DNA of 63,674 bases, filler included. It is 12 parts of 12 records of this genome, joined end to end, with 100 filler letters (N's around TTAATTAATTAA, not from the genome) between each part and the next. Parts side by side here need not be neighbours in the genome. Positions count along the whole stretch, not along the records: positions 25,408 to 30,142 come from SRR7504441_2016; 11 more parts are not named here. The stretch is one strand, 5' to 3'. The position numbers were made by a program, and so were the translations under genes. The notes beneath the pieces were generated by a model. The model was not told the origin of the DNA, searched no databases, and saw nothing but the letters and a program-made list of their open reading frames with translations. Positions within the stretch are counted from its first letter, which is position 1. Each line of letters opens with the position of its first letter. Below, in pieces: positions 1-63,674 of this stretch.

Positions 1-1
1 G

Positions 2-3000
2 GTGGCGGTGGCGCTGACCAGCCCCGAGGCTACCATGCTCAACGAGAACGACGAGGTGTTGCTGCAGCTCTCGGAGCAGCCGAAGGCGGAGGCGGCGGCG
101 GCGGCGGCAGCGGAGGTGGAGTATGCCGCCAAGAAGGAGGTCGAGGAACGCTTGAAGAAGGAGAAAACGGCCAAGGAGACGGAGCTGACTGCAGCCAAGG
201 CTCTCTCCGTCACTGCTGAGGCAAAGGAGGATAGCCTGCAGTCACAACTCGAGGCCAAGGAGTCGGAGCTGACGCCGGCGAAGGATGAGCTCAACGTGGC
301 GACGGCCGCGCTCAAGCGGCAGAAGACGCGGGTCGACCGAGCTCAAGAAGCGGTCGAGAAGGCCGAAGCGGACAAGAAGAAGGTCGAAGCGGAGAGGAAG
401 GCCGAAGAAGAACGTCTGTTGGTGCGATAGGCTGCCGGCGGCTTGGGTGAGCCGGGGGGCCGCAGAAAGAGAAGGGCGACTTGGTCGATAAAAAAGCTGA
501 GCAGGAGGCCAAGCTTGCGTTGGTCACAGAGGACGCCGCCCGGATGGAAGGAGAGGTTGAGCAGGCCGCCAAGGCCAAGGAAGAGGCTAAAACTGCCAAG
601 GAAGAGGCTAAAAAGGCCAAGGAAGAGGCTGAAAAGCGCTTCTCACCGCTCAAGGATGTTACGAGGGAGCGGGCCGGGAAGGAGAAAGAAGCGAAGACGC
701 AGGCGAAGATCGCCCAGAAGGCATATCTCGACGCCAAGGTGCGGCCAGGCTTTGCGGAGATGGCGGGTTTACTGGGGGGGCTGTGCAGAAAGTAGTGGAG
801 GGCACAGACTTGCAGGACTACCTCAAGTTCCAAATGGAGCGGAACAAGGCCGAGGCCAATGCGGAGCGGGCCAAGGACCACCTGGCATACCTCGGAGAGT
901 TGGCTGTGAAGAAGATCGCTGAGAAAGACAGTGCGACCGAGCAGCACGCCAAGCTGCAGAAGCTGATGGAAGCGCTGAAGCAAGCGCACGAAGCTATCGA
1001 CAGCAGGCTCACGGAGAAGCAGCAGCAGCTGGTGGCCGCAGAGGGCCAGCTGCAGCTGAGCACTGCCCGAAAGACCAATGCCGAGAGTGATGTACAGACC
1101 GCAACAGCAGCGGTGAAGGCCGCTGCCGATAATTTGAATGCAGACAAGAGGGCGGACACCGAAGCCAATACCAGGCTGCTTGAAAGTGAACAGCAAGTGC
1201 AAGAGGCACACGAGAACGCAGCACTCGAGAAGGCAGCACTCGAGAAGGTGCATCAGAAGCTCGAGAAAGTTCAGAAAAGGCAATCGGAAGCACGAGCCGC
1301 GTTCAGGAAGGAGATCAGTCAAGCTGCTACAGACGTCAGTAGTCATAAAGCCACGCTCAAGGAAGCCCAGGAGACCCTGGCTGGAACCCTGAAACAACTC
1401 GCGGTAGCCCACTCCCGCCTGGAGCTGGCCACACGCAACCAAGAAGCTACCGCAGCAGCCAGGAATGAGGCCGAGCAAGTGCTCAACGATGCCATGGCAA
1501 AGGAGGGGCTGGCTGAAAAAATCAGCCATCAGCGAGCCTCAGAAGTGACAGTAAGCCAGCGGGCAGAGGAGAGTGCACAACAAGGGCTGGAGGGCCTGCA
1601 CAAGGAGAGCGAAACGCTGGAAACTAATCTTGAGGCAGCCCAGGGAGAGTCGCTGGGTGCACAGAAGGACGTGGAACGGCAAGCTCAGGTCACCAGGGCG
1701 CATGAGGCCTCAATCGGCGAGTTGGAGCAGTCTGGCGAGCTGGCGGCAGCCAAAGACGCCAGAGAGGCCGTCGGCGAGCTTGAGGCTCAGCAGCAGAGCA
1801 CAGCGAAAGAGAAGGCTGAGGTGGGCGCCAAGTCTGACAAAGCAGCCATCGACCAGGATACAGCCAACCAGGAGCAAGCTGCGGCTGAATTATCTTTGAC
1901 AAAGGCAACTGAAGCAGAAGCAGTTGAGGGCAAGAAGGTGAGGGAGGAGGAGGCCAAAGCAAGGTCAGCTGCCAGCAAGGAGACCAAAGCCGAGAAGGCT
2001 GAGGGAGATGCCAAGGTGAAGGTTGCACAGGCTCGAGCAGTGCACGAGGCAGATGTCAAGAGTCTAACTGACGCTAAAACCAACGCGGACCAGCACAATC
2101 AGGCGTGGTCGGAAGCAAGTAAGGCGGTTGGCGACGCAGTCAAGGTTGTGGAACAACTCGAGACGGAACTCCAGGACCAGGCCGACACTGTGGTCCAGGA
2201 TCAGCTGAAGTTGGGGCAAGCCAAGGGAGAAAATGACCAAACTAGTGCTGATTTGAACGACCTTAGCAATCAACTGCAAGATACACAGGAGCAGGAGCAC
2301 AAGCTGGCGACTGAGTTGCAGAAAGCAGATCAGAGAGAAGAGGAACAAGTGATGCGGAGCAAGCAAGAGGTGGACAAGTTGAAAGGAGTCGAGGGGGAGG
2401 AACAGGCTGCTGTGGCTGCGCAGACACAGCACGAGAAGAAGAACAGTAGATTGCAGCTAGCAGTGAGGCAAGCCACAGAGAGGCAGGCTACTTGCAAACA
2501 GCAGCTTGGTAGGCTGACGCGCATGGAGACCAATACAAAGGAGGAGCTTGCTATTGCGGAGAAGGACAAGAAAGCGATTGAATCTGCAGTAAGCGCAGTG
2601 GCCAGGACGCATACCAAGCTGTACAAGGCTTCTCAAGACGCAGCAGATGAGGCTACTGAAAAAGACGCCGAGTCCTCTTCTGCCAAGGCAGATGCCGATG
2701 ACGCTGCAAGATTGGCTAGGGAAGCCAAAAGGCTTGAGAAGTCCACAATGACTGATTTATGGACAACGGCCAAAGCCCTGCGGCAAGAGATCGAGCAAGA
2801 AGCTGAGTCAAAGCAGCAGCTCCGGATTGCGAAGGCCCAAAAGAAGGCCTCTTCTGCAATGAATGAGGCCAAGGACGTAGTGGCTGGCATCAAAGAAAAA
2901 GCTAAGGAGGTTGTGCGAGGTTTAAAGGCGAAGTACGAGGAGACGATGGAAGCCCTCAAAGCCGACAGAGAGCGCGCTGCAGCTGAGAAAGCAACAGCAA

Positions 3001-3231
3001 AAGCAGCAGACTGTATGAAGAACCAGGCGAAACGGCATGCTCATGAGATTGTCGAGGCTGCCAGGAAGGCTGCAGATGAATCTCGGAAAGAGGGTGATGA
3101 AAAGTTTGCCCAAGAGATGAATGATCAAGTCGACGAGAAATCTAGTGAGCAAGCCACACAACTCTTTGAGAAAGCCAAGGCTGATGCTGCTAGCCAAGCA
3201 ATGCCCGTAGAAGTACTCTTGCAGTTGAGTG
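2..3231 (+). CDS. Giant Ala/Glu/Lys/Gln-rich coiled-coil protein, partial at both ends; introns 422-465 and 739-788
   Basis: ORFs 2..430, 481..795 and 783..3287 join in frame after removing two GT-AG introns (44 and 50 nt); coiled-coil composition throughout. Confidence 0.8.
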
Positions 3232-3331
3232 NNNNNNNNNNNNNNNNNNNNNNNNNNNNNNNNNNNNNNNNNNNNTTAATTAATTAANNNNNNNNNNNNN
3301 NNNNNNNNNNNNNNNNNNNNNNNNNNNNNNN
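3232..3331. other. Artificial contig linker (N-run, TTAATTAATTAA, N-run); also at about 6542, 9854, 17092, 25308, 30143, 40795, 44147, 49191, 52928 and 59795
   Basis: Identical 100-nt spacer with stops in all six frames, present 11 times. Confidence 0.98.
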
Positions 3332-3406
3332 CGAAATCTTGTGTCACGACAATAATTATCTTGTCATATGCAACTTTGTAATTAGGATCATGTACCTATT
3401 AAAATG

Positions 3407-6400
3407 TTAGGATTTCTCGAGCAAGATACAGTGCCAACGATACATTGCTCCTGCGAGCGCCAACCGGCGGCCCCGATGGAATATCGCCAGCATCACTTGC
3501 ACCAGAACGATTGCTGATTGCGACGATTGATGCTCAGAAGTGAAACTAGAGATCTGTTTTCTACACTGCGCCAGTTCCATCTGCGCCCGCCCAATCAAGC
3601 ACGCCGTTTAGCACACGCTCATGCCTTGAGGTTATCTCTTTCTGCTTCAGTTTGCCTCAGTGCTGTGGCCTCGCCGAGCTCTTCAGCATGCTTCACTTCC
3701 GCCTGCATCTCAAATTCTTGTGCGGCCTGCACGAGTGCCGGTGAGCAGGCAGACATCACAGGCTGTGGGCAGACCTGCAGCAGCTGCTGCTTTACCCGCC
3801 GGAGCTCCTTGCACAGCTCGTTGTTCTCCCTACGGAGCGCCGCAGTCTCCTTGTACGCATCGTACGCATCTGGAGAATGTGACGGCTCCAGCTGGAATTT
3901 CTCCACTGATCCGCCAGCCTGGGCCGTACGAGGCTGCACACACAGCATGCTCACGAGCTCGAAAATGAGCTAGCGGCTGACTGACCGGTGATCTCGAATC
4001 CGATGGCATTGCCTGACCCAAGCTAGTGTCGAATAGAATATCGTCATCCACACCACCTAGCACGGATTCAGCATAGAGGCCCGACCCACTTGAGCACCAC
4101 TGGTGAGGGTGGAGAAGGCAAGCTCTTGCTTCGCCGCTTCATAATCAGACTGAAGCGTTGCATTCTCCGCATAGGCCTCGTTAAGGCTTTGCTGCAGCTG
4201 AAACAGCCGTGCATGCGTTGTATGCGCCGCCTCGACCTGTAACGGTTCTCATGGCAAGCCCGGGCAAGCCAATGTACCTCCTCCCTCTGTGCCTTAAGCT
4301 CCTTGCTGAGGTCCCTCCGCATCGCTCTCTCGTCCTCAAGCTGCTCGTGCAGCGCTTGCATCTTGACAGCCATGGTTGTGTTTTTCTGTTCTAACGCTGC
4401 CTTCGCCGTCAAGCTTCCAACGCTCTCCTCGATGATTGCCTACAAAAGTTAGAAATCAGCGAAATTAGAAGGGCGCTGCTCTGTCACCTCGATGGCCGGG
4501 GGCACCTTGTCGTCGTGCTGCATGTCTCTCTTCTCGCGCTCGAGGCTGAGTTCTCGCAACACTTGGTCCTTCTCTGCCTTGGCCTTGACTTCCAACCGGA
4601 TCAGCTCCTTCTTGAGGCCACTCAGCTGCTCATACACATCCGACAGCTCACTCTGAGCCTGCTGCTGCTGCTCCTTGGCGCCTGTGCACTCCAGCTGCTG
4701 CCGCTCTATCAGCTGCTGGGCAGACGCGAGCTCGCGCTCCGTCGAGGCTTGCTGCTGCCTCGCCTGCTGCATCTGCTGCTCGTGCACCGCTGCGTTCCGC
4801 TGCACGTCTTGCTCCGCCAGCCGCTGCTCTCCGAGGGCTTGCTTGAGCTGTGCTTTTGCATCGCCAAACTCTCTCACGAGGCTATCATGCGCTCCGCCTG
4901 CCTGCTCCATCTGCTTGATGGTCCCTGCCTGCTTGGCCAGGCGTGCCTTCAGCTCCTCTACCTGTGCAGACGCCTTCTGCAGCTCCTGCAGCCGCTCTGC
5001 CTCGATTGCGCCGTGCCTCTGGTACTCGCTCTTCAACTGCTCCTCAAGACGAGCAATCTGCCTCTGGCTGTGACCCACAACATTCTCAGACTCCCTGGTC
5101 ACAATCGAAGCCTTCCGCAGCTCAGACTGCAGCCTCTGGAGCTCCAGATTCCGCTCCCCGTCGCAATCAGTCAGGGTCTGGACCTGGGCAGTCAGCGACG
5201 CAATTGTATGCTGCAGTTTGTCGTTCTCAAGCTGCAGGTTGCTCTTATCTGTGGCCAAGCCGCGAGACTTGCGAGCTACCTCCTCGAGCTTTAAGCTGTA
5301 TTGGTTGAGCTCCTGTGTGGTGGACAGTTGCTCCTCTGTGAGCTGTGTCTGCATGCTTTGCTTCTGCACCTCAAGCTTGATAGTCTGCTCAGTTGCCAGC
5401 TGGAGCTTAATGCTGACTTGTCGGAGCTCCGTCTCCAGCTCAGCCAGCCTATCCTTCAGCCCCTGGTTCTCGTTCTCGCAGCTTTGCCGTGCATCCATCA
5501 GCTCTAACCGGTGCTTCTCGCTCAGCCTTTCCTGCTCCTGCTCCTGCTGCCTTAGCGCGCCCTGAACCTCATCCAGCCGACTCTTGAGCTTCTCAGCCGC
5601 CTCGCTGTAGCCCTCCGCACGAGACTCGGCCGCAGCAACGGCATCCGAAAAAGCCTTGTTCGTCTGTGCAAATCGTTCCTCGACCGTGCTGAATTCGCTC
5701 TTGGATTGCTCAGTTGCGCTCTGAGACAGTTCGAGCTCAGTCTCGAGCTGCTTAACTTGCTCGTTGGCGTTCTTGAGTTGGGTGTGCGCTGAGGCTAGCT
5801 CAGACTCCAACTTGAGCTTGCTCTCAACGTGAGTGTTGATCTCAGCCAAATACTTTTCTGTAAGACTGGTGATCTCGGCCTGGGTCTGCTCCTGTGTGGC
5901 CGACTTGTTCTTGATCACCTCGGCTTTCTCGCTCTCCAGAGTTCCAACAGCCTGCTGCAGCACCTGCCACACGCGCAGCCTCTCATTATACAACCCTACC
6001 TCAGACCAGACACCTGCTGCTCGGCCTGTAGATCTGCAATTTTTTGCTGCATTGCCGCCCCGGCAGCCTCCTGCTCATCCTGGCCATCACTCAGCTGAGC
6101 TTTCATTTGCTCCTCCAGTTCAGCGATCCGCGCCCTGGCGGTCTCCAGGCCCTCCTCCAGCTCATCCTTTTCCACCTGCATGCTGATCACCTGAGACTCG
6201 AGCTCCGAGATCATCCCGCTCTTCTCTGGCGAGGCTCGCTGCTTGACTGCGGTCTTAATGTCATCCAGCGCTCGCTTGGCCAATGCAAGCTCTGTCTGCA
6301 GCCGATCTTTCTCGTCGTCGCCGTCCGCGCTCTCTTGCAGCTGCTTGCTCACGGCCTGTTCCTGCTCTAAGCTTCGCTTGAGCTGCTTCAGTTCAGCTTG

Positions 6401-6541
6401 CAGCTCGTCTATCTGCGCACTCCCCCCCTCGGACTCCTGCTCGGCCTTGAGCTGCTGTTTGGCCCGATTCAGCTCATCCCGCACCCTGGCGAGCTCCTCC
6501 TCACCAGTCCCGGGCTCTCGAGACTCCTCCAGGCAGACTTG
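3407..6541 (-). CDS. Long coiled-coil protein, multi-exon, 5'-truncated
   Basis: ORFs 5996..6484, 4449..5993, 4068..4412, 3619..3954 and 3407..3598 linked by short GT-AG introns (e.g. 5964-6013); E/Q/L/K-rich. Confidence 0.7.
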
Positions 6542-6806
6542 NNNNNNNNNNNNNNNNNNNNNNNNNNNNNNNNNNNNNNNNNNNNTTAATTAATTAANNN
6601 NNNNNNNNNNNNNNNNNNNNNNNNNNNNNNNNNNNNNNNNNGCGGCTGGCTGCCTCGGGCTCAGCCCAGACCACACACAGCCGCGCTCCGGCCGCCCAGG
6701 CACTCTGCTTCTCGCGCCATCCGGTAGGCTTTTTCCGGACTTGCAGGCAACATTTCGAGGCTTTTTTCGCTACTTTGGTGATGATCAGTACCAGTTTATT
6801 ATTTAT

Positions 6807-6875
6807 TTGCCAACCAGCAACGTTTGCCAGCAACGTTTGCCAGCAACCTGGCAACGTTTGCCAAGCAACCAGCAC
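6807..6875. repeat. Imperfect tandem repeat, 13-bp unit CCAGCAACGTTTG
   Basis: Two exact copies at 6814-6839 plus degenerate copies; upstream of ATG 7026. Confidence 0.85.
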
Positions 6876-7025
6876 CCCAGAGTGGCGTCTAGTCTACTGC
6901 GTGTCAGTCAGCTGACAGTGCAACAACGTTCGACAGTCACTGCAGAAGCGTGACGAGAAGTGCCGGAAGCGGGCCAAAGCCTGATGAGCAAGACTTCACC
7001 GAAAATTTGCTGATACGAATCTGAG

Positions 7026-9853
7026 ATGGCACCTCTGCGTGTTGTCTCCTCCCTCGGGGCTGGGGCCAGGGCCACGACCATCCCCCCGCCCGGGGCGTCC
7101 GCGGCGGACATTGCGCTGGCCGCAGAGGTCGAGGCGCTCGAGTCCCGCCTGGAGGCCTGCACCGGGGCCGGCTCGCTCACCGAACTCAAACAAGGGCTCG
7201 AGCAGACCCTCACCAGTCACCAGCGCAAGATCGCCCAGCTCGCCGCCCAGCCGTCCCCCCCGCGCCAACGCACCCTCTCTCCGACCAAATCCCGGCGCGA
7301 GCTCCATCCGGACCCGTTGGCGCGGCTGCACGGGCCTCAACCTGGGCTCAAGCCGGCCCGTGCGGTGGTGGAGGAAGAGCAGGCCCAGCTGGAGGCCCAG
7401 CGGCGGCTGTACCGGGAGCAGGAAGCCCGCAAGCGCCGGGTGGAGAAGGAAGCCGAGGACGCCAAGCGCCGGCGGGAGGAGGCGGCGAGCAGTCCGGCCC
7501 CCAGGCGGCCGTGGCAGTGCGAGGGCAAGTCGGAGGCGGAACCTCTGCGCGAGGCGCGGGCCGCTCGGCGGGTGGCGGAGCTCAAGCTGGATGAAGTGAG
7601 CCAGGCGAGCGACCGGCTTAAAGCGGATCTGGCCAAGGCAGAGGAGCGCGCGAAGGCGGCCGAGGATCGGGCAAACCAGGCGTCTGCACTCGTGCAGCAG
7701 CATCAGGCAGACACGATCGAAGGGATTGGCCGGTACGAGGAGGCTGCGGAGGCCCGGCTGAAGGCGGCCGAGCGCGAGCTTTCGGAGGCCGACTGCGAGC
7801 GGAGCCAGCTGCGGCGGCGGCTGGAATCTGTGGAACAGCAGCTGGGCGAGAAGACTCGAGCCGCGGCCAGATACAAGGCTCAGCTGGAGGGAGAACTGGC
7901 CGGGCTGAGAGCGCAGCTGGAGAAGGCGGGCACAGAGCGGTCCGAGCTGGAGCGGACGATGCAGGCGGCGCAGGACCAGGTGCTGCATGCTGCCCAGGAC
8001 TTTGCCGCCAAGACCCTCGCCAAGGTGTTCGGCGCTCCTAGTCCGGGCCTCATGGTATCTGTGGCCTCAGGAGGAGGAGAGCAAACTAATCGCGGAGCAG
8101 GCAGCCCAGCAGGTGGCCCGATGCTGTGGCACGGCTGAGCCTGCTGCAGGCAACTCGGGAGGCTCAAGCAGCCACCGATCGGGCAGCCGAGCTGGAGACA
8201 AGCTTGGCGAACCTGCAGGCTCAGCACGATTCTCTGGCCAAGGCCGCAGCAACAGCCGACCAGGTGATTTCGTCAAAGAGTTGTGCTGTTGAACTCGGCG
8301 GGGCAGGTGATCGCAAAGCTTGAGGCTGACTTGGTGGCTACGGAGACCCAAGGGGAAGGTCAGATCCGGCAGCATGCCAGCGAGTTGGCCAAGCTTGAGG
8401 AGCGTTGCCGGGCGCTCGAGGCCTCTCTTGTGGCTACGGAGACTCAATCGGAGCAGGACGCCCGGAGCAGCGCTAGCCAGCTAGCCAGACTGGAACAACA
8501 GGTGCGCTAGACCCGGCTTTGTGTCCGAGTTTGAGCAGGTGACTCGCATCTCTGAGGAAAAGACGGCGCTCGAGGTGGAGGTCGGTGCAGTGGTGGCCCA
8601 AGCACAAGAAGCCGCAGCGGCGAGTGCGGCTGAGCTTGGCTTGTTGAGAGCCCAGGCCGGCAAGGAGCAGGCTGAGCGATCAAGACTCGAAACCAAGCTT
8701 TCGTCTGTCAGTCAGACCAGCACGGCAGCCGCCCGCGAAAAGGCTTCACTCGAGGCTAAGGTCGGGAACCAACAAGAGGAGCTGCGACAGACCAGGGCGG
8801 AGGCCAAGGCGGCGCGGAGCCAGTTGGCCCAGTGCCAGGCAAAGCTTGAGCAGCAGGAGGAGCGGGCCAAGGTCGAGATCAAGCAGGAGCGAGAGCAAGC
8901 CGAGCTTAAGGCAAACAAGCTCGAATCGGCGGTGGCTGGGCTGGAGGCCAAAGCCGAGCGCGAGGCCAAGGCGCTGTCCAAAGAGAAGGAAGCGATCGTG
9001 GAAGAGCTGCAGATGGCTCTACAGGCCAAAGTTCAAGCCGATGCAGCGCACTTCCGCGAGCTGGAGGCGCTGCAGCGAAGCAGCGGAGACTACGAGAAGC
9101 AGATCCGTGCTCTGGCTCAAGAGAAACGCGAGGAGGCGTCGGCAGCGGAAGTGCAGCTGAAGCAGCTGAAGGCAGACCTTGCAGTGCAGAAGCGGCAGCA
9201 TGCGGAGACAGCAGCAGAGCTCAAGGCAGATCACGCTGTGACTGTTGAGAGGATGCAGGGGGCTGTGCGAGAGGCGATTAACCGCGCGGACAAGGCAGAG
9301 CTCCAGGTAAAGGAGGGCAGTGCGGCCATGGCCACTAAGCACAAGGACGAGCTGGCCCGATTGCACGACCGGCTTGAGCATGCCATGTCCCAACTCTCCG
9401 AGCAAGAGAAAGCCAAGATCTTGATCACTCAGGAGGCCGAGCGCAAGAAGCGCGAAGCTGCCGAGCTGTCGCAGCAGGCAGAGTGCCTGCAGGGAAGGGC
9501 GCGGTCTGAGGCTGCAGCTAAAGCAGCAGCTGCTGCCAAGGTCGCAGAGGAGGCTGCGGCGCGACAGATGGCGGCAGAGACGGAGGCCGCTTCTGCGCAG
9601 GCTCAGCGGCAGCAGCGAGAGATGACGATTGAGTCACTCGAGTCAAAGTGCCGTAGTGCAGAGGACGAGCTCCAAACGAGGTCACACAGCGTCGATTAGA
9701 GAGAGCTAGCATGACGGTCTGGTGGTGCAGGTCTGAAGAGTGGCGGCTGGAAAAGGCAAAGCTCAAGGAGAAGTACAAGGAGGAGGTGGATAAGGTTCGC
9801 GAGCGGCTCATGGAGAACCGAACGCTGGAGCACATGGTGAAGCAACTCGAAGC
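7026..9853 (+). CDS. Coiled-coil protein, multi-exon, 3'-truncated
   Basis: ORFs 7026..8138, 8283..8510, 8521..9699 and 9711.. joined by short introns (e.g. 8264-8306, 8502-8538, 9681-9730). Confidence 0.75.
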
Positions 9854-9980
9854 NNNNNNNNNNNNNNNNNNNNNNNNNNNNNNNNNNNNNNNNNNNNTTA
9901 ATTAATTAANNNNNNNNNNNNNNNNNNNNNNNNNNNNNNNNNNNNNNNNNNNNCCCCCCCCCCCCCCCCCCCCCCCCCCC

Positions 9981-11370
9981 ACGACACCGACCACCGCCAG
10001 TCCACGACACCGGAGCAGGGCACCCACCCTGCGGCATCTTCACGATCGAGAGCCAGCTGGAGAACGGCCAGAATCCGTTGGCGTGGCGTCCAGGAATATC
10101 AGCCCACCAGCAGTGCCCTCCTGCCATGGGTGTGCTGGATTTCGAGCCGGATCGGGTGGTCCGGCGACCAGGTGTCCAGCCCTCCTTGCCACCCATGGCA
10201 GCTTAGATCGACCACACCAGCCCTCCTCCCGACAGCCCCCCTTGCGCGCCAAGGGCAGTGCCCTGCAGCAGCCGATAGCCTCGCTGCCAGTGCGCGGCTG
10301 GAGCAGCGAGTGAGCTCGGTCGGCAGGCACATTGTACCTCGGGCACCAACCTGGGCTGTATCCGCTCGAAGGCCGGATTTACTACCCAGACGTGCGCCGC
10401 TTGGCTCGCTGCTTGATCCAGCTGCTGCTTTAGGTGCCGCGGTGGCCAAACAAGAGATACGTCACGCCTTGCGGCACGATCTTCCAAAAGGGTGCCAGGG
10501 CTGTGGCGGCTTCTGGCTGAGATGCAGTCACAGGGAAGACCAAAACCCGCCGGACAGAGCCGCCGCGGGACCAATGCATCTACACTGATGTCGGCAGGTG
10601 CTCGCCGCCTGGCCGCCAGATGAGCTGAGTGCTTCGCACAGTCGCAAGATTGTGTGCCCGGTGCGAAGCGCAACAAGTCCTGCGCGGAGGTGCGCTCTTG
10701 CCACCCTGTGGTTTCAGCGATTGGCACTGATTGAGATTGTGCAGCTGGATGAAATGTGGCACGATGAGCAATCTTCGGTGGCCTCAGATGTGCCAAAAGA
10801 GGATTGTGGTCGGGTGCCACATCCAACCTGCCCTACTGTTTGGACTGACACCTGCTCTATCCAGGATCAAGAACCCGCCTTGTGTAGCAAAGTACCATCA
10901 ATCTTCACACGGAGTACCCAAACCATGATTCTCCTAGTGACACCCTTGGCTGCTTCTGATTGGGGGGGACAGACCCCCATTCGACAATTCCCCTTTTCGG
11001 TGCCCACGTTGAGCTTCATCGTGGGAATAATGCTGTGCTTATTCCAGGTGCCATTTGTCCGCGAGTGTCGTGGCGCAGCAGTTCCTTTTGATAGTCCGAG
11101 TCCAGTCCGAACGCGAGGAATTCTAAGTGAGCTGACCTAGAGCCGGGCATGATCTGGCTTGTCTTGCTCCTGTGCTTAGCTCACTTACACCCCTGCCACC
11201 TGCCAACAAAACACTTGGACCGTAGTGACGTTTGGGTCTCAGCTCGTTGATGAAGCTCTCCGACATCTAGGTCTCCGAGAACGGCTCCAGTTTGCAACGA
11301 ATTGAATTCATTATTTGACGAACAATTGGGCGACATTGATCGAGAAGTTGCTATTTGATAGTGTAAATAA
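9981..11370 (+). CDS. Possible spliced hypothetical gene (3' part); strand and structure uncertain
   Basis: GC-rich coding-like sequence with overlapping ORFs (10130..10588, 10598..11140) fading into AT-rich intergenic DNA; no motif recognised. Confidence 0.25.
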
Positions 11371-11578
11371 GTTAGACCAAAAATAAATCAAGTTCATTAG
11401 AATCCATTCACATCAGTTGTTGGTACAAGTGTATGTACATACACTCTAAAGGCCAGCGCCATGGGAGCTTGACTAGTTTTACAGCAATGCTCTACGCATA
11501 AACCCACCGCCTTTCATACCGCCTTTCACGTACTAAGGGGATTGGCACTTGGGTAGAGCTGAGTTGTAGGCTCGTCTC

Positions 11579-11702
11579 CCAAAGTTGATAATGCTCAACA
11601 TCAACTAACTCGAATTGTCACCCACCCCAACATCGACCCGAGTTGGGTTGACTGTGGCCGCGGGTCACAATTCGAGTTGATGCTGGGCATTGTCGACTTT
11701 GG
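11579..11702. repeat. Imperfect inverted repeat (about 41-45 bp arms) with an inner hairpin
   Basis: CCAAAGTTGATAATGCTCAACATCAACT(AACT)CGAATTGTCACCC versus reverse complement of right arm CCAAAGTCGACAATGCCCAGCATCAACTCGAATTGTGACCC. Confidence 0.85.
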
Positions 11703-12828
11703 TATCAACACCAACTTGACTTAAGGCATCTAAGAGGTCCTCCACCGGCATCGATTCATCGTACTTGTATTGTATGTACAGGGTGCGAGCAGGGTCGTTG
11801 GTCTGCACCGAGCTCAGCCGCAGCCCAGGCACGCGCCAAGACCTTCATCCAGTGGTGTGCCGGCTTTGCCAGCACAAACGCCTTTAGAGCCTCTGGACAC
11901 CTGGCAGCTCGCTCAGTGCGAGCACACGGCTGCGCTCACCGGCCCAGCCAGAGCTCGTTCACCACAGAATTCCCGTTCTGCTTGAGCGCCTGCACGTCCT
12001 TGTTTGTCCACAAGTCCAGTTCGACGCTCTTTACGAACGAGAGATGCACCCCAAGGCTGCGGTGTATCCCGGAGCATTTGAGACAGAACACGCACCCAAG
12101 GTTGCAAGAGACCCAGCTAGAGCCGGCGTGATCTGGCACCACCCACTCAGCCGCTGCAGTACGGTCACGCAGACCGACAGCGCAGTCGGCGCACAGCTTG
12201 TTCTGCGGCAGCTTTACGAGCTGCTCGACCTCGGCCCTCGCCTCCGGCTGCTCGACCTTCTGGTTCCTCACAGAGCCCATCGTGAGCATCGCCGTGTCCA
12301 CCTCCGACTCCGAGCTGCCGCCATATCCCAACCGGCTGGCCGGCCGGGCACCTGCGGGATCTGTCGGTCCAACAGTAGAACGCGTCGCTGCTGATTGCCG
12401 AGGAGCACATGATCCCCTGCCCGGCCTCAGTTCGGCCGAGGGGCGGGCGTGCCTCGAGGTATTTGTTTAGCAGTTCCACCCGGCGCTGGGCCAGCTGCAT
12501 GTCGCCCTTGCCCTTGAACAGGCTCGGGTCCGGAAGCTCCGGCCCGAAGAACGACTGCTCGCGCAGCTGCTCGTCCAGCCGCCCAAACTCCCTGTAGCTC
12601 CGCCACAGCACGCACGGCTCGCACTCCGGCTCCTCAACCCGCACCTGCGCTTCAACAATCAGCCCACGCCGCCCGGCGCCCGGCGCCTCGAAGATCGGGG
12701 TCTGCTTGTGTTTGCTCCCGCAGCCGAGGAAGCAGTTTTTCTGCGGACCCAGTCGGCCGACAGCCCAAGGCCGGCCGGACCTCCTCCTCACGCAGGTCGG
12801 CCGAGACCACCTGCGCCCGGGTAGACAT
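11665..12828 (-). CDS. PX-domain plus ArfGAP-domain protein, multi-exon
   Basis: PX-like WRSYREFGRLDEQL...ELPDP...QRRVELLNKYL; ArfGAP zinc finger CADC...WVSCNLGCVFCLKCSGIHRSLGVHLSFVKSVELDLW; YIQYKY near the C-terminus. Confidence 0.85.
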
Positions 12829-12986
12829 CCCACCCCCGCAGCTAAGCTCCCAGCCGGAGCCCGACTGCTGCCGTGCAGCCTCCCGTGGCCACCGCACCAA
12901 GCCACCAACGTTAACGACAAGTCTTGCCCAGCTTGGCTGAGCTCTGGTGCTTCGCTGCTGCTTGATCTGATGTTCTTGAAAAGCTA

Positions 12987-13028
12987 CGATAACCATTGGC
13001 GTAAAGCATCGCGATAACCATTGGCGTA
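12987..13028. repeat. 17-bp direct repeat CGATAACCATTGGCGTA with 8-bp spacer
   Basis: Copies at 12987-13003 and 13012-13028; each contains a CCAAT box on the minus strand, upstream of the PX-ArfGAP gene. Confidence 0.85.
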
Positions 13029-13345
13029 CATCTTCGCAGCACCTAGGCGTTTGTTACAATGTGCTCGTATATTGTACCGAGAGCTCGTCGGCAATTCGCC
13101 TCGTAAATCGCAAAGATCTGTACACATCAAATATCTAAATATTGTAGATCGTCAATAATTAAGACGACACATGAATATCCTGTTGCCGCTTTGACATAGC
13201 TTAACTCAAGCCGCCGGCCCTCGACCATCTATAATGATTGAGTGACCTCAGCGTGAGCTCTCCGTATAAGCGGCTGGATTCAATCCCCGTTTAGTTCCCC
13301 ATGATTGCTGGTAGCAGATCACCACACCAAGCCCTGTGGCTCGCC

Positions 13346-14238
13346 CTAGAACTGAGGCGCGCTCTCTACGAAGATGGTGCCCTTGCTCAGCCGCTCGATG
13401 TCCCGCTCGATCTGCTCGAGCTGGGCCTCAAACTCCTCCTTCCGCTGCTTCTTGGCCGGGGTGTCCAGCGTAAACGAGAGCGTCTGGTACGCTTTATTGA
13501 TCCGGTCCCAGTTGGTCTTGAGCCCCTCGATCATTTCCATCCGTTGCTGGTCCTCGAGCATCCGTGTCTGGGTCCCGTCCTCGGCCTCCTCCTCGTACGC
13601 CTCCTGCATTTGCTGGATGTACTTGTACTCGTCCTGGATCTCGGCCTTCACCTTCTCCAGATACGCCGGCACCTTGCCGTAGCCCTTCTTGTTCATGTAG
13701 CTCACCTGCGCCACCCGTCCCGCCCGGCCCCCGGCGCTGGCCCACCTGCCGCACGTCGGTCCTCTTGGGTACAGCCAGGATGTTCTCCACCGCGTTGCAC
13801 GTGATAAAGTTCTTGGAGGTCACCAGCCCTGCCCAGCGCTCATCCTCCCCCCGCGCCCCGCCGGCCCACCTTGCACCGGCCGGTCGGCCGCCCTAGGCGG
13901 GTGTGGCTTGCTCGGGACGGTCTTAGAGTACTCGAACTTGCTCGCTGGCCGGACGGCTCGGGCAGGCCCCGGGGGGGGCGGGGGTACGTTCGGGCAGCTT
14001 GTTGTCCGGCCGGGTGTACGACTTGAGGAACTGCTGCGGGTCCGGGGCCTGCACCTTGAGCGGGCCCATCGTGGCCATCGGCCGGGTCCTGGACGGGACC
14101 TGCCCCCGGCTTACCCAGAGAGCGGCCGGGCGGGCGGACCGCTTGGGCGTACTGGGACCGGTACAGCGGCTGCTTGGGCGCCTCGTGGATCTCGGGGGGG
14201 ATCAGCGTGTAGATCGATTCCTCTCCATACTCTGCCAT
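13346..14238 (-). CDS. ENKUR: Enkurin (flagellar microtubule inner protein), 4 short introns
   Basis: ESIYTLIP N-terminus; KNFITCNAVENILAVPK; YMNKKGYGKVPAYLEKVK; LKTNWDRINKAYQ...KKQRKEEFEAQLEQIERDIERL; introns of about 40-42 nt restore the frame. Confidence 0.9.
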
Positions 14239-14527
14239 GCTTGCCGCGCTTAGTGTATAAATAGCTCACAGCAGCCGTTGCGCTGTCGAATGACTGTACG
14301 TAGACGTGTAGACGTGTAGACGCCGCAGCCATGGTGCACCAATACTTATGCGATCTTAAAAGGAGGACTTTAACTGCTTGGAATACGCAATGCTTTGCGT
14401 CCCGAAGGACAGAGCGCATTGTTGTTTGGAACCTACTAATTGACTATAGTTGAGACCAATTTGTCCGAACATTGCAAGTGCAGTCCGGAGCTCACTCCAT
14501 CTTCTGGTTGTTAACTTAGCGCTTGCT

Positions 14528-15853
14528 CTAGGTCTGCTCTATGGCATCGTCCACTAGCCCGGCCTGCCGCCCCAGTTCGCCCGGGCTGCTGAAGCTGGCC
14601 GACCTGATAAGCCCAATACTTGTGCCGGATTGGGTCCAGCTGCTGCAGCTGCTCCGCCAACTGGCCCGGGCTCAGCCCCGGCAGCCGGGCCGGCGACCTG
14701 TTTGGCCCGCGGGAGCAGATCGGCCCTGCCGTCGAGCGCCAGCTGCACCAACGTGTCCATCGCCTGCACGCAGCTGCTCGAATTATCATCGCCAAGCACC
14801 TGCCCCGGCTCAAAACCCGCCAAACCAGCCCGGACCGCCTCGCAGAAGCTGACTAGCCCGTCGGTTTGGTTAGCCGCCCGGTAGCAGCCGCGCAGGTAGC
14901 CCCACGCGCTGTCGTTGTACACCGTCACCTCGCGCAGCTGTGCCTGAGTGTACTCTATCTCGCTCCCCCAGCGGGCCGCGCTGTCCGGCAGGTGCGAGAT
15001 CACAAAGTAACTGCCAGCCGGCTGGTGGCCCGTGGGCTGGCGTTGGGCCGACCGGTGGTTCCAGGCCGAGTTGTTCCGGGGGTCTGCACTGATCAGCTGG
15101 TCCAAGCAGCTCAACTCGCCATCCCACAGCCCAAAGTGCTTGACCGCCCATTGGCTGCCCCCCGCTCGCCCGGCCCACCAGCCGCGCACCGGTGGCTCCA
15201 GGCGTGGTAGTTCTTGCTATCCTGCTCGAACGCTGCAGCCGGGTGGGCAGCCAGGCTTACGGTTCGGCACCCTCCGAGGTGAACTGCTGCTCCTGGGCCC
15301 CGTCGCGCTTGAGCTCGCACAGGCACTTGCGGTGGTGCCATATCTGGTAGTTCTTAGGGTTCTCGATCGCCATCCGCCAGGTGTGCTCCATCTCGTCCGC
15401 AAGGTCTGCCCGACCACTCAGCCCAAACCAAACAGCCCAAACCCAGCTCGAGCGCGGTCACCAGCTTGCGCCGGAACGCCCTGCCGGCGGTCGGTGGCCG
15501 GGGCCGGGCCGGGGCACCAGGCGGTGTAGTTGGCCGGGTTGCACTCGATGGCGTCGTCGGTCACCTCCCAGGCCCGCTGCGACACCTGGCCCGGCTCAGC
15601 CCCACCCCAACCCGGCCCGCCTCGTTGCACAGCAGCACGTGCCGGAAGTACCCCATCACGTCCTTGACTGGCCGCCGGCTCAGCTCCCGGGGCCGGGCCG
15701 GGCGTACATCGCTCCGAGTACTGGATGGCCACCACCTTGCCCGGGCCGTCATCCTGCGGCACCGGGGTGACGTCCCGCCACTCCTCCCGCTCGCTGCCCG
15801 CCGGCTCGCCCGTCCGCCCGCCCAGCCCCCCGCCTGTACGGCACCCACTCCAT
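14528..15853 (-). CDS. FNTA: Protein farnesyltransferase/geranylgeranyltransferase type-1 subunit alpha, many micro-introns
   Basis: EWRDVTPVPQDDGP..VVAIQYS; NPANYTAW; ENPKNYQIWHHR; DSKNYHAWSHR; DPRNNSAWNHR PFTA repeats; DPIRHKYW at the C-terminus. Exact stop depends on the last intron. Confidence 0.92.
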
Positions 15854-16033
15854 GAAAATCGAGCGCTTGATCCTCCGCCGTGCTCCGGGCCGCAGTCCGA
15901 GCGGCAACAACGGACAAAACCCATGGGTTGGACAGAGGCGGGGGACGCAAGCGAGCAGACGGACGAATTCGTGCCTCGAGCGTTCCTGTTCCGGAGCAGC
16001 ATCCCGGCCCGCGAGTCGGCCGGCGGGAAAGGG

Positions 16034-17091
16034 ATGGCAGGCACCCACCCGTTTCGGATCCCGTGCCGGCTGCTCCCTGCGGCTGGAGTGGTCCACTGCT
16101 TCGAGAACTGCTTCCCGGGAGGCGGCGTGGGCGACCCGACCGAGACCAGGCGCACCTCGACCGGGCTCCGGCAGGCCAAGCCGGGCGAGCAGCCGGGGTC
16201 GGTGCCGGGTGTGCTGGTGGCTTACGGTGAGACGGTGGAGGCGCTGCAGGGCAACGGCACCGCAACCAACGCCCCGGTCTTCCTCCAGTATCTGCTGGCA
16301 GTGCCGGTCGAGCAGATCGAGCCGTGCTCCTGGCAGCAGATCCCGGCCGGTGTGCGCACGGTGCACGTGATGATGTCAGTCCCGCACTTCATGATCGGCT
16401 CGCCGCACGACTTCGGTAGGCCGCTACTCCAGTCGTTCGTGGACATGCAGCTCAAGGACTTCATCACCGAATACGGAGAGCAGTTCGCCATCGAGTGGAT
16501 CGAGAGCTGCCGCGGCTGGCCGGTGGCCTGGCTGAACGACCGCCAGATCGCCCGGCGGCCCTGGCTGCACCAGCCGCAGTATAAGGTGTTTGACAGACTA
16601 CTGGCCGCCCACCCGCCCGCGCCGCACAACATGTTCAGCCACCGGGCGCTCGACATCGAGTTTGCCGCCAAGGCCGCGCTGGCTGGGCTGCAGCCGGAGC
16701 CTGACCTGCTGCCGTCTGAGCCTCTGGTGGCCGACTTCCGTGGGAGCAAGCTGCCGATACACGAGGTGCAGGACTTTGTGTTCGGGTTCGGCTCTCTGAT
16801 CAACTCCAAGAGCCGGATGTCCAGCGACCCAAAGGCGGCCGACGCGGTCCCGGTCCGAGTCCAGTTCGAGTTTGGCCGGGCCTGGAACTTCCAGTCTCCC
16901 ACGGCCCAGCTGACGGCCCTCGGGCTAGAGCGGCTGGCGGAAGGCGAGCAGCGGCCGATCAACGGGGTGATCTCGCCCGTGTTCGAGGCGGCCGGGATGG
17001 CGGCGCTGGACGAGCGGGAGCAGGGCTACGCCCGGGTCCAGATCCCGGTCGAAGCGATCACGGCTACCTCGTGGATCGCGCTGCCGGACTC
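16034..17091 (+). CDS. Gamma-glutamylcyclotransferase-like (GGCT/AIG2-fold) protein, 3'-truncated
   Basis: FVFGFGSLIN motif, RAWNF, INGVI, ALDEREQGYARV. Confidence 0.7.
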
Positions 17092-17844
17092 NNNNNNNNN
17101 NNNNNNNNNNNNNNNNNNNNNNNNNNNNNNNNNNNTTAATTAATTAANNNNNNNNNNNNNNNNNNNNNNNNNNNNNNNNNNNNNNNNNNNNGGCGAACGT
17201 TTCACCGGTGACGAGCACCGCTCCGCCGACGTGCACGACCTTGGACATGTGTCGCCGAACCAGCAAGGTGGCGAGAGCAAGGTGGCGGGGTCGTGCGGCC
17301 AGCTTGCACGGCAGTCACTGGGGCCGCTGTGTTCGTCCGTTGAAATGACACAGACTCGTTCACGGCGCCGGCATGGTGTTTGCAGGGAGCCCTCTTCTTG
17401 AGCTGGCAAGTGGGGCCATGGTGTGGTCGCCACCCAGCAGCAGCGCGCTGCCGACGCTGCTGTACCGGCCCTCGGGCCCTGGGTGCAGAGGTACCAACTC
17501 CTGCGGCAGCGAAGAGCATGCGCTGGCGACCGGCGGCCACTTCGGCAGGAACACGCACCACTGCCAGCCACCGTACAACAAATTGCCCGCCTGCCGGCGA
17601 AAGCACTGAGCGCACCGAGCCGGACCACGAGCAGTGGACCGCACATTCATTTGCCGGACATGATGCATCGCATGATGCCGCGCCTCAGATAGCATTGGTA
17701 ACGCTTAGGCGGCGAACCGGTCGGCACAAAGTTCTACAATATCACGGCAGTATTACGGTACACCAAATCAGTTTATATGAGTATATTAGAGTAATCGATG
17801 AGCGTCGGACACATGAGAGCCCCAACATTACTTAATTACATGCG

Positions 17845-19689
17845 TTATACGCTAGTATCCGAACCCTCTAGCACTAGACACAATAGCCTATTGAACTGCA
17901 CCGGCCGTTCTAGCGCGAGTTGATGCCCGGCGGTCTTTAGCTGGTGTAGTTCGGCTTGCATCCCTGCTGCCTGCAAGCTGGCCACTATCCGCCCACCGAC
18001 ACTGTGATCCATCCAGTCCAACACAGGGTCGCCATAGATGAAACTGCACCGGCATCGGATGTTGCCAGGGGTCAATCGATCAGCCAGGGGCAGCCTTGCC
18101 GATGCAAACCCCTGCCTCCCAGTCAGCCCACCCAAGCACTAGTTTGCACCGTGTTTTGCTCCAAATTCGGCGGCTGAAGAACCGTGTTCAGCGCAAATTC
18201 ACCTGAGCCGCGCCGACACCAGCTGTGGTACAAATACGCAGCCAGCGCCATCGGGTGGCTGATCTGGCTGATCGTCTCTTCACCCATCCTTTCCAGCCTC
18301 ATCGCCACAATCCGACGAACCAAACAGGGCCCCAGTGGCCCAACGAATCGGAGCGCCGCCTGCAGGTGCCGCTCAGGCCCTCTGCGGCCGCTCAGGGTTA
18401 CCTGCGGCGTCACATTCGCGCACCAAAGGAATCTGAGAATGGCTAGCGCGCACGGGCTCTGCACGCAGGGCTCAGCCGAGGGTAGCAGCCGAGGGCGGCA
18501 CCCGGTGCGGGCCGGGGCGGTCGGGGGCGGGAGCCCTTGGGGTGGCGGGCGAGACCAGCACCAGATGATCTACCCGATCGCTGTGGGCTATGGCGTAGCT
18601 GGCCGCCAGGACCGCCCCGAGCGAGTGGCCCACCAGCACCATCCGATCCAGCCCCAGCTCCGCCCTCCAACGCTCGATCGCCTCCACAAACCAAGCCTCC
18701 GCCTCGGACACACTTGGTTGGCTCGGGAAGTCCGGCCGGTCCGAGGCGCCGCACCCGAGCCAGTCGATTGCGAGCACTCGCCGACCGGTCTGTGCGAGCG
18801 CCTGGAGGTTATTAAACCAGCAGGCGGCCCCGGCCCCAAACCCGTGCACCAGCACCACAGCGGCCGCAAGCCTCGGCTCGGCCGCCGCAGGCACGTCTAT
18901 GGTGTGTACTCCAGCCGCGTTGTACGCGGTCCAGCCCTCGACAGGGGCGACGGCCGATTCAACCAGCTGCCGCTCTGCCTCGAGCAGCGATGCCCGGCTT
19001 GTCGGGCGCCAGCAGCGAGACAGCGCCACGACCTGGCACAAGTTGAGCCCAGCCGAGACGGTCAGCACGGCCACCACCCAGCACTGGGCCATCCTGCCCG
19101 TGTATGCCAGGCCCTGCCCCAAGGCCGCACCACCGCCGAGCGCGGCGGCGAGCGCCCCGACCACCCAGGGCTGGCTGGACCACAAGCTGGGCAGCCCGGC
19201 GGCCGGGCGGTCTGAGTTTGGGGAGGCCACGGTGCACCGGAGCAGCGCGATGCAGCCGGCCACGGCGGCGTTGACCGGCAGGATGATCAGGAGCGAGCGG
19301 CTGAAGCTGTATGGGCAGAGCTCGTACCGCCACCAGTCGGCCGGGCTGCTGTAGCTCTGGGTGCAGGCCAGCGCGTAGAGCCCGAGCAGCAGGAGCCAGG
19401 AGAGCAGGCAGTGCGCGTACAGATAGAAAGAGAGCAGCTTGCCCAGCACCCACCACACCATCACCAGCGGCCACAGCAGCAGCCCAAATACCACCACCGC
19501 CCCCAGCAGCCAGCTCCGATCCGGTGGCGGCTGAGCCGGCCCCGAAACCAGCACAAACGACGACGAGCGCGAGGCGGTCTGTGGCTCTGCCACGGTCTGT
19601 TGCTCTGGGCACGGTGCCGTGGCATCGCTGGTGGCATCGCCGGTGGCATCGCTGACCGGCTCGCCCAGCTTCTGGTCGGCTGGTGCCAT
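17845..19689 (-). CDS. Alpha/beta hydrolase, ABHD4/ABHD5/Cld1-like, with hydrophobic N-terminal extension
   Basis: VLVHGFGAG, AIDWLGCGASDRP, WFVEAIERWR, GHSLG nucleophile elbow, IYGD..DWMD, AGHQL; short introns in the 3' half. Confidence 0.85.
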
Positions 19690-19763
19690 GTTGACCACGG
19701 GGAAATATTATTCATGCACGTTGGGGGACACTTTTGCAAAAAAGAGCCTAAAGCGCAAGCCCA

Positions 19764-22700
19764 ATGCGCCGTTCGGCGGCATTGGTGGTAGCCGCATGGG
19801 CGGCGTGCGTGGCGGTCGGGCTGCCGTTTGGCGAGCTAGGCGCCGGCAATGCGACCGGACTGCGCAGCGAGCCGGTCGAGATCAAGCCTGCAGGTGGCCG
19901 CTCCCCCCCCCGAACGCTCACCGCTGCGAGCAGCTGATGTCAAGCTCGCGTTCGCGCAGCGCGACGCCGAGAAGCAAGCCGGGGAGGTGCTGGCGGGCGC
20001 GAAGAAGCTATCGCAGCTTGAGGTGCCCCGCTTGGTTTCGGGGCCCGGCTGATCCGATCGGCAGGCCGAGGACAAACTGGCGTCGGCCCAGGCCGGGCGA
20101 GACAAGCGGGCGGCCGCGGTGGCGCAGGCGGAGGTGGCCGAGGCCAAGGCCCGGCTGCGCGGGGCCGAACGCAACCAACGGCTAGAAGCCAAGGCCGAGA
20201 AGAAGGCCGATTGCGCGGAGCACGCCAAGGAAGCCGCGGCGATCACGGGTGAGATGCGGCTCAAGCAGAAGGCGGCCGAGGAGCAGCAGCGGGCGGCCGA
20301 CAAGAAGCAGCAGGTGCGGCCTGCGCACGCTTGACCGGGCTGACGGGTGCGGCAGGCCGAGGTGGATAGCGAGATGGCCAAGAAGCAGCTTGGACAGACG
20401 GAGGAGGAGGAGGCCAAAGCTTCGAGCAAGGCTGAGGCCGCTGAGAGCGCCGCGGAGGAGGCGGAGGCCGCTATGGTCGAGAGGAAGGCAGCAGCCAAGC
20501 TGGCAGACCAGAAGGCCCGGGGTGTCGCCAAGCTGCAAGCTGAAAAAGTCAAAGCGGTCGAGGAGGCTCAGCAGGCCGGTGTCGACCAGGCGGAGGCTGA
20601 GATCGAGAGAGCGACGGCCAGCGAGCAGCAGGCGGAGGCCGCGCTTGCCGCAGCCAAGGGCAGTGAGCAAGCCGAGACTGCAAAGCTCGACGCTGAGGCT
20701 GGCAAGGCGACAGCTCGGGTAGAGCAAGCGGATGCTGAAGAGGCTGCCAGAAAGGAGCAGCGCCGCAGCGCCGTGCAGGCCGCCAAGCAGCAGAAGGCTG
20801 CAGAGGAGGCTGCTATTGCAGCAGTCGCCAAGCAACGGGCAGAGGCAGCTGCAGCCGCGAGAGCTGCTATGCTTGCCTCGAGGCAGAAGGCAGCGGCAGC
20901 ACGACTGAAGGCCGAAGCCGAAAGCGCCAACCAAGCGGCATTGCGCCAGCAGGCCTTGGCGGCTGGGGCTGCTAACGAGGCGCAGCGGGCGGGCGAGGAG
21001 CTGCAGGAGAACACTCAGCTGGCCCGCGAGGCCGCCACAGCCAGGTCACAAGCCGAGCAAGCGGTCGACCAAGCTGAAAAGGTAGCCGAGGCTGCCGAAG
21101 GCCAAGCGACCAAGTCGGCGGCGGAGGTTGCTCCGGCCGAGACTGAGCTGGATCAAGTGCGCAGCTCGGTAGCTGGGAAGCAGCCGAACAGAGAGCAAGC
21201 AGTGCGCACAGAAAAGGAGTCCGTAATTAGACTGGATCGGGAGCTGGACGCGACCAACATCGATCGGGCGCAGGTGCTCGAGCGGGTTCGCAGGAAGGGC
21301 GACGCGAACATGGCCTCAGCCAACAAGGCGAGTGCCAAGGCCGCGGCTCGTTCGCAGAAGTCGGAGGTAGAGGAGGCAGCAGCAGAACGATCGGTCCAAG
21401 AGGGCGAGGAGCAGCACGAGAAGGAACTGACCAAGCAGAATCAGCTGGTGGACCAGGCCCAGAAATCGTACGACGCTGCGCTGAGGACAGCCAAGCAAGC
21501 CGCCAAGCGGAAGCTGGATCAAGTTGAGGACGAGGCGGCCGAGAGCGACAGGATGGCTGCAAACGCGGTGAATGGGGCCAAGCTCGAGACAGCCGCCGCT
21601 CTGGAGAAGCTCGAGCAGAAGAAGCAGCAGCTGCAGCACATCATCGACGACGCTAACAAGCTGGCTGACGAGCGGGTCACTCGCGCCAAGAAGCAGTTCA
21701 AACGGGACAAGCGAGAGAGCGAGCGACGCGCGGCCAAGATCGGCGAGCAGGCCGACCGGCGAGCCAAGCAAGCGGAGGCCGAGTTTGAGAACGAGCGCGA
21801 GCAGGTTGATCAGCAGCAGCTGGCGCCTGCCCCAGAGCCAGGCCAGCTGTCTGCCAAGGAGCAGATGTCCAAGGTCAAATCCGAGCTACGCGTTGAGGTG
21901 TTCAAGGAGATCGCCGAGACACAGAAGCAAGATGCGATCAAGGACAAGTCCACCGCGGCGCACGACGCCAAGGAGCAGCTCAGGCTGCTCAGGCAGCGGC
22001 TCAAGGCAGAGCGGCGCGAGGCGGAGGAGATCCAACAGGATGCGGTCAAGGAGCGGGACGAGCAGATGCAAGATGAGGTCGGGGAGCACGAGCGGGCGAT
22101 GCAAGCCGAGGAGAAGCTGGTCGAGCAGGCACGGAGCGTGAAGCTTGCAGGGAAGAAGATGGTGGCCAAGGCAGACGCAGAGGCGCGCGAGCAAGTTATC
22201 CGCCAAACAAAGGAAGAGGAGCAGCTCAAAGAAACCGTGGAGGAGGAGGCCAAGGCCCGCAAGTTGGAGAGTGCCAAGACACTGGCTGGGCTGAAGGAGG
22301 ACCTTGAGCTGCGGCAGAACGAGCAGAAGGCCTCGTCCAAAGATGCTTACGAGGCCGCCACGAACGCTAAGAAAGCAACACGCGAGGCCAAGCTTGATCT
22401 TGAGCAAGCTCGCGAGGTCGAGGCCAAGAAGGTCCAAGCAGCAGAGGCCAAGCTTGCAGCAGGCAAGACGGTGCTCAATGAGAAGGTGGTTGAAGCCAAC
22501 GAAGGCCCAAAGAAGGATGCTGCGCTGGTGACAGTTGCCAAAAACGCCCTGGACAAAGCCAAGAAGCGAGCGGAAGCGGACACGGCTGGGTTCACTCTTG
22601 CAGAGGCTGATATCAAGGTGCAGCGGAATGCACTGAAGGCAGCGGAGAAAGTCAACAACAATGCGGATATGGCTCAACAAGAAGCCAAGTCTACAGAGCA

Positions 22701-24855
22701 GCTGTCCAAGTCACAAAGCGAGGCAGCTGGGGTCAAAGCAACTGATGCCATGCAAACGTCGCAAGATAAGAAAGAAGCTGCGGACAAAGCAATGGCCAAG
22801 GCTGAGACAGCTTATTTGGAGACCGGCGGTGAGGTGAAGGCCACGGTCAAAGCGCTGCGGGATGCACAACTGAACGAGCAATCCATGCAGCAACAGGCTG
22901 CTCTGGGCGAGGAAGCTGTTGCACAAGCTGAGATGGAGGTGCAAGAGGGTGCAAGTGCCGTGGCCAGGCGGAAAGAGCTGCAGGCTTCTCAGAACCAAGC
23001 TGCCAAGAGCCAGGCTCAGGACGGGACACAGCAGGCAGCAGCTGCAGCACAGTCGCTGAGGAAGCGCAAGCTTGAGCTCGCAAGCGCAAGGTCCAATCTC
23101 GCGAGTGTGCAAACTGCAGCCACAGAGACTACTGGCGAGGCTAAAGCAGCTGCAGGAAAGGTGGCAGAAGCGGCTAAGGCAACGGCACTTGACGAAGCCC
23201 AGAAGTTGGCTGAGACTGAAGCTGAGTCGAAGCAAAAGGAAGGGGAAGCCACGGAAGCCGAGCAAGTGCTGGCTGATGCCAAAGCAGAAGAACAGTCTGC
23301 TAAGCGGTCTGCTGAGGAGGTTGGGGCAAAGGATGAAGAGCAGGCCGAAGCTGCTACACAAGATGCGAACGCTGCTGCCAAGAAGGCACAGGAAGCAAAA
23401 GCAGAGGGTGCCGGCACTGTCAAGAAAGCGAAGATGGCAAAAGAAGCCACCGAGAAGGCCAGCAAGGATGCGGAGAATGCAGCCGAAGATGCTAGCGCCT
23501 CTCTGGAGAAGGCTGAAGCTGCTGCTTTGAAAGCGACCCGAAATGCTCAAGCTAGTGCCGCTCAGAAAGCCAATCTTGCTTCTGAAGTTGCTGGAGCTGC
23601 TCAGAAGGTAAAATCCGACAAAAAAGCTGAACAGAAGCTCCAAGCAGAAGTGGTGGAGATTTCTCGCGAGGAAGCTGCCGCAACAGAGAACCAAGCTGAG
23701 CAGCAAGCCGAAAAGCTGCAGAAAGAAGCAGAGGGTGCCGATGCCACAGAGAAAGCGCTTCTGGAAAAGGAGAAGTCAGAAGAAGATAAGGCCAGGAACG
23801 CGGACCTATCAGCACACCAGCAGGTGGAGAAGGTGAAGGAGGGCGCTCTTCAGGCTATCGACAAGGCCAAGCAGGACGCTGTGGAGGAGATCTCTCAGCT
23901 GCACCAGGGTACAATGCAAAAGCTTCGAGATGAGCGAGATGCTGGCTTGGCTGCCAAGGACAAGGCCCGAGGTGTGAAAGCGAAGCTTGACATGGAGAAG
24001 CAGGCCGCAAAGATCAAAGTGCAGGCGGTGGAAGATGCAGAGGCACTGGAGGAGGCAGCGCTCAAGCACGAGAATGAAGTCGAGGTGAAACAACTCAAGA
24101 ATATCGCTTCAGCCCTGAAAGCTGAGAAGGAGAAAGTTTCTGAAGCTAAAACAGAAGCGCAGAAAGCCAAGCAGTCGACGATCAAAGCTCAAGAGGCTGA
24201 GGAGGTCGCTCGAACAAAGCAAGAAGCCGCGGAAAGACAGGCTCGCGCCGCTCGACAAGCTAGCGAATCTGTGCGTTCAGAAGCCAAGGTGGCACAAAAG
24301 CAGGCAGACCAGCAGCAGCAGGATGCTCAGAAGCAAATCCAGAATGCTCAGCAGGCCCAGATCGATGCCCAGTTGTTGCTGAAGAAGGCGGAGGCGGATG
24401 CAGCCAACGCTCAGGACCGGGCTGACAGAGCTAAGACGGAGATGGAGCGCGAGCAGCTCAAAACAGAACGAGCTGTTAGCCAAATGCGCAGTGCCGAGGC
24501 GGATGCAAAGCAGCGCCAGAAGCAAGCAGAGCAGGATGCGGAGGCATCAGTGAGCCGCGCTGAACAGAAGGCAGTGGCGGATACCAAGTTCGCCGTGCAA
24601 CAGGCTCAAGCACAGGCACAACAAGCCAGCGCCGCGGCTGCTGCCACAGCGGAAGCAGCCAAAATTAAAGCTCAGCTGCAAGTGGCAGCTTCGGAGAAAT
24701 CAGTCGAGCTAGCAAATCATGATGCGGCCGCCGCAGAGTATAAGATGCGCGCCACCGAGGAACACACAGTGGTGGCTAAGAATGTGCTAACTGCTGCTCA
24801 GAAGGCATTCGATGATGTAGAAGCTACCAAGAAGACTACGTCTGCTAGGCCATGA
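19764..24855 (+). CDS. Giant coiled-coil protein with putative signal peptide (about 1655 aa); introns 19894-19933, 20023-20064, 20314-20355
   Basis: MRRSAALVVAAWAACVAVG N-terminus; three 40-42 nt GT-AG introns join in frame to the 4.5-kb A/E/K/Q-rich ORF. Confidence 0.8.
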
Positions 24856-25408
24856 TCTCTTTGACATGTAGCACTTGTTGAGCATATTTAGCTTCGTATT
24901 TTATACCAGTACATGTATACACAAATATTAAAATCGATTTATCTCTGACAATGGATAATTATATCGTCCAAGAGGATGATTGTACATGTACATGTCATTA
25001 ACATGTTGTCGCGGCCTGTTCCTGTGGTTTGTGTTAATTAATCAACGCGCTACTCGTAATTTGTACCATGCCGACGTTTTCCGGCCTGGTCTGCGATACT
25101 TGAGTTCTAGGTAGTTGTTGGTCCTAAATACACAATAAAAGAAAACTGCGATTCACAAAGGCGCGGTTCCTAAGGTTCTGGTTCAAACGAGTACTCAGTC
25201 GCACTTGAGTTACCACCGTAATCAGGATGTCGACTCCTGGTGGTAGGACCAAGCAGCAGCCAAGCAAAACTTGCAGGATTCGAATTTTGCATGCAATTTG
25301 AAGCTAGNNNNNNNNNNNNNNNNNNNNNNNNNNNNNNNNNNNNNNNNNNNNTTAATTAATTAANNNNNNNNNNNNNNNNNNNNNNNNNNNNNNNNNNNNN
25401 NNNNNNNC

Positions 25409-25646
25409 GATGAGGTGCACAAGCCGCCGCCTCAGCCTGAGGAGGCCACGCAAGCACTGCCCGGCCAGGACACATCAGGTGGCTGACTGCTGCGGCTAGC
25501 CTGACCAGGGATGGCCAGCCCCGGAGCCTGACGAGCCGAGCAAGGACCCACTCGCCGCTTTCGGCGACTCCGGCAGTAAGCCGGTGGTGGAGGAGGAGAA
25601 GCCAGCTAGTGCGCCTGCGGCCTCCCCACTGAACGCTTTCTCTTGA
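25409..25646 (+). CDS. 3' end of a Pro/Ala/Glu-rich low-complexity protein (paralog of 59084-59794)
   Basis: ALPGQDTS, 40-nt intron, then APEPDEPSKDPLAAFGDSG...ASPLNAFS*. Confidence 0.6.
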
Positions 25647-26014
25647 ATCGTCGAGAGGATTCCTAGCTACACCCAGAGAGGTTCGTGTGTCAAGTGAGCG
25701 GCTCACACAATAACACCTACTCGTACCTCGGTATAATTTATGTACATGATTGTACCGTGCTCGTGCTCTGCTCGTGCTAGTACAATCATGTACCGGCTGA
25801 CAGTGCGTGATAAGTGCGTGATTGTACTGTACGAGTACATACTTGTACATGATTGCAAGTGTTTGGTAATAGGTTTAATCTTATAATCTATTCGGAGTGC
25901 GATTCGTATTCATGCTTGTGCTCAATCTCAGCGCACTTGGAACCAAGCTCGAGTATACGCCGCACATGCACCGAGGCCGTCAATGCAGTCCGGCTCAGCA
26001 GGTTGCGTCAGTTT

Positions 26015-28676
26015 CTACAGCTCGTCGTCTAGTCGATTCTTGTGGACGGGCTGCTCGCCCAGCTGGGCATTGAAGAACTTTCTGAGCCCTGGCACGTTGG
26101 GGGTTCCGTCGTACAGCACAGGCTTGGTCTTGGCCTGCTGCTTGAACAGGAAGACCATCGGGAACCCATCCACCTTGAGCCAGTCGGTTAGGGTTAGGGT
26201 TAGGGTTAGGTCCACCTTGAGCCAGTCGGGCGGCTCGTTCTCGCTGGCGTCCATCTTGAAGAATTTGACCCCGTTCGCCTTGTAAGCTGCCCCCTCCCCG
26301 TTGACGAAAGTGTCGTAGATCGGACTGAACCTGCCGCAGTGGTTGCACCTGGCCGCAGTCAGCACCAGCAGCCTGGCCTGCGTACCACGGCGCGTAGAAG
26401 TAGACCACGGCGTGCCCGCTGTGCTCCACCACCTTCTGGTCGAAGCTGCTCCCGACCAGCACACCCACCCCGTTCACCTCCGGCTCGGCCGGCTCGCTTT
26501 CGGACTTGCGCACCCGCTCGAGCTGTTTCCCATTCAGATAGTCGTCCGCCAGCTGCTGCAGCCCGGCCACAGACAACTCAAACTGGGCCGGCGCCTTGAA
26601 CATGCCGGGCCGCTGCTCATTCCGGCGGCCGTCCACCCGGATTGCGGGCAGGTTGTTGGGGTCGTTGGAGATCTTGAGCGAAGCGGCCACTTGAGGCATC
26701 TTGGGCGAGTTGATTGTTAGGAACACGATCCTGCCCTGGAACCTGGCCGCCGCCCCGGCCTGCTTGACCAGGGCCTGGTTGTGCTCCCAGTCGTGCCCGG
26801 GGAGCAACAGCATCACGATCGGGATCTGGTCGAACCGGGATAGCACCGGGCCAGCCTCCGGGCCAAAGTCGAGCACTGTGGGCACCCGCAGCCGCTGCAG
26901 CTCCGACCGGACCTTGTTGGCAGTGAACTGCCCGCCCTCGGCCACTAGCTCGGAGTGCCCATCCGGAAGCCGCACCCAGACGCCCAGCTGGGCCATCCCG
27001 GCGGGGGCGGCCTCGAGCACGGTGAGCCCGTAGCTGAAGAAGCCTCGCTCAGTCTTCATCACCGCAGCGGCCATTTTGCGCCCTTCGGCCCCGTCGGTCC
27101 GGGATAGCACGAAGAGCACCTTGGCGCCGGGCTTTTGGAGGAACTGGTCGCACATCTTGCTCGAGATGAGCTCGCTGGCCCCCTTGGCCAGATGCTTGTC
27201 CAGCCAGAGCCGCACGGCCGGTCCAGTCACCTCGCCCACCAGCGGCTCGGACACCGGCTCGCCCTTCTCGAAGAGCAGCACGGTGGGCACGGTGGGCGAG
27301 TGGTCCCGGTTCATCTCGCTGGGAGCGGTCACGTCATTCTTCCCGAACCCGATGTCATGCCCGGCTGCCCGGAGCTCGACGGCCATCGAGCGGAAAGCAG
27401 GCAGCAACTCTAGCGACTCGGAGGACCACGGCGCGAAGAAGAGCACGGCCACGTACTGGTGGTCGGCCTTGAGCTTGCCGAAGGCCTGGTCGTCCAGGTC
27501 GGTCACCTCGCTTTGGTCAGGCTCGGCCGCCTGCTCGCGCTGCTGCTGCTCCTGAGCCTGCAGCTTCCCATCCAGAAACTCCTGGGCGAACTGCTTGAGC
27601 CCGGCCGCCGTGATCGGCTGGTCGGTCCGGTCGCCCCGGCTGAACGCGAAGGTAGGCCTGTCCTTCTGATTGATGGCGTCGATTGCGATCTGCGGGAACG
27701 AGCTTGTCGACATGCCCATCGCAGAGACGATCTGGCGGTACTTGTGCCCGTCGCCCACCACCACCGAGAACTGCTCCGGGTAGGCGGCGGCCAGCTCGGC
27801 CAGCTGCTGCTTGAGCTGGCTGTTGTCGGCGGCCGGGTCCAGAAATGAGACCAGCACTGGCAGATTCCTCTCAAAGTACTTGCGCGAAGAGTCGTCGTCG
27901 ATGTCGCCCACCAGCGGGACGCTCTTGGCGATCATCCAGCTCTTGAGCCCGGCCGGGTCCAGCTGGCCCCCGAGCGCCAGGCTCTCGACTCGCTCCAGGA
28001 AGCTGCTCGACACCAGCAGCTGCTCGCCTTCTAGCCCTCTAGGGCTGCCCTCCATCCAGCACCCGGTCTGCGAGCAGCCAGCCGCCCCCCGGCAGCCGGC
28101 CCCGGTGGACTCGAACAGCGCGAATATGTTGAAGGCCACCCGATTCTTCCGGAGCTCGAGCGCGGCCGACTCGAGCGCCCGCCAGCCGGCCGACTGGTTG
28201 GACTGGAGCAGCCCGACGTAACGGACTTGCTCGGCCGGGCGGCGGGCGGTGAGGTCCTGGCAGTGGTCGACGGTCTGGATCAGGTTGCCGGCCAGCTTGA
28301 GGGTCATGTTGGTGGAGGTGTCCACCCAGTCGACCAGCTGGATCTCGTTCTTGTTGCCCTGGTACACCCCGAGCAGCTCCGCCCCCTTGAACAGCTTGAC
28401 CGTTGGGAAGCCCTGGATCTTGTGCCGAGTGGCCAGCTCGCCCTCCGCGGTGGCGTCCACCTTGCCCACCAGCACCTTGCCCGCCATCCGGGTGGCCGCC
28501 TTGTCCAGCACCGGGGCCAGCTCCTTGCAGTGCCCGCACCAGGGCGCGTAGAAGCTCACCAGGGTCACCGCGTTCGGGGCCTCGGTCAGCGCCTGGTCGA
28601 AGTTGGCTCGAGTCAGCTCCACCACTTCCTGCGCTCCACAGGCCGCCACCAGCAGCACAGCCAGCGCCGCCCGCAT
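26015..28676 (-). CDS. PDI: Protein disulfide-isomerase family protein (signal peptide, WCGHC and WCNHC thioredoxin domains, C-terminal DDEL)
   Basis: MRAALAVLLVAACGAQ signal; FYAPWCGHCK; inactive FFAPWSSES domain; FYAPW|CNHC split by intron 26349-26385; putative intron 26174-26215; ends RLDDEL*. Confidence 0.92.
26169..26229. repeat. Interstitial telomeric repeat (TTAGGG)3TTAGG flanked by perfect 19-bp direct repeats
   Basis: TCCACCTTGAGCCAGTCGG at 26169-26187 and 26211-26229; telomeric tract 26188-26210. Confidence 0.97.
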
Positions 28677-28696
28677 CTCGTGAGTGATGTAATCGG

Positions 28697-28710
28697 CCGT
28701 TGCCCAACGG
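28697..28710. promoter_or_regulatory. Palindromic CCGTTG-CC-CAACGG motif in the PDI/DOLK bidirectional promoter
   Basis: Lies in the 44 bp between divergent ATGs; CCGTT-N4-AACGG recurs at 33746-33759. Confidence 0.45.
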
Positions 28711-28720
28711 CAGCCCTCCC

Positions 28721-30142
28721 ATGTGGGCGGGTGAGGCGCTGGCGGCGCTCGCTGTGGGGCTGGGCGGGCCTGTGGCGCTGCTTCCGTTGAGCCACCCGGC
28801 CTGGCTGGTGGGCCTGCTCTCGCTGGCCGCCGAGGCCGCCCCGAGCCCGGCTGAGCAGTCCGGGGCCCGCCCGGGGCCCGCCTCGCCGCTGGTGGCCCAC
28901 TGGCTGCCGCTGCTGCTGGTCGGGCTGCTCTGCCTGGACCGGGAGCCACCGCCGGCCCTGGCCTGGGCCGGCTGGGTGCTCTGGCAGGCCAGTCTGGCCG
29001 GCGCGGTCCGGCTGCTCGCGCCCGGCCGCCCGGGGCGGCTGGTGCTCGGACTGGTCTGCGCGGGGGCGGTGGATGGGCTGGGGCCGGGGCCGGTGGTGGC
29101 CGGGCTGGGGCTCCGGATGGGGTTCGAGCTCGGGCACGGCTGGCTGCTCGCCGGGCTGCCTGGGGTGTTCTCTGGCGCCGAGGCCGCGATGGTGATGGCC
29201 GGCTGGATGGCAGCCGCCGGGGGGATGGTGGGGGGCTGCCTGGCCCCCCCAGCCGGGCCGGAGGGCGTGCTCGGGCGGGTGGCGGCCGGGCTGCTGCTGC
29301 TGTGCTCGGGCCTGGCCCCGGGGCTCGGGCTGGTCCTGAAAGCCACCGGGAGCGGGCCTGGGGGCACGGCGTGCTTCTACGGGCTGGCTGGGCTGGCCGG
29401 GCTGGCCGGGTACGCCCCGCTGCTCTGGTGGCTCACTGGGGAGCACCCGCTGCTCTGGCTCGCCGGCTACCTGCTCGAGGAGCCCGCCCGGGCTGGGGTG
29501 CTGCTCGGCTGGGCCGGGGCGCTCGCAGCCGGGTGCGGAGCAGCCAGCTGGCTGCGGCGGAGGGCCCCGCTCATAGTGGTGCGCAAGGTGTTCCACCTGC
29601 TGGCGGTGCTCATGTTCTGGCCGGTCAGCCTGGCCCGGCCCCAGCTGATGGCGCTCTCTTACGCGGTGGCGCTCTCGCTGCTGCTGCTGCTTGAGCCGGT
29701 TCGCTGCTTTGAGCTCTGGCCAGCAGGTCCGGCGGTCCGGCGGTTCATGGGCCAGTTCGTGGACCAGCGCGAGACCGGGCCGGCCCTGTCCACCCACTTG
29801 TACCTGCTGCTCGGCTGCGCGCTCCCGCACTGGCTGGTGCTGCTCGCGGGCCTCCCGATCGAGCTCGGGCTGGCTGGCCTGATCGTGCTCGGGCTGGGAG
29901 ACGCCGCCGCCTCGGCTGTGGGCAAGGCGGTCGGCCGGGTGCGCTGGCCGGGCTCCAACAAGACGGTGGAGGGCACGGCGGCGGCCGTTTTGTGCTGCGT
30001 GGTGTGCGGGCTGGCGTGCGGCGAGTGGAGCTGGCTGGGCCTGGCGGCGCTGTGCTGGCAAAGCGTGGCGGTCTGCCTGCTCGAGGCGTTCACCGAGCAG
30101 CTGGACAACCTGGTGCTCCCGGTCGGGTTCGCAGCTGGGTTG
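28721..30142 (+). CDS. DOLK: Dolichol kinase, 3'-truncated
   Basis: RKVFHLLAVLMF, FVDQRETG..STHLYLLLGCALP, GLGDAAASAVG, WPGSNKTVEGT; many transmembrane segments. Confidence 0.92.
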
Positions 30143-30299
30143 NNNNNNNNNNNNNNNNNNNNNNNNNNNNNNNNNNNNNNNNNNNNTTAATTAATTAANN
30201 NNNNNNNNNNNNNNNNNNNNNNNNNNNNNNNNNNNNNNNNNNTAGTTTGCATCACACTCGCCGTGACAGGAGGATCGGGCGACTGAGCTAGAACGGCGG

Positions 30300-31852
30300 G
30301 CTGAACTGGCGGCTGACCGGGCCTCGAGCCAATTGACCGAGGTGGAGGTGAGGCGACGGCTAGCGATCGGCCGCGAGAGCGGCTGCAGGCCGAGCTGAGC
30401 GAGAAAAGCGCCAGCTGCGACGAGCTGGAGCGGCGGTGTGCTGGGCTGCAGGAGCAGGTTGGGAAGGGTGCGTGCGCCCGGGAGAAGCTAGAGGAAGAGC
30501 TGAGCGAGACACAGAGCGAAGTGAGCAGTGGATGTTAGGGGCTGAGCTGGTGGTGGCAGATGGAGCTGGTGGCGGCCGAACTGGAGCAGGCTAAAGAGCA
30601 GCTGGAGGAAGTGCAGGCTGGTGCCGAGATTGACGCCCGGCGAGGCGCCAGGCAGGCGCAGACAGAGTCACATATGAGCAAGGTATGCAGTACTATTAAG
30701 TGTACTGTGGTGTAGTTACATAGCAGTGAGTGCGGTGTGCAGGAGGCTCTTCAGACCGCCCAGCGGGCGCTTCAGGAGTTGACGATGCAGCTGGCGGCAA
30801 CTAAGAAGCTAAATACGGACATGGAGCAAGACTACAATGCACGCGTGGTCGAGGTGGCTGCCCAGTGGGGTCCGGGCGGAGGCCGGGCAGATGACAGAGA
30901 AGATGGCAACTTTCGAGGAGACTATCGAGCAACTGGAGGCTAGTATTATCTATATGTAATAGTGCACGATAGTAGCTACATGTAATTATACAGTAGCTGC
31001 TGAGAGGATGGGCAGCTCGACCGGCAGGAGAAGACGATGGAAGGATCGCTGCAGCAGGAGCTACAAGTGGAGCAACAGGAGCTGCTCTCGATGGTCCAAC
31101 AGGCCACTCTGACACTGCACCGCCCGATTGCTCAACTTGTGCTCAGGTGAGCACAGACGCCGAAGCCTCCGAAAAGAGTTGGGCAAACAAGTGCGCACAG
31201 CTGCAGGCGATTCCCCGCCTCGGTTGCGCCTGATGACAACTGCGCAGGCCAAGGTCGATCTGCTAGAAGAGCAGCGGGACACCAACCAAGAGAACATCCC
31301 TGCAAAGTCACCCCAAAGCCATCGCTTGAAGCCTGAGCTGGTCGACAGGGATGATCAACCCAAAACGCCTCTCAGCGCCAGGACCGGGCTCACTCCGCTC
31401 AACGAGGCCAAAGAGCGTCGGAGTGCGCTCCGAGCAGGGCTCACCCCGAGGAGGATAGCCACACCCGATAAGTGCCCGGGTGGCTTAGTAGAGCGGCTGA
31501 GCGCAATCTCAGGAGGCCCGTGGATGCAGACAGTCCGTTGGGGGGGGCCATCACCCGGATGCAGGTCTGGCCGGTGCTGGGCATGTGCGAGCGGAGGGCA
31601 GGGCACCTTATCCAATCTGAGGCAGTGTGCCGCGCAGATGAAGGACAGGGCGTCCAATAGTAACGTGAGAGGTGCCCAGCTGGTGGCTGATCGCGCTCTG
31701 AATAGATGTTATTGGTAGATCGGGTCGAGCTGTCTGCCAAGGCGATGAACGCTTACAGGGATTTGGTACGGATTCGGGACACAAACAACCCGATCAGGAA
31801 ACCAAAGGCGTCGCCTAAGGAGGTCCTTGTGACTCCAGAGACACAATTTTAG
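30300..31852 (+). CDS. Hypothetical coiled-coil protein, multi-exon, 5'-truncated
   Basis: Short E/Q/L-rich exons separated by short introns; ends KEVLVTPETQF*; 5' boundary approximate. Confidence 0.5.
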
Positions 31853-32158
31853 CGCTAGCTAGCGCTCAAGTTGGTGCTTTGCTCTAACCCTTTGATCCTG
31901 CTATGCGTACTATGATCCTGGACTTCACACATCGTGGCTCGGTGGCTACGCAGGACGTCCACAGTTTGGACACGTACTAACACGTACATGTAAGCTTAGT
32001 ACCGTACACACATCGTTTGTACGTATACAATAACTCTTGAAACAGCTATTTGTGCTCTCTCACTATGAATCAGTTGTGATTAAAATTGTTGTCCACTTGT
32101 TCCGTATCTAGAGTGCTCAAGATACAGACGCTAGTTGATATATGATCTAGAGCAAGAT

Positions 32159-33717
32159 TCACAAGTCGTCATCCTCATCATCTGCGTACGCCGGCTTCCT
32201 AGTCCTCATACCTGTATCTGCCAGCACCCTAGACATACTCCGTTGCGCCATTGGCGACAGAGTACCGATGTCGCTCTCAGCCCCACTTGGCTGGACCCTC
32301 AAAAACTTGCCCCCTGAGACCCGCCACTGTGGCAACGGCCGGACCAGACCAGCTGGGCTAGCACTGTGCACGGCGTCGTAAAGCTGCCCGAGCTCACGCT
32401 CTGTGGTGTGCCAAGAACTATACTCGTAATCGTGCTGGGTCAGCCTCGGCCCTGCGTGCAGTCTCGGAGCTGGCGCATGTGCGGGGAGGGCTGGGCCGTC
32501 AAAGAATACTTCCTCGAGACCCGGCCAGCGACTGAGCAGCCCTACAGTCCGGAGTACTACTTGGAGAGGGTACCACACCAGAAGGGCCGGCAGCAGCAAC
32601 AGCCAGCGGGTGCTGCGCTTGAGCTGGGTCGGGAGGACGTACTCATTCAGCGCGAGCAAACAGACTAGCTGCATTGTGAGGTAGAAATCTGGGAGCGAAG
32701 TGAGGATCGAGCTGTAGCAGATCACCAGGAAGAGACTTTTGAGCATCGCCTGAGTGTCAGGGGATCGAGTCCAGTCTTCGACCTTGTACGCTCCGATCAG
32801 GAAGGCCATGACAACCACCATCATCGCTGCCCAGCCGAGCAGCGTGACTGCCTGCGGGAATGGGAGCCCTTGCCTCCATACTGCCCCCCAGTCAGCTGTG
32901 ATAGCGGCCGAGTCTCACTGTAAGGCAGGAGAGCAGCCACTAGCTGCTTCTTAAGCCAAAGCAAGCTAAACGCCCCGATTGCCCAACTGCCGGCCCGGTG
33001 AGTCGGCGGCCGGCGGGAGGCCGGCTACAATAGCTTTGTGAATGATTGCATCTGGCTCGGAGTCAGCTTGATGAGAATGATTATGAAGACAGCCAGCAGC
33101 GCCGTCACACCGAGCGCACCTCCGAATCCAAACCGAATCATTCTATTCCTGGTAATAAAGCCCGCGCTGAGGGCGAGAAGCAGCGACAACGGCAGCTGCA
33201 CCCGCCACAGCCAGAACTGCCGCCCGTTCCAGCCCACCAGCTCCACCGGAAGCCCAGTGAAATGTTGTTCGCACTCAGCGCTCATCTCACAGCCCTCAGG
33301 CCAGCTCCCGCCCGCAGGCACCACCACCACGCTCTGCCGGGCGCTGAACAGACTGCTCTCCCTCAGATCGGGCTCCTGCACCTCCGTCCAGTTGGCCGGC
33401 GACGCCAGGGCCTCGGGGTCGGTGGCCAGCCGGACGGAGCCACACTGGCCGTTGGTGCGTAGGAAGTGAACCTCGTAGAGGTGCGGGAGGAGCAGCGCCT
33501 GGCGCACGGCGGCAGCGATCGCCCCGGCCAGCAGCGGGTGGAAAGAGGCCTCCAGCGCGGCCCGGTGGTTGCTCTGCTCAAGGAACAGGCCCGGGGCCAC
33601 CAGCCGGGTGGCGCCCGAGGGCGAGACTGGGCTGCCGCAGCTCAGCCGTGCGTCGGGCGCCCCGTTCACTGGTCCCGCGCTGCAAAAGATGCCGAGGAGG
33701 AGCAGCCCGATCTTCAT
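32159..33717 (-). CDS. NEMP/TMEM194-like nuclear envelope membrane protein
   Basis: Signal-like MKIGLLLLGIFCSAG; TM block with FGFGGALGVTALLAVFIIIL; RLTQHDYEYSSWHTTERELGQL resembles the NEMP LTEEEY...T..AL..L motif; acidic tail. Confidence 0.55.
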
Positions 33718-33825
33718 CGCGTCGAAACGAACTGAATCTCTGGAGCCGTTTTCCAACGGACGAGCACCGGGCGCCGGACCTTTCCAGTTGGGTGCCTACT
33801 TGGCCGGTGTGGAATCGGGTGTGGA

Positions 33826-34647
33826 ATGTGGATGGAACTCGCCGGGACAAGCCTTGCGGGTGCCGGGCTGTGGGCCGGGTTGTGGTACGCTGCAGCCGGC
33901 TGGGCGGCCAGGCAGTCCGGGCGCTGGCCCGACAGCCCGCGGGCCTGGGAGAACTCGCCCCATTGGGCAGCCTGCTGCATCGTCTCGACGGCCAACGCAA
34001 TCCTCTCGGCCGCAGTCTGCCTGCCGGCGGCCCTGGCTCTGCTCGGGGCCCCGGGGCAGATCCAGTTCATCAGCACTACGTCCATGCCGCTGTGCATCGG
34101 CCAGCCGTCCGAACCTGGATGGCAGCTAGCGTACCAGGAGGGCTGGGGCGCAATCCTCTCGGCCGTGGCACTGGCCGGGCAGTCGTTCACTATTCGGACC
34201 GGAGTGGACCTGGTGCTCCAGGCCCGGCACCGGCTGCTGACCGCCGAAGAAGCCGTGCACCATCTCATCTTTATCGCGGCCGGTTGCATGATACGCGGCC
34301 ACTGCATGCTCCCGCTGAACGCGGCGCTGCTGATGGCTATGGAAGTCTCCACCCCGTGCCTCAATTGGTACGTCTACTTTAGAGCCCGCTACCCGTACAG
34401 CTGGCACGTCAACCGAGCCCGGCTGATGTTTGTAGTCAGCTTTCTTCTGTTCCGGGTGGGGCTCAATACTTACGGAGCGGTGCTGTTCCTGTTGCAGTTC
34501 CCTGAAGCGATGCCAGACTCGGTGCCGGGCTGGCAGAAGTGGACCATGCTGGGGGTGGTGATGGCCGGCGCTGCGCAGCAGTGGTTCTGGGGCATCCGGC
34601 TGTTCATGCGGTCGCGCCATGAAAAAGCCAAGGAGCGTGTCGATTGA
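33826..34647 (+). CDS. TLC (TRAM/LAG1/CLN8) domain membrane protein
   Basis: VHHLIF, MEVSTPCLN, FLLFRV motifs; multi-pass; intronless 273-aa ORF. Confidence 0.85.
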   Translation: MWMELAGTSLAGAGLWAGLWYAAAGWAARQSGRWPDSPRAWENSPHWAACCIVSTANAILSAAVCLPAALALLGAPGQIQFISTTSMPLCIGQPSEPGWQLAYQEGWGAILSAVALAGQSFTIRTGVDLVLQARHRLLTAEEAVHHLIFIAAGCMIRGHCMLPLNAALLMAMEVSTPCLNWYVYFRARYPYSWHVNRARLMFVVSFLLFRVGLNTYGAVLFLLQFPEAMPDSVPGWQKWTMLGVVMAGAAQQWFWGIRLFMRSRHEKAKERVD

Positions 34648-34900
34648 ATGGGATACTGTTACTCGTACGTAGTGTATTAAGCAGTTTACTCGTATTAAAC
34701 TAGTACATAACATTGTATGCTTGTTGATGTATCTAAATAATTAATAAAGATGAATGCCTGACTCCAGCATGCCGTTTAATTTTCAAGACAGAGAGCGCCG
34801 ATCAAGATTTCAGCAAATAATCAGTCAACTGACAAAGAGCTTTGCGACTGAATTTATCGTGATTTAAACTCGTGCGAGTACCTCGTAGAAGCTTAGAACG

Positions 34901-37900
34901 TTAGTTCTCCATCCGTGAGAGCACCCTTTGTTCCCTCTCTGCGTCCACAGGCTCGATGTGCTTCGGACTGGCCAGCAAACACTCAGCTACAGAGCACAGG
35001 TTGCAACCCATTCTACAAGTATTAGTTAAGGAATCATACATGAATGAATAATCACTGACCTGCGTCCTTTAGCCGGTCGCCGGGGGCTCCGGATTGGCTT
35101 CTCATCCGTCTCCGGGTGATCAAATTCACATTTGCCTGTCGACTCAAACGTTGAGCATTTCTGGCTGCGACGCCACTCTGCGCATGCTGAGCTGTCCGGG
35201 TTGCGAGGTGGAGTCTCCCTGCTGCCTGTCGGCTGCTCCTGGGAGGGTGTACTGGGACTACTGGCCTTCCTCTCCTGGCTTTTGTTCAGTCTGGCCAACA
35301 TAGCAGCCCCCTTGGCGTCGAAGGCCTCGAATCCTGGTGTCGGGGTTGGTTTGATCATTGTGTTTCTCCAGGCGGGGCCGTCCTTGCGCCTTTTGGCTAG
35401 CATTGCTGCGCGCTTGTGTGGTGACACCTTAGGGCTGGTCACTCCCTCCTCGCCGGGGCTTAAGTGCTCCATGCTGTCAGGACTGGCTGAGGCCTGCTGT
35501 GCCCGCGCTTCGCGATACTGCTCCACAGCAGGCTGAACAGGCACAGCAGGTGCGCCGATTGAATCTGGAACAGGCACAGCAGGTGCCACCGGCACTTCCT
35601 GCGCCTCCTGTTCCGGTTCAGCTGCTGCTGTCTCATTGGCCTTGCCCGAAGGCTGCGGCTTGTCTTTCCGAGGCTTTTCGCCGCCGGGTTTCGGACCCCT
35701 ATCAGATTTACTTCGCTCGTACTTGGCGAGATCGGAAGCCGAAAGATTTCCTCGTTTGAGCTTTTTATACAACATGGATGGGGACTGAGGCTGCACATAG
35801 ACCGTCAGTCTCCACAAGCAAAGCTAGGTGGCACCTCCGGCGGCTGGGCTGGGTTGGAGCTCTCGCCTTCCGGTTGCGGCTGGCTTTCTGGCTGAGCACC
35901 GGGCTGCTTCTCAGATTGAGCAGTGCTTGGCTCTGGGGCTGGAGACGGCTCTGTCAGCATATTAGCATGAGCGTGGCTGGGTGGACGCACTCGGCTCTTC
36001 GGGTTCCAAGGTGGGGGTCGAGGGCATCGGCGACCGCTGCTTTGTGGAAGTTGGGGAGAGAGGCGAGAATGCGCTAAGAATCTTGGCAATGACCGGCTGA
36101 TTGCTGCAGATTTGGCACTTCTGAAGCTGCTCTTGGAGCGTTGTCATCTACCGCCACCGCTGAGACCAGCCGAACTGTCTGTACAGGCACCTTCTTTGCA
36201 ACAGTCTGCGAGTGGCGCATTGCTTTCTTTACCATGTTAGACTCAGCCTGTTGCTCATCAGTCAGGTGCAAGGCCGAATGTGGCACCTTCATCGCACTGG
36301 CCTGGTCAGCCAGCTTCCTATGCGCCTCCTCCAACTCAGACTCTAACCTGTGCCAGCAGTCAGCAGATGCCAAATCAACCAATCACCGCTGAACACGCTC
36401 GTCTGACTTTGCATCCGAACCACTTGCGGCTATCGCGCCCTCCGCTGCCGCCAGCTTTCTGTGCGCTGCCTCCAGCTCTGATTCGAGCCTGACCTTACTA
36501 TTTAGCTGGTCAGCTGCGGGGCAAGTCGCACCGTTGGGCCTTCTGGTCGGAGAGCTGTTGAGCTTGAATGAGCTCCTCCCTCTGTGAAGAGAGCTCGTTC
36601 AGCAGCTCCTCTTTCTGCATGGCCATTTCCTGCCGGAGCCGTTGCACTTCGGCCTCGAGCAGTTTGGCTTGCTCGCTGCTCACTGCACCATGCCTCAGCA
36701 CAGCCACTAATTGGTCCGGGCTGCCTGCATCGAGCGAGACAGGCGCAGCAAGCTCAAAAACCCGCGACACGCCATCATCGCACGCTGTGACTAGCACCCC
36801 TCCGGGGTAGGCGTCGGTAGATCCCTGCACCGTTGCCCCGTTAGATTTGTTGGTTGAGGCAGAACCCACCGCCACTGCCAGAGATGGCACTTCGCCACAG
36901 TGGCCGTCAAAGCTGGCATTGCACTCCCAGGTGTTAATGTCCCAAGCCTGGCCGCCAATCGGGCACTGGGTCGCGGATCGAGTTCACCTTGACTGTGCTG
37001 TCTGCTGAGCACGAATAAAGCGCTTCCCGATGCCACAGCAGCCCTGTCACCTATCGAGCCCCCGGTAACCCGATCCGCAGCACGCCCGGCAGCCACCTCT
37101 TTCTTATGCACTTGTTTTGCCACCTCCGGATTCCCCAGCTCAGCATCTTGCACGAACGCCTTCCAAATCCGTACCATCCCGTCCCCCCAGCCTGACAAAC
37201 CGTCAGCTCCCGCCTCGTGCCAGGCTCACACCCGTAACTAGTTCGCCGCTGTCCACCAAAAGACAGCTGGACCAGCAGGGCGTCCCCAAACAGCGAAAGC
37301 ACCGGAGTATCCGCCAACCGGCCCCTGGACTCACCATCACCCTTTCGTCCTTCTCCCTGCCAGCTCAGATGAATCGTGTGCACGCAGTGTTGGCTCGTCG
37401 CACCATAGCTTTGCAGAGCCGTCCTCAGAGGTGGTCACAAGCCACTCCTCGGCCCTGCAAACGGCCTTAGCTGGGGCCGCCGGCTGGCTCGCCCACCGGT
37501 CTGTATGCTGGATGCTCCAGACCTGCTCATGGCTCAGCTGCAGCAGTGTGCAGCGGGCGCACCTCCGCATCATGCGCTGTGAACGCCAGATCCGGATCGA
37601 CTACAGTGTGCTGGTCAGTGAGAGACCACACGCACACTTCCCCCGTCACCAAGCCACCTGGCGCGCTGCGGTCAGGTCGACCGCTCCCACAGCGGCGGTA
37701 CCGAACAGCGCGCTCCCTCCCGCGCACAGGCAGAGCAGCCAATCATGGGCATCGAACCGCCTGAGCTCGCTGGCAGCGGCCACGTCCCACATCCGCGCAG
37801 TACAGTCGCCACCGCTTGAGAAGATGTGGTCGGATTGGTCGCTCCGGCACACAGCGCCGACCCAGGCTTTGTGACCCTCGAACGTGGCGGTGCATTCACC

Positions 37901-38129
37901 TGGAGTGCAACGTGAGCTTGACGCCGAGGGTGGCGGTGCAGTACCGGTCTGGAGGCTGAACGCCTTGACCTCGCCATCCTCCGAGGCGGTGAACACAACG
38001 TCCCCAGCCTCCGAGAGGCACACCCCGCGAACCTGCACGCGCCCGGCTCGTGGGCCTGCCCCGGCTGGCTGGGCTGGTCACCCCCTCGGTGTGGCCGGAG
38101 AGCTCGCGCACCGACTTGTTCTTCTTCAT
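34901..38129 (-). CDS. WD40-repeat protein with coiled-coil, disordered region and C-terminal Cys/His motif; multi-exon
   Basis: GHTEG/GHKAW, TASEDGEVK, SGGDCTARMWD, TTSEDGSAKLW, TACDDGVSRVF repeats; then LESELEEAHRKL coiled coil and CAEW...CSTFESTGKCEFDH; could be two genes. Confidence 0.7.
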
Positions 38130-38269
38130 GCCGGTCGGCCCCACGGCCCCAGCCTGTGCCTTCCCCGCTCGCTTTCCCGCCTCGGCAACGGATACTCAGC
38201 AACGGATCTTGCATTTGGTGATTCCAACTCGTTCAATTTCGCCATCGAGGCTTGCAGGGCCGTGCGTGG

Positions 38270-40597
38270 ATGGACAAGGAGCAGGAGGCTGAGGCTGGAT
38301 CGAGCGAGGCCAAGGAGAGCACGGGAGTCCTGAGGAGGAGCCTCCGCATCCGCAACACCAAGAGCCCGAGGTCTCCCCCCCCGCAACCTGCGGGCGTGCT
38401 CACCTCACCCCCTTTTGTCACAGAGTGGACGAGGACAAGGAGAACGTGGTGAACGGAAGCACGCCGAAGAAGCTGAAGCAGAAGCGCGCCACCCGATCGC
38501 GGGCGAACAAGCCCGAGTGCGTCCCGACAAAGGTGCGCTTGCGAACCCCGCTCTGCCAGCCGCCCTGACCGCGCCCGTGTGCTGCAGGACCCGTTCACCA
38601 CGCTGCAAGAGGACACCGCTGATGAGGTGCTCCAGTGGCTGCATCCCGAGCAGGCCGTCAACACTGCGCTAGTTTCGAGTCATTGGCGCCGACTTTCTAG
38701 TCATCGCAGCCTGTGGCTGAGCCTGAGGCGCAAGTACCCACCTGGCGAGGAAACCGGCGTCTACTGGCGAGTCTTCTACACACCAACGCCCAACGTTGAC
38801 GCGGGAAGCGGTGATGAAGCACGGTGCTACCGCATCCGCGACCGAGCGACGGGCGAGATTGTGCTGGCGAAGTGTGTTCCAATCAGTAAAGAGAATGGCG
38901 TCAGCAGATGGCTCCTGCGAGAGGCGGCAATCCTGTGGGACATGAACCATCCGTGCATAGTAAAGCTGAAAGGCGCAGTAGTCGACAAGGAGAACGCTTG
39001 TCTTTTCTTCCAGGACTGCGGCAGCACTAATCTTCACAGGATCGCATGCAATGGGGACAACACGCCAGCCACCATCAGTGCAGGCGAACCTGTTGAGGCA
39101 GCCAAGATTCCTCTGGACCAGCTGCGGACGCACATGTTCCGTATCCTGTCCTCTGTAGCAGAGTGCCACGCGCACCAGATCATTCACCGGAACGTGAAAC
39201 CAAGCAAGTTCCTCGTCGACGATGGTGGTGTTTGTTGGATGACCTCGTTCACATCCTCTCTCGTCAATGGAGGCTGCATCAAGCCGCGGCAGCTAATGCC
39301 CAGGATGGGGACGACCCAATACCTTGCTCCTGAAGTTCTGCTTGGTGCGAGTGAGCTGGAGCTGGACTACACTGAATACACCGAGAAAGTCGACATGTGG
39401 TCCGCTGGACTGATCCTGGCAGAAATGGCAGCCGGTGGGCCGCTGTTCGTAGTCGACAGCGAAATCGATCTGCTCTTCTCCATCTTCCGTCTGCTCGGCA
39501 CTCCGAACGAAGAAAACTGGCCTGGGGTCTCCAACCTGCCCTGCTCCATTGAAAACTTCCCAAGTTGGGCTCCGAAAGCACCGATTGCAGACATCTTCGG
39601 GTTCCTCGGACCTGACGGCTGCCACCTGTTGAGCCGGATGCTGACATACGACGGCTCGCGCCGTATTGGAGCATTTGAGGCACTTCGTCACCCATTCTTC
39701 ACTAACCATGGACATGTACCCAAGGTTCTGCCGCTGGATCCGGTTCCCTCTGTAATGAAACAGCACCTGACGGAGACTCAGTGCATTGTTTGGGCAACCT
39801 TGCTCAAGCGGGAGCAGGCCATCCCAGCGCTGAAAGATTTCCTCGCTGAGCAGGACTCAGAGGACTGTGAGCAAGTGACTCAGACAATGCGAGCTATCCT
39901 GATCGACTGGCTGAACGAGATTTCTTACTCGTGGTTCATGCGCGCCGAGCGCCGAGCACTCCATGCGGCTGTGTCGTGCCTCGACCGCTACCTGGCCAAG
40001 GCTCACGTCACCAAGGACAACCTGCAGCTCGTCGGTGCCACATGCTATGCCCTTGCAGCAAAGCTCGAAGAGGCCGAAGTCATATCTGCAGCTGGATACG
40101 TGACAATCTCTGACAGCGCCTTCACCGAGGACGAAATGCGCGACTGTGAGATGGCAATCGCACACACCCTGCAGTGTCAAGTCGGACTACCCACCGTTGC
40201 AGACTTTGAGCCACTGGTCGCGGAGACACTGGCCCTCGAATCTGGGAATGATGTCTGGGCTGACTCAACTGTCGTGCTCCTCGCGCAAATGCTGAGCGAC
40301 GCAATGCTTCTCGGATATCACGTTGGCGATCACCAATGGCGCCCATCCACCATCTGCTGCACTGCTTTCACTATCTCGTCCTTAACGCTGTCCGACAAAG
40401 TCCCAACAGCCATCCTGAATCCCAAGGAGGTGGGGAAGATCGTTGGCTGCGTCGAAGACATGTATGCTGCCTTTGACAAGGTCAACACGACCAGCCTCAG
40501 GCACACCACCTCGAACCCCAAGTATCAGAGAATCCGTGACACTTCGCTCACTGACAAGCAGAATGTCATCTCGGCGCTTGAATCTATCCGAAAGTAA
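38270..40597 (+). CDS. F-box-like, CDK-like (probable pseudokinase) and cyclin-box fusion protein (about 739 aa); introns 38371-38423 and 38533-38587
   Basis: F-box-like LQEDTADEVLQWL...LVSSHWRRL...LW; CDK features LLRE, YLAPEVLLG, DMWSAG, DSEIDLLFSIFRLLGTP; cyclin box MRAILIDWL...LDRYL...LQLVGATC..LAAKLEE, all in one exon. Confidence 0.9.
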
Positions 40598-40894
40598 GCG
40601 GCCACCAGAGAGACTGACACAGTCTCGCAACTTTTGCAAACTTACTGGCAACCTGACGTGTTCGCTGGTCCTGATTGGAAAGGTGTGTAGAATACAATGC
40701 GTACCACCACGTGAATGAACGTGTACTCCCCAAGCGTGATCACTCATGAATCCGACTCATCAAAGATGATACGAAGTGAGCTCATGTGATAAACNNNNNN
40801 NNNNNNNNNNNNNNNNNNNNNNNNNNNNNNNNNNNNNNTTAATTAATTAANNNNNNNNNNNNNNNNNNNNNNNNNNNNNNNNNNNNNNNNNNNN

Positions 40895-43749
40895 GATCGA
40901 GCAGGCGCGCGAGGCGGATCAGCAGGCGAGTATTTGGGGTTAGGCAGGGGTTGGGTGGATGTTAGACCGGCCTAGGTTAGGTTATTTACTAGTTAGGCCA
41001 AGCCTGGTGCCGGCTGAACTGAGTGTATTGAGTTTAGGCTGCGGCTGAGGCGGCGGAGGAGGCGGACAGACGGCTGGCAGAGGCGCAGGAGCTCTGGGAG
41101 AGCAAGTTGAACGCTGCGGAGATCGCGCAGGCCGAGTCGGAGGCAGCGCTGGTAGAGAGGATTGATTTGCTCGAAAAGGGGGTCGAGTGGTTGAGATCGG
41201 AGTTGAGGGCAGGGGGGGCTGCTGGACAGGAAGGGGCCACGGTGGCCATGGAAGGGCTAGAGGATCGTTTTACGGCGCACAAGGAGGAGGAGAATAAGCT
41301 AAACAGAGAGGTTTCGTCGCTTCAGAACCAGGTGCTGACGCTCCAGGAGAGCTTTATGGAGGCAAAGCACACGGTGGATGTTTTGAGCGAGCATGATGTC
41401 ATGCTGCAAGAGGCAGTGTCCTCGCTGCAGAAGCGCGGACCTGGGCCTAAAGTGGAGTTGGCTGACGGGGAGCGGAGTCTAGTTGCTGAGACGCAGCTGC
41501 TTGTAGAGGCGTTGGACACCCGCTGCCACGATAACGAGTGGCTCGTGAGGAAGCTCGAGCAACAGGTGTCGCAACTGTCGGCGCTGCAGAAAGTAACCGA
41601 CTCCAAGCTCGGTCCCATGCAGGAGGAGCTCAGCCGTAAGGCTGATGCAAGAGGGCTTGAGGGCATGATCCACGAGCTCGGGTTCACCAAGCAGGCACCG
41701 CAGTATCAGACGAGTTTGGTATCTAGCCAAGAGCCAAAATTACTTGACAGAGCAGCGACTAAGGACATTGGGTTCTATGACGAGCCAACTAATAGCAACT
41801 CTGGGCCAGTGCAGAGCTCAGCTGAGACACTTGAGGCAGTGAATGGGCTGAGGCTTCAGCTGAACGCCCAGACATTGCAGCTGGGCGCTCTGCGGAGCAA
41901 AGTCTCCTGTGTAGTCGACCGAGCTGATCTGGAGGAGGGGTTGTTCGGGCTGGAAAATGCAATGCGTGAAGAGATGCATTCGGAGGGAGCAGTGCATGCA
42001 AAGGCAGTTGATGCAATGAAGCTGGAACTGACTCAGCTCGGGACACAGCTCAGTTCGCACGATGCTTTAATTGATGGAATCATCCCCAAGCTTCAAGGAT
42101 CTGTGCAGCCCAGGCCAGGCCCTCCAGCATCGCTCCCAGGGCCATCCTCAGAGGCAAAGCAGGATCATCCAAAAATCGACAAACTTTGGCTGCAGGTGCA
42201 AGCGCTGGAGGACAAAGTTCAAAGCCTAGTTGGGTTCAGCAATACTGCTGGTCTTGCTGCGGACACCCAAGATCTTAGTAAGGATATGGAATCGCTGCCA
42301 GTTTTGAGTGAGGGAGGAGACTCTGATGTAGAGGGCAGGCTGAACCATGTTGAGCTGCAGCTTGGTGCACTCGCTGCACAGTTACAAGAAGCACTAGAGG
42401 CTCAGACGGAAGAAGATATCATCTCCACCGCCGAGAAGGAGCTTGCTTCGACAAGTAATGCTGCAGAGCTGGAGGAGAAGCTCCACCAGCAACTGGAAAT
42501 GGAGCGAGAGAGTACTAGGCTGAGCATAAGTACAGTCACTGCCGGGTTGAAGGGTCTGGCTGGGCTGGTCAAAGGCCAGAACAAGGGGATTGACCAGCTC
42601 AGAGTCAAGTTACTCTCCACAGCTTACTCGATGAATGAGCTGCAAACAAAGACCGACAAACTTTGTGGAGACATCGAAGCTAAGATGAACAAGAGCGACG
42701 GGCGCTGGCTTGTTAATCAAGAGGAACTCAAGGGGATCGAGGACGCGTTGGACCGGTGCTCGAAAGCCGTAGCTACTAAGGCGGACAGGGCTACATTAGA
42801 CCAGCTATTGGAAAGCAGTGCAGCAGTGGTGGTGCAACAAGCACCAGCAGCAGAGAATATCAGTGCTGATCAGACCTCTGATGATCATGAGATTGAGCTC
42901 AGAGACGCGGCCAATCGGTCCATCGTAGAGCGCGACAGAATGGTGCAGCCAACACCATCTGCAGAGAAAGTCAGACTTGACGAAACCTTTAATGACCGTG
43001 AGCTTGAGCTGAGAAACGCTGTCAACCGGTCAATTGTGGAACTAAGACGGCAGGCGGAGCAGCTTCATACACTCCAACTGCTGTTGACACAAAAGTCTTC
43101 AGCTGACCAAGTTGAGATGCTGGCGAGGCTATGTGATCATCTTAAGCAAAAAGTTGATAAAGTCCCAACCATCCTCAAAGATGGCGAGTCTGCAATACAA
43201 TCTATGATGGAGGCATTGAAGCGGAGTGTATCAACGCTCTTCAAGGAGCAACGTCGTTTGGACGGGGCCCAGTCGAGAGAAATTTCTGAGCTGGACTTTA
43301 GGGTACAAACAAATTTTGATTCAATTCAAACGCTTCAGGCCTCAGGGGGCAATGGTAGACGTGGTAGCATTTCACCATCAAAGTCTCGGCGAGGCAGCCA
43401 CGCAGGTCAAGGGCAGGAGGAGCTCGTTACAGATGTGGCTGAGGCAGTTCACGGGATTTTTGCTCAGAAATTCAAGACTATTGACCAGAAGATGCAGTGT
43501 AAGGTAGATTCAAGTGAATTCCAGCAGAGGCTGCAACAGCTATTTGCGGCGTTGCAACGCGACATGAAGCACTCTTGGTCGCCTTCTCGAGAGTTGGGCG
43601 GAATGGGAGTGGCCACCCCCGAATCTAACCACTACATCACTGCGGCACTGCCAGGGCCGTCGCACTCCATAAATGCCAAGAGATACGCAAATCAAAGGCA
43701 TGTGCAGTCCGACAATAATTTCGTGCTCCCACGCTTGCAAAAGAAATAG
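40895..43749 (+). CDS. Large coiled-coil hypothetical protein, 5'-truncated; intron 40926-41037
   Basis: IEQAREADQQ joins AAAEAAEE in frame with the 880-aa ORF 41107..43749. Confidence 0.75.
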
Positions 43750-44373
43750 CGTAGAAACTAGCATGTAGTGTGATACCGTCACGATACAAAATAAATGTGA
43801 TACAAACATGCATATTTATTGTTGGCAACTAGAAGCAGCTCATAGGTCAGCTCGCTAGTAGAGCATGCCGCGCATCACTTTCTATCTCCTGATCGCTCGG
43901 TGCGTGACCACTGACAACCGAGTCGTTGCCACTCTCTACAGTGTCTCCGGCTGCAACCTTCAACTCAGCAGCTGCTTGCTCCTGCAACACAAATTCGGTC
44001 ACGATCGACACAGGACACCGGTCACCTCCTTTTGTTTCAGATAGTCTGCGTAGACCATCGTGAGGAACCCAATCGTGACCATCACAGCACCTGCACCTTC
44101 TTAATCAGGCAATCCTGTAGCTTAACACCTTCCTAATAAGGGAATANNNNNNNNNNNNNNNNNNNNNNNNNNNNNNNNNNNNNNNNNNNNTTAATTAATT
44201 AANNNNNNNNNNNNNNNNNNNNNNNNNNNNNNNNNNNNNNNNNNNNTGCTTTAGTCCGAACGGAAACACTTATTATTTTTTTCGATGTTCCGTTGAAATC
44301 TGCAGCCACTGCTCGAACCAAATAATATTTTCGGTCGTTGGCCTTTTCTTCGCTCATCAAAAAACAAGGAGCA

Positions 44374-45579
44374 ATGGCTAGATTTGCGGTATACCACCGA
44401 AACACCAACTCAAGCTCACCGTGTCGGCGCAGGTGGCGATCGTGGGCTTCGCACTTCTCTCGTTGGCTTGCGCGAGCAATGACGGTGCGCTTGGCTGCTT
44501 GGGGGACGGTCTTCTGAGAGTGCCGGGGGCAGGCGACATCGACTACCGGGTGAGCTTCCGCACGGACGCCCCCGAGGACCCGTCGGCCCATTGGACCAAG
44601 GAGTTGGCGGAGAGGTGCAAGGAGGCGACGTCGAAGGGGACCTTCACCATCGAGGTGCGCGCCCCAGCCAAACGACATCCGACCGCCGGGTCTAGATTGT
44701 GGGCGAGAACGGAAGCACCACCGGCCCCCAAAAGCTGGTCGAGGCCCCGGGCTTCAAAAAGAAGGACGACGGGGTGCCGCAGCCGCGGGCCCGACCGGCT
44801 GAGCCCGGCGGGGGCAGACTCTGGAGCTCCAGGCACCGGGCCACATTCAGTCGACGAAGATCCATGCCAAGAACGTCGGCCGGATCCAGAAGATCAAGCT
44901 CGCAAGCAAGAGCACCGACAAGTGGCAGCCAGGCTGGATCAAGGCATCCTGCGGCGGTCTCTGGTGTGCCAACCGGATGGGATCAGGTGAACGCCAACGA
45001 CTACCACAAGAATCACCGGAAGGGCAATGGTGGCTGGGCAAGCGTGCATGGGGCTGAGCAGCTTGTGCAGGCATCTATTACGGACAGATCCACGAGCCAG
45101 TTTCTCTTGGCGAGTCCGTACAGCTTGGAATCAAGGAGTATGGAGGAGAGATGCCCGGCGACAAAGCGCGTGCTCCGGCCAACCAGGAAGATCATGAGCT
45201 CGAGCTCTTCAAGTGCGAAGCCGCCTTCTGTAGGAAGCCCGAGCACCGGTGGGCATTCGGCGCAGCTTGAAGTTTGATGAACCGGGCGCAGGTTTCAGAC
45301 TGAGGGCGATGACGTGCCGCCTACCCACACTCACCATGATGAGAATGGATACCACTTTGGGCCTCTCGGTGCGCCTCACGGCTGGCTGTAGCTTGATTCT
45401 GACCCGGTTCGATATGGAGATTCTGATAACTGTGCGCAGGCGAGGGCATGCCTGGCACCCATGACGACCACTCGATGGTTGAAGGGCACTTCATGAGGGA
45501 GTTCCTGGATTTGGAGGGAAGCAGCAACCCAGAGGAGGATGTGGAGGAGGACTACCTCGGACTGAACCATATGCACTAG
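44374..45579 (+). CDS. Secreted PLAT/LH2-domain-like protein, multi-exon
   Basis: Spliced signal peptide MARFA|VAIVGFALLSLACAS; YRVSFRT...FTIE|IVGENGSTT...NVGRIQKIKL...DKWQPGWIK|V; acidic tail. Confidence 0.6.
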
Positions 45580-46109
45580 ACAAAGACGGTTGAATCGCTG
45601 GAACAGACTTGATTGAGATTTGAGGATACATGTACCGTACGTGGTTTGTTCAAGAGAGTATGACCTTATTATACATAACATTGATGATTCTAAACACAAT
45701 AAAGGAATTCAAGTGTGCTGTAGTGTCGTTGGTATAGTGGAGCTGTTGTGGAGCCCCGCGTATACAGCCACGAATTCTTGAATGATGATCAGTTAATTGT
45801 TCTGAGTCAACATATAATTCCGTAATTCAACCCCGCCATCGGAACCCTTTTGATTGATGATGAGACAGATGAGGTGTAGTAATGATCAATACACAATGTA
45901 TACATGTAATCATAATCTATATATAAGTACTCGTACGAGTTCGTACCAAGAATTGTATGAACTGTGCAAACTATGCCTACTTACTGCGTAGTAACTGCGT
46001 AGGTCACGGGTAGGTTACTCGTAGAATCGTGACATAAGTCATTGTACACACGACGTCTTCAACGTCTTGGTTCAAAATGCTCGCCATTTGCGGATCATCG
46101 GATGACCGA

Positions 46110-48928
46110 CTACTGGGCCTGGGCTGCTGCTTCCTTGAGTGCCTTCTCCTTCTCGTGTTTTTTCACTCTCTTCTTGCCTTCCTTGAGGCCATCCCGTGCT
46201 GTTTTGATGAAGGCTTGGGCATTCTTTTGCGCCCAGGCATCCTCTTTCTCTTCTTCCATGTCCGCCTCAGCTTTCTGGATGGCAGAAGTCACAATCTCCA
46301 CACAGTGCTTGTCGTGTCGCAGCATGTAGACCAAGTCCGAGACTGAGTCATGCACTGTCAGCTGCAAAGCCTCATTCAGGCTGTCGATTGCCAGCTGAAT
46401 CTTAGGGGGAAATTCTGGTGGACCCTTCTTTTTCGGCTTCTCTTTGGAAGAATTCATGACAGCGAATGCTCCTCCTGCCAGTGCTGAGCCTGCTGCCTGC
46501 ACTGCTTTGCCAAACTGATGAGCAGCCTTCATCCCGGAATAAATAATAGTGATAATCACTGCTGCACCAGCCAAGGCTACTGACAGGTTGATCAGGAAGT
46601 CCTTGGGCCCAAAACCAGCCTCTTGCAACTCATGAGTGACACAATTCGAAAAGCCAGACTGCACCATCAAGATCGCTTTCTGCATATTTTTGCGCTTCTT
46701 CTTTGCTTTGGCCCTCTTTTCTTCGGGCTCTGAGGGATCCGGCTTTTTCAAGCGGAGTGCCATGAGCCGTTTGCTCAGGGCATCCACAAGATCATCCATA
46801 ATGATTTGTGCGTGATGAATCTCGCCGTAGACCTCATGAAGAATTCCAGCGAAGAACAGGTACTGAAAATACATGGTGGTCACCGTGCCGATGATCCCGG
46901 TGACCATGAACATGTTGGTGAACAGGTGGAGGATCAGCCCCATTGCACCCATCAGCGCAAAGACGAAAATCATCACTGCACTCAGCCAGAGCATGGTCAT
47001 CTGTAGGTACTGGAACCCACTCCAGGTAGTGAAGAAGAACTTGACCAGCGCATTGTCTGCTAGCATGGTCAAGAAACTGTTGTTGCTGGTATGAAACTCG
47101 TGCGAGATGTAATGGATGATCAGGCTGGTCAGAAGCACCCAGCCAATGACAGAAGAGATCAGCATGAACAAATGAAAATAGGTTACAACACTGTGCGGAG
47201 GCAGCATCCCTGAGTTCAGAGCGAAAACCCCGAATTCGTCCAGACCTTTCTTGAACAGCTCATTGGCAATCAGGATTGGCAGGCAGGTAAAGATCATCAA
47301 AAGCGAATGTGCAACTGTCTCAATTGTCCGTGTAACAAGTTGCGAGCACAGACCAGGCGGCCCAGAGGAAAGGTCCGGGCTTTTTGGAGCCTTCTTAGGC
47401 TTGCCACCCGTAGCGTACGCTCCCACCACGTGCAGTACCGACTGAGTCTCGTGAATACGAGCCCTGAGCTTCTTGTGGATCTTCTTGTTGGCTTTATCGA
47501 TTGCGGGGTGGTCATCGTGCACATCGCCCTCACCGTGCTCCATCTCGAGCTCTTTATCGTGCTCATCCTTCTGGGCTTCCTCTGCGTGGTGCTCGTCATG
47601 TACTTCCTCGAGGACTTCGTCATACATTCGATGGTGCTCATCGTTCTGCATGAACATCCCCTTGGCAATGTACTCCTTCAGGTATTTCTTATGCACGTGC
47701 TCGAGTGTGACCGACACTCCAATAGTCAGTGCAGTGGCCCCCACAATAGCGGTAAACAAGGTCGATATCACCAGCATAAGTGTTGTGTTGTACACCTCCT
47801 GTGCAGTGACAGGAACAAACTCAATCCCATACTCGTTCTGATAACGGAAGATGTTCATGCTGGTCCTCGTCACAAACGCGAAGTATCCGCCCTTGGGCGG
47901 CTTTTTGGGGTCCAGGTACTGGGTGAAGAGCGCCGTAACGCACTTGACCTTGTCGCCGCCCGTCTCGAAGCACTCTGATTCAGCGTGCGAGGCGGGGTCC
48001 AAGGTCAGCGCAGTGGTGAAGTAAACAGGGTCCATCAGTGTGCCCGAGATGGCGTGCAGCATGGCAGTCGGCAGCATCAGATAAAGCTCGCCGTGAGACC
48101 AGACCCAATCGCCTTCTTCCGAGCCAAACCATGGCCCTGGCATGTCAGTTGCTGTGAAAAAAACCAGGTCTGGATCCCCGGGCGGGGTGCCCTTGGGAGA
48201 GCCCTTCGGCACCTGGAACGCTGTGGCGAAGTGGGGCACCGAAGTTTTGACCCCCTTTTGATTCTTTGGGATCAGCTGAGAGGTGGAATTGTGCACTGTA
48301 AAACAGGCACAAGGTCAGAGCACAGTTGGCCAGAACAGGGATTGAACTAGCGGGCAAACAGGACGCTAATCCCACGAGCACCCGGATCTCTCCGTCGGGC
48401 GGCCCGCGGTCCTATACTAAATAAAGCCCCAGAAGCATACCGGCAAACATTTGGTGTGTGCCGATGTACCAGACCCACGCCACAATGATCAGCAGCACCA
48501 GCAGCGACTGGTATAGTGCAAGCCCCCGGTGGGTGTCGTGGTCGTGCTCTGCCGTCATGCACGCGTCCTCATCCGGCTTTGGCTTCCCCTCCGACTCGGA
48601 CTGGCTACCGGCCAGCGCCGCGTTCCTTCGGTTCTTGAAGTCCTCCACAGAACTCGGAGCAGGCCCGAGCCGGCGCATCTCCACGCCAGATTCGGGTGAG
48701 GGCGACGTGTCCGCGGTGCTGCCGTAGCTTTGTCTCCAGGCGTCCTTGGCCGCTCGAAGCTTCGAAGCCGAGTCGGGCGACTGGCGAAAATCGCGGCCCT
48801 TCCATTTGGCCCTGAACCCCCGATAGCCTGGCGACGAGCTTCGGCCGTCCTGCCAGCGACTCGAGGCAAACAGGCCGGCGGCGCACCTCCTCCTCTACCA
48901 GCCGATCGGACTCATTGCCACCTTCCAT
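46110..48928 (-). CDS. Hypothetical multi-pass membrane protein
   Basis: 728-aa ORF with several hydrophobic segments and a His/Glu-rich loop; upstream exons with short introns; start approximate. Confidence 0.65.
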
Positions 48929-49290
48929 CAAACGCTGGAGATCCCACTTCACGAGCGCAAAAGAAACGGCTTCTGTGAGAGCCAGGAGAGGGGGAGAGGG
49001 GACTGAAGTGGGAGCTGGCCTATAGCCCTATGCGGATGACATTGTGCATGTCGACATGACTGCTGAGGCTGTCTCAGTTGCTGTATCGAAGCTGTCGACT
49101 GCTTCGCTTCAGGAGGCAGACATGGTGGTCAACTCGGAGCTGAACGAGCTGAAATTCGGAAGGGGTCTCCTCAAGCCGGATCGGGCGAAGNNNNNNNNNN
49201 NNNNNNNNNNNNNNNNNNNNNNNNNNNNNNNNNNTTAATTAATTAANNNNNNNNNNNNNNNNNNNNNNNNNNNNNNNNNNNNNNNNNNNN

Positions 49291-52200
49291 CCGCCACCTT
49301 CAGCATCGTTCGGGTTGCGCTGCGGGTTGTAATCCGAGCCAGTCCATTGGAAGTGAATATAATCATCCTTGTCGATGCAGAGATCATTGGGCACGAAGTC
49401 ATACTCCACAGCAGGGTAAGTCTGCACAATGTTGCCACGTTTGCCTCTGACGTTCAGATTGTAAATCTTAGCCGTCGCAGACATCCCACGCGGTCTTGGT
49501 CGAATCGCGAATACATATGAACGGTCCTGAAAGGTTCTGCCATACTGGTTGGTGTTCACAGCAAGTGAGAGGAAGGATTTGGTTGGGTTAGCCCCAATGC
49601 CGAGATACGGATCCTGTACAACAGGGCTGGACGACCTCCTTGACCGCGGGTTCTGGTTGTGCCGAGCATCTGTCATTGGCTGGCCTTCGTTATTCCATGC
49701 GAAGTAGTCTGCTGTCGAGATGTTATACCTCAGCCGGAGCACGCAGTTCTCATTGATGTGCTCGGGGACTTTCCAGATGTACCGGTTGGCATTTACACCG
49801 TGAGGGATGGCCGCTTCCATATCCTTGCGGTTTGTGGCTGTACTGCGCGAATTACCGAGGTGGTTTTCCCTGGCTACAGAGCTCTGCCCACCTACACAGT
49901 CCACTGTTGGTATCTCGTTGGGTGTCTGGCCCTCCACAGCGGTCTCTGCCTGCTCGCTAGCGGCTGATGTAGCTTGAATCTCCGACTCCAGCCAGCTTTC
50001 ATCGTTGTTTTCTTCTAGCAATCGACGACCCCTTTGTGTATCCGGTTTGGGGGCCAGTGCAATGTCACAGTAGGACCAGAAGGGGACACCCTTATCGTTT
50101 GGTCCGCCTGACACGATGCTTTTAGGGACAGCTGTGGCACCAGCATTGCCCCTGCAACTAGCAAAGCATCCAGCATTAGCTGGTGCTTCGCATCCATACT
50201 TTGGAACCCACTCCGCGCAGTGACTTGGCTCAGCTGTCAATGAGCTCGCCCACTTTGAGAGGTCTGTGGAGTCAACGAGTTCACCCACTTTGGAGTACAG
50301 TGTACACTGTTGCCCTCCTGTGTTCGCCTGCACTTTGTTGGGAGTCCAGCCATGACAAATGTTGCGGTTAGAATTGGGAAGTGGACATGGTACGTAGGTC
50401 CAGCCCTTGCAGTTTGTTGTAGTTGAGCATGCATGTGCACACCACGAAGCTCCAGGTTTGTCCTTTGCAGTCAATTCGTAGCGATAAGCATGATCACTAA
50501 AGTACATATAGGCTCCCCACATTACTGTCAACACGACGCTATCTGAGCCATACACCTTCCCCGGCTGGCCATACACCTTCCCCTGAGGGGGCTGCACACA
50601 GAAGCACCAAGGTGCTCCGTGCAGGGCCCACGAAGGCTGCGCGCATGCTCCGGGAGTTTTGCTCAGTGGAGAATTGGATGCAAAGTTGACCACATCGGAC
50701 CATTTCCGGCACGGGCAGTTGGCAGTGGCCTGAGTCTGCGGTATGATATTTGTGACGTCCTCATCGCAGCCTTTTGTACTGCACAGCTGATATGCAGGGT
50801 CTGCAGCTCCTCGAGCGGTCATTGGCGCTTCTAGCGTCCCATCTGGCATCTTGACACCGATAGATGCAGCTGCAAGCTCTTCGCCAGGGCTGGAGGTAGC
50901 CACAAGTGCAACTTGCCGGTTTGCTGCAAGTCTCTGAGGTGACGAGGCAACCCACGCTTCAGCCCCTTTCCCTGTGCCTCTGGCAATCACTTTCCCGTCA
51001 AGGGTGAGCTGAGCCCCAGCCTGGCACACCAGCAGTCTGAGCCAATCGAGCAGCATCAACACACCTCATTAGAGAGCATAAATGTCCAGCTACCACCCGC
51101 CTTGGGCCGAAGAAACCCAGTCAGCCTCCTAAAGTTTTTGTTGCTGAGACCTACAATATTTTTGATCAGGGCGGCCCCAACCAGTGCCATCCATGCGCAC
51201 CTCCTGAGGCCGGCTCGCACTTACAAACAACATTTGAAGAAGGGAACTTATAGTCACACGATCTTAACTGCTCCCTATCGAAGGCACAGCGATCTCGCTC
51301 CGGGCCATTGTCATCCCATGCTGCAGTGCACTTGAGACCTCCGCCTTTGATTCCCGCGCAGTATTCGTTACAGTTTGCATAGGCGGGCGGTGCGGGGGGA
51401 GGGGGTGGGCAGTACTGCTTCTGCTTGCACGATATGGCACAATACTGCTTATATGGCCATCCGTTGAACGTAGCGACGCTCTCGCACTCACTAGGCTGGC
51501 AACCCGAGCTCGAATCCCAACAACCTGTTCTTCGGGCCCCTGTCCCGTCGCTTTTTTGGAGAAGACGCCGGCTTGCAGACGGCTGTCGAGCTGGCTCATT
51601 CACACCCGAAAGGTCAGTCTTCTCTGTCACGTCTCCAAGCTTTGTCTTCACCTCTCTGGGGGTTGATGCTTGTACCTTCTCTATCAGCGCAGTTGCGCAG
51701 CTCTCCGGACAGCATAGCCTGATATCATTGGTGTACTTATCATCGTTGCACATCTTTTGTGTGGCGGCCTTTGCGCACGTGTCACAGGGCTCGTTTTCAC
51801 GAGCACCACAGATTTTGAGACCAGCTGTCCCCATGTCTTTCAGGCACATGTCGCTATTGGTTTGCTTCTGCTCTGGCGTATTGCTTGATCCGCCCCTGGC
51901 TTCAGTTTTGCACACATACCTGAATTTATTGGTCCTCTGCTCAGGCGGGACTGGGTGTTGTTGGAAAACAATAAGATCCTCTCCACCCTGCCCTACCCAT
52001 TCCCCCATTCCCCCGAGGGGGATGACAAGGCAGCCTGGCGGCAGGTTTCTCCACGTGTTAGGCTGAGAATGAATAGAAGAGCCCCGCCAAATTTCTGTGC
52101 TCCTTGATCTTATTTTTAGAAACTCGCCCGCTGTGTTGCATTCTTTAGGGTCTGTGACTTGAGTGAAGCCTTTAGGACATGGCACTGTTGCACCATTCCA

Positions 52201-52927
52201 CTGTGCACCCTGCGGCTCACCCGGGACGACATAGGTACCGCCCAAGGACACTACGGCGGTAGCCAGCCCACAGGGCGTTTCCACGTTGGGCCATGTACCG
52301 CCTACTCCCCAATCAAGTTCTGGCACTGCCACCCACCCACGTGAGTCACTCAGTCAAAGCTTAGTGCAAGCTACCGCAGTCAGACCCGAAGGCATCTTGG
52401 ACGCACTGGTTTGCAGCCTTCTTAAAAGCGTACCCAACAGGACACCCGCAGGTGTCTCCGGTCTCATGCGACTTGCCACAGGTCGACATGGCGCCAGAAA
52501 TGACACTGCTGAAGAACATCTGGCCGGTGCCCTGCTTGGAGCTGAGTGGCGTCATTTGCACTACCTCGTTCCGGAAGCCTCCCACCGTGGCCTGGGTGCG
52601 GCTCTTCCATGCCGTTCGGGCCGCTGTGGTCTTCGGATGCTGATTATCCCACCAGACCGGCGCCCATACGTGCCCCTTAGCTTCGCACTCGGGAGCCATT
52701 GACGGCCAAAGACTGCTGCTAGATGCCACGGGCGAGTTTCTACGTCGCCGTCGGTGGCGGCTCGGGGCCGGGGGAGGCGGCGGCGTTTGGGCAGACACCT
52801 CTTTGCGTCCAAAGAATCCAGGGCAGGTGGCCCTGTTGACTACAACTTTGTTCCCGTAAAACTTCTCTTGGGACACACACTCGCCACGTGGCTTGATGTT
52901 GCTGCTCTCAGCCTTGTAGTACGGGCA
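49291..52927 (-). CDS. DD3-3-like extracellular protein with additional Cys-rich modules; truncated at both ends
   Basis: RENHLGN, CVLRLRYNIST.DY, LSLAVNTNQYGRTFQDRS, IYNLNVRGKRGNIVQTYPAVEYDFVP, IHFQWTGS match the Dictyostelium DD3-3 family as I recall it; PAN/apple-like CAHACSTTTNCKGWTY...CTLY. Confidence 0.7.
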
Positions 52928-53027
52928 NNNNNNNNNNNNNNNNNNNNNNNNNNNNNNNNNNNNNNNNNNNNTTAATTAATTAANNNNNNNNNNNNNNNNN
53001 NNNNNNNNNNNNNNNNNNNNNNNNNNN

Positions 53028-53080
53028 AATCAACGGACGCCAGGACAAGAATCAACGACGCCAGGACAAGAATCAACGGA
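53028..53080. repeat. Tandem repeat, 21-22 bp unit AATCAAC(G)GACGCCAGGACAAG
   Basis: About 2.5 copies at the contig start. Confidence 0.8.
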
Positions 53081-53276
53081 AACTCTGCGGGGCAGCGCCG
53101 GAGTCACTCTAAGCGGGTTAGTGTAGTTTGGCTCCTGCGGGGCCTACTGTCTGGCGCGGCATGGTGGGTGGTAACACGCGCGCCTGATCCAATCGCCTGA
53201 CCGTGCCTATCTCCGCCCGAACGGTCCGCGATCGCCCCCCAGCATACTCTGGGGCGGCGCGGTTCACGCGCAGAGG

Positions 53277-56200
53277 ATGAAAGCTCCGAGCGCGGCCGGG
53301 GCCTGTTTCGAAGAGGTGCTATGGCCGGAGTTGATGCGGATTGGATGGAAGCGGATGAGTGGTGGCCGGCCCAGCGACATGTACTGGTACCCCCCGGGCG
53401 TCAACCCCAGCAGCGCTGGGCTGGTGAACCGCGTCGACTACTACGATAGCAAGAAGCAAGTCCTGCAGTTGGTGAAAATAGCGAAGGGCAAGCACGCTGC
53501 CAAATACCAGGCGGCGTATGCCAAGTACGAGCGCGCTGTCTCAGAGCGGAAAGGAGGTAGCTCAGGCGCCTCAGCGAAGGAGAGCGACGCCCGGCAGTCG
53601 AGGCCGTCACAGCCACCGACCCCAGATGAGGCAAAGCGAAAGCGCTCTCGTGTGTCGGCGCAGAAGGAGCAGGGTTCACCGGAGCAGCTGGAGCCCGAGG
53701 AGCTGCCTGCTCGCAAGAAACCTTCTGCTGGGAAAGCACAGAAGCAGAGTGCTCCCACAGCAGACACTGCCTGCAAAGGTGTGCGGCCGCCCGCTGTCCA
53801 CCCGCCAGGTGCCAGTGTGCTGATCATCGACTGGGTCGCAGGTAAGCAACAGCAGAGCTCTAAACAGAAGCAGCACAATGGTTCCAGGCAACCAGTGCAG
53901 AAGTCACCAGCCCGCCAGTCAGCAGGCAAAGCTGCAGGGAAAGGCAGGCGTCGTGGTGCCCAGAACAACGTCGACGAGGCCTCAAAGCCAGTTGCGGGCG
54001 GCCAGGCACTGGACGGGCTAGCTAAAATCGTGGGGAAGCAGGAGGTGGAGGTAGCCGGCATTGCGCTTCACTAGTGCTCAGGCGGTGTCAGGGGAATGTA
54101 CAATATCAGCTGATGGCAAAGGGTGGAAAGGAGGGTGAGTGGCTGGGTGCGGCGGAGGTCCCCGACGAGCTGATTGAAGTTTACGAGAATCAGGTAGCTT
54201 CTGGGTTTGGGCTGCTGCAGCGCTGAGTTGCTGGTGTGGCGGCAGCAAGCAGTGGAGTCGAGTTGCTGCTCTATATGTGGCGATGACACCTCACTCGAGA
54301 CAAATCTGCTGCTGCTGTGTGACGGGTGTCGTGCCGAAGTCGCCCAAGCTGATGGGTTGGCTCACAGTTGTGATCTGCCTGTTCACCAGCTGTGCTACGG
54401 GGTGCAAAAAGTCCCTGATGGGGATTGGTTCTGTGACATTTGCACCAAAGGTGCCGCCCATACGTCTGACTGATCGAATGATACTGCTGCCAGGCATCAA
54501 CCCGCCTCCCAAGTGCGAGCTATGCCCGTTCAAAGGCGGACCGCTCAAGGCGACGAAAGAAGGAGGATGGGCTCATGTTCATTGCGCGCTGTGGCTCCCT
54601 GAGACTTCGATACAGGACCACGCTAAGGCAACCCGTCGTGCCTTGGTGCCAGAATGATAAATCAGCTGCAGATGGCGCCCATAGTAGGATGCAAGATGGT
54701 TGATAAAAAGCGTGAGACAGACCTGACCTGCTACTTGTGCAAAGAGCCAGGTGGTCCAAAGCGTGTGAGAGTCCAGTGAGAATCGTTTGACAGGTGGATA
54801 TTGTATCCAGTGCAGCCATGCAGGCTGCTACACACCATTCCATCCCTATTGTGCTGTTAAGCACCTGCTGTACCTTGGCTGCTCTGAAGAAAACGGTCCG
54901 AGTGCCCGGCCAACTGCTGGTCAATGTTGGGGATGTAGGTAATGTGACCATGAAGACATTCTGCCATCGGCATGATCCTGACCGGTCTGTCCAGTACTTC
55001 AAGGATAACAAGCTACTGCCGGCATCGCTGCTGCAACAGGACAGGGCGCGGCCCACTCAAGGAGTATCCCGAGGAAAGAGCAGCTCGAAGCGTTCTAGCG
55101 GGATGAAACAGACCAGCGCAGAACGAGAGGCAGATAAGAAGGCACTCGCTGAAGCCAGAGCTGAACGGCATGTGAATAGAGTTGAGGGCATAAGACCAAT
55201 AGCCCCAGCTGCCTCAACTCGAGCCCCTAACAACCCTAAAAATAAGGATTGGGGAGAGATTCAGAGGCCACGCACTCTGGAGGAGATTGTCACAGTGCAT
55301 ACACCGGGTATGCAAGCACCTAACTGCCACCGCTGCAAAGTGGCGCACAATCAGCGCGGGTATGCAAGTTGCCCGAACGGGCACCATCACCACCTGTGCG
55401 AGTGGTGTGTGCCTACCATCACAAAGCTTGAGTGGGACCAAATTAAGAGCGATCCTCAGCTATACTTCTGCCCTATCTGTAACAACACCTGCATCTGTGC
55501 TTCATGTTTGAGGAAACGTGGCGAGTACCAAGGAGCTCAAGCTCAATCGAGAGTGCAGCAGCGGGCAAGAAAGCAGCGGGACAGCAAGGGACCACGGGCA
55601 CAGGAGGCGTCAAAGCGGATCTCAGGGATCCCGGACATCAAAGCTGAGCTTGGTGCTTTGTGGAAGCTTGCTGACGAGTACCATGCGCCAGTCACCAGGG
55701 ATGCTGAGATCTGGAAGCTTGTTAGTCAGCCGGATCAGCTGAGCCAAATGCTTGTGAAGCTGCTGCAGCCAGAGAGCAAGTTTCACGAGCCGACACTGGA
55801 CACCAACGCTGCACCTCCACTTTTGACGAGTCAGCTGTGCCAACCAGCCAGCCATTTAGAGGCTCCCTGTGGGATGTGGCGTTTCAATTGGATCTGCTCC
55901 ACTGACAACGCAGGGACTCAAAAGCTTGCTATCCAGGCGGCTGCGCAGCTACAAGAGGAGGAAGCCGGCAGCTCACATGCTGCAAATACGGTCAGGCTGG
56001 CAGACAAATCCAACGCGCCTGAGCACAGCAATCCATCCACCCAGAACCAGCCACCTGTGCTGAAGGAACTTCCTATGCTGAAGGAGCTTTCTTTGAGTGG
56101 TTCCCAGCCCGATGTCAAGGCCTTGTCGCTCTCACCACAATCGGCGTTCAGTGAACACACTCGATTACCCAGCATTCACACGATGCGTTGTGAGGGTGCT

Positions 56201-58685
56201 GTGCATAGTAGCACATTCGGATCCTGGCGGGTTCCTGTTATTGAAACGCCTGGCAGAGCGGCACCAGGCGCAAACAATCTGCCAGCACACCTGTTTCAGC
56301 CTCTAGCTGCGCAAGAATATCAAGGGCTTGTCAAGCCCCAGGCGCAAAAGGTGCAACCTCCTGTCGAACGCTTGCAGGGGCAAGTCAGTTGTGGCGAGGC
56401 TACACTGGCGGTCTTCCGGGAATTCGATGCAAGGCAAGTGATGGGATCCGACATAGCGGCCCACTCTGGCACTTTTGCAGACCAGTTGGTCTCCATAAAG
56501 GTCTCTGCAGCTGAGCCAATGAAAGAGGAGTTGCACAGCGAAGATCTTTGCACGGAGTTTGTGGACGCTCAATTAGGATACTTGAATCAACAGCTCAGGT
56601 TGCATAAGGAGAAGAATAGGCAGCGCGCCGAAGCAGCATGCAGGGCTATGGCCAGCCAGCTGGATGCTGAAGTGGCCCAGCTGACCGCCCAACAGAGCAA
56701 CACAGTAATTGAATGTGAGTTCAGGAAGAAAGTAGTGGAGGCCATGGAGCAAGCAGCACAGCAGGGCATAGCCCTTGGTGTGGAAGACAGCAACGAGGCG
56801 TGCGAGTATTGTAATGATGGTGGCGAGCTGCTCTGCTGTGACGGCTGTCCGCGCTGCTTCCATTTGTATTGCCTCAACCCTCCACTAAGCGAGGCACCAG
56901 AGGACGAGTGGTACTGTGTTGTATGCACCGAGCAAAGGGATCGCGCTAAGCGGCTGGGCTGTGTCCTTAAGAGCACCGAGCAGCCAGAGCTCGAGGCAGC
57001 GGCTGCGGATCAGGAGAAGCAGCAGCTTGGGACACTGGATAAGATGGGGATGCTCACAGAGGCCGACAAAGAGATGGTAGAGCGCCTGATGAACTGCCCA
57101 AGGCGACGTGGCAGGGCCAAATCTGGGCTTTCTGTGCAAGAGATGTCGATCCAAGCTGAGCTGCATCAAGCTGATATCCGCGAGGTACTCGGAGGCAAAT
57201 GGTCGGGCAGCGCTCACAAGCTGAGGATGTGCCTGGACAAGATTCGAGTCTGGTCAAACGTGTACCTCCCTCAGATGCTCGAGAGCTGCAAGCCTAGCGT
57301 TGCACCCGAGCTCCAGACTCGAATCTGGGGTGTGACTAGCGCGATGGAGTCCATACAGAGTCGGCCAGAGGCTGTAAAATGCCAGATCTGTCAAGGAACT
57401 GAAGGCTGTTTGATATGGTGTGCTCACGATAGTTGCAACTGTGCGTACCATCCAAAGTGTGCCCGGGAGCAGTCGAATGTGTACATGAGGCCTGGTGCAG
57501 TCGAGCTGTGGAAGGACTCGTTTCTGTACTGCCCTAGTCACGTGCCTCCTGTAGTGGCTCGGAATGGCAAGGCACGAGGAACGAGTAGGGTTCAGGCTCG
57601 GTGTGACGTGTCATGGCACTCCCGCCAGATAGTCTCAACTAGTGAGCCAATACTTCGGTGTAGCCAGTGCCATACCTCCGTGCGCAGCGCATGCTACCCG
57701 AGTGACCTGCAACCCCAAACGGGTGAAACCAGCGACTGGCTCTGTGCTGCATGCAAGAGTGGACAAAAGCCACAATGCTGCTTGTGCGGTCAGTCTGGAG
57801 GTGTGTGCCACATGCTAATCGTGCATTTTCTCACTTTTTATTTGTAGGGATTCTTCTCAAGACAGACCATGGGGAAGAGTGGGCGCATATGTCGTGCGCA
57901 ATATGGACCCAAGAGATCCGCATCGGCAGCTTCAGCGAGCTCGAGCGCGGCTTGTCAGACGCCAATGTTGAACCCGAACTGTATTGCCTCTGTCGCTCAC
58001 CTTTCACCGGGGACACGATGATTGGATGCGACCTATGCGGGGACTGGTGAAAACCGCCCCTGGCACCTATAGCTAGCATTTTGACAGGCGAGCTGTGTGC
58101 CTGAGCAGGATTCTTTGCAGGTTCCACCCAGAGTGCATCGGGTGCACGCCAGACGCCAATGAGTACTATGTCTGTCCGCGGTGTGTGGCTCAGGAGACTG
58201 GTGCCCCGACCCCGCAGCCAGCTGGCAAAAGGAGTGACGCGCGGGGCGACGTGCCCACAGGCAAAGTAGTTCAGCCAAAGAGAAAAAAGGGAAATGGTGG
58301 TATGCCACTGGTGAAATGCCCTGTGTGCAGTGGATTGATTGGCATCATAAGCAGCAAATGCAAGCACTGCAATACCGTGCTGAGCCGTGAAGACATGAGG
58401 CGAGCCAAGCGAGTGAAACGCGGCGACGACTCCAGCAGAGCGGATGAAAGCTTGGAGCAAGATACTGTCCACACTCTCATCCCAGACATAGAGCCGCCAG
58501 CTGTGATAGCACAGAGAGTCAGCCAGAATGTCAAGGTGCCTAGTCCGGGCAAGCACAGTCGGCCATCCAAGAGTGGCGACACTGACAGAGGCGACACAAA
58601 GAGGAGGAAGAGTGTGACTAGCCTCCCAGGAGTGCTGCCTCAGGCATTTGTCAGATTGACGCGTGAAGGAAACATCTATCGTTGA
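53277..58685 (+). CDS. Multi-PHD-finger chromatin protein (chromo-like, PHD, extended PHD, CxxC-rich finger, further PHDs); multi-exon
   Basis: CSICG...[37 protein letters not shown]...[36 protein letters not shown]...PEDEWYC; LYCLCR...[17 protein letters not shown]. Confidence 0.88.
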
Positions 58686-59083
58686 TGCATTTCATGCATC
58701 AACCTGGCAATGCATTGAACCACACTCCTGTGTATATGTCCCGCAGCATCAGTCCTATAAGGGATAGCCTGAGAAGGCAGAATCAGCGAATGGCCCAATT
58801 ATCCATGGGCCCACCTTCAAGCCAACCGAACGATTCGGGACTTGACACGTGTTTTTTATTGATTAAATATCGTACGTACCGTAAAGAAATGTGTAAGAAC
58901 TAGGATACAATGATATGTATGAAACCGCTCGCGTGCGTCACATGCAAGGCATCACGCAATTGCAATTGCAAGTCATGTTGCGTACTGACGTACGTATTTC
59001 GTACTCGTACTTGCTATTGTGTGTGCCCCACACCTCACGCACGAGACTCAGTGGCTAGGAATCGAGGCCCTCGAGGCGCCGAT

Positions 59084-59794
59084 TCAATTGAAAGCGTTGA
59101 GTGGGGAGGCTCCAGGCGCACTAGCCGACTTGTCCGCCCCCGCCGCCGGCGTTTCCTCCGCCGCCGGCTTATCACCGGAGTCGCCGAAAGCTGCGAGGGG
59201 GTCTTTGTTTCCGGCCGGCTTGTCAGCCTCCTCAGGCTCCGGGGCTGGCCATCCCTGATGAGGCTAGCCGCAGTGATCAGCCACCTGATGTGTCCTGGCC
59301 GGGCAGAGCTTGCCCAGGCAGCGCTTTGGGCTCGGCAGACTCCTCAGCAGCGGGAGCCGGCTCCGGCTCCGGCTCCGGCTCCTTGGCTGGGGCTGGCCCT
59401 CCTCTCAAGTCCGGCGCAGGCAGGCAAGAGGGGGCGGGAAAACGGACCGCTGAACGCCGCGGTCGGATCGGCTGGCGGCTCTGCCGCCTTCTCGGGCTCT
59501 GGCGCAGGGGCCGCGGCAGGGGCCGCGGGCTCTTCGGCGGCTGGGGCCTCGGCGGCGGGCTTGGCGGCGGGCTTGGCGGCGCCTTGCGTTTCCTCGACCT
59601 TGCGTGCGCTTTGCTTGTCGCCTTTGTCCTCACTGCCTCCGCACTGTCCGCCGGTGAGACCCACGATCTGAGGACTGGCAGTACCGCTCCCATCTCGCTC
59701 GATGTGCAACGGCACAGCGCGGCTTCCAGTGTGTGTGGAGCAACGGAAGAAACGGGCCGTGGCTGGTGGCTCCGGGGTGCCCTGGCGGGGATGG
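59084..59794 (-). CDS. Pro/Ala/Glu-rich low-complexity protein, start uncertain (paralog of 25409-25646)
   Basis: AAKPAAEAPAAEEPAAP...ALPGQDTS, 40-nt intron, APEPEEADKP...DPLAAFGDSG...ASPLNAFN*. Confidence 0.6.
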
Positions 59795-60092
59795 ANNNNN
59801 NNNNNNNNNNNNNNNNNNNNNNNNNNNNNNNNNNNNNNNTTAATTAATTAANNNNNNNNNNNNNNNNNNNNNNNNNNNNNNNNNNNNNNNNNNNNGAGGA
59901 CCCGGAGGACGCTGCGCTTAACCAGAAGCGGCAGGTGGGTACCTAGGCTGGCCAAGGTGAGACAGTGGGCAGGACGCAGCAGATTATTTACAATTGATCA
60001 TAGAGGACGAGGAGGAGCAAGAGGAAGAGTTGGCTAATCAATAACTGCGTAATCAATTGGCCAAGTCTAAGCAGATTTTATTTCAACGATGC

Positions 60093-61140
60093 TCAGCCAT
60101 TACTGCGACTGCGCGCCTCCTCGGCCATCTGAATGATCCGTTCGTTCACCTCATCTTGACTGTGCAGCAAGTCGGCTTGCTTGCTCTGCCCTACCGCTCA
60201 GACGAGCCCCACACTAATCGCACCTTTAGACTCTCCTTTTGTACTTGCATCCTGGCCTCCCGCCCGTCCAGGACCGCCTATCCACCGGCTCGCGCCCAAC
60301 CCCGCTTGGCGCAGCGTACATGCATCTCATCTGGCTGCATGTGCAGAAACATTCGCCCGGCCTTGAGGAACACAGGCCGGCCCGGGCCCTCCGCAGACTC
60401 CGTCTGGGCCGTCAAGGCTGATTGGCGACCTGACCGGGCGGGCACCTCGTGTCGGGCTTGCCTGTTGCGCTCTGCGGAGTCGTTGAGTTGCTTGGCCTGG
60501 GTTCGGTCAGCCACTAGCCGGCCTTCGCCTGCTCACCTGGTCTACCAACAGCTCCAGTTTGACTCCCAGCTGCACGTGCAGCTCATTCTGCCGTTTCATC
60601 TGCCACCAACAGCCCTGTTCCCGCCCCCGCGACCGCTCCGCGCACCTCTTTCATCAGCTCCGCTCTCTCCTCCGCAGGCATCCCCCCACAAACTGGCTCC
60701 ATCGGCGGCTGCCCTCCCTTCCAGCGCCCCTCACGCCGAAGCCACACACCAGCGGTCCCTCCTGCTCCTCGCACGGCGCCGGCTCCTCCAGCTCCGGCTC
60801 CAGCCGCGACTTATGGAGTCGGTGCTCGTTAGCCAGCGTCGCCTCGGCCGCCCGCAGCGACGCCTTGTCCCCCGCCCCGGCCTGCCCCGGAGCTCGGCGC
60901 CAGCGGGCACGCCCCAGCACCCGTAGCCGCGAGGCCAGCGCCTTGGCGTCCTCGGCCCTCGCTGCCTCGGCCGCAGCCACCTGTTGCCGGTTGGCCAGGA
61001 GGAGCCCCGGGCCGCACCTCGGCCCGGAACAGGTCGGCGGCCGGCTGCTGGCCCTGCGGTGAGTCCAGGTCGCACTCCTCGAGCAGCGCGCACGCCCCGG
61101 ACATGTCGCATTCCTCCGAGTCCTCGTCGTCGCTGGACAT
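60093..61140 (-). CDS. Hypothetical protein with a prefoldin-beta-like C-terminal region, multi-exon
   Basis: Acidic N-terminus; helix, VFLKAGRMFL hairpin, helix pattern resembling prefoldin beta subunits; many short introns. Confidence 0.4.
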
Positions 61141-61220
61141 GTGGGCCCACGAGGTGCCCGTCCAGCCGCACGCTTTTTGCCGTTGGCCACCGGGACCCGG
61201 GAGCCGGGAGGTGCCCGACG

Positions 61221-63524
61221 ATGCGGCTGGTGGTGCGGGTGGTGGAGGCCCACAACCTGCTCCGCTTCCCAGCGTACGTCAAGTTCCGTTGGCGCGGGGC
61301 CAAGCACAGGACGCACGAGCTGGCCACCTCGGAGCCGGTGTGGGACGAGTCGTTCGTGATCCCCGTTGACGGCACAGAGCTCGAGGCCGAGCTCAGCCTG
61401 GAAGTCTGGAAGCATAACAAGGCATGCGCAACACCGGCCGCTGCCCGCCGGCCCGAGCCTCTGGCTGTAGGTGACCGCTAATGAGCTGCTGGGCTGCGTC
61501 CGACTGCCGCTCACCCAGCTCACGGCCCCAGTCTCGCCGTCGGGCCAGGCTAGGCCACGGCTCGAGATGAGCGGCTGGTTCGAGATAGAGCACCCACTTG
61601 GCCCGGAGCAGGCGCCAGAGGGCAGCACGCTGCTGGTTGAGATGCTGCTCTGGGGCGATACCAACCTCCCAAAGCCTCCGGAGGCCGAGCCAGTGTTCGG
61701 CCAGCCGCCTGCAGCTCGCCTGGGGCCTTTCTTTGGGTGCCCGCTCGAGAAGGCCGCGAAGCGCTCCAAGGGCAGGCTGGTGCCCTGGCCCGTAGCCAGC
61801 ATAGTGGCGTGGCTGCGTGCACATGCGTTGAATTCAGAGTGGCTGTTTCGAGTGAGAAATGCGCTGCAGGCAGGGCGCTGAGTGTGCAGCCCGCAGGTGC
61901 CGTCCAACTTGGTGAGCAGGAAGCTAGTGCGGCAGAGCAGCGCCAGTGACCAGGAAAGGGTCGATCAATTGGCCGATTCGTTTGACGACAGCACCAGCGA
62001 AGCTGACACCATCATCCCAGGCACCTCTTTGCCAGTGCTATTGACAACAGCAGGGCGGGCAGCGCGCGAGCCAGTAAGGGTGGTGTGTGGGCTGTTACGG
62101 CGTTTCCTGGAACAAGCGACAGGCCACCCGTCATTATCAGCAATCCTGCATTCAGAAGTAGCCCGATCTGCGCCCTTGGCTGTGACCAAGCTTGTGTGCA
62201 TAGATGGAGCAGCGGCTGTATAAGGCTGTCAGCAGAGAGGATTCACTTTGTGGCAAAGTAGCAATCTTCCGGCGGGAGATAGGGCTGCTGCCCCCATGCT
62301 TTGTCGCCACCATCGGGTAAGCTGCAGCTTGGCGCAACGCCTCAGCAAGGACAGGTCAATTGCACAGCTTCTGCGAGAGGCGTGCCAGCCGGAGCACACC
62401 AGACGCACCAGTCTGGATCCAGTTGGCCTCGGGGTGCTGCTAGGCGGGGGCTGGGTTGCAGCGAGGCGCCCAGCTGTTGTGCTGAACGGCCGCAGGTGCT
62501 TGAATTCATTATTGCCCATCTGGACAAGCTCTATGACCCCACGACCGGACTGCTCTTCTTGGTGAGAAGCTGGCTTGGAATGGGCACTCACCGAGTTTCC
62601 AGACCTTGGACGAAGCCCTGCTTAAGCAGAGCACCGAGCTGATCAGGAGGTCCTCAGTGCACAGCTCCATCGATACGGACCTGCCTCGCATGGCCTCCAT
62701 GATCAATTTCTCCAAAGGCTCTGACAACACTCTAGGCAGCTTTCCAGCCGCGCCCGTGGCCCCTGATACTGTTGCAGATGACGATTTTGCTGACCACTTG
62801 ACGGAGCTTCGGTCCGGGGATCGCGCCAAGGCAACTGTGGAGCTCCTGCTCACAACGTTAGACGGGCTGACTGGGCCGATAGCCATGAACAAGCTTTATC
62901 AAGGTATGCTTGACTGCAGGTTTGGTGCTGACCGATGCTCAAGGGGTCAGAAACCAGCTCAGTTCCGAGGGACTTACCACCGAAGACAGCGCGGCTGTGT
63001 TGGTGCTCTGTCTGTGTACGCAGGCGCCGGTGCTGCTAGCGGGGCACAAATTGCTAGAGTCAATTAGAGACCAAGGCTTCAACTACCAAGATATCAGCAG
63101 CCGGAACAGCTGGCGGGTGGAGGTCACCTTGCACCGAGATACAGTCGAAGTGCTGCATACACGGCGCGAGCAGGATCAGCGCAACCCGAAGAGCAAGGTG
63201 ACCTGGCCGTTGGCTAGCTCAAGCCTCGCAATCCAGGTCAGCCAGCCGGAGCTGCCGAGCCAGCAGCGGAAGAGATATGAGTTTGTCTGGTCGTGCTGGT
63301 TTGTAGTGCGCAGAAACCCGCCTGAGTTGATCTCGGCACATGGGACTGTCGAGTCAGTGGGCTTCTCTGCACAGGCAAGCGGCGCTTGTTTGCTTGCTAG
63401 AAGCTGGCGGCAGATGCCACCGGAGTTGAAGGCACAACTTTTTGAATTGCTCGCAGCCAAGTTTCACGCGACTGAAGAAGAAGAGACTAGCGTCGAGTTT
63501 GATTCGTATGCCCTTCCTGGCTAA
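61221..63524 (+). CDS. C2-domain plus RhoGAP-domain protein, multi-exon
   Basis: LVVRVVEAHNL...YVKF...EPVWDESF...LSLEVW...LLGCVRLPL (C2); FFGCPLE...VP...IVAWL...EWLFR|VPS (RhoGAP arginine finger). Confidence 0.8.
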
Positions 63525-63574
63525 ATGTTCAGCAATGAATCGATATACGAGTAGTAAAGTGCAACATTTCAGTA

Positions 63575-63656
63575 ATTATTGTTCAGATCGATGGACGGAC
63601 AAATGTTATGTGGTGATTATTGTTCGGATCGATGGACGGACAAATGTTATGTGGTG
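63575..63656. repeat. 41-bp tandem duplication downstream of the C2-RhoGAP stop
   Basis: ATTATTGTTC(A/G)GATCGATGGACGGACAAATGTTATGTGGTG twice, one mismatch. Confidence 0.92.
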
Positions 63657-63674
63657 GGGCTGACCCACTCGACT

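Follow-up and report, generated by a model that had tools for sequence, protein, structure and literature searches.

A PDI-family gene was found to carry, in its last thioredoxin domain, an insert of telomeric repeats enclosed by two identical copies of a 19-bp exon segment. We regard it as a real and recent scar of telomerase-type repair which is probably, with about even confidence, spliced. The gene lies in a stretch of DNA of 63,674 bases, the window, which is composed of 12 different contigs (3.2-10.5 kb) with N44-TTAATTAATTAA-N44 spacers between them; the contig of the PDI gene is 4,735 bp long and occupies window positions 25408-30142.

The PDI gene and the structure of its insert

The PDI-family coding sequence (26015..28676, minus strand) was assigned from its translations and from homologues at 40-59% identity, on which the Pfam domains Thioredoxin and Thioredoxin_6 are found. 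In the translated protein, a signal-like N-terminus is followed by three thioredoxin-like domains (with CGHC, a degenerate APWSSES and CNHC, respectively) and, at the C-terminus, by DDEL. When it was used in a protein-cluster search, generic PDI clusters were returned. Exon 1 (26386-28676, minus strand) is separated from exon 2 (26015-26348, minus strand), which contains the insert, by an existing 37-nt GT-AG intron (26349..26385, minus strand; GTACGC...CTGAC...CAG) within the APW|CNHC active-site motif. This intron, placed by frame and homologues, shifts the frame, and its excision gives APWCNHC; at the corresponding position the five homologues are all contiguous, four of them reading APWCQ[YF]C and one SPTCKYC.

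The minus strand from 26229 to 26169 reads CCGACTGGCTCAAGGTGGA + CCTAACCCTAACCCTAACCCTAA + CCGACTGGCTCAAGGTGGA. The first-pass annotation had described a perfect 19-bp exon duplication around 23 bp of TTAGGG repeats, and rereading the sequence bore this out: the direct repeat of 19 nt (26169-26187 and 26211-26229, spacing 42) has 100% identity. The upstream (5') copy (26211..26229, minus strand) contains AAG|GT, the would-be exon end and 5' splice site, with the GT at 26215-26214, and the downstream (3') copy (26169..26187, minus strand) contains at 26175-26174 the AG of the would-be 3' splice site. The telomeric tract between them (26188..26210, minus strand; 23 bp) is made of perfect repeats, the coding strand reading CCTAA(CCCTAA)3 and the plus strand (TTAGGG)3TTAGG. 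The first two bases of the 3' copy (CC, 26187-26186) keep the telomere register, and the plus-strand left flank of the tract ends, as had been claimed, in GG, with two bases in register.

Within the window TTAGGGTTAGGG is unique to the insert site, with 2 overlapping matches against 0.01 expected, a count reached in none of 100 shuffles, and the tract is the only run of at least two TTAGGG units. Direct repeats of at least 17 nt at a spacing of 20-150 nt number just five across the whole window. Pfam scans of 18 ORFs from the window yielded no marker gene. No inverted repeat was found in 25900-26500, no telomere repeats at the ends of the window's contigs, and no second telomeric insert in the rest of the window (~59 kb, the other 11 contigs included).

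All of the five closest homologues are contiguous over the insert site and are without the 14 extra residues. The PDB chain 2djj_A, a solved PDI a' domain, is likewise contiguous over the site and leaves the insert unmatched (query residues 1-43 align with chain positions 37-79, and residues 59-92 with 79-112). Excision of the 42 nt yields the sequence seen in the five homologues and in 2djj_A. These alignments support the view that, compared with its relatives, the gene has gained the 42 nt by insertion. At the protein level the site is empty in five of five homologues (40-59% identity). No empty-site allele was obtained from metagenome contigs, in which a degenerate pattern, laid out to span the downstream copy of the repeat together with its flank, gave no match to near-identical DNA, either filled or empty.

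Splicing signals of the 42-nt unit

Positions 26174..26215 (minus strand) may be read either as a candidate GT-AG intron of 42 nt or as an in-frame insert of 14 codons; both readings were translated, and the unit is absent in the relatives. The first-pass annotation had proposed the intron, the removal of which would keep the frame and restore a motif paralleling KIQGFP of the first domain. The GT and the AG were located at the two ends of the unit, its removal keeps the frame and the conserved protein, and KIQGFP is present in the first PDI domain. The claim that 42 nt is the local intron size also held, the five predicted introns which restore ORFs in the window being 48, 42, 42, 37 and 39 nt long; homology backs one of the five (26349-26385), and the other four rest on ORF continuity.

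The 5' ends of the predicted introns are GTG (four) and GTA (one), and that of the insert is GTGGAC. In the five predicted introns the distance of the branch motif (CTGAC, CTGAT or CTAAC) from the 3' end is 9-12 nt. For the last of the insert's four CTAAC branch-site-like motifs (26187..26191, minus strand; branch A at 26188) the distance to the end of the unit is 14 nt, close to the value of about 15 nt given at first. In branch-site distance and in length, which falls in the host range, the 42-nt candidate is compatible with a U2-type GT-AG spliceosomal intron. A YAG was not found at its 3' splice site: the insert has AAG, as against CAG (four) and TAG (one) in the predicted introns. This AAG is the first AG downstream of the branch motifs.

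It is rather unlikely, in our estimate, that the insertion is real but unspliced or only partly spliced. The 14 extra residues would then immediately precede the GFP (cis-proline) loop in the last thioredoxin domain, and would represent either a tolerated variant or a harmful allele of recent date which a single assembly happened to capture. The 42 nt are indeed stop-free and in frame, so that reading through them keeps the ORF open and adds 14 residues, as had been noted and as the translation confirmed; a stop-free multiple of three is expected by chance in about 2 of 9 cases, is needed by a tolerated coding insert and is not needed by a spliced intron. The AAG, which differs from the 3' sites of all five predicted introns, points the same way, and so does a second insert in the window (35535-35586), in which a 19-bp repeat with 14 nt of filler adds 33 nt in frame to a minus-strand ORF. 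Since there is no GT-AG on its coding strand, this insert must be retained, and inserts of the kind can thus persist as coding sequence. However, it is located within a low-complexity stretch which has no Pfam match, whereas the PDI insert falls in a conserved fold region, where neither the five homologues nor the solved a' domain have room for it. Two further points speak against retention: the GT, the four CTAAC motifs and the AG that comes first downstream are spaced as in the local introns, and the look-alike inserts described below have lengths most of which are not multiples of three.

A survey of sequencing runs gave eight runs, each with at most 0.09 of the sampled words. Contigs from two metatranscriptome and two metagenome runs held scattered pieces of the gene's contig, at up to 100% identity; none of them extends over 26169-26229 or has a joint there, and they are uninformative on splicing, on an empty allele and on habitat.

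Comparable loci in metagenome contigs

Public metagenome contigs were scanned with a pattern in which the tract had to be in C-strand orientation and to have an AGGT on either side, and 115 loci with 124 pattern tracts were obtained. A non-telomeric direct repeat, scoring at least 14, flanks 36 of these tracts (34 loci) as compared with 6 of 292 shifted controls. Comparable cases, as the first-pass annotation had envisaged, are therefore present as repeat-tract-repeat structures at 34 of the 115 loci of this AGGT-conditioned pattern. Since the pattern demanded AGGT, the AGGT content of the matches is ascertained and not observed; among 11 repeat-flanked sites outside the pattern selection, a GT-AG was found at four, a GC-AG at one, only a GA-AG at five and none of these at one, too few to settle AGGT enrichment.

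The look-alike contigs are many and independently assembled, with a GC content of 0.34-0.76, and the loci have nothing but the perfect hexamer in common with each other. The duplications measure 10-45 bp and the tracts 17-90 nt. Several of the repeats contain single mismatches, which suggests age. The unit lengths at 48 independent sites have no multiple-of-three bias (13, 16 and 19 sites with remainders of 0, 1 and 2), and at some sites long ORFs become continuous when exactly one unit is taken out but not on read-through, as in the case of 271 + 211 codons around a 56-nt unit (L005) and of 159 + 156 codons around a 59-nt unit (L060). Judged from such sequences, the look-alike class appears to behave as introns. 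The ORF argument rests on contigs with a GC content of at most 0.53 only; since GC-rich contigs are open on both strands, ORF length is no reliable guide to the strand there. A further locus (L006) was dropped as an ORF example, its upstream ORF losing homology before the insert. The best named matches to the L006 and L005 proteins were from Cafeteria (53%) and Barthelona (34%).

The register seen at the left flank of the window's tract has its like among these loci. At 14 clean sites without filler, the window's included, at least two flank bases are in telomere register in 12 cases on the start side of the G strand, where chance would give 1/16, as against 4 of 14 on the opposite side; for all 21 no-filler sites the corresponding numbers are 16 and 10. 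An orientation bias was not apparent in the fetched loci (18 matches in G-orientation versus 9 extra in C-orientation), and of the 80 loci with at least three tracts, 41 have every tract on a single strand and 39 have tracts on both strands. The sole hint of such a bias is the co-orientation of repeat-flanked sites on five of six multi-site contigs. The 69 tracts ending in CCCTAA include 16 which continue with TTG(G), all on contigs of GC 0.47-0.53, and this subclass resembles a fixed element end.

We hold it improbable that the filler was made by something other than telomerase at a break. In that case telomeric DNA or C-rich telomeric RNA would have been captured or reverse-transcribed at a nick by another, target-primed reverse transcriptase of LINE-like kind, or the filler would be the copy of a mobile introner-like element built on telomere repeats. 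Long variable duplications are typical of target-primed (LINE-like) reverse transcription, which the range of duplication lengths in the class would fit, and the TTG(G) subclass could be the end of such an element. However, terminal inverted repeats and a fixed duplication length are both missing, the sites share only the perfect hexamer, and the tracts vary in length. The fixed CCAA (G strand) of the subclass is equally expected if the telomerase RNA were copied directly 3' of the template, for which the TERC-ITS may be compared (PMC8537989), and the window's copy begins in register, without the extra CCAA bases. Most improbable of all is an amplification or assembly artefact absent from the chromosomes, such as a chimera from single-cell whole-genome amplification: the source assembly is fragmentary (12 contigs of 3-10 kb), one contig opens with a 27-base C run typical of sequencing artefacts, and the insert found no confirmation among the independent DNA contigs searched, but two exact junctions would need reads carrying both, for which a graph error alone seems insufficient, the like architecture occurs at 34 loci from many independent assemblies, with some repeat copies diverged, and the junction is in register, as in telomerase priming.

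Origin of the insert and known routes of intron gain

If the insert is a telomerase-type repair scar, as we prefer to read it, a DNA break in the last PDI exon would have been repaired with short telomeric filler. The antisense-strand 3' end, ...GG, would have been extended by about four TTAGGG units by telomerase, or alternatively by telomerase-like copying of a C-rich telomere template, and the extended end would have been rejoined across a staggered break, the fill-in of which would duplicate 19 bp of the exon. The duplicated segment would bring AG|GT, and the C-strand repeats, lying on the coding strand, would bring CTAAC; thus the 42-bp scar would have splice sites at its 5' and 3' ends and branch sites between them, spaced as in the host's introns. 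As a new intron it would most likely be cut out of the mRNA, by which the normal protein would be restored. The sequences show the structure of the insert, its status as an insertion, the fit of its signals and the recurrence of the structure at other loci; we infer the splicing of the 42 nt, telomerase as the polymerase and the staggered break. As to the earlier proposal of a new telomerase-linked intron, the insertion, its size, the CTAAC, the register and the recurrence stand in its favour, while the AAG, the stop-free multiple of three and the retained insert at 35535-35586 do not agree with it.

Short interstitial telomeric sequences, which telomerase inserts while double-strand breaks are being repaired, are described for primates, rodents and horse (PMC2246262; PMC7215372; PMC8537989). 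The available parts of these reports agree with the appeal of the first-pass annotation to mammalian precedents: common to them and to the window is a TTAGGG tract which is short and perfect and results from a single step of insertion, and the GG register matches published cases, 60% of the mammalian insertions having at least two in-register flank bases (PMC7215372). The head-to-head tracts of mammals, and the bases copied beside the telomerase RNA template (TERC-ITS), have counterparts in the metagenome loci, which also show head-to-head tracts. Target duplication is occasional in mammals, being given for 3 of 66 horse loci and attributed by the authors to staggered breaks (PMC7215372), whereas it amounts to 19 bp here and to 10-45 bp across the class. 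In the same parts of the reports, mammalian telomeric insertions are said to be absent from coding exons, whereas the window's is in a conserved protist exon, and its product, unlike theirs, is a complete GT-branch-AG unit. The accessible text of PMC7215372 merely asks whether intronic tracts affect splicing.

Intron gain by error-prone repair of double-strand breaks, which leaves short direct repeats at the splice sites, has been described in Daphnia, Drosophila and Aspergillus (PMC3020277). As far as the available part of that paper allows the comparison, the window has in common with the Daphnia-type gain an exon direct repeat containing AG|GT, filler between staggered ends and a recent look (PMC3020277). 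The exon repeat overlaps both would-be splice sites, AAG|GT being present in both 19-bp copies. In the same source the filler is captured or random DNA, whereas that of the window would be a defined enzymatic product with a CTAAC in each repeat (PMC3020277). The self-supplied CTAAC would make the birth of an intron far likelier per event than captured filler.

Introners are transposon-derived intron families found in Micromonas, pelagophytes, dinoflagellates and others. For Pelagomonas they are described in a preprint (10.1101/2021.10.25.465678), and in the part of it available they share with the window the insertion into genes of aquatic protists and the target-site duplication co-opted as a splice site. 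They reach many copies per genome in some lineages, whereas the 63 kb of the window hold one copy, and the insert has no conserved element sequence or multi-copy family, no terminal inverted repeats and no fixed length of target-site duplication, with tracts of varying length. In the Rogers model, an intron is said to arise when an exon segment which contains AGGT is duplicated in tandem. As in that model, the splice sites would be two copies of one exonic AG|GT and splicing would restore the original message exactly, but the window duplicates only 19 bp, and foreign filler makes up the intron body together with its branch site. A coccolithophore genome is described as rich in interstitial telomeric tracts, with no link made to the birth of introns (PMC13518057). 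Literature linking telomeric insertion to intron birth was not found in full-text searches.

The origin of new spliceosomal introns has long been an open question. Intron gain is accepted to occur by way of transposon-like introners and, rarely, by the capture of random DNA where a break is repaired. Filler made by telomerase would be a third, enzyme-driven source, with a branch-site motif in each repeat, which would make it far likelier that the repair of a break in an exon is harmless. Our confidence stays somewhat below even that telomerase is a recurrent intron maker in marine protists. It would heal a break in a transcribed gene, and the end would be rejoined with duplication of the target; the C-strand repeats would be ready branch sites, and any duplicated AG|GT would supply both splice sites. 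The scar would be spliced at once, would survive and would later decay to an ordinary-looking intron. The window offers a single young, unmutated example in a conserved gene, and the metagenome loci suggest that the process is widespread and that its products are of different ages. If true, recurrent intron making by telomerase would be an element-free route to intron gain; it would explain the interstitial telomeric tracts which fill some intron-rich algal genomes, and such tracts in algae would be tied to intron richness. The look-alikes in many marine microbes hint that the enzyme of the chromosome ends can also create introns.

The source contigs and the insert in the PDI gene

Eleven identical spacers (44 N, TTAATTAATTAA and a further 44 N; 3232-3331, 6542-6641, 9854-9953, 17092-17191, 25308-25407, 30143-30242, 40795-40894, 44147-44246, 49191-49290, 52928-53027 and 59796-59895) split the window into 12 unrelated short contigs of 3.2-10.5 kb with a GC content of 0.53-0.675. 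Since the spacers have one identical form, the window consists of contigs glued together and is no single chromosome piece; distance or neighbourhood across the spacers is meaningless. The source organism is a marine eukaryote, and the eight runs showing a small word overlap (each at most 0.09 of the sampled words) were marine or seawater metagenomes and metatranscriptomes. Telomere repeats were found at none of the contig ends in the window. One contig opens with 27 consecutive C (9954-9980), probably a poly-G/poly-C sequencing artefact at the contig end, and the AT-rich end of the last contig carries a tandem duplication of 41 nt with 30 identical bases (63586-63656). A single open frame of 706 residues at 38477-40594 (plus strand) holds F-box-like, protein-kinase and cyclin N-terminal domains, an unusual fusion.

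On the PDI contig (25408-30142) a PDI-family gene extends on the minus strand between 28676 and its stop codon at 26015, with a signal-like N-terminus, a DDEL C-terminus and best relatives at 55-59% identity. The first thioredoxin domain contains CGHC and KIQGFP, and the last one CNHC. In the middle domain (27400-27440, minus strand) APW is kept and SSES replaces the CxxC active site (APWSSES); since this change is common to the four closest homologues, the domain is predicted to be catalytically dead in this PDI subfamily. A GT-AG intron of 37 nt (26349-26385, minus strand) separates APW from CNHC; the frame requires its removal, and none of the five closest homologues is interrupted at that point.

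The structure with the telomeric insert (26169-26229, minus strand) lies about 130 nt beyond this intron, in exon 2. It consists of a 19-bp segment (26211-26229), 23 bp of CCTAA(CCCTAA)3 (26188-26210) and a second copy of the segment (26169-26187) that is 100% identical to the first. The 19-bp duplication around a 23-bp telomeric tract, described in the first-pass annotation, was exact to the base, and the motif behind its parallel with KIQGFP of the first domain is present. No inverted repeats were found in a repeat search around the site, and the telomeric 12-mer has no other occurrence in the window (expectation 0.01). The nearest five homologues, P0003-P0007, share the pattern P[ES][FY][VL]K[VL][DEP]G[FY]P, and in all five the residues flanking the insert directly adjoin. 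A search of solved structures matched the exon-2 translation to a fungal PDI a' domain (2djj_A). The two aligned blocks adjoin in the chain (query 1-43 with 37-79, query 59-92 with 79-112), and the insert residues had no partner. The telomeric 42 nt are thus an insertion compared with the relatives. We are highly confident that it is a real, recent repair scar.

Comparable loci and the signature of a polymerase

Public metagenome contigs were scanned with the pattern AGGT, up to 20 nt, CCCTAACCCTAACCC, up to 30 nt and AGGT, which returned at least 115 loci. As the C-strand orientation and an AGGT at either side were built into the pattern, neither counts as a finding for the pattern matches. 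Among the matches listed, the GC content of the loci was 0.34-0.76 and the tract was all they had in common with the window. Many were built as the window's copy, with a perfect (CCCTAA)n between two copies of an exon-like segment X. A rule-based finder detected a flanking non-telomeric direct repeat (score at least 14) at 36 of 124 pattern tracts, or 34 of 115 loci, among the matches listed, and the comparable cases that had been predicted do exist. As a control, pseudo-tracts were placed 150 or 300 nt away on these contigs; among the matches listed 6 of 292 were flanked, mostly by simple repeats. When all perfect tracts of at least 15 nt among the matches listed were taken, 55 of 499 were repeat-flanked, which came down to 48 independent sites whose repeats measure 12-44 nt. 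Assembly artefacts could be invoked for these structures, but some repeat copies with one mismatch and some reiterated sites (X-tract-X-tract-X) argue for real, ageing genomic features.

The GC-rich contigs of L001, L007, L009, L010, L021, L029, L061, L070, L094, L101 and L104 carry degenerate tracts resembling telomere repeats, several in each kb, with the variants CCCTGA, CCCTCA and GCCTAA. Many of them end in CTAACCAG followed by GT, and they look like older, decayed class members within genes.

The flank bases continuing the telomere register were counted at each junction. Among the matches listed, 21 sites had no filler on either side, and 14 remained after removal of reiterated sites and telomere-like repeat ends. 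On the side where synthesis of the G strand would begin (the 3' end of the antisense strand) at least 2 in-register bases were found at 12 of these 14 sites (chance 1/16; binomial p ~3e-13), and at 4 of 14 on the opposite side; for all 21 sites the numbers were 16 and 10. The window's copy has 2 such bases on the start side, as the proposed in-register left flank demands, and 0 on the other. The bias matches that of horse and human telomerase-made interstitial telomeric insertions, 60% of which have at least 2 in-register bases according to PMC7215372; that paper ascribes the duplicated targets seen at 3 of 66 loci to staggered breaks. The insert was likely made by telomerase, or by a telomerase-like copying of the telomere template, at a staggered break.

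In a lower-GC subclass every tract closes with CCCTAA-TTG(G) ahead of the second repeat copy. Of the 69 tracts with a terminal CCCTAA among the matches listed, 16 show this end, and their contigs all fall in the GC range 0.47-0.53 (L005, L012, L030, L040, L060, L063, L066, L080, L088 and L096); the repeats there are long (19-40 bp) and often begin with GAGGT. The G-strand equivalent is a fixed CCAA preceding the first TTAGGG. It may be a footprint of telomerase RNA copied just beyond the template, as telomerase RNA is likewise copied beside the template at vertebrate TERC-ITS loci (PMC8537989); alternatively, CCAA could be the fixed end of a separate element. Head-to-head arrays of (TTAGGG)n and then (CCCTAA)n, found inside contigs at L011, L026, L032, L053, L076, L083, L101 and others, are the product expected when both break ends gain repeats and are then rejoined.

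In the window itself, small duplications with filler were found at 12987-13028 (17-bp repeat and 8 nt) and 50547-50583 (16-bp repeat and 5 nt), and these events suggest that duplication with filler is a frequent repair outcome in this genome.

Splicing or retention of the insert

Introns of the window were sought as GT...AG units that measure 20-120 nt, link two open frames of good score when excised and allow no read-through. After inspection of the best candidates five convincing predicted introns were obtained: 4440-4487 (minus strand, 48 nt, GTGACA), 20023-20064 (plus, 42 nt, GTGCCC), 20314-20355 (plus, 42 nt, GTGCGG), 26349-26385 (minus, 37 nt, GTACGC) and 36348-36386 (minus, 39 nt, GTGATT). 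Homology is the basis for the 37-nt intron and ORF continuity for the other four. Their branch motifs, CTGAC (three), CTGAT and CTAAC, lie 9-12 nt from the 3' end, which is CAG in four and TAG in one. The claimed 42-nt GT-AG unit in the insert is present at 26174-26215 (minus strand); it starts with GTGGAC, carries four CTAAC and ends at the first AG past them. The last CTAAC, placed about 15 nt from the AG by the first-pass annotation, measured 14 nt from the end, and the match to local intron length was confirmed by two of the five predicted introns (range 37-48 nt). The 3' site AAG is the sole signal unlike the five.

Contig pieces were found at up to 100% identity in two RNA and two DNA runs, which places the organism, or strains close to it, in the samples concerned. 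No contigs across 26169-26229 or joints there were found in these four runs, and a degenerate pattern gave no public metagenome contigs with the downstream junction.

Some evidence cuts the other way, towards retention of the telomeric insert. A second insert (35535-35586), a perfect 19-bp direct repeat around a 14-nt non-telomeric filler, adds 33 nt, or 11 residues, in frame to ORF 35029-35823 (minus strand), where the codon score of the minus coding frame is +10.8 versus -68 to -97 in the other five frames. Since it is in frame and its AGGT is on the non-coding strand, it must be translated; its filler may be templated, as 12 of 14 bases are identical to 2575-2586 on another contig. Both exonic inserts are stop-free multiples of three, which retention requires and splicing does not. 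However, the second insert lies in a low-complexity stretch without family match, while the telomeric one lies in a conserved fold, two residues ahead of the GFP loop, presumably the cis-proline loop of the thioredoxin fold, beside the active site. Because of this position 14 extra residues are unlikely to be neutral.

Among the matches listed, the unit (one repeat copy plus filler) had a length of 0, 1 or 2 modulo 3 at 13, 16 and 19 of the 48 sites; there is no multiple-of-three constraint. The ORF test was kept to contigs with GC up to 0.53, where ORFs are informative. At five loci exact removal of one unit united long frames on the C-strand-sense side and read-through broke them: L005 (271 codons upstream, 211 downstream, 56-nt unit, with an ELMO domain in the downstream exon), L060 (159, 156, 59 nt), L059 (178, 36, 86 nt), L030 (29, 159, 62 nt) and L088 (70, 102, 67 nt). 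At L021, in the gene for a RelA/SpoT-type protein, a unit separates the two stretches matched to the HD_4 domain. The genes of these loci need removal of the unit. Some repeat-flanked telomeric inserts outside the AGGT-pattern selection carry AG/GA (L030 at 627, L059 at 525, L063 at 696, L066 at 776 and L088 at 840) or AG/GC (L029 at 1506) in the repeats, without AG/GT. Several nevertheless regained an ORF on exact removal, so that either splicing there employs GA and GC donors or these inserts escape splicing.

A link between telomeric insertion and intron birth was not found in the full-text literature open to search, which covers main texts of journals without subscription. The nearest works are those on mammalian interstitial telomeric insertions (PMC7215372, PMC8537989), the model in which introns are gained by break repair (PMC3020277) and a 2026 coccolithophore genome paper that describes intron richness and pervasive interstitial telomeric tracts and leaves the two unconnected (PMC13518057). 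The first reading is partly supported overall, all its sequence-level claims having held and comparable cases having been found. The chance that the insert is removed as the candidate 42-nt intron appears about even or slightly better; the look-alike class, no proof for the window's copy, supports splicing at the level of the class.
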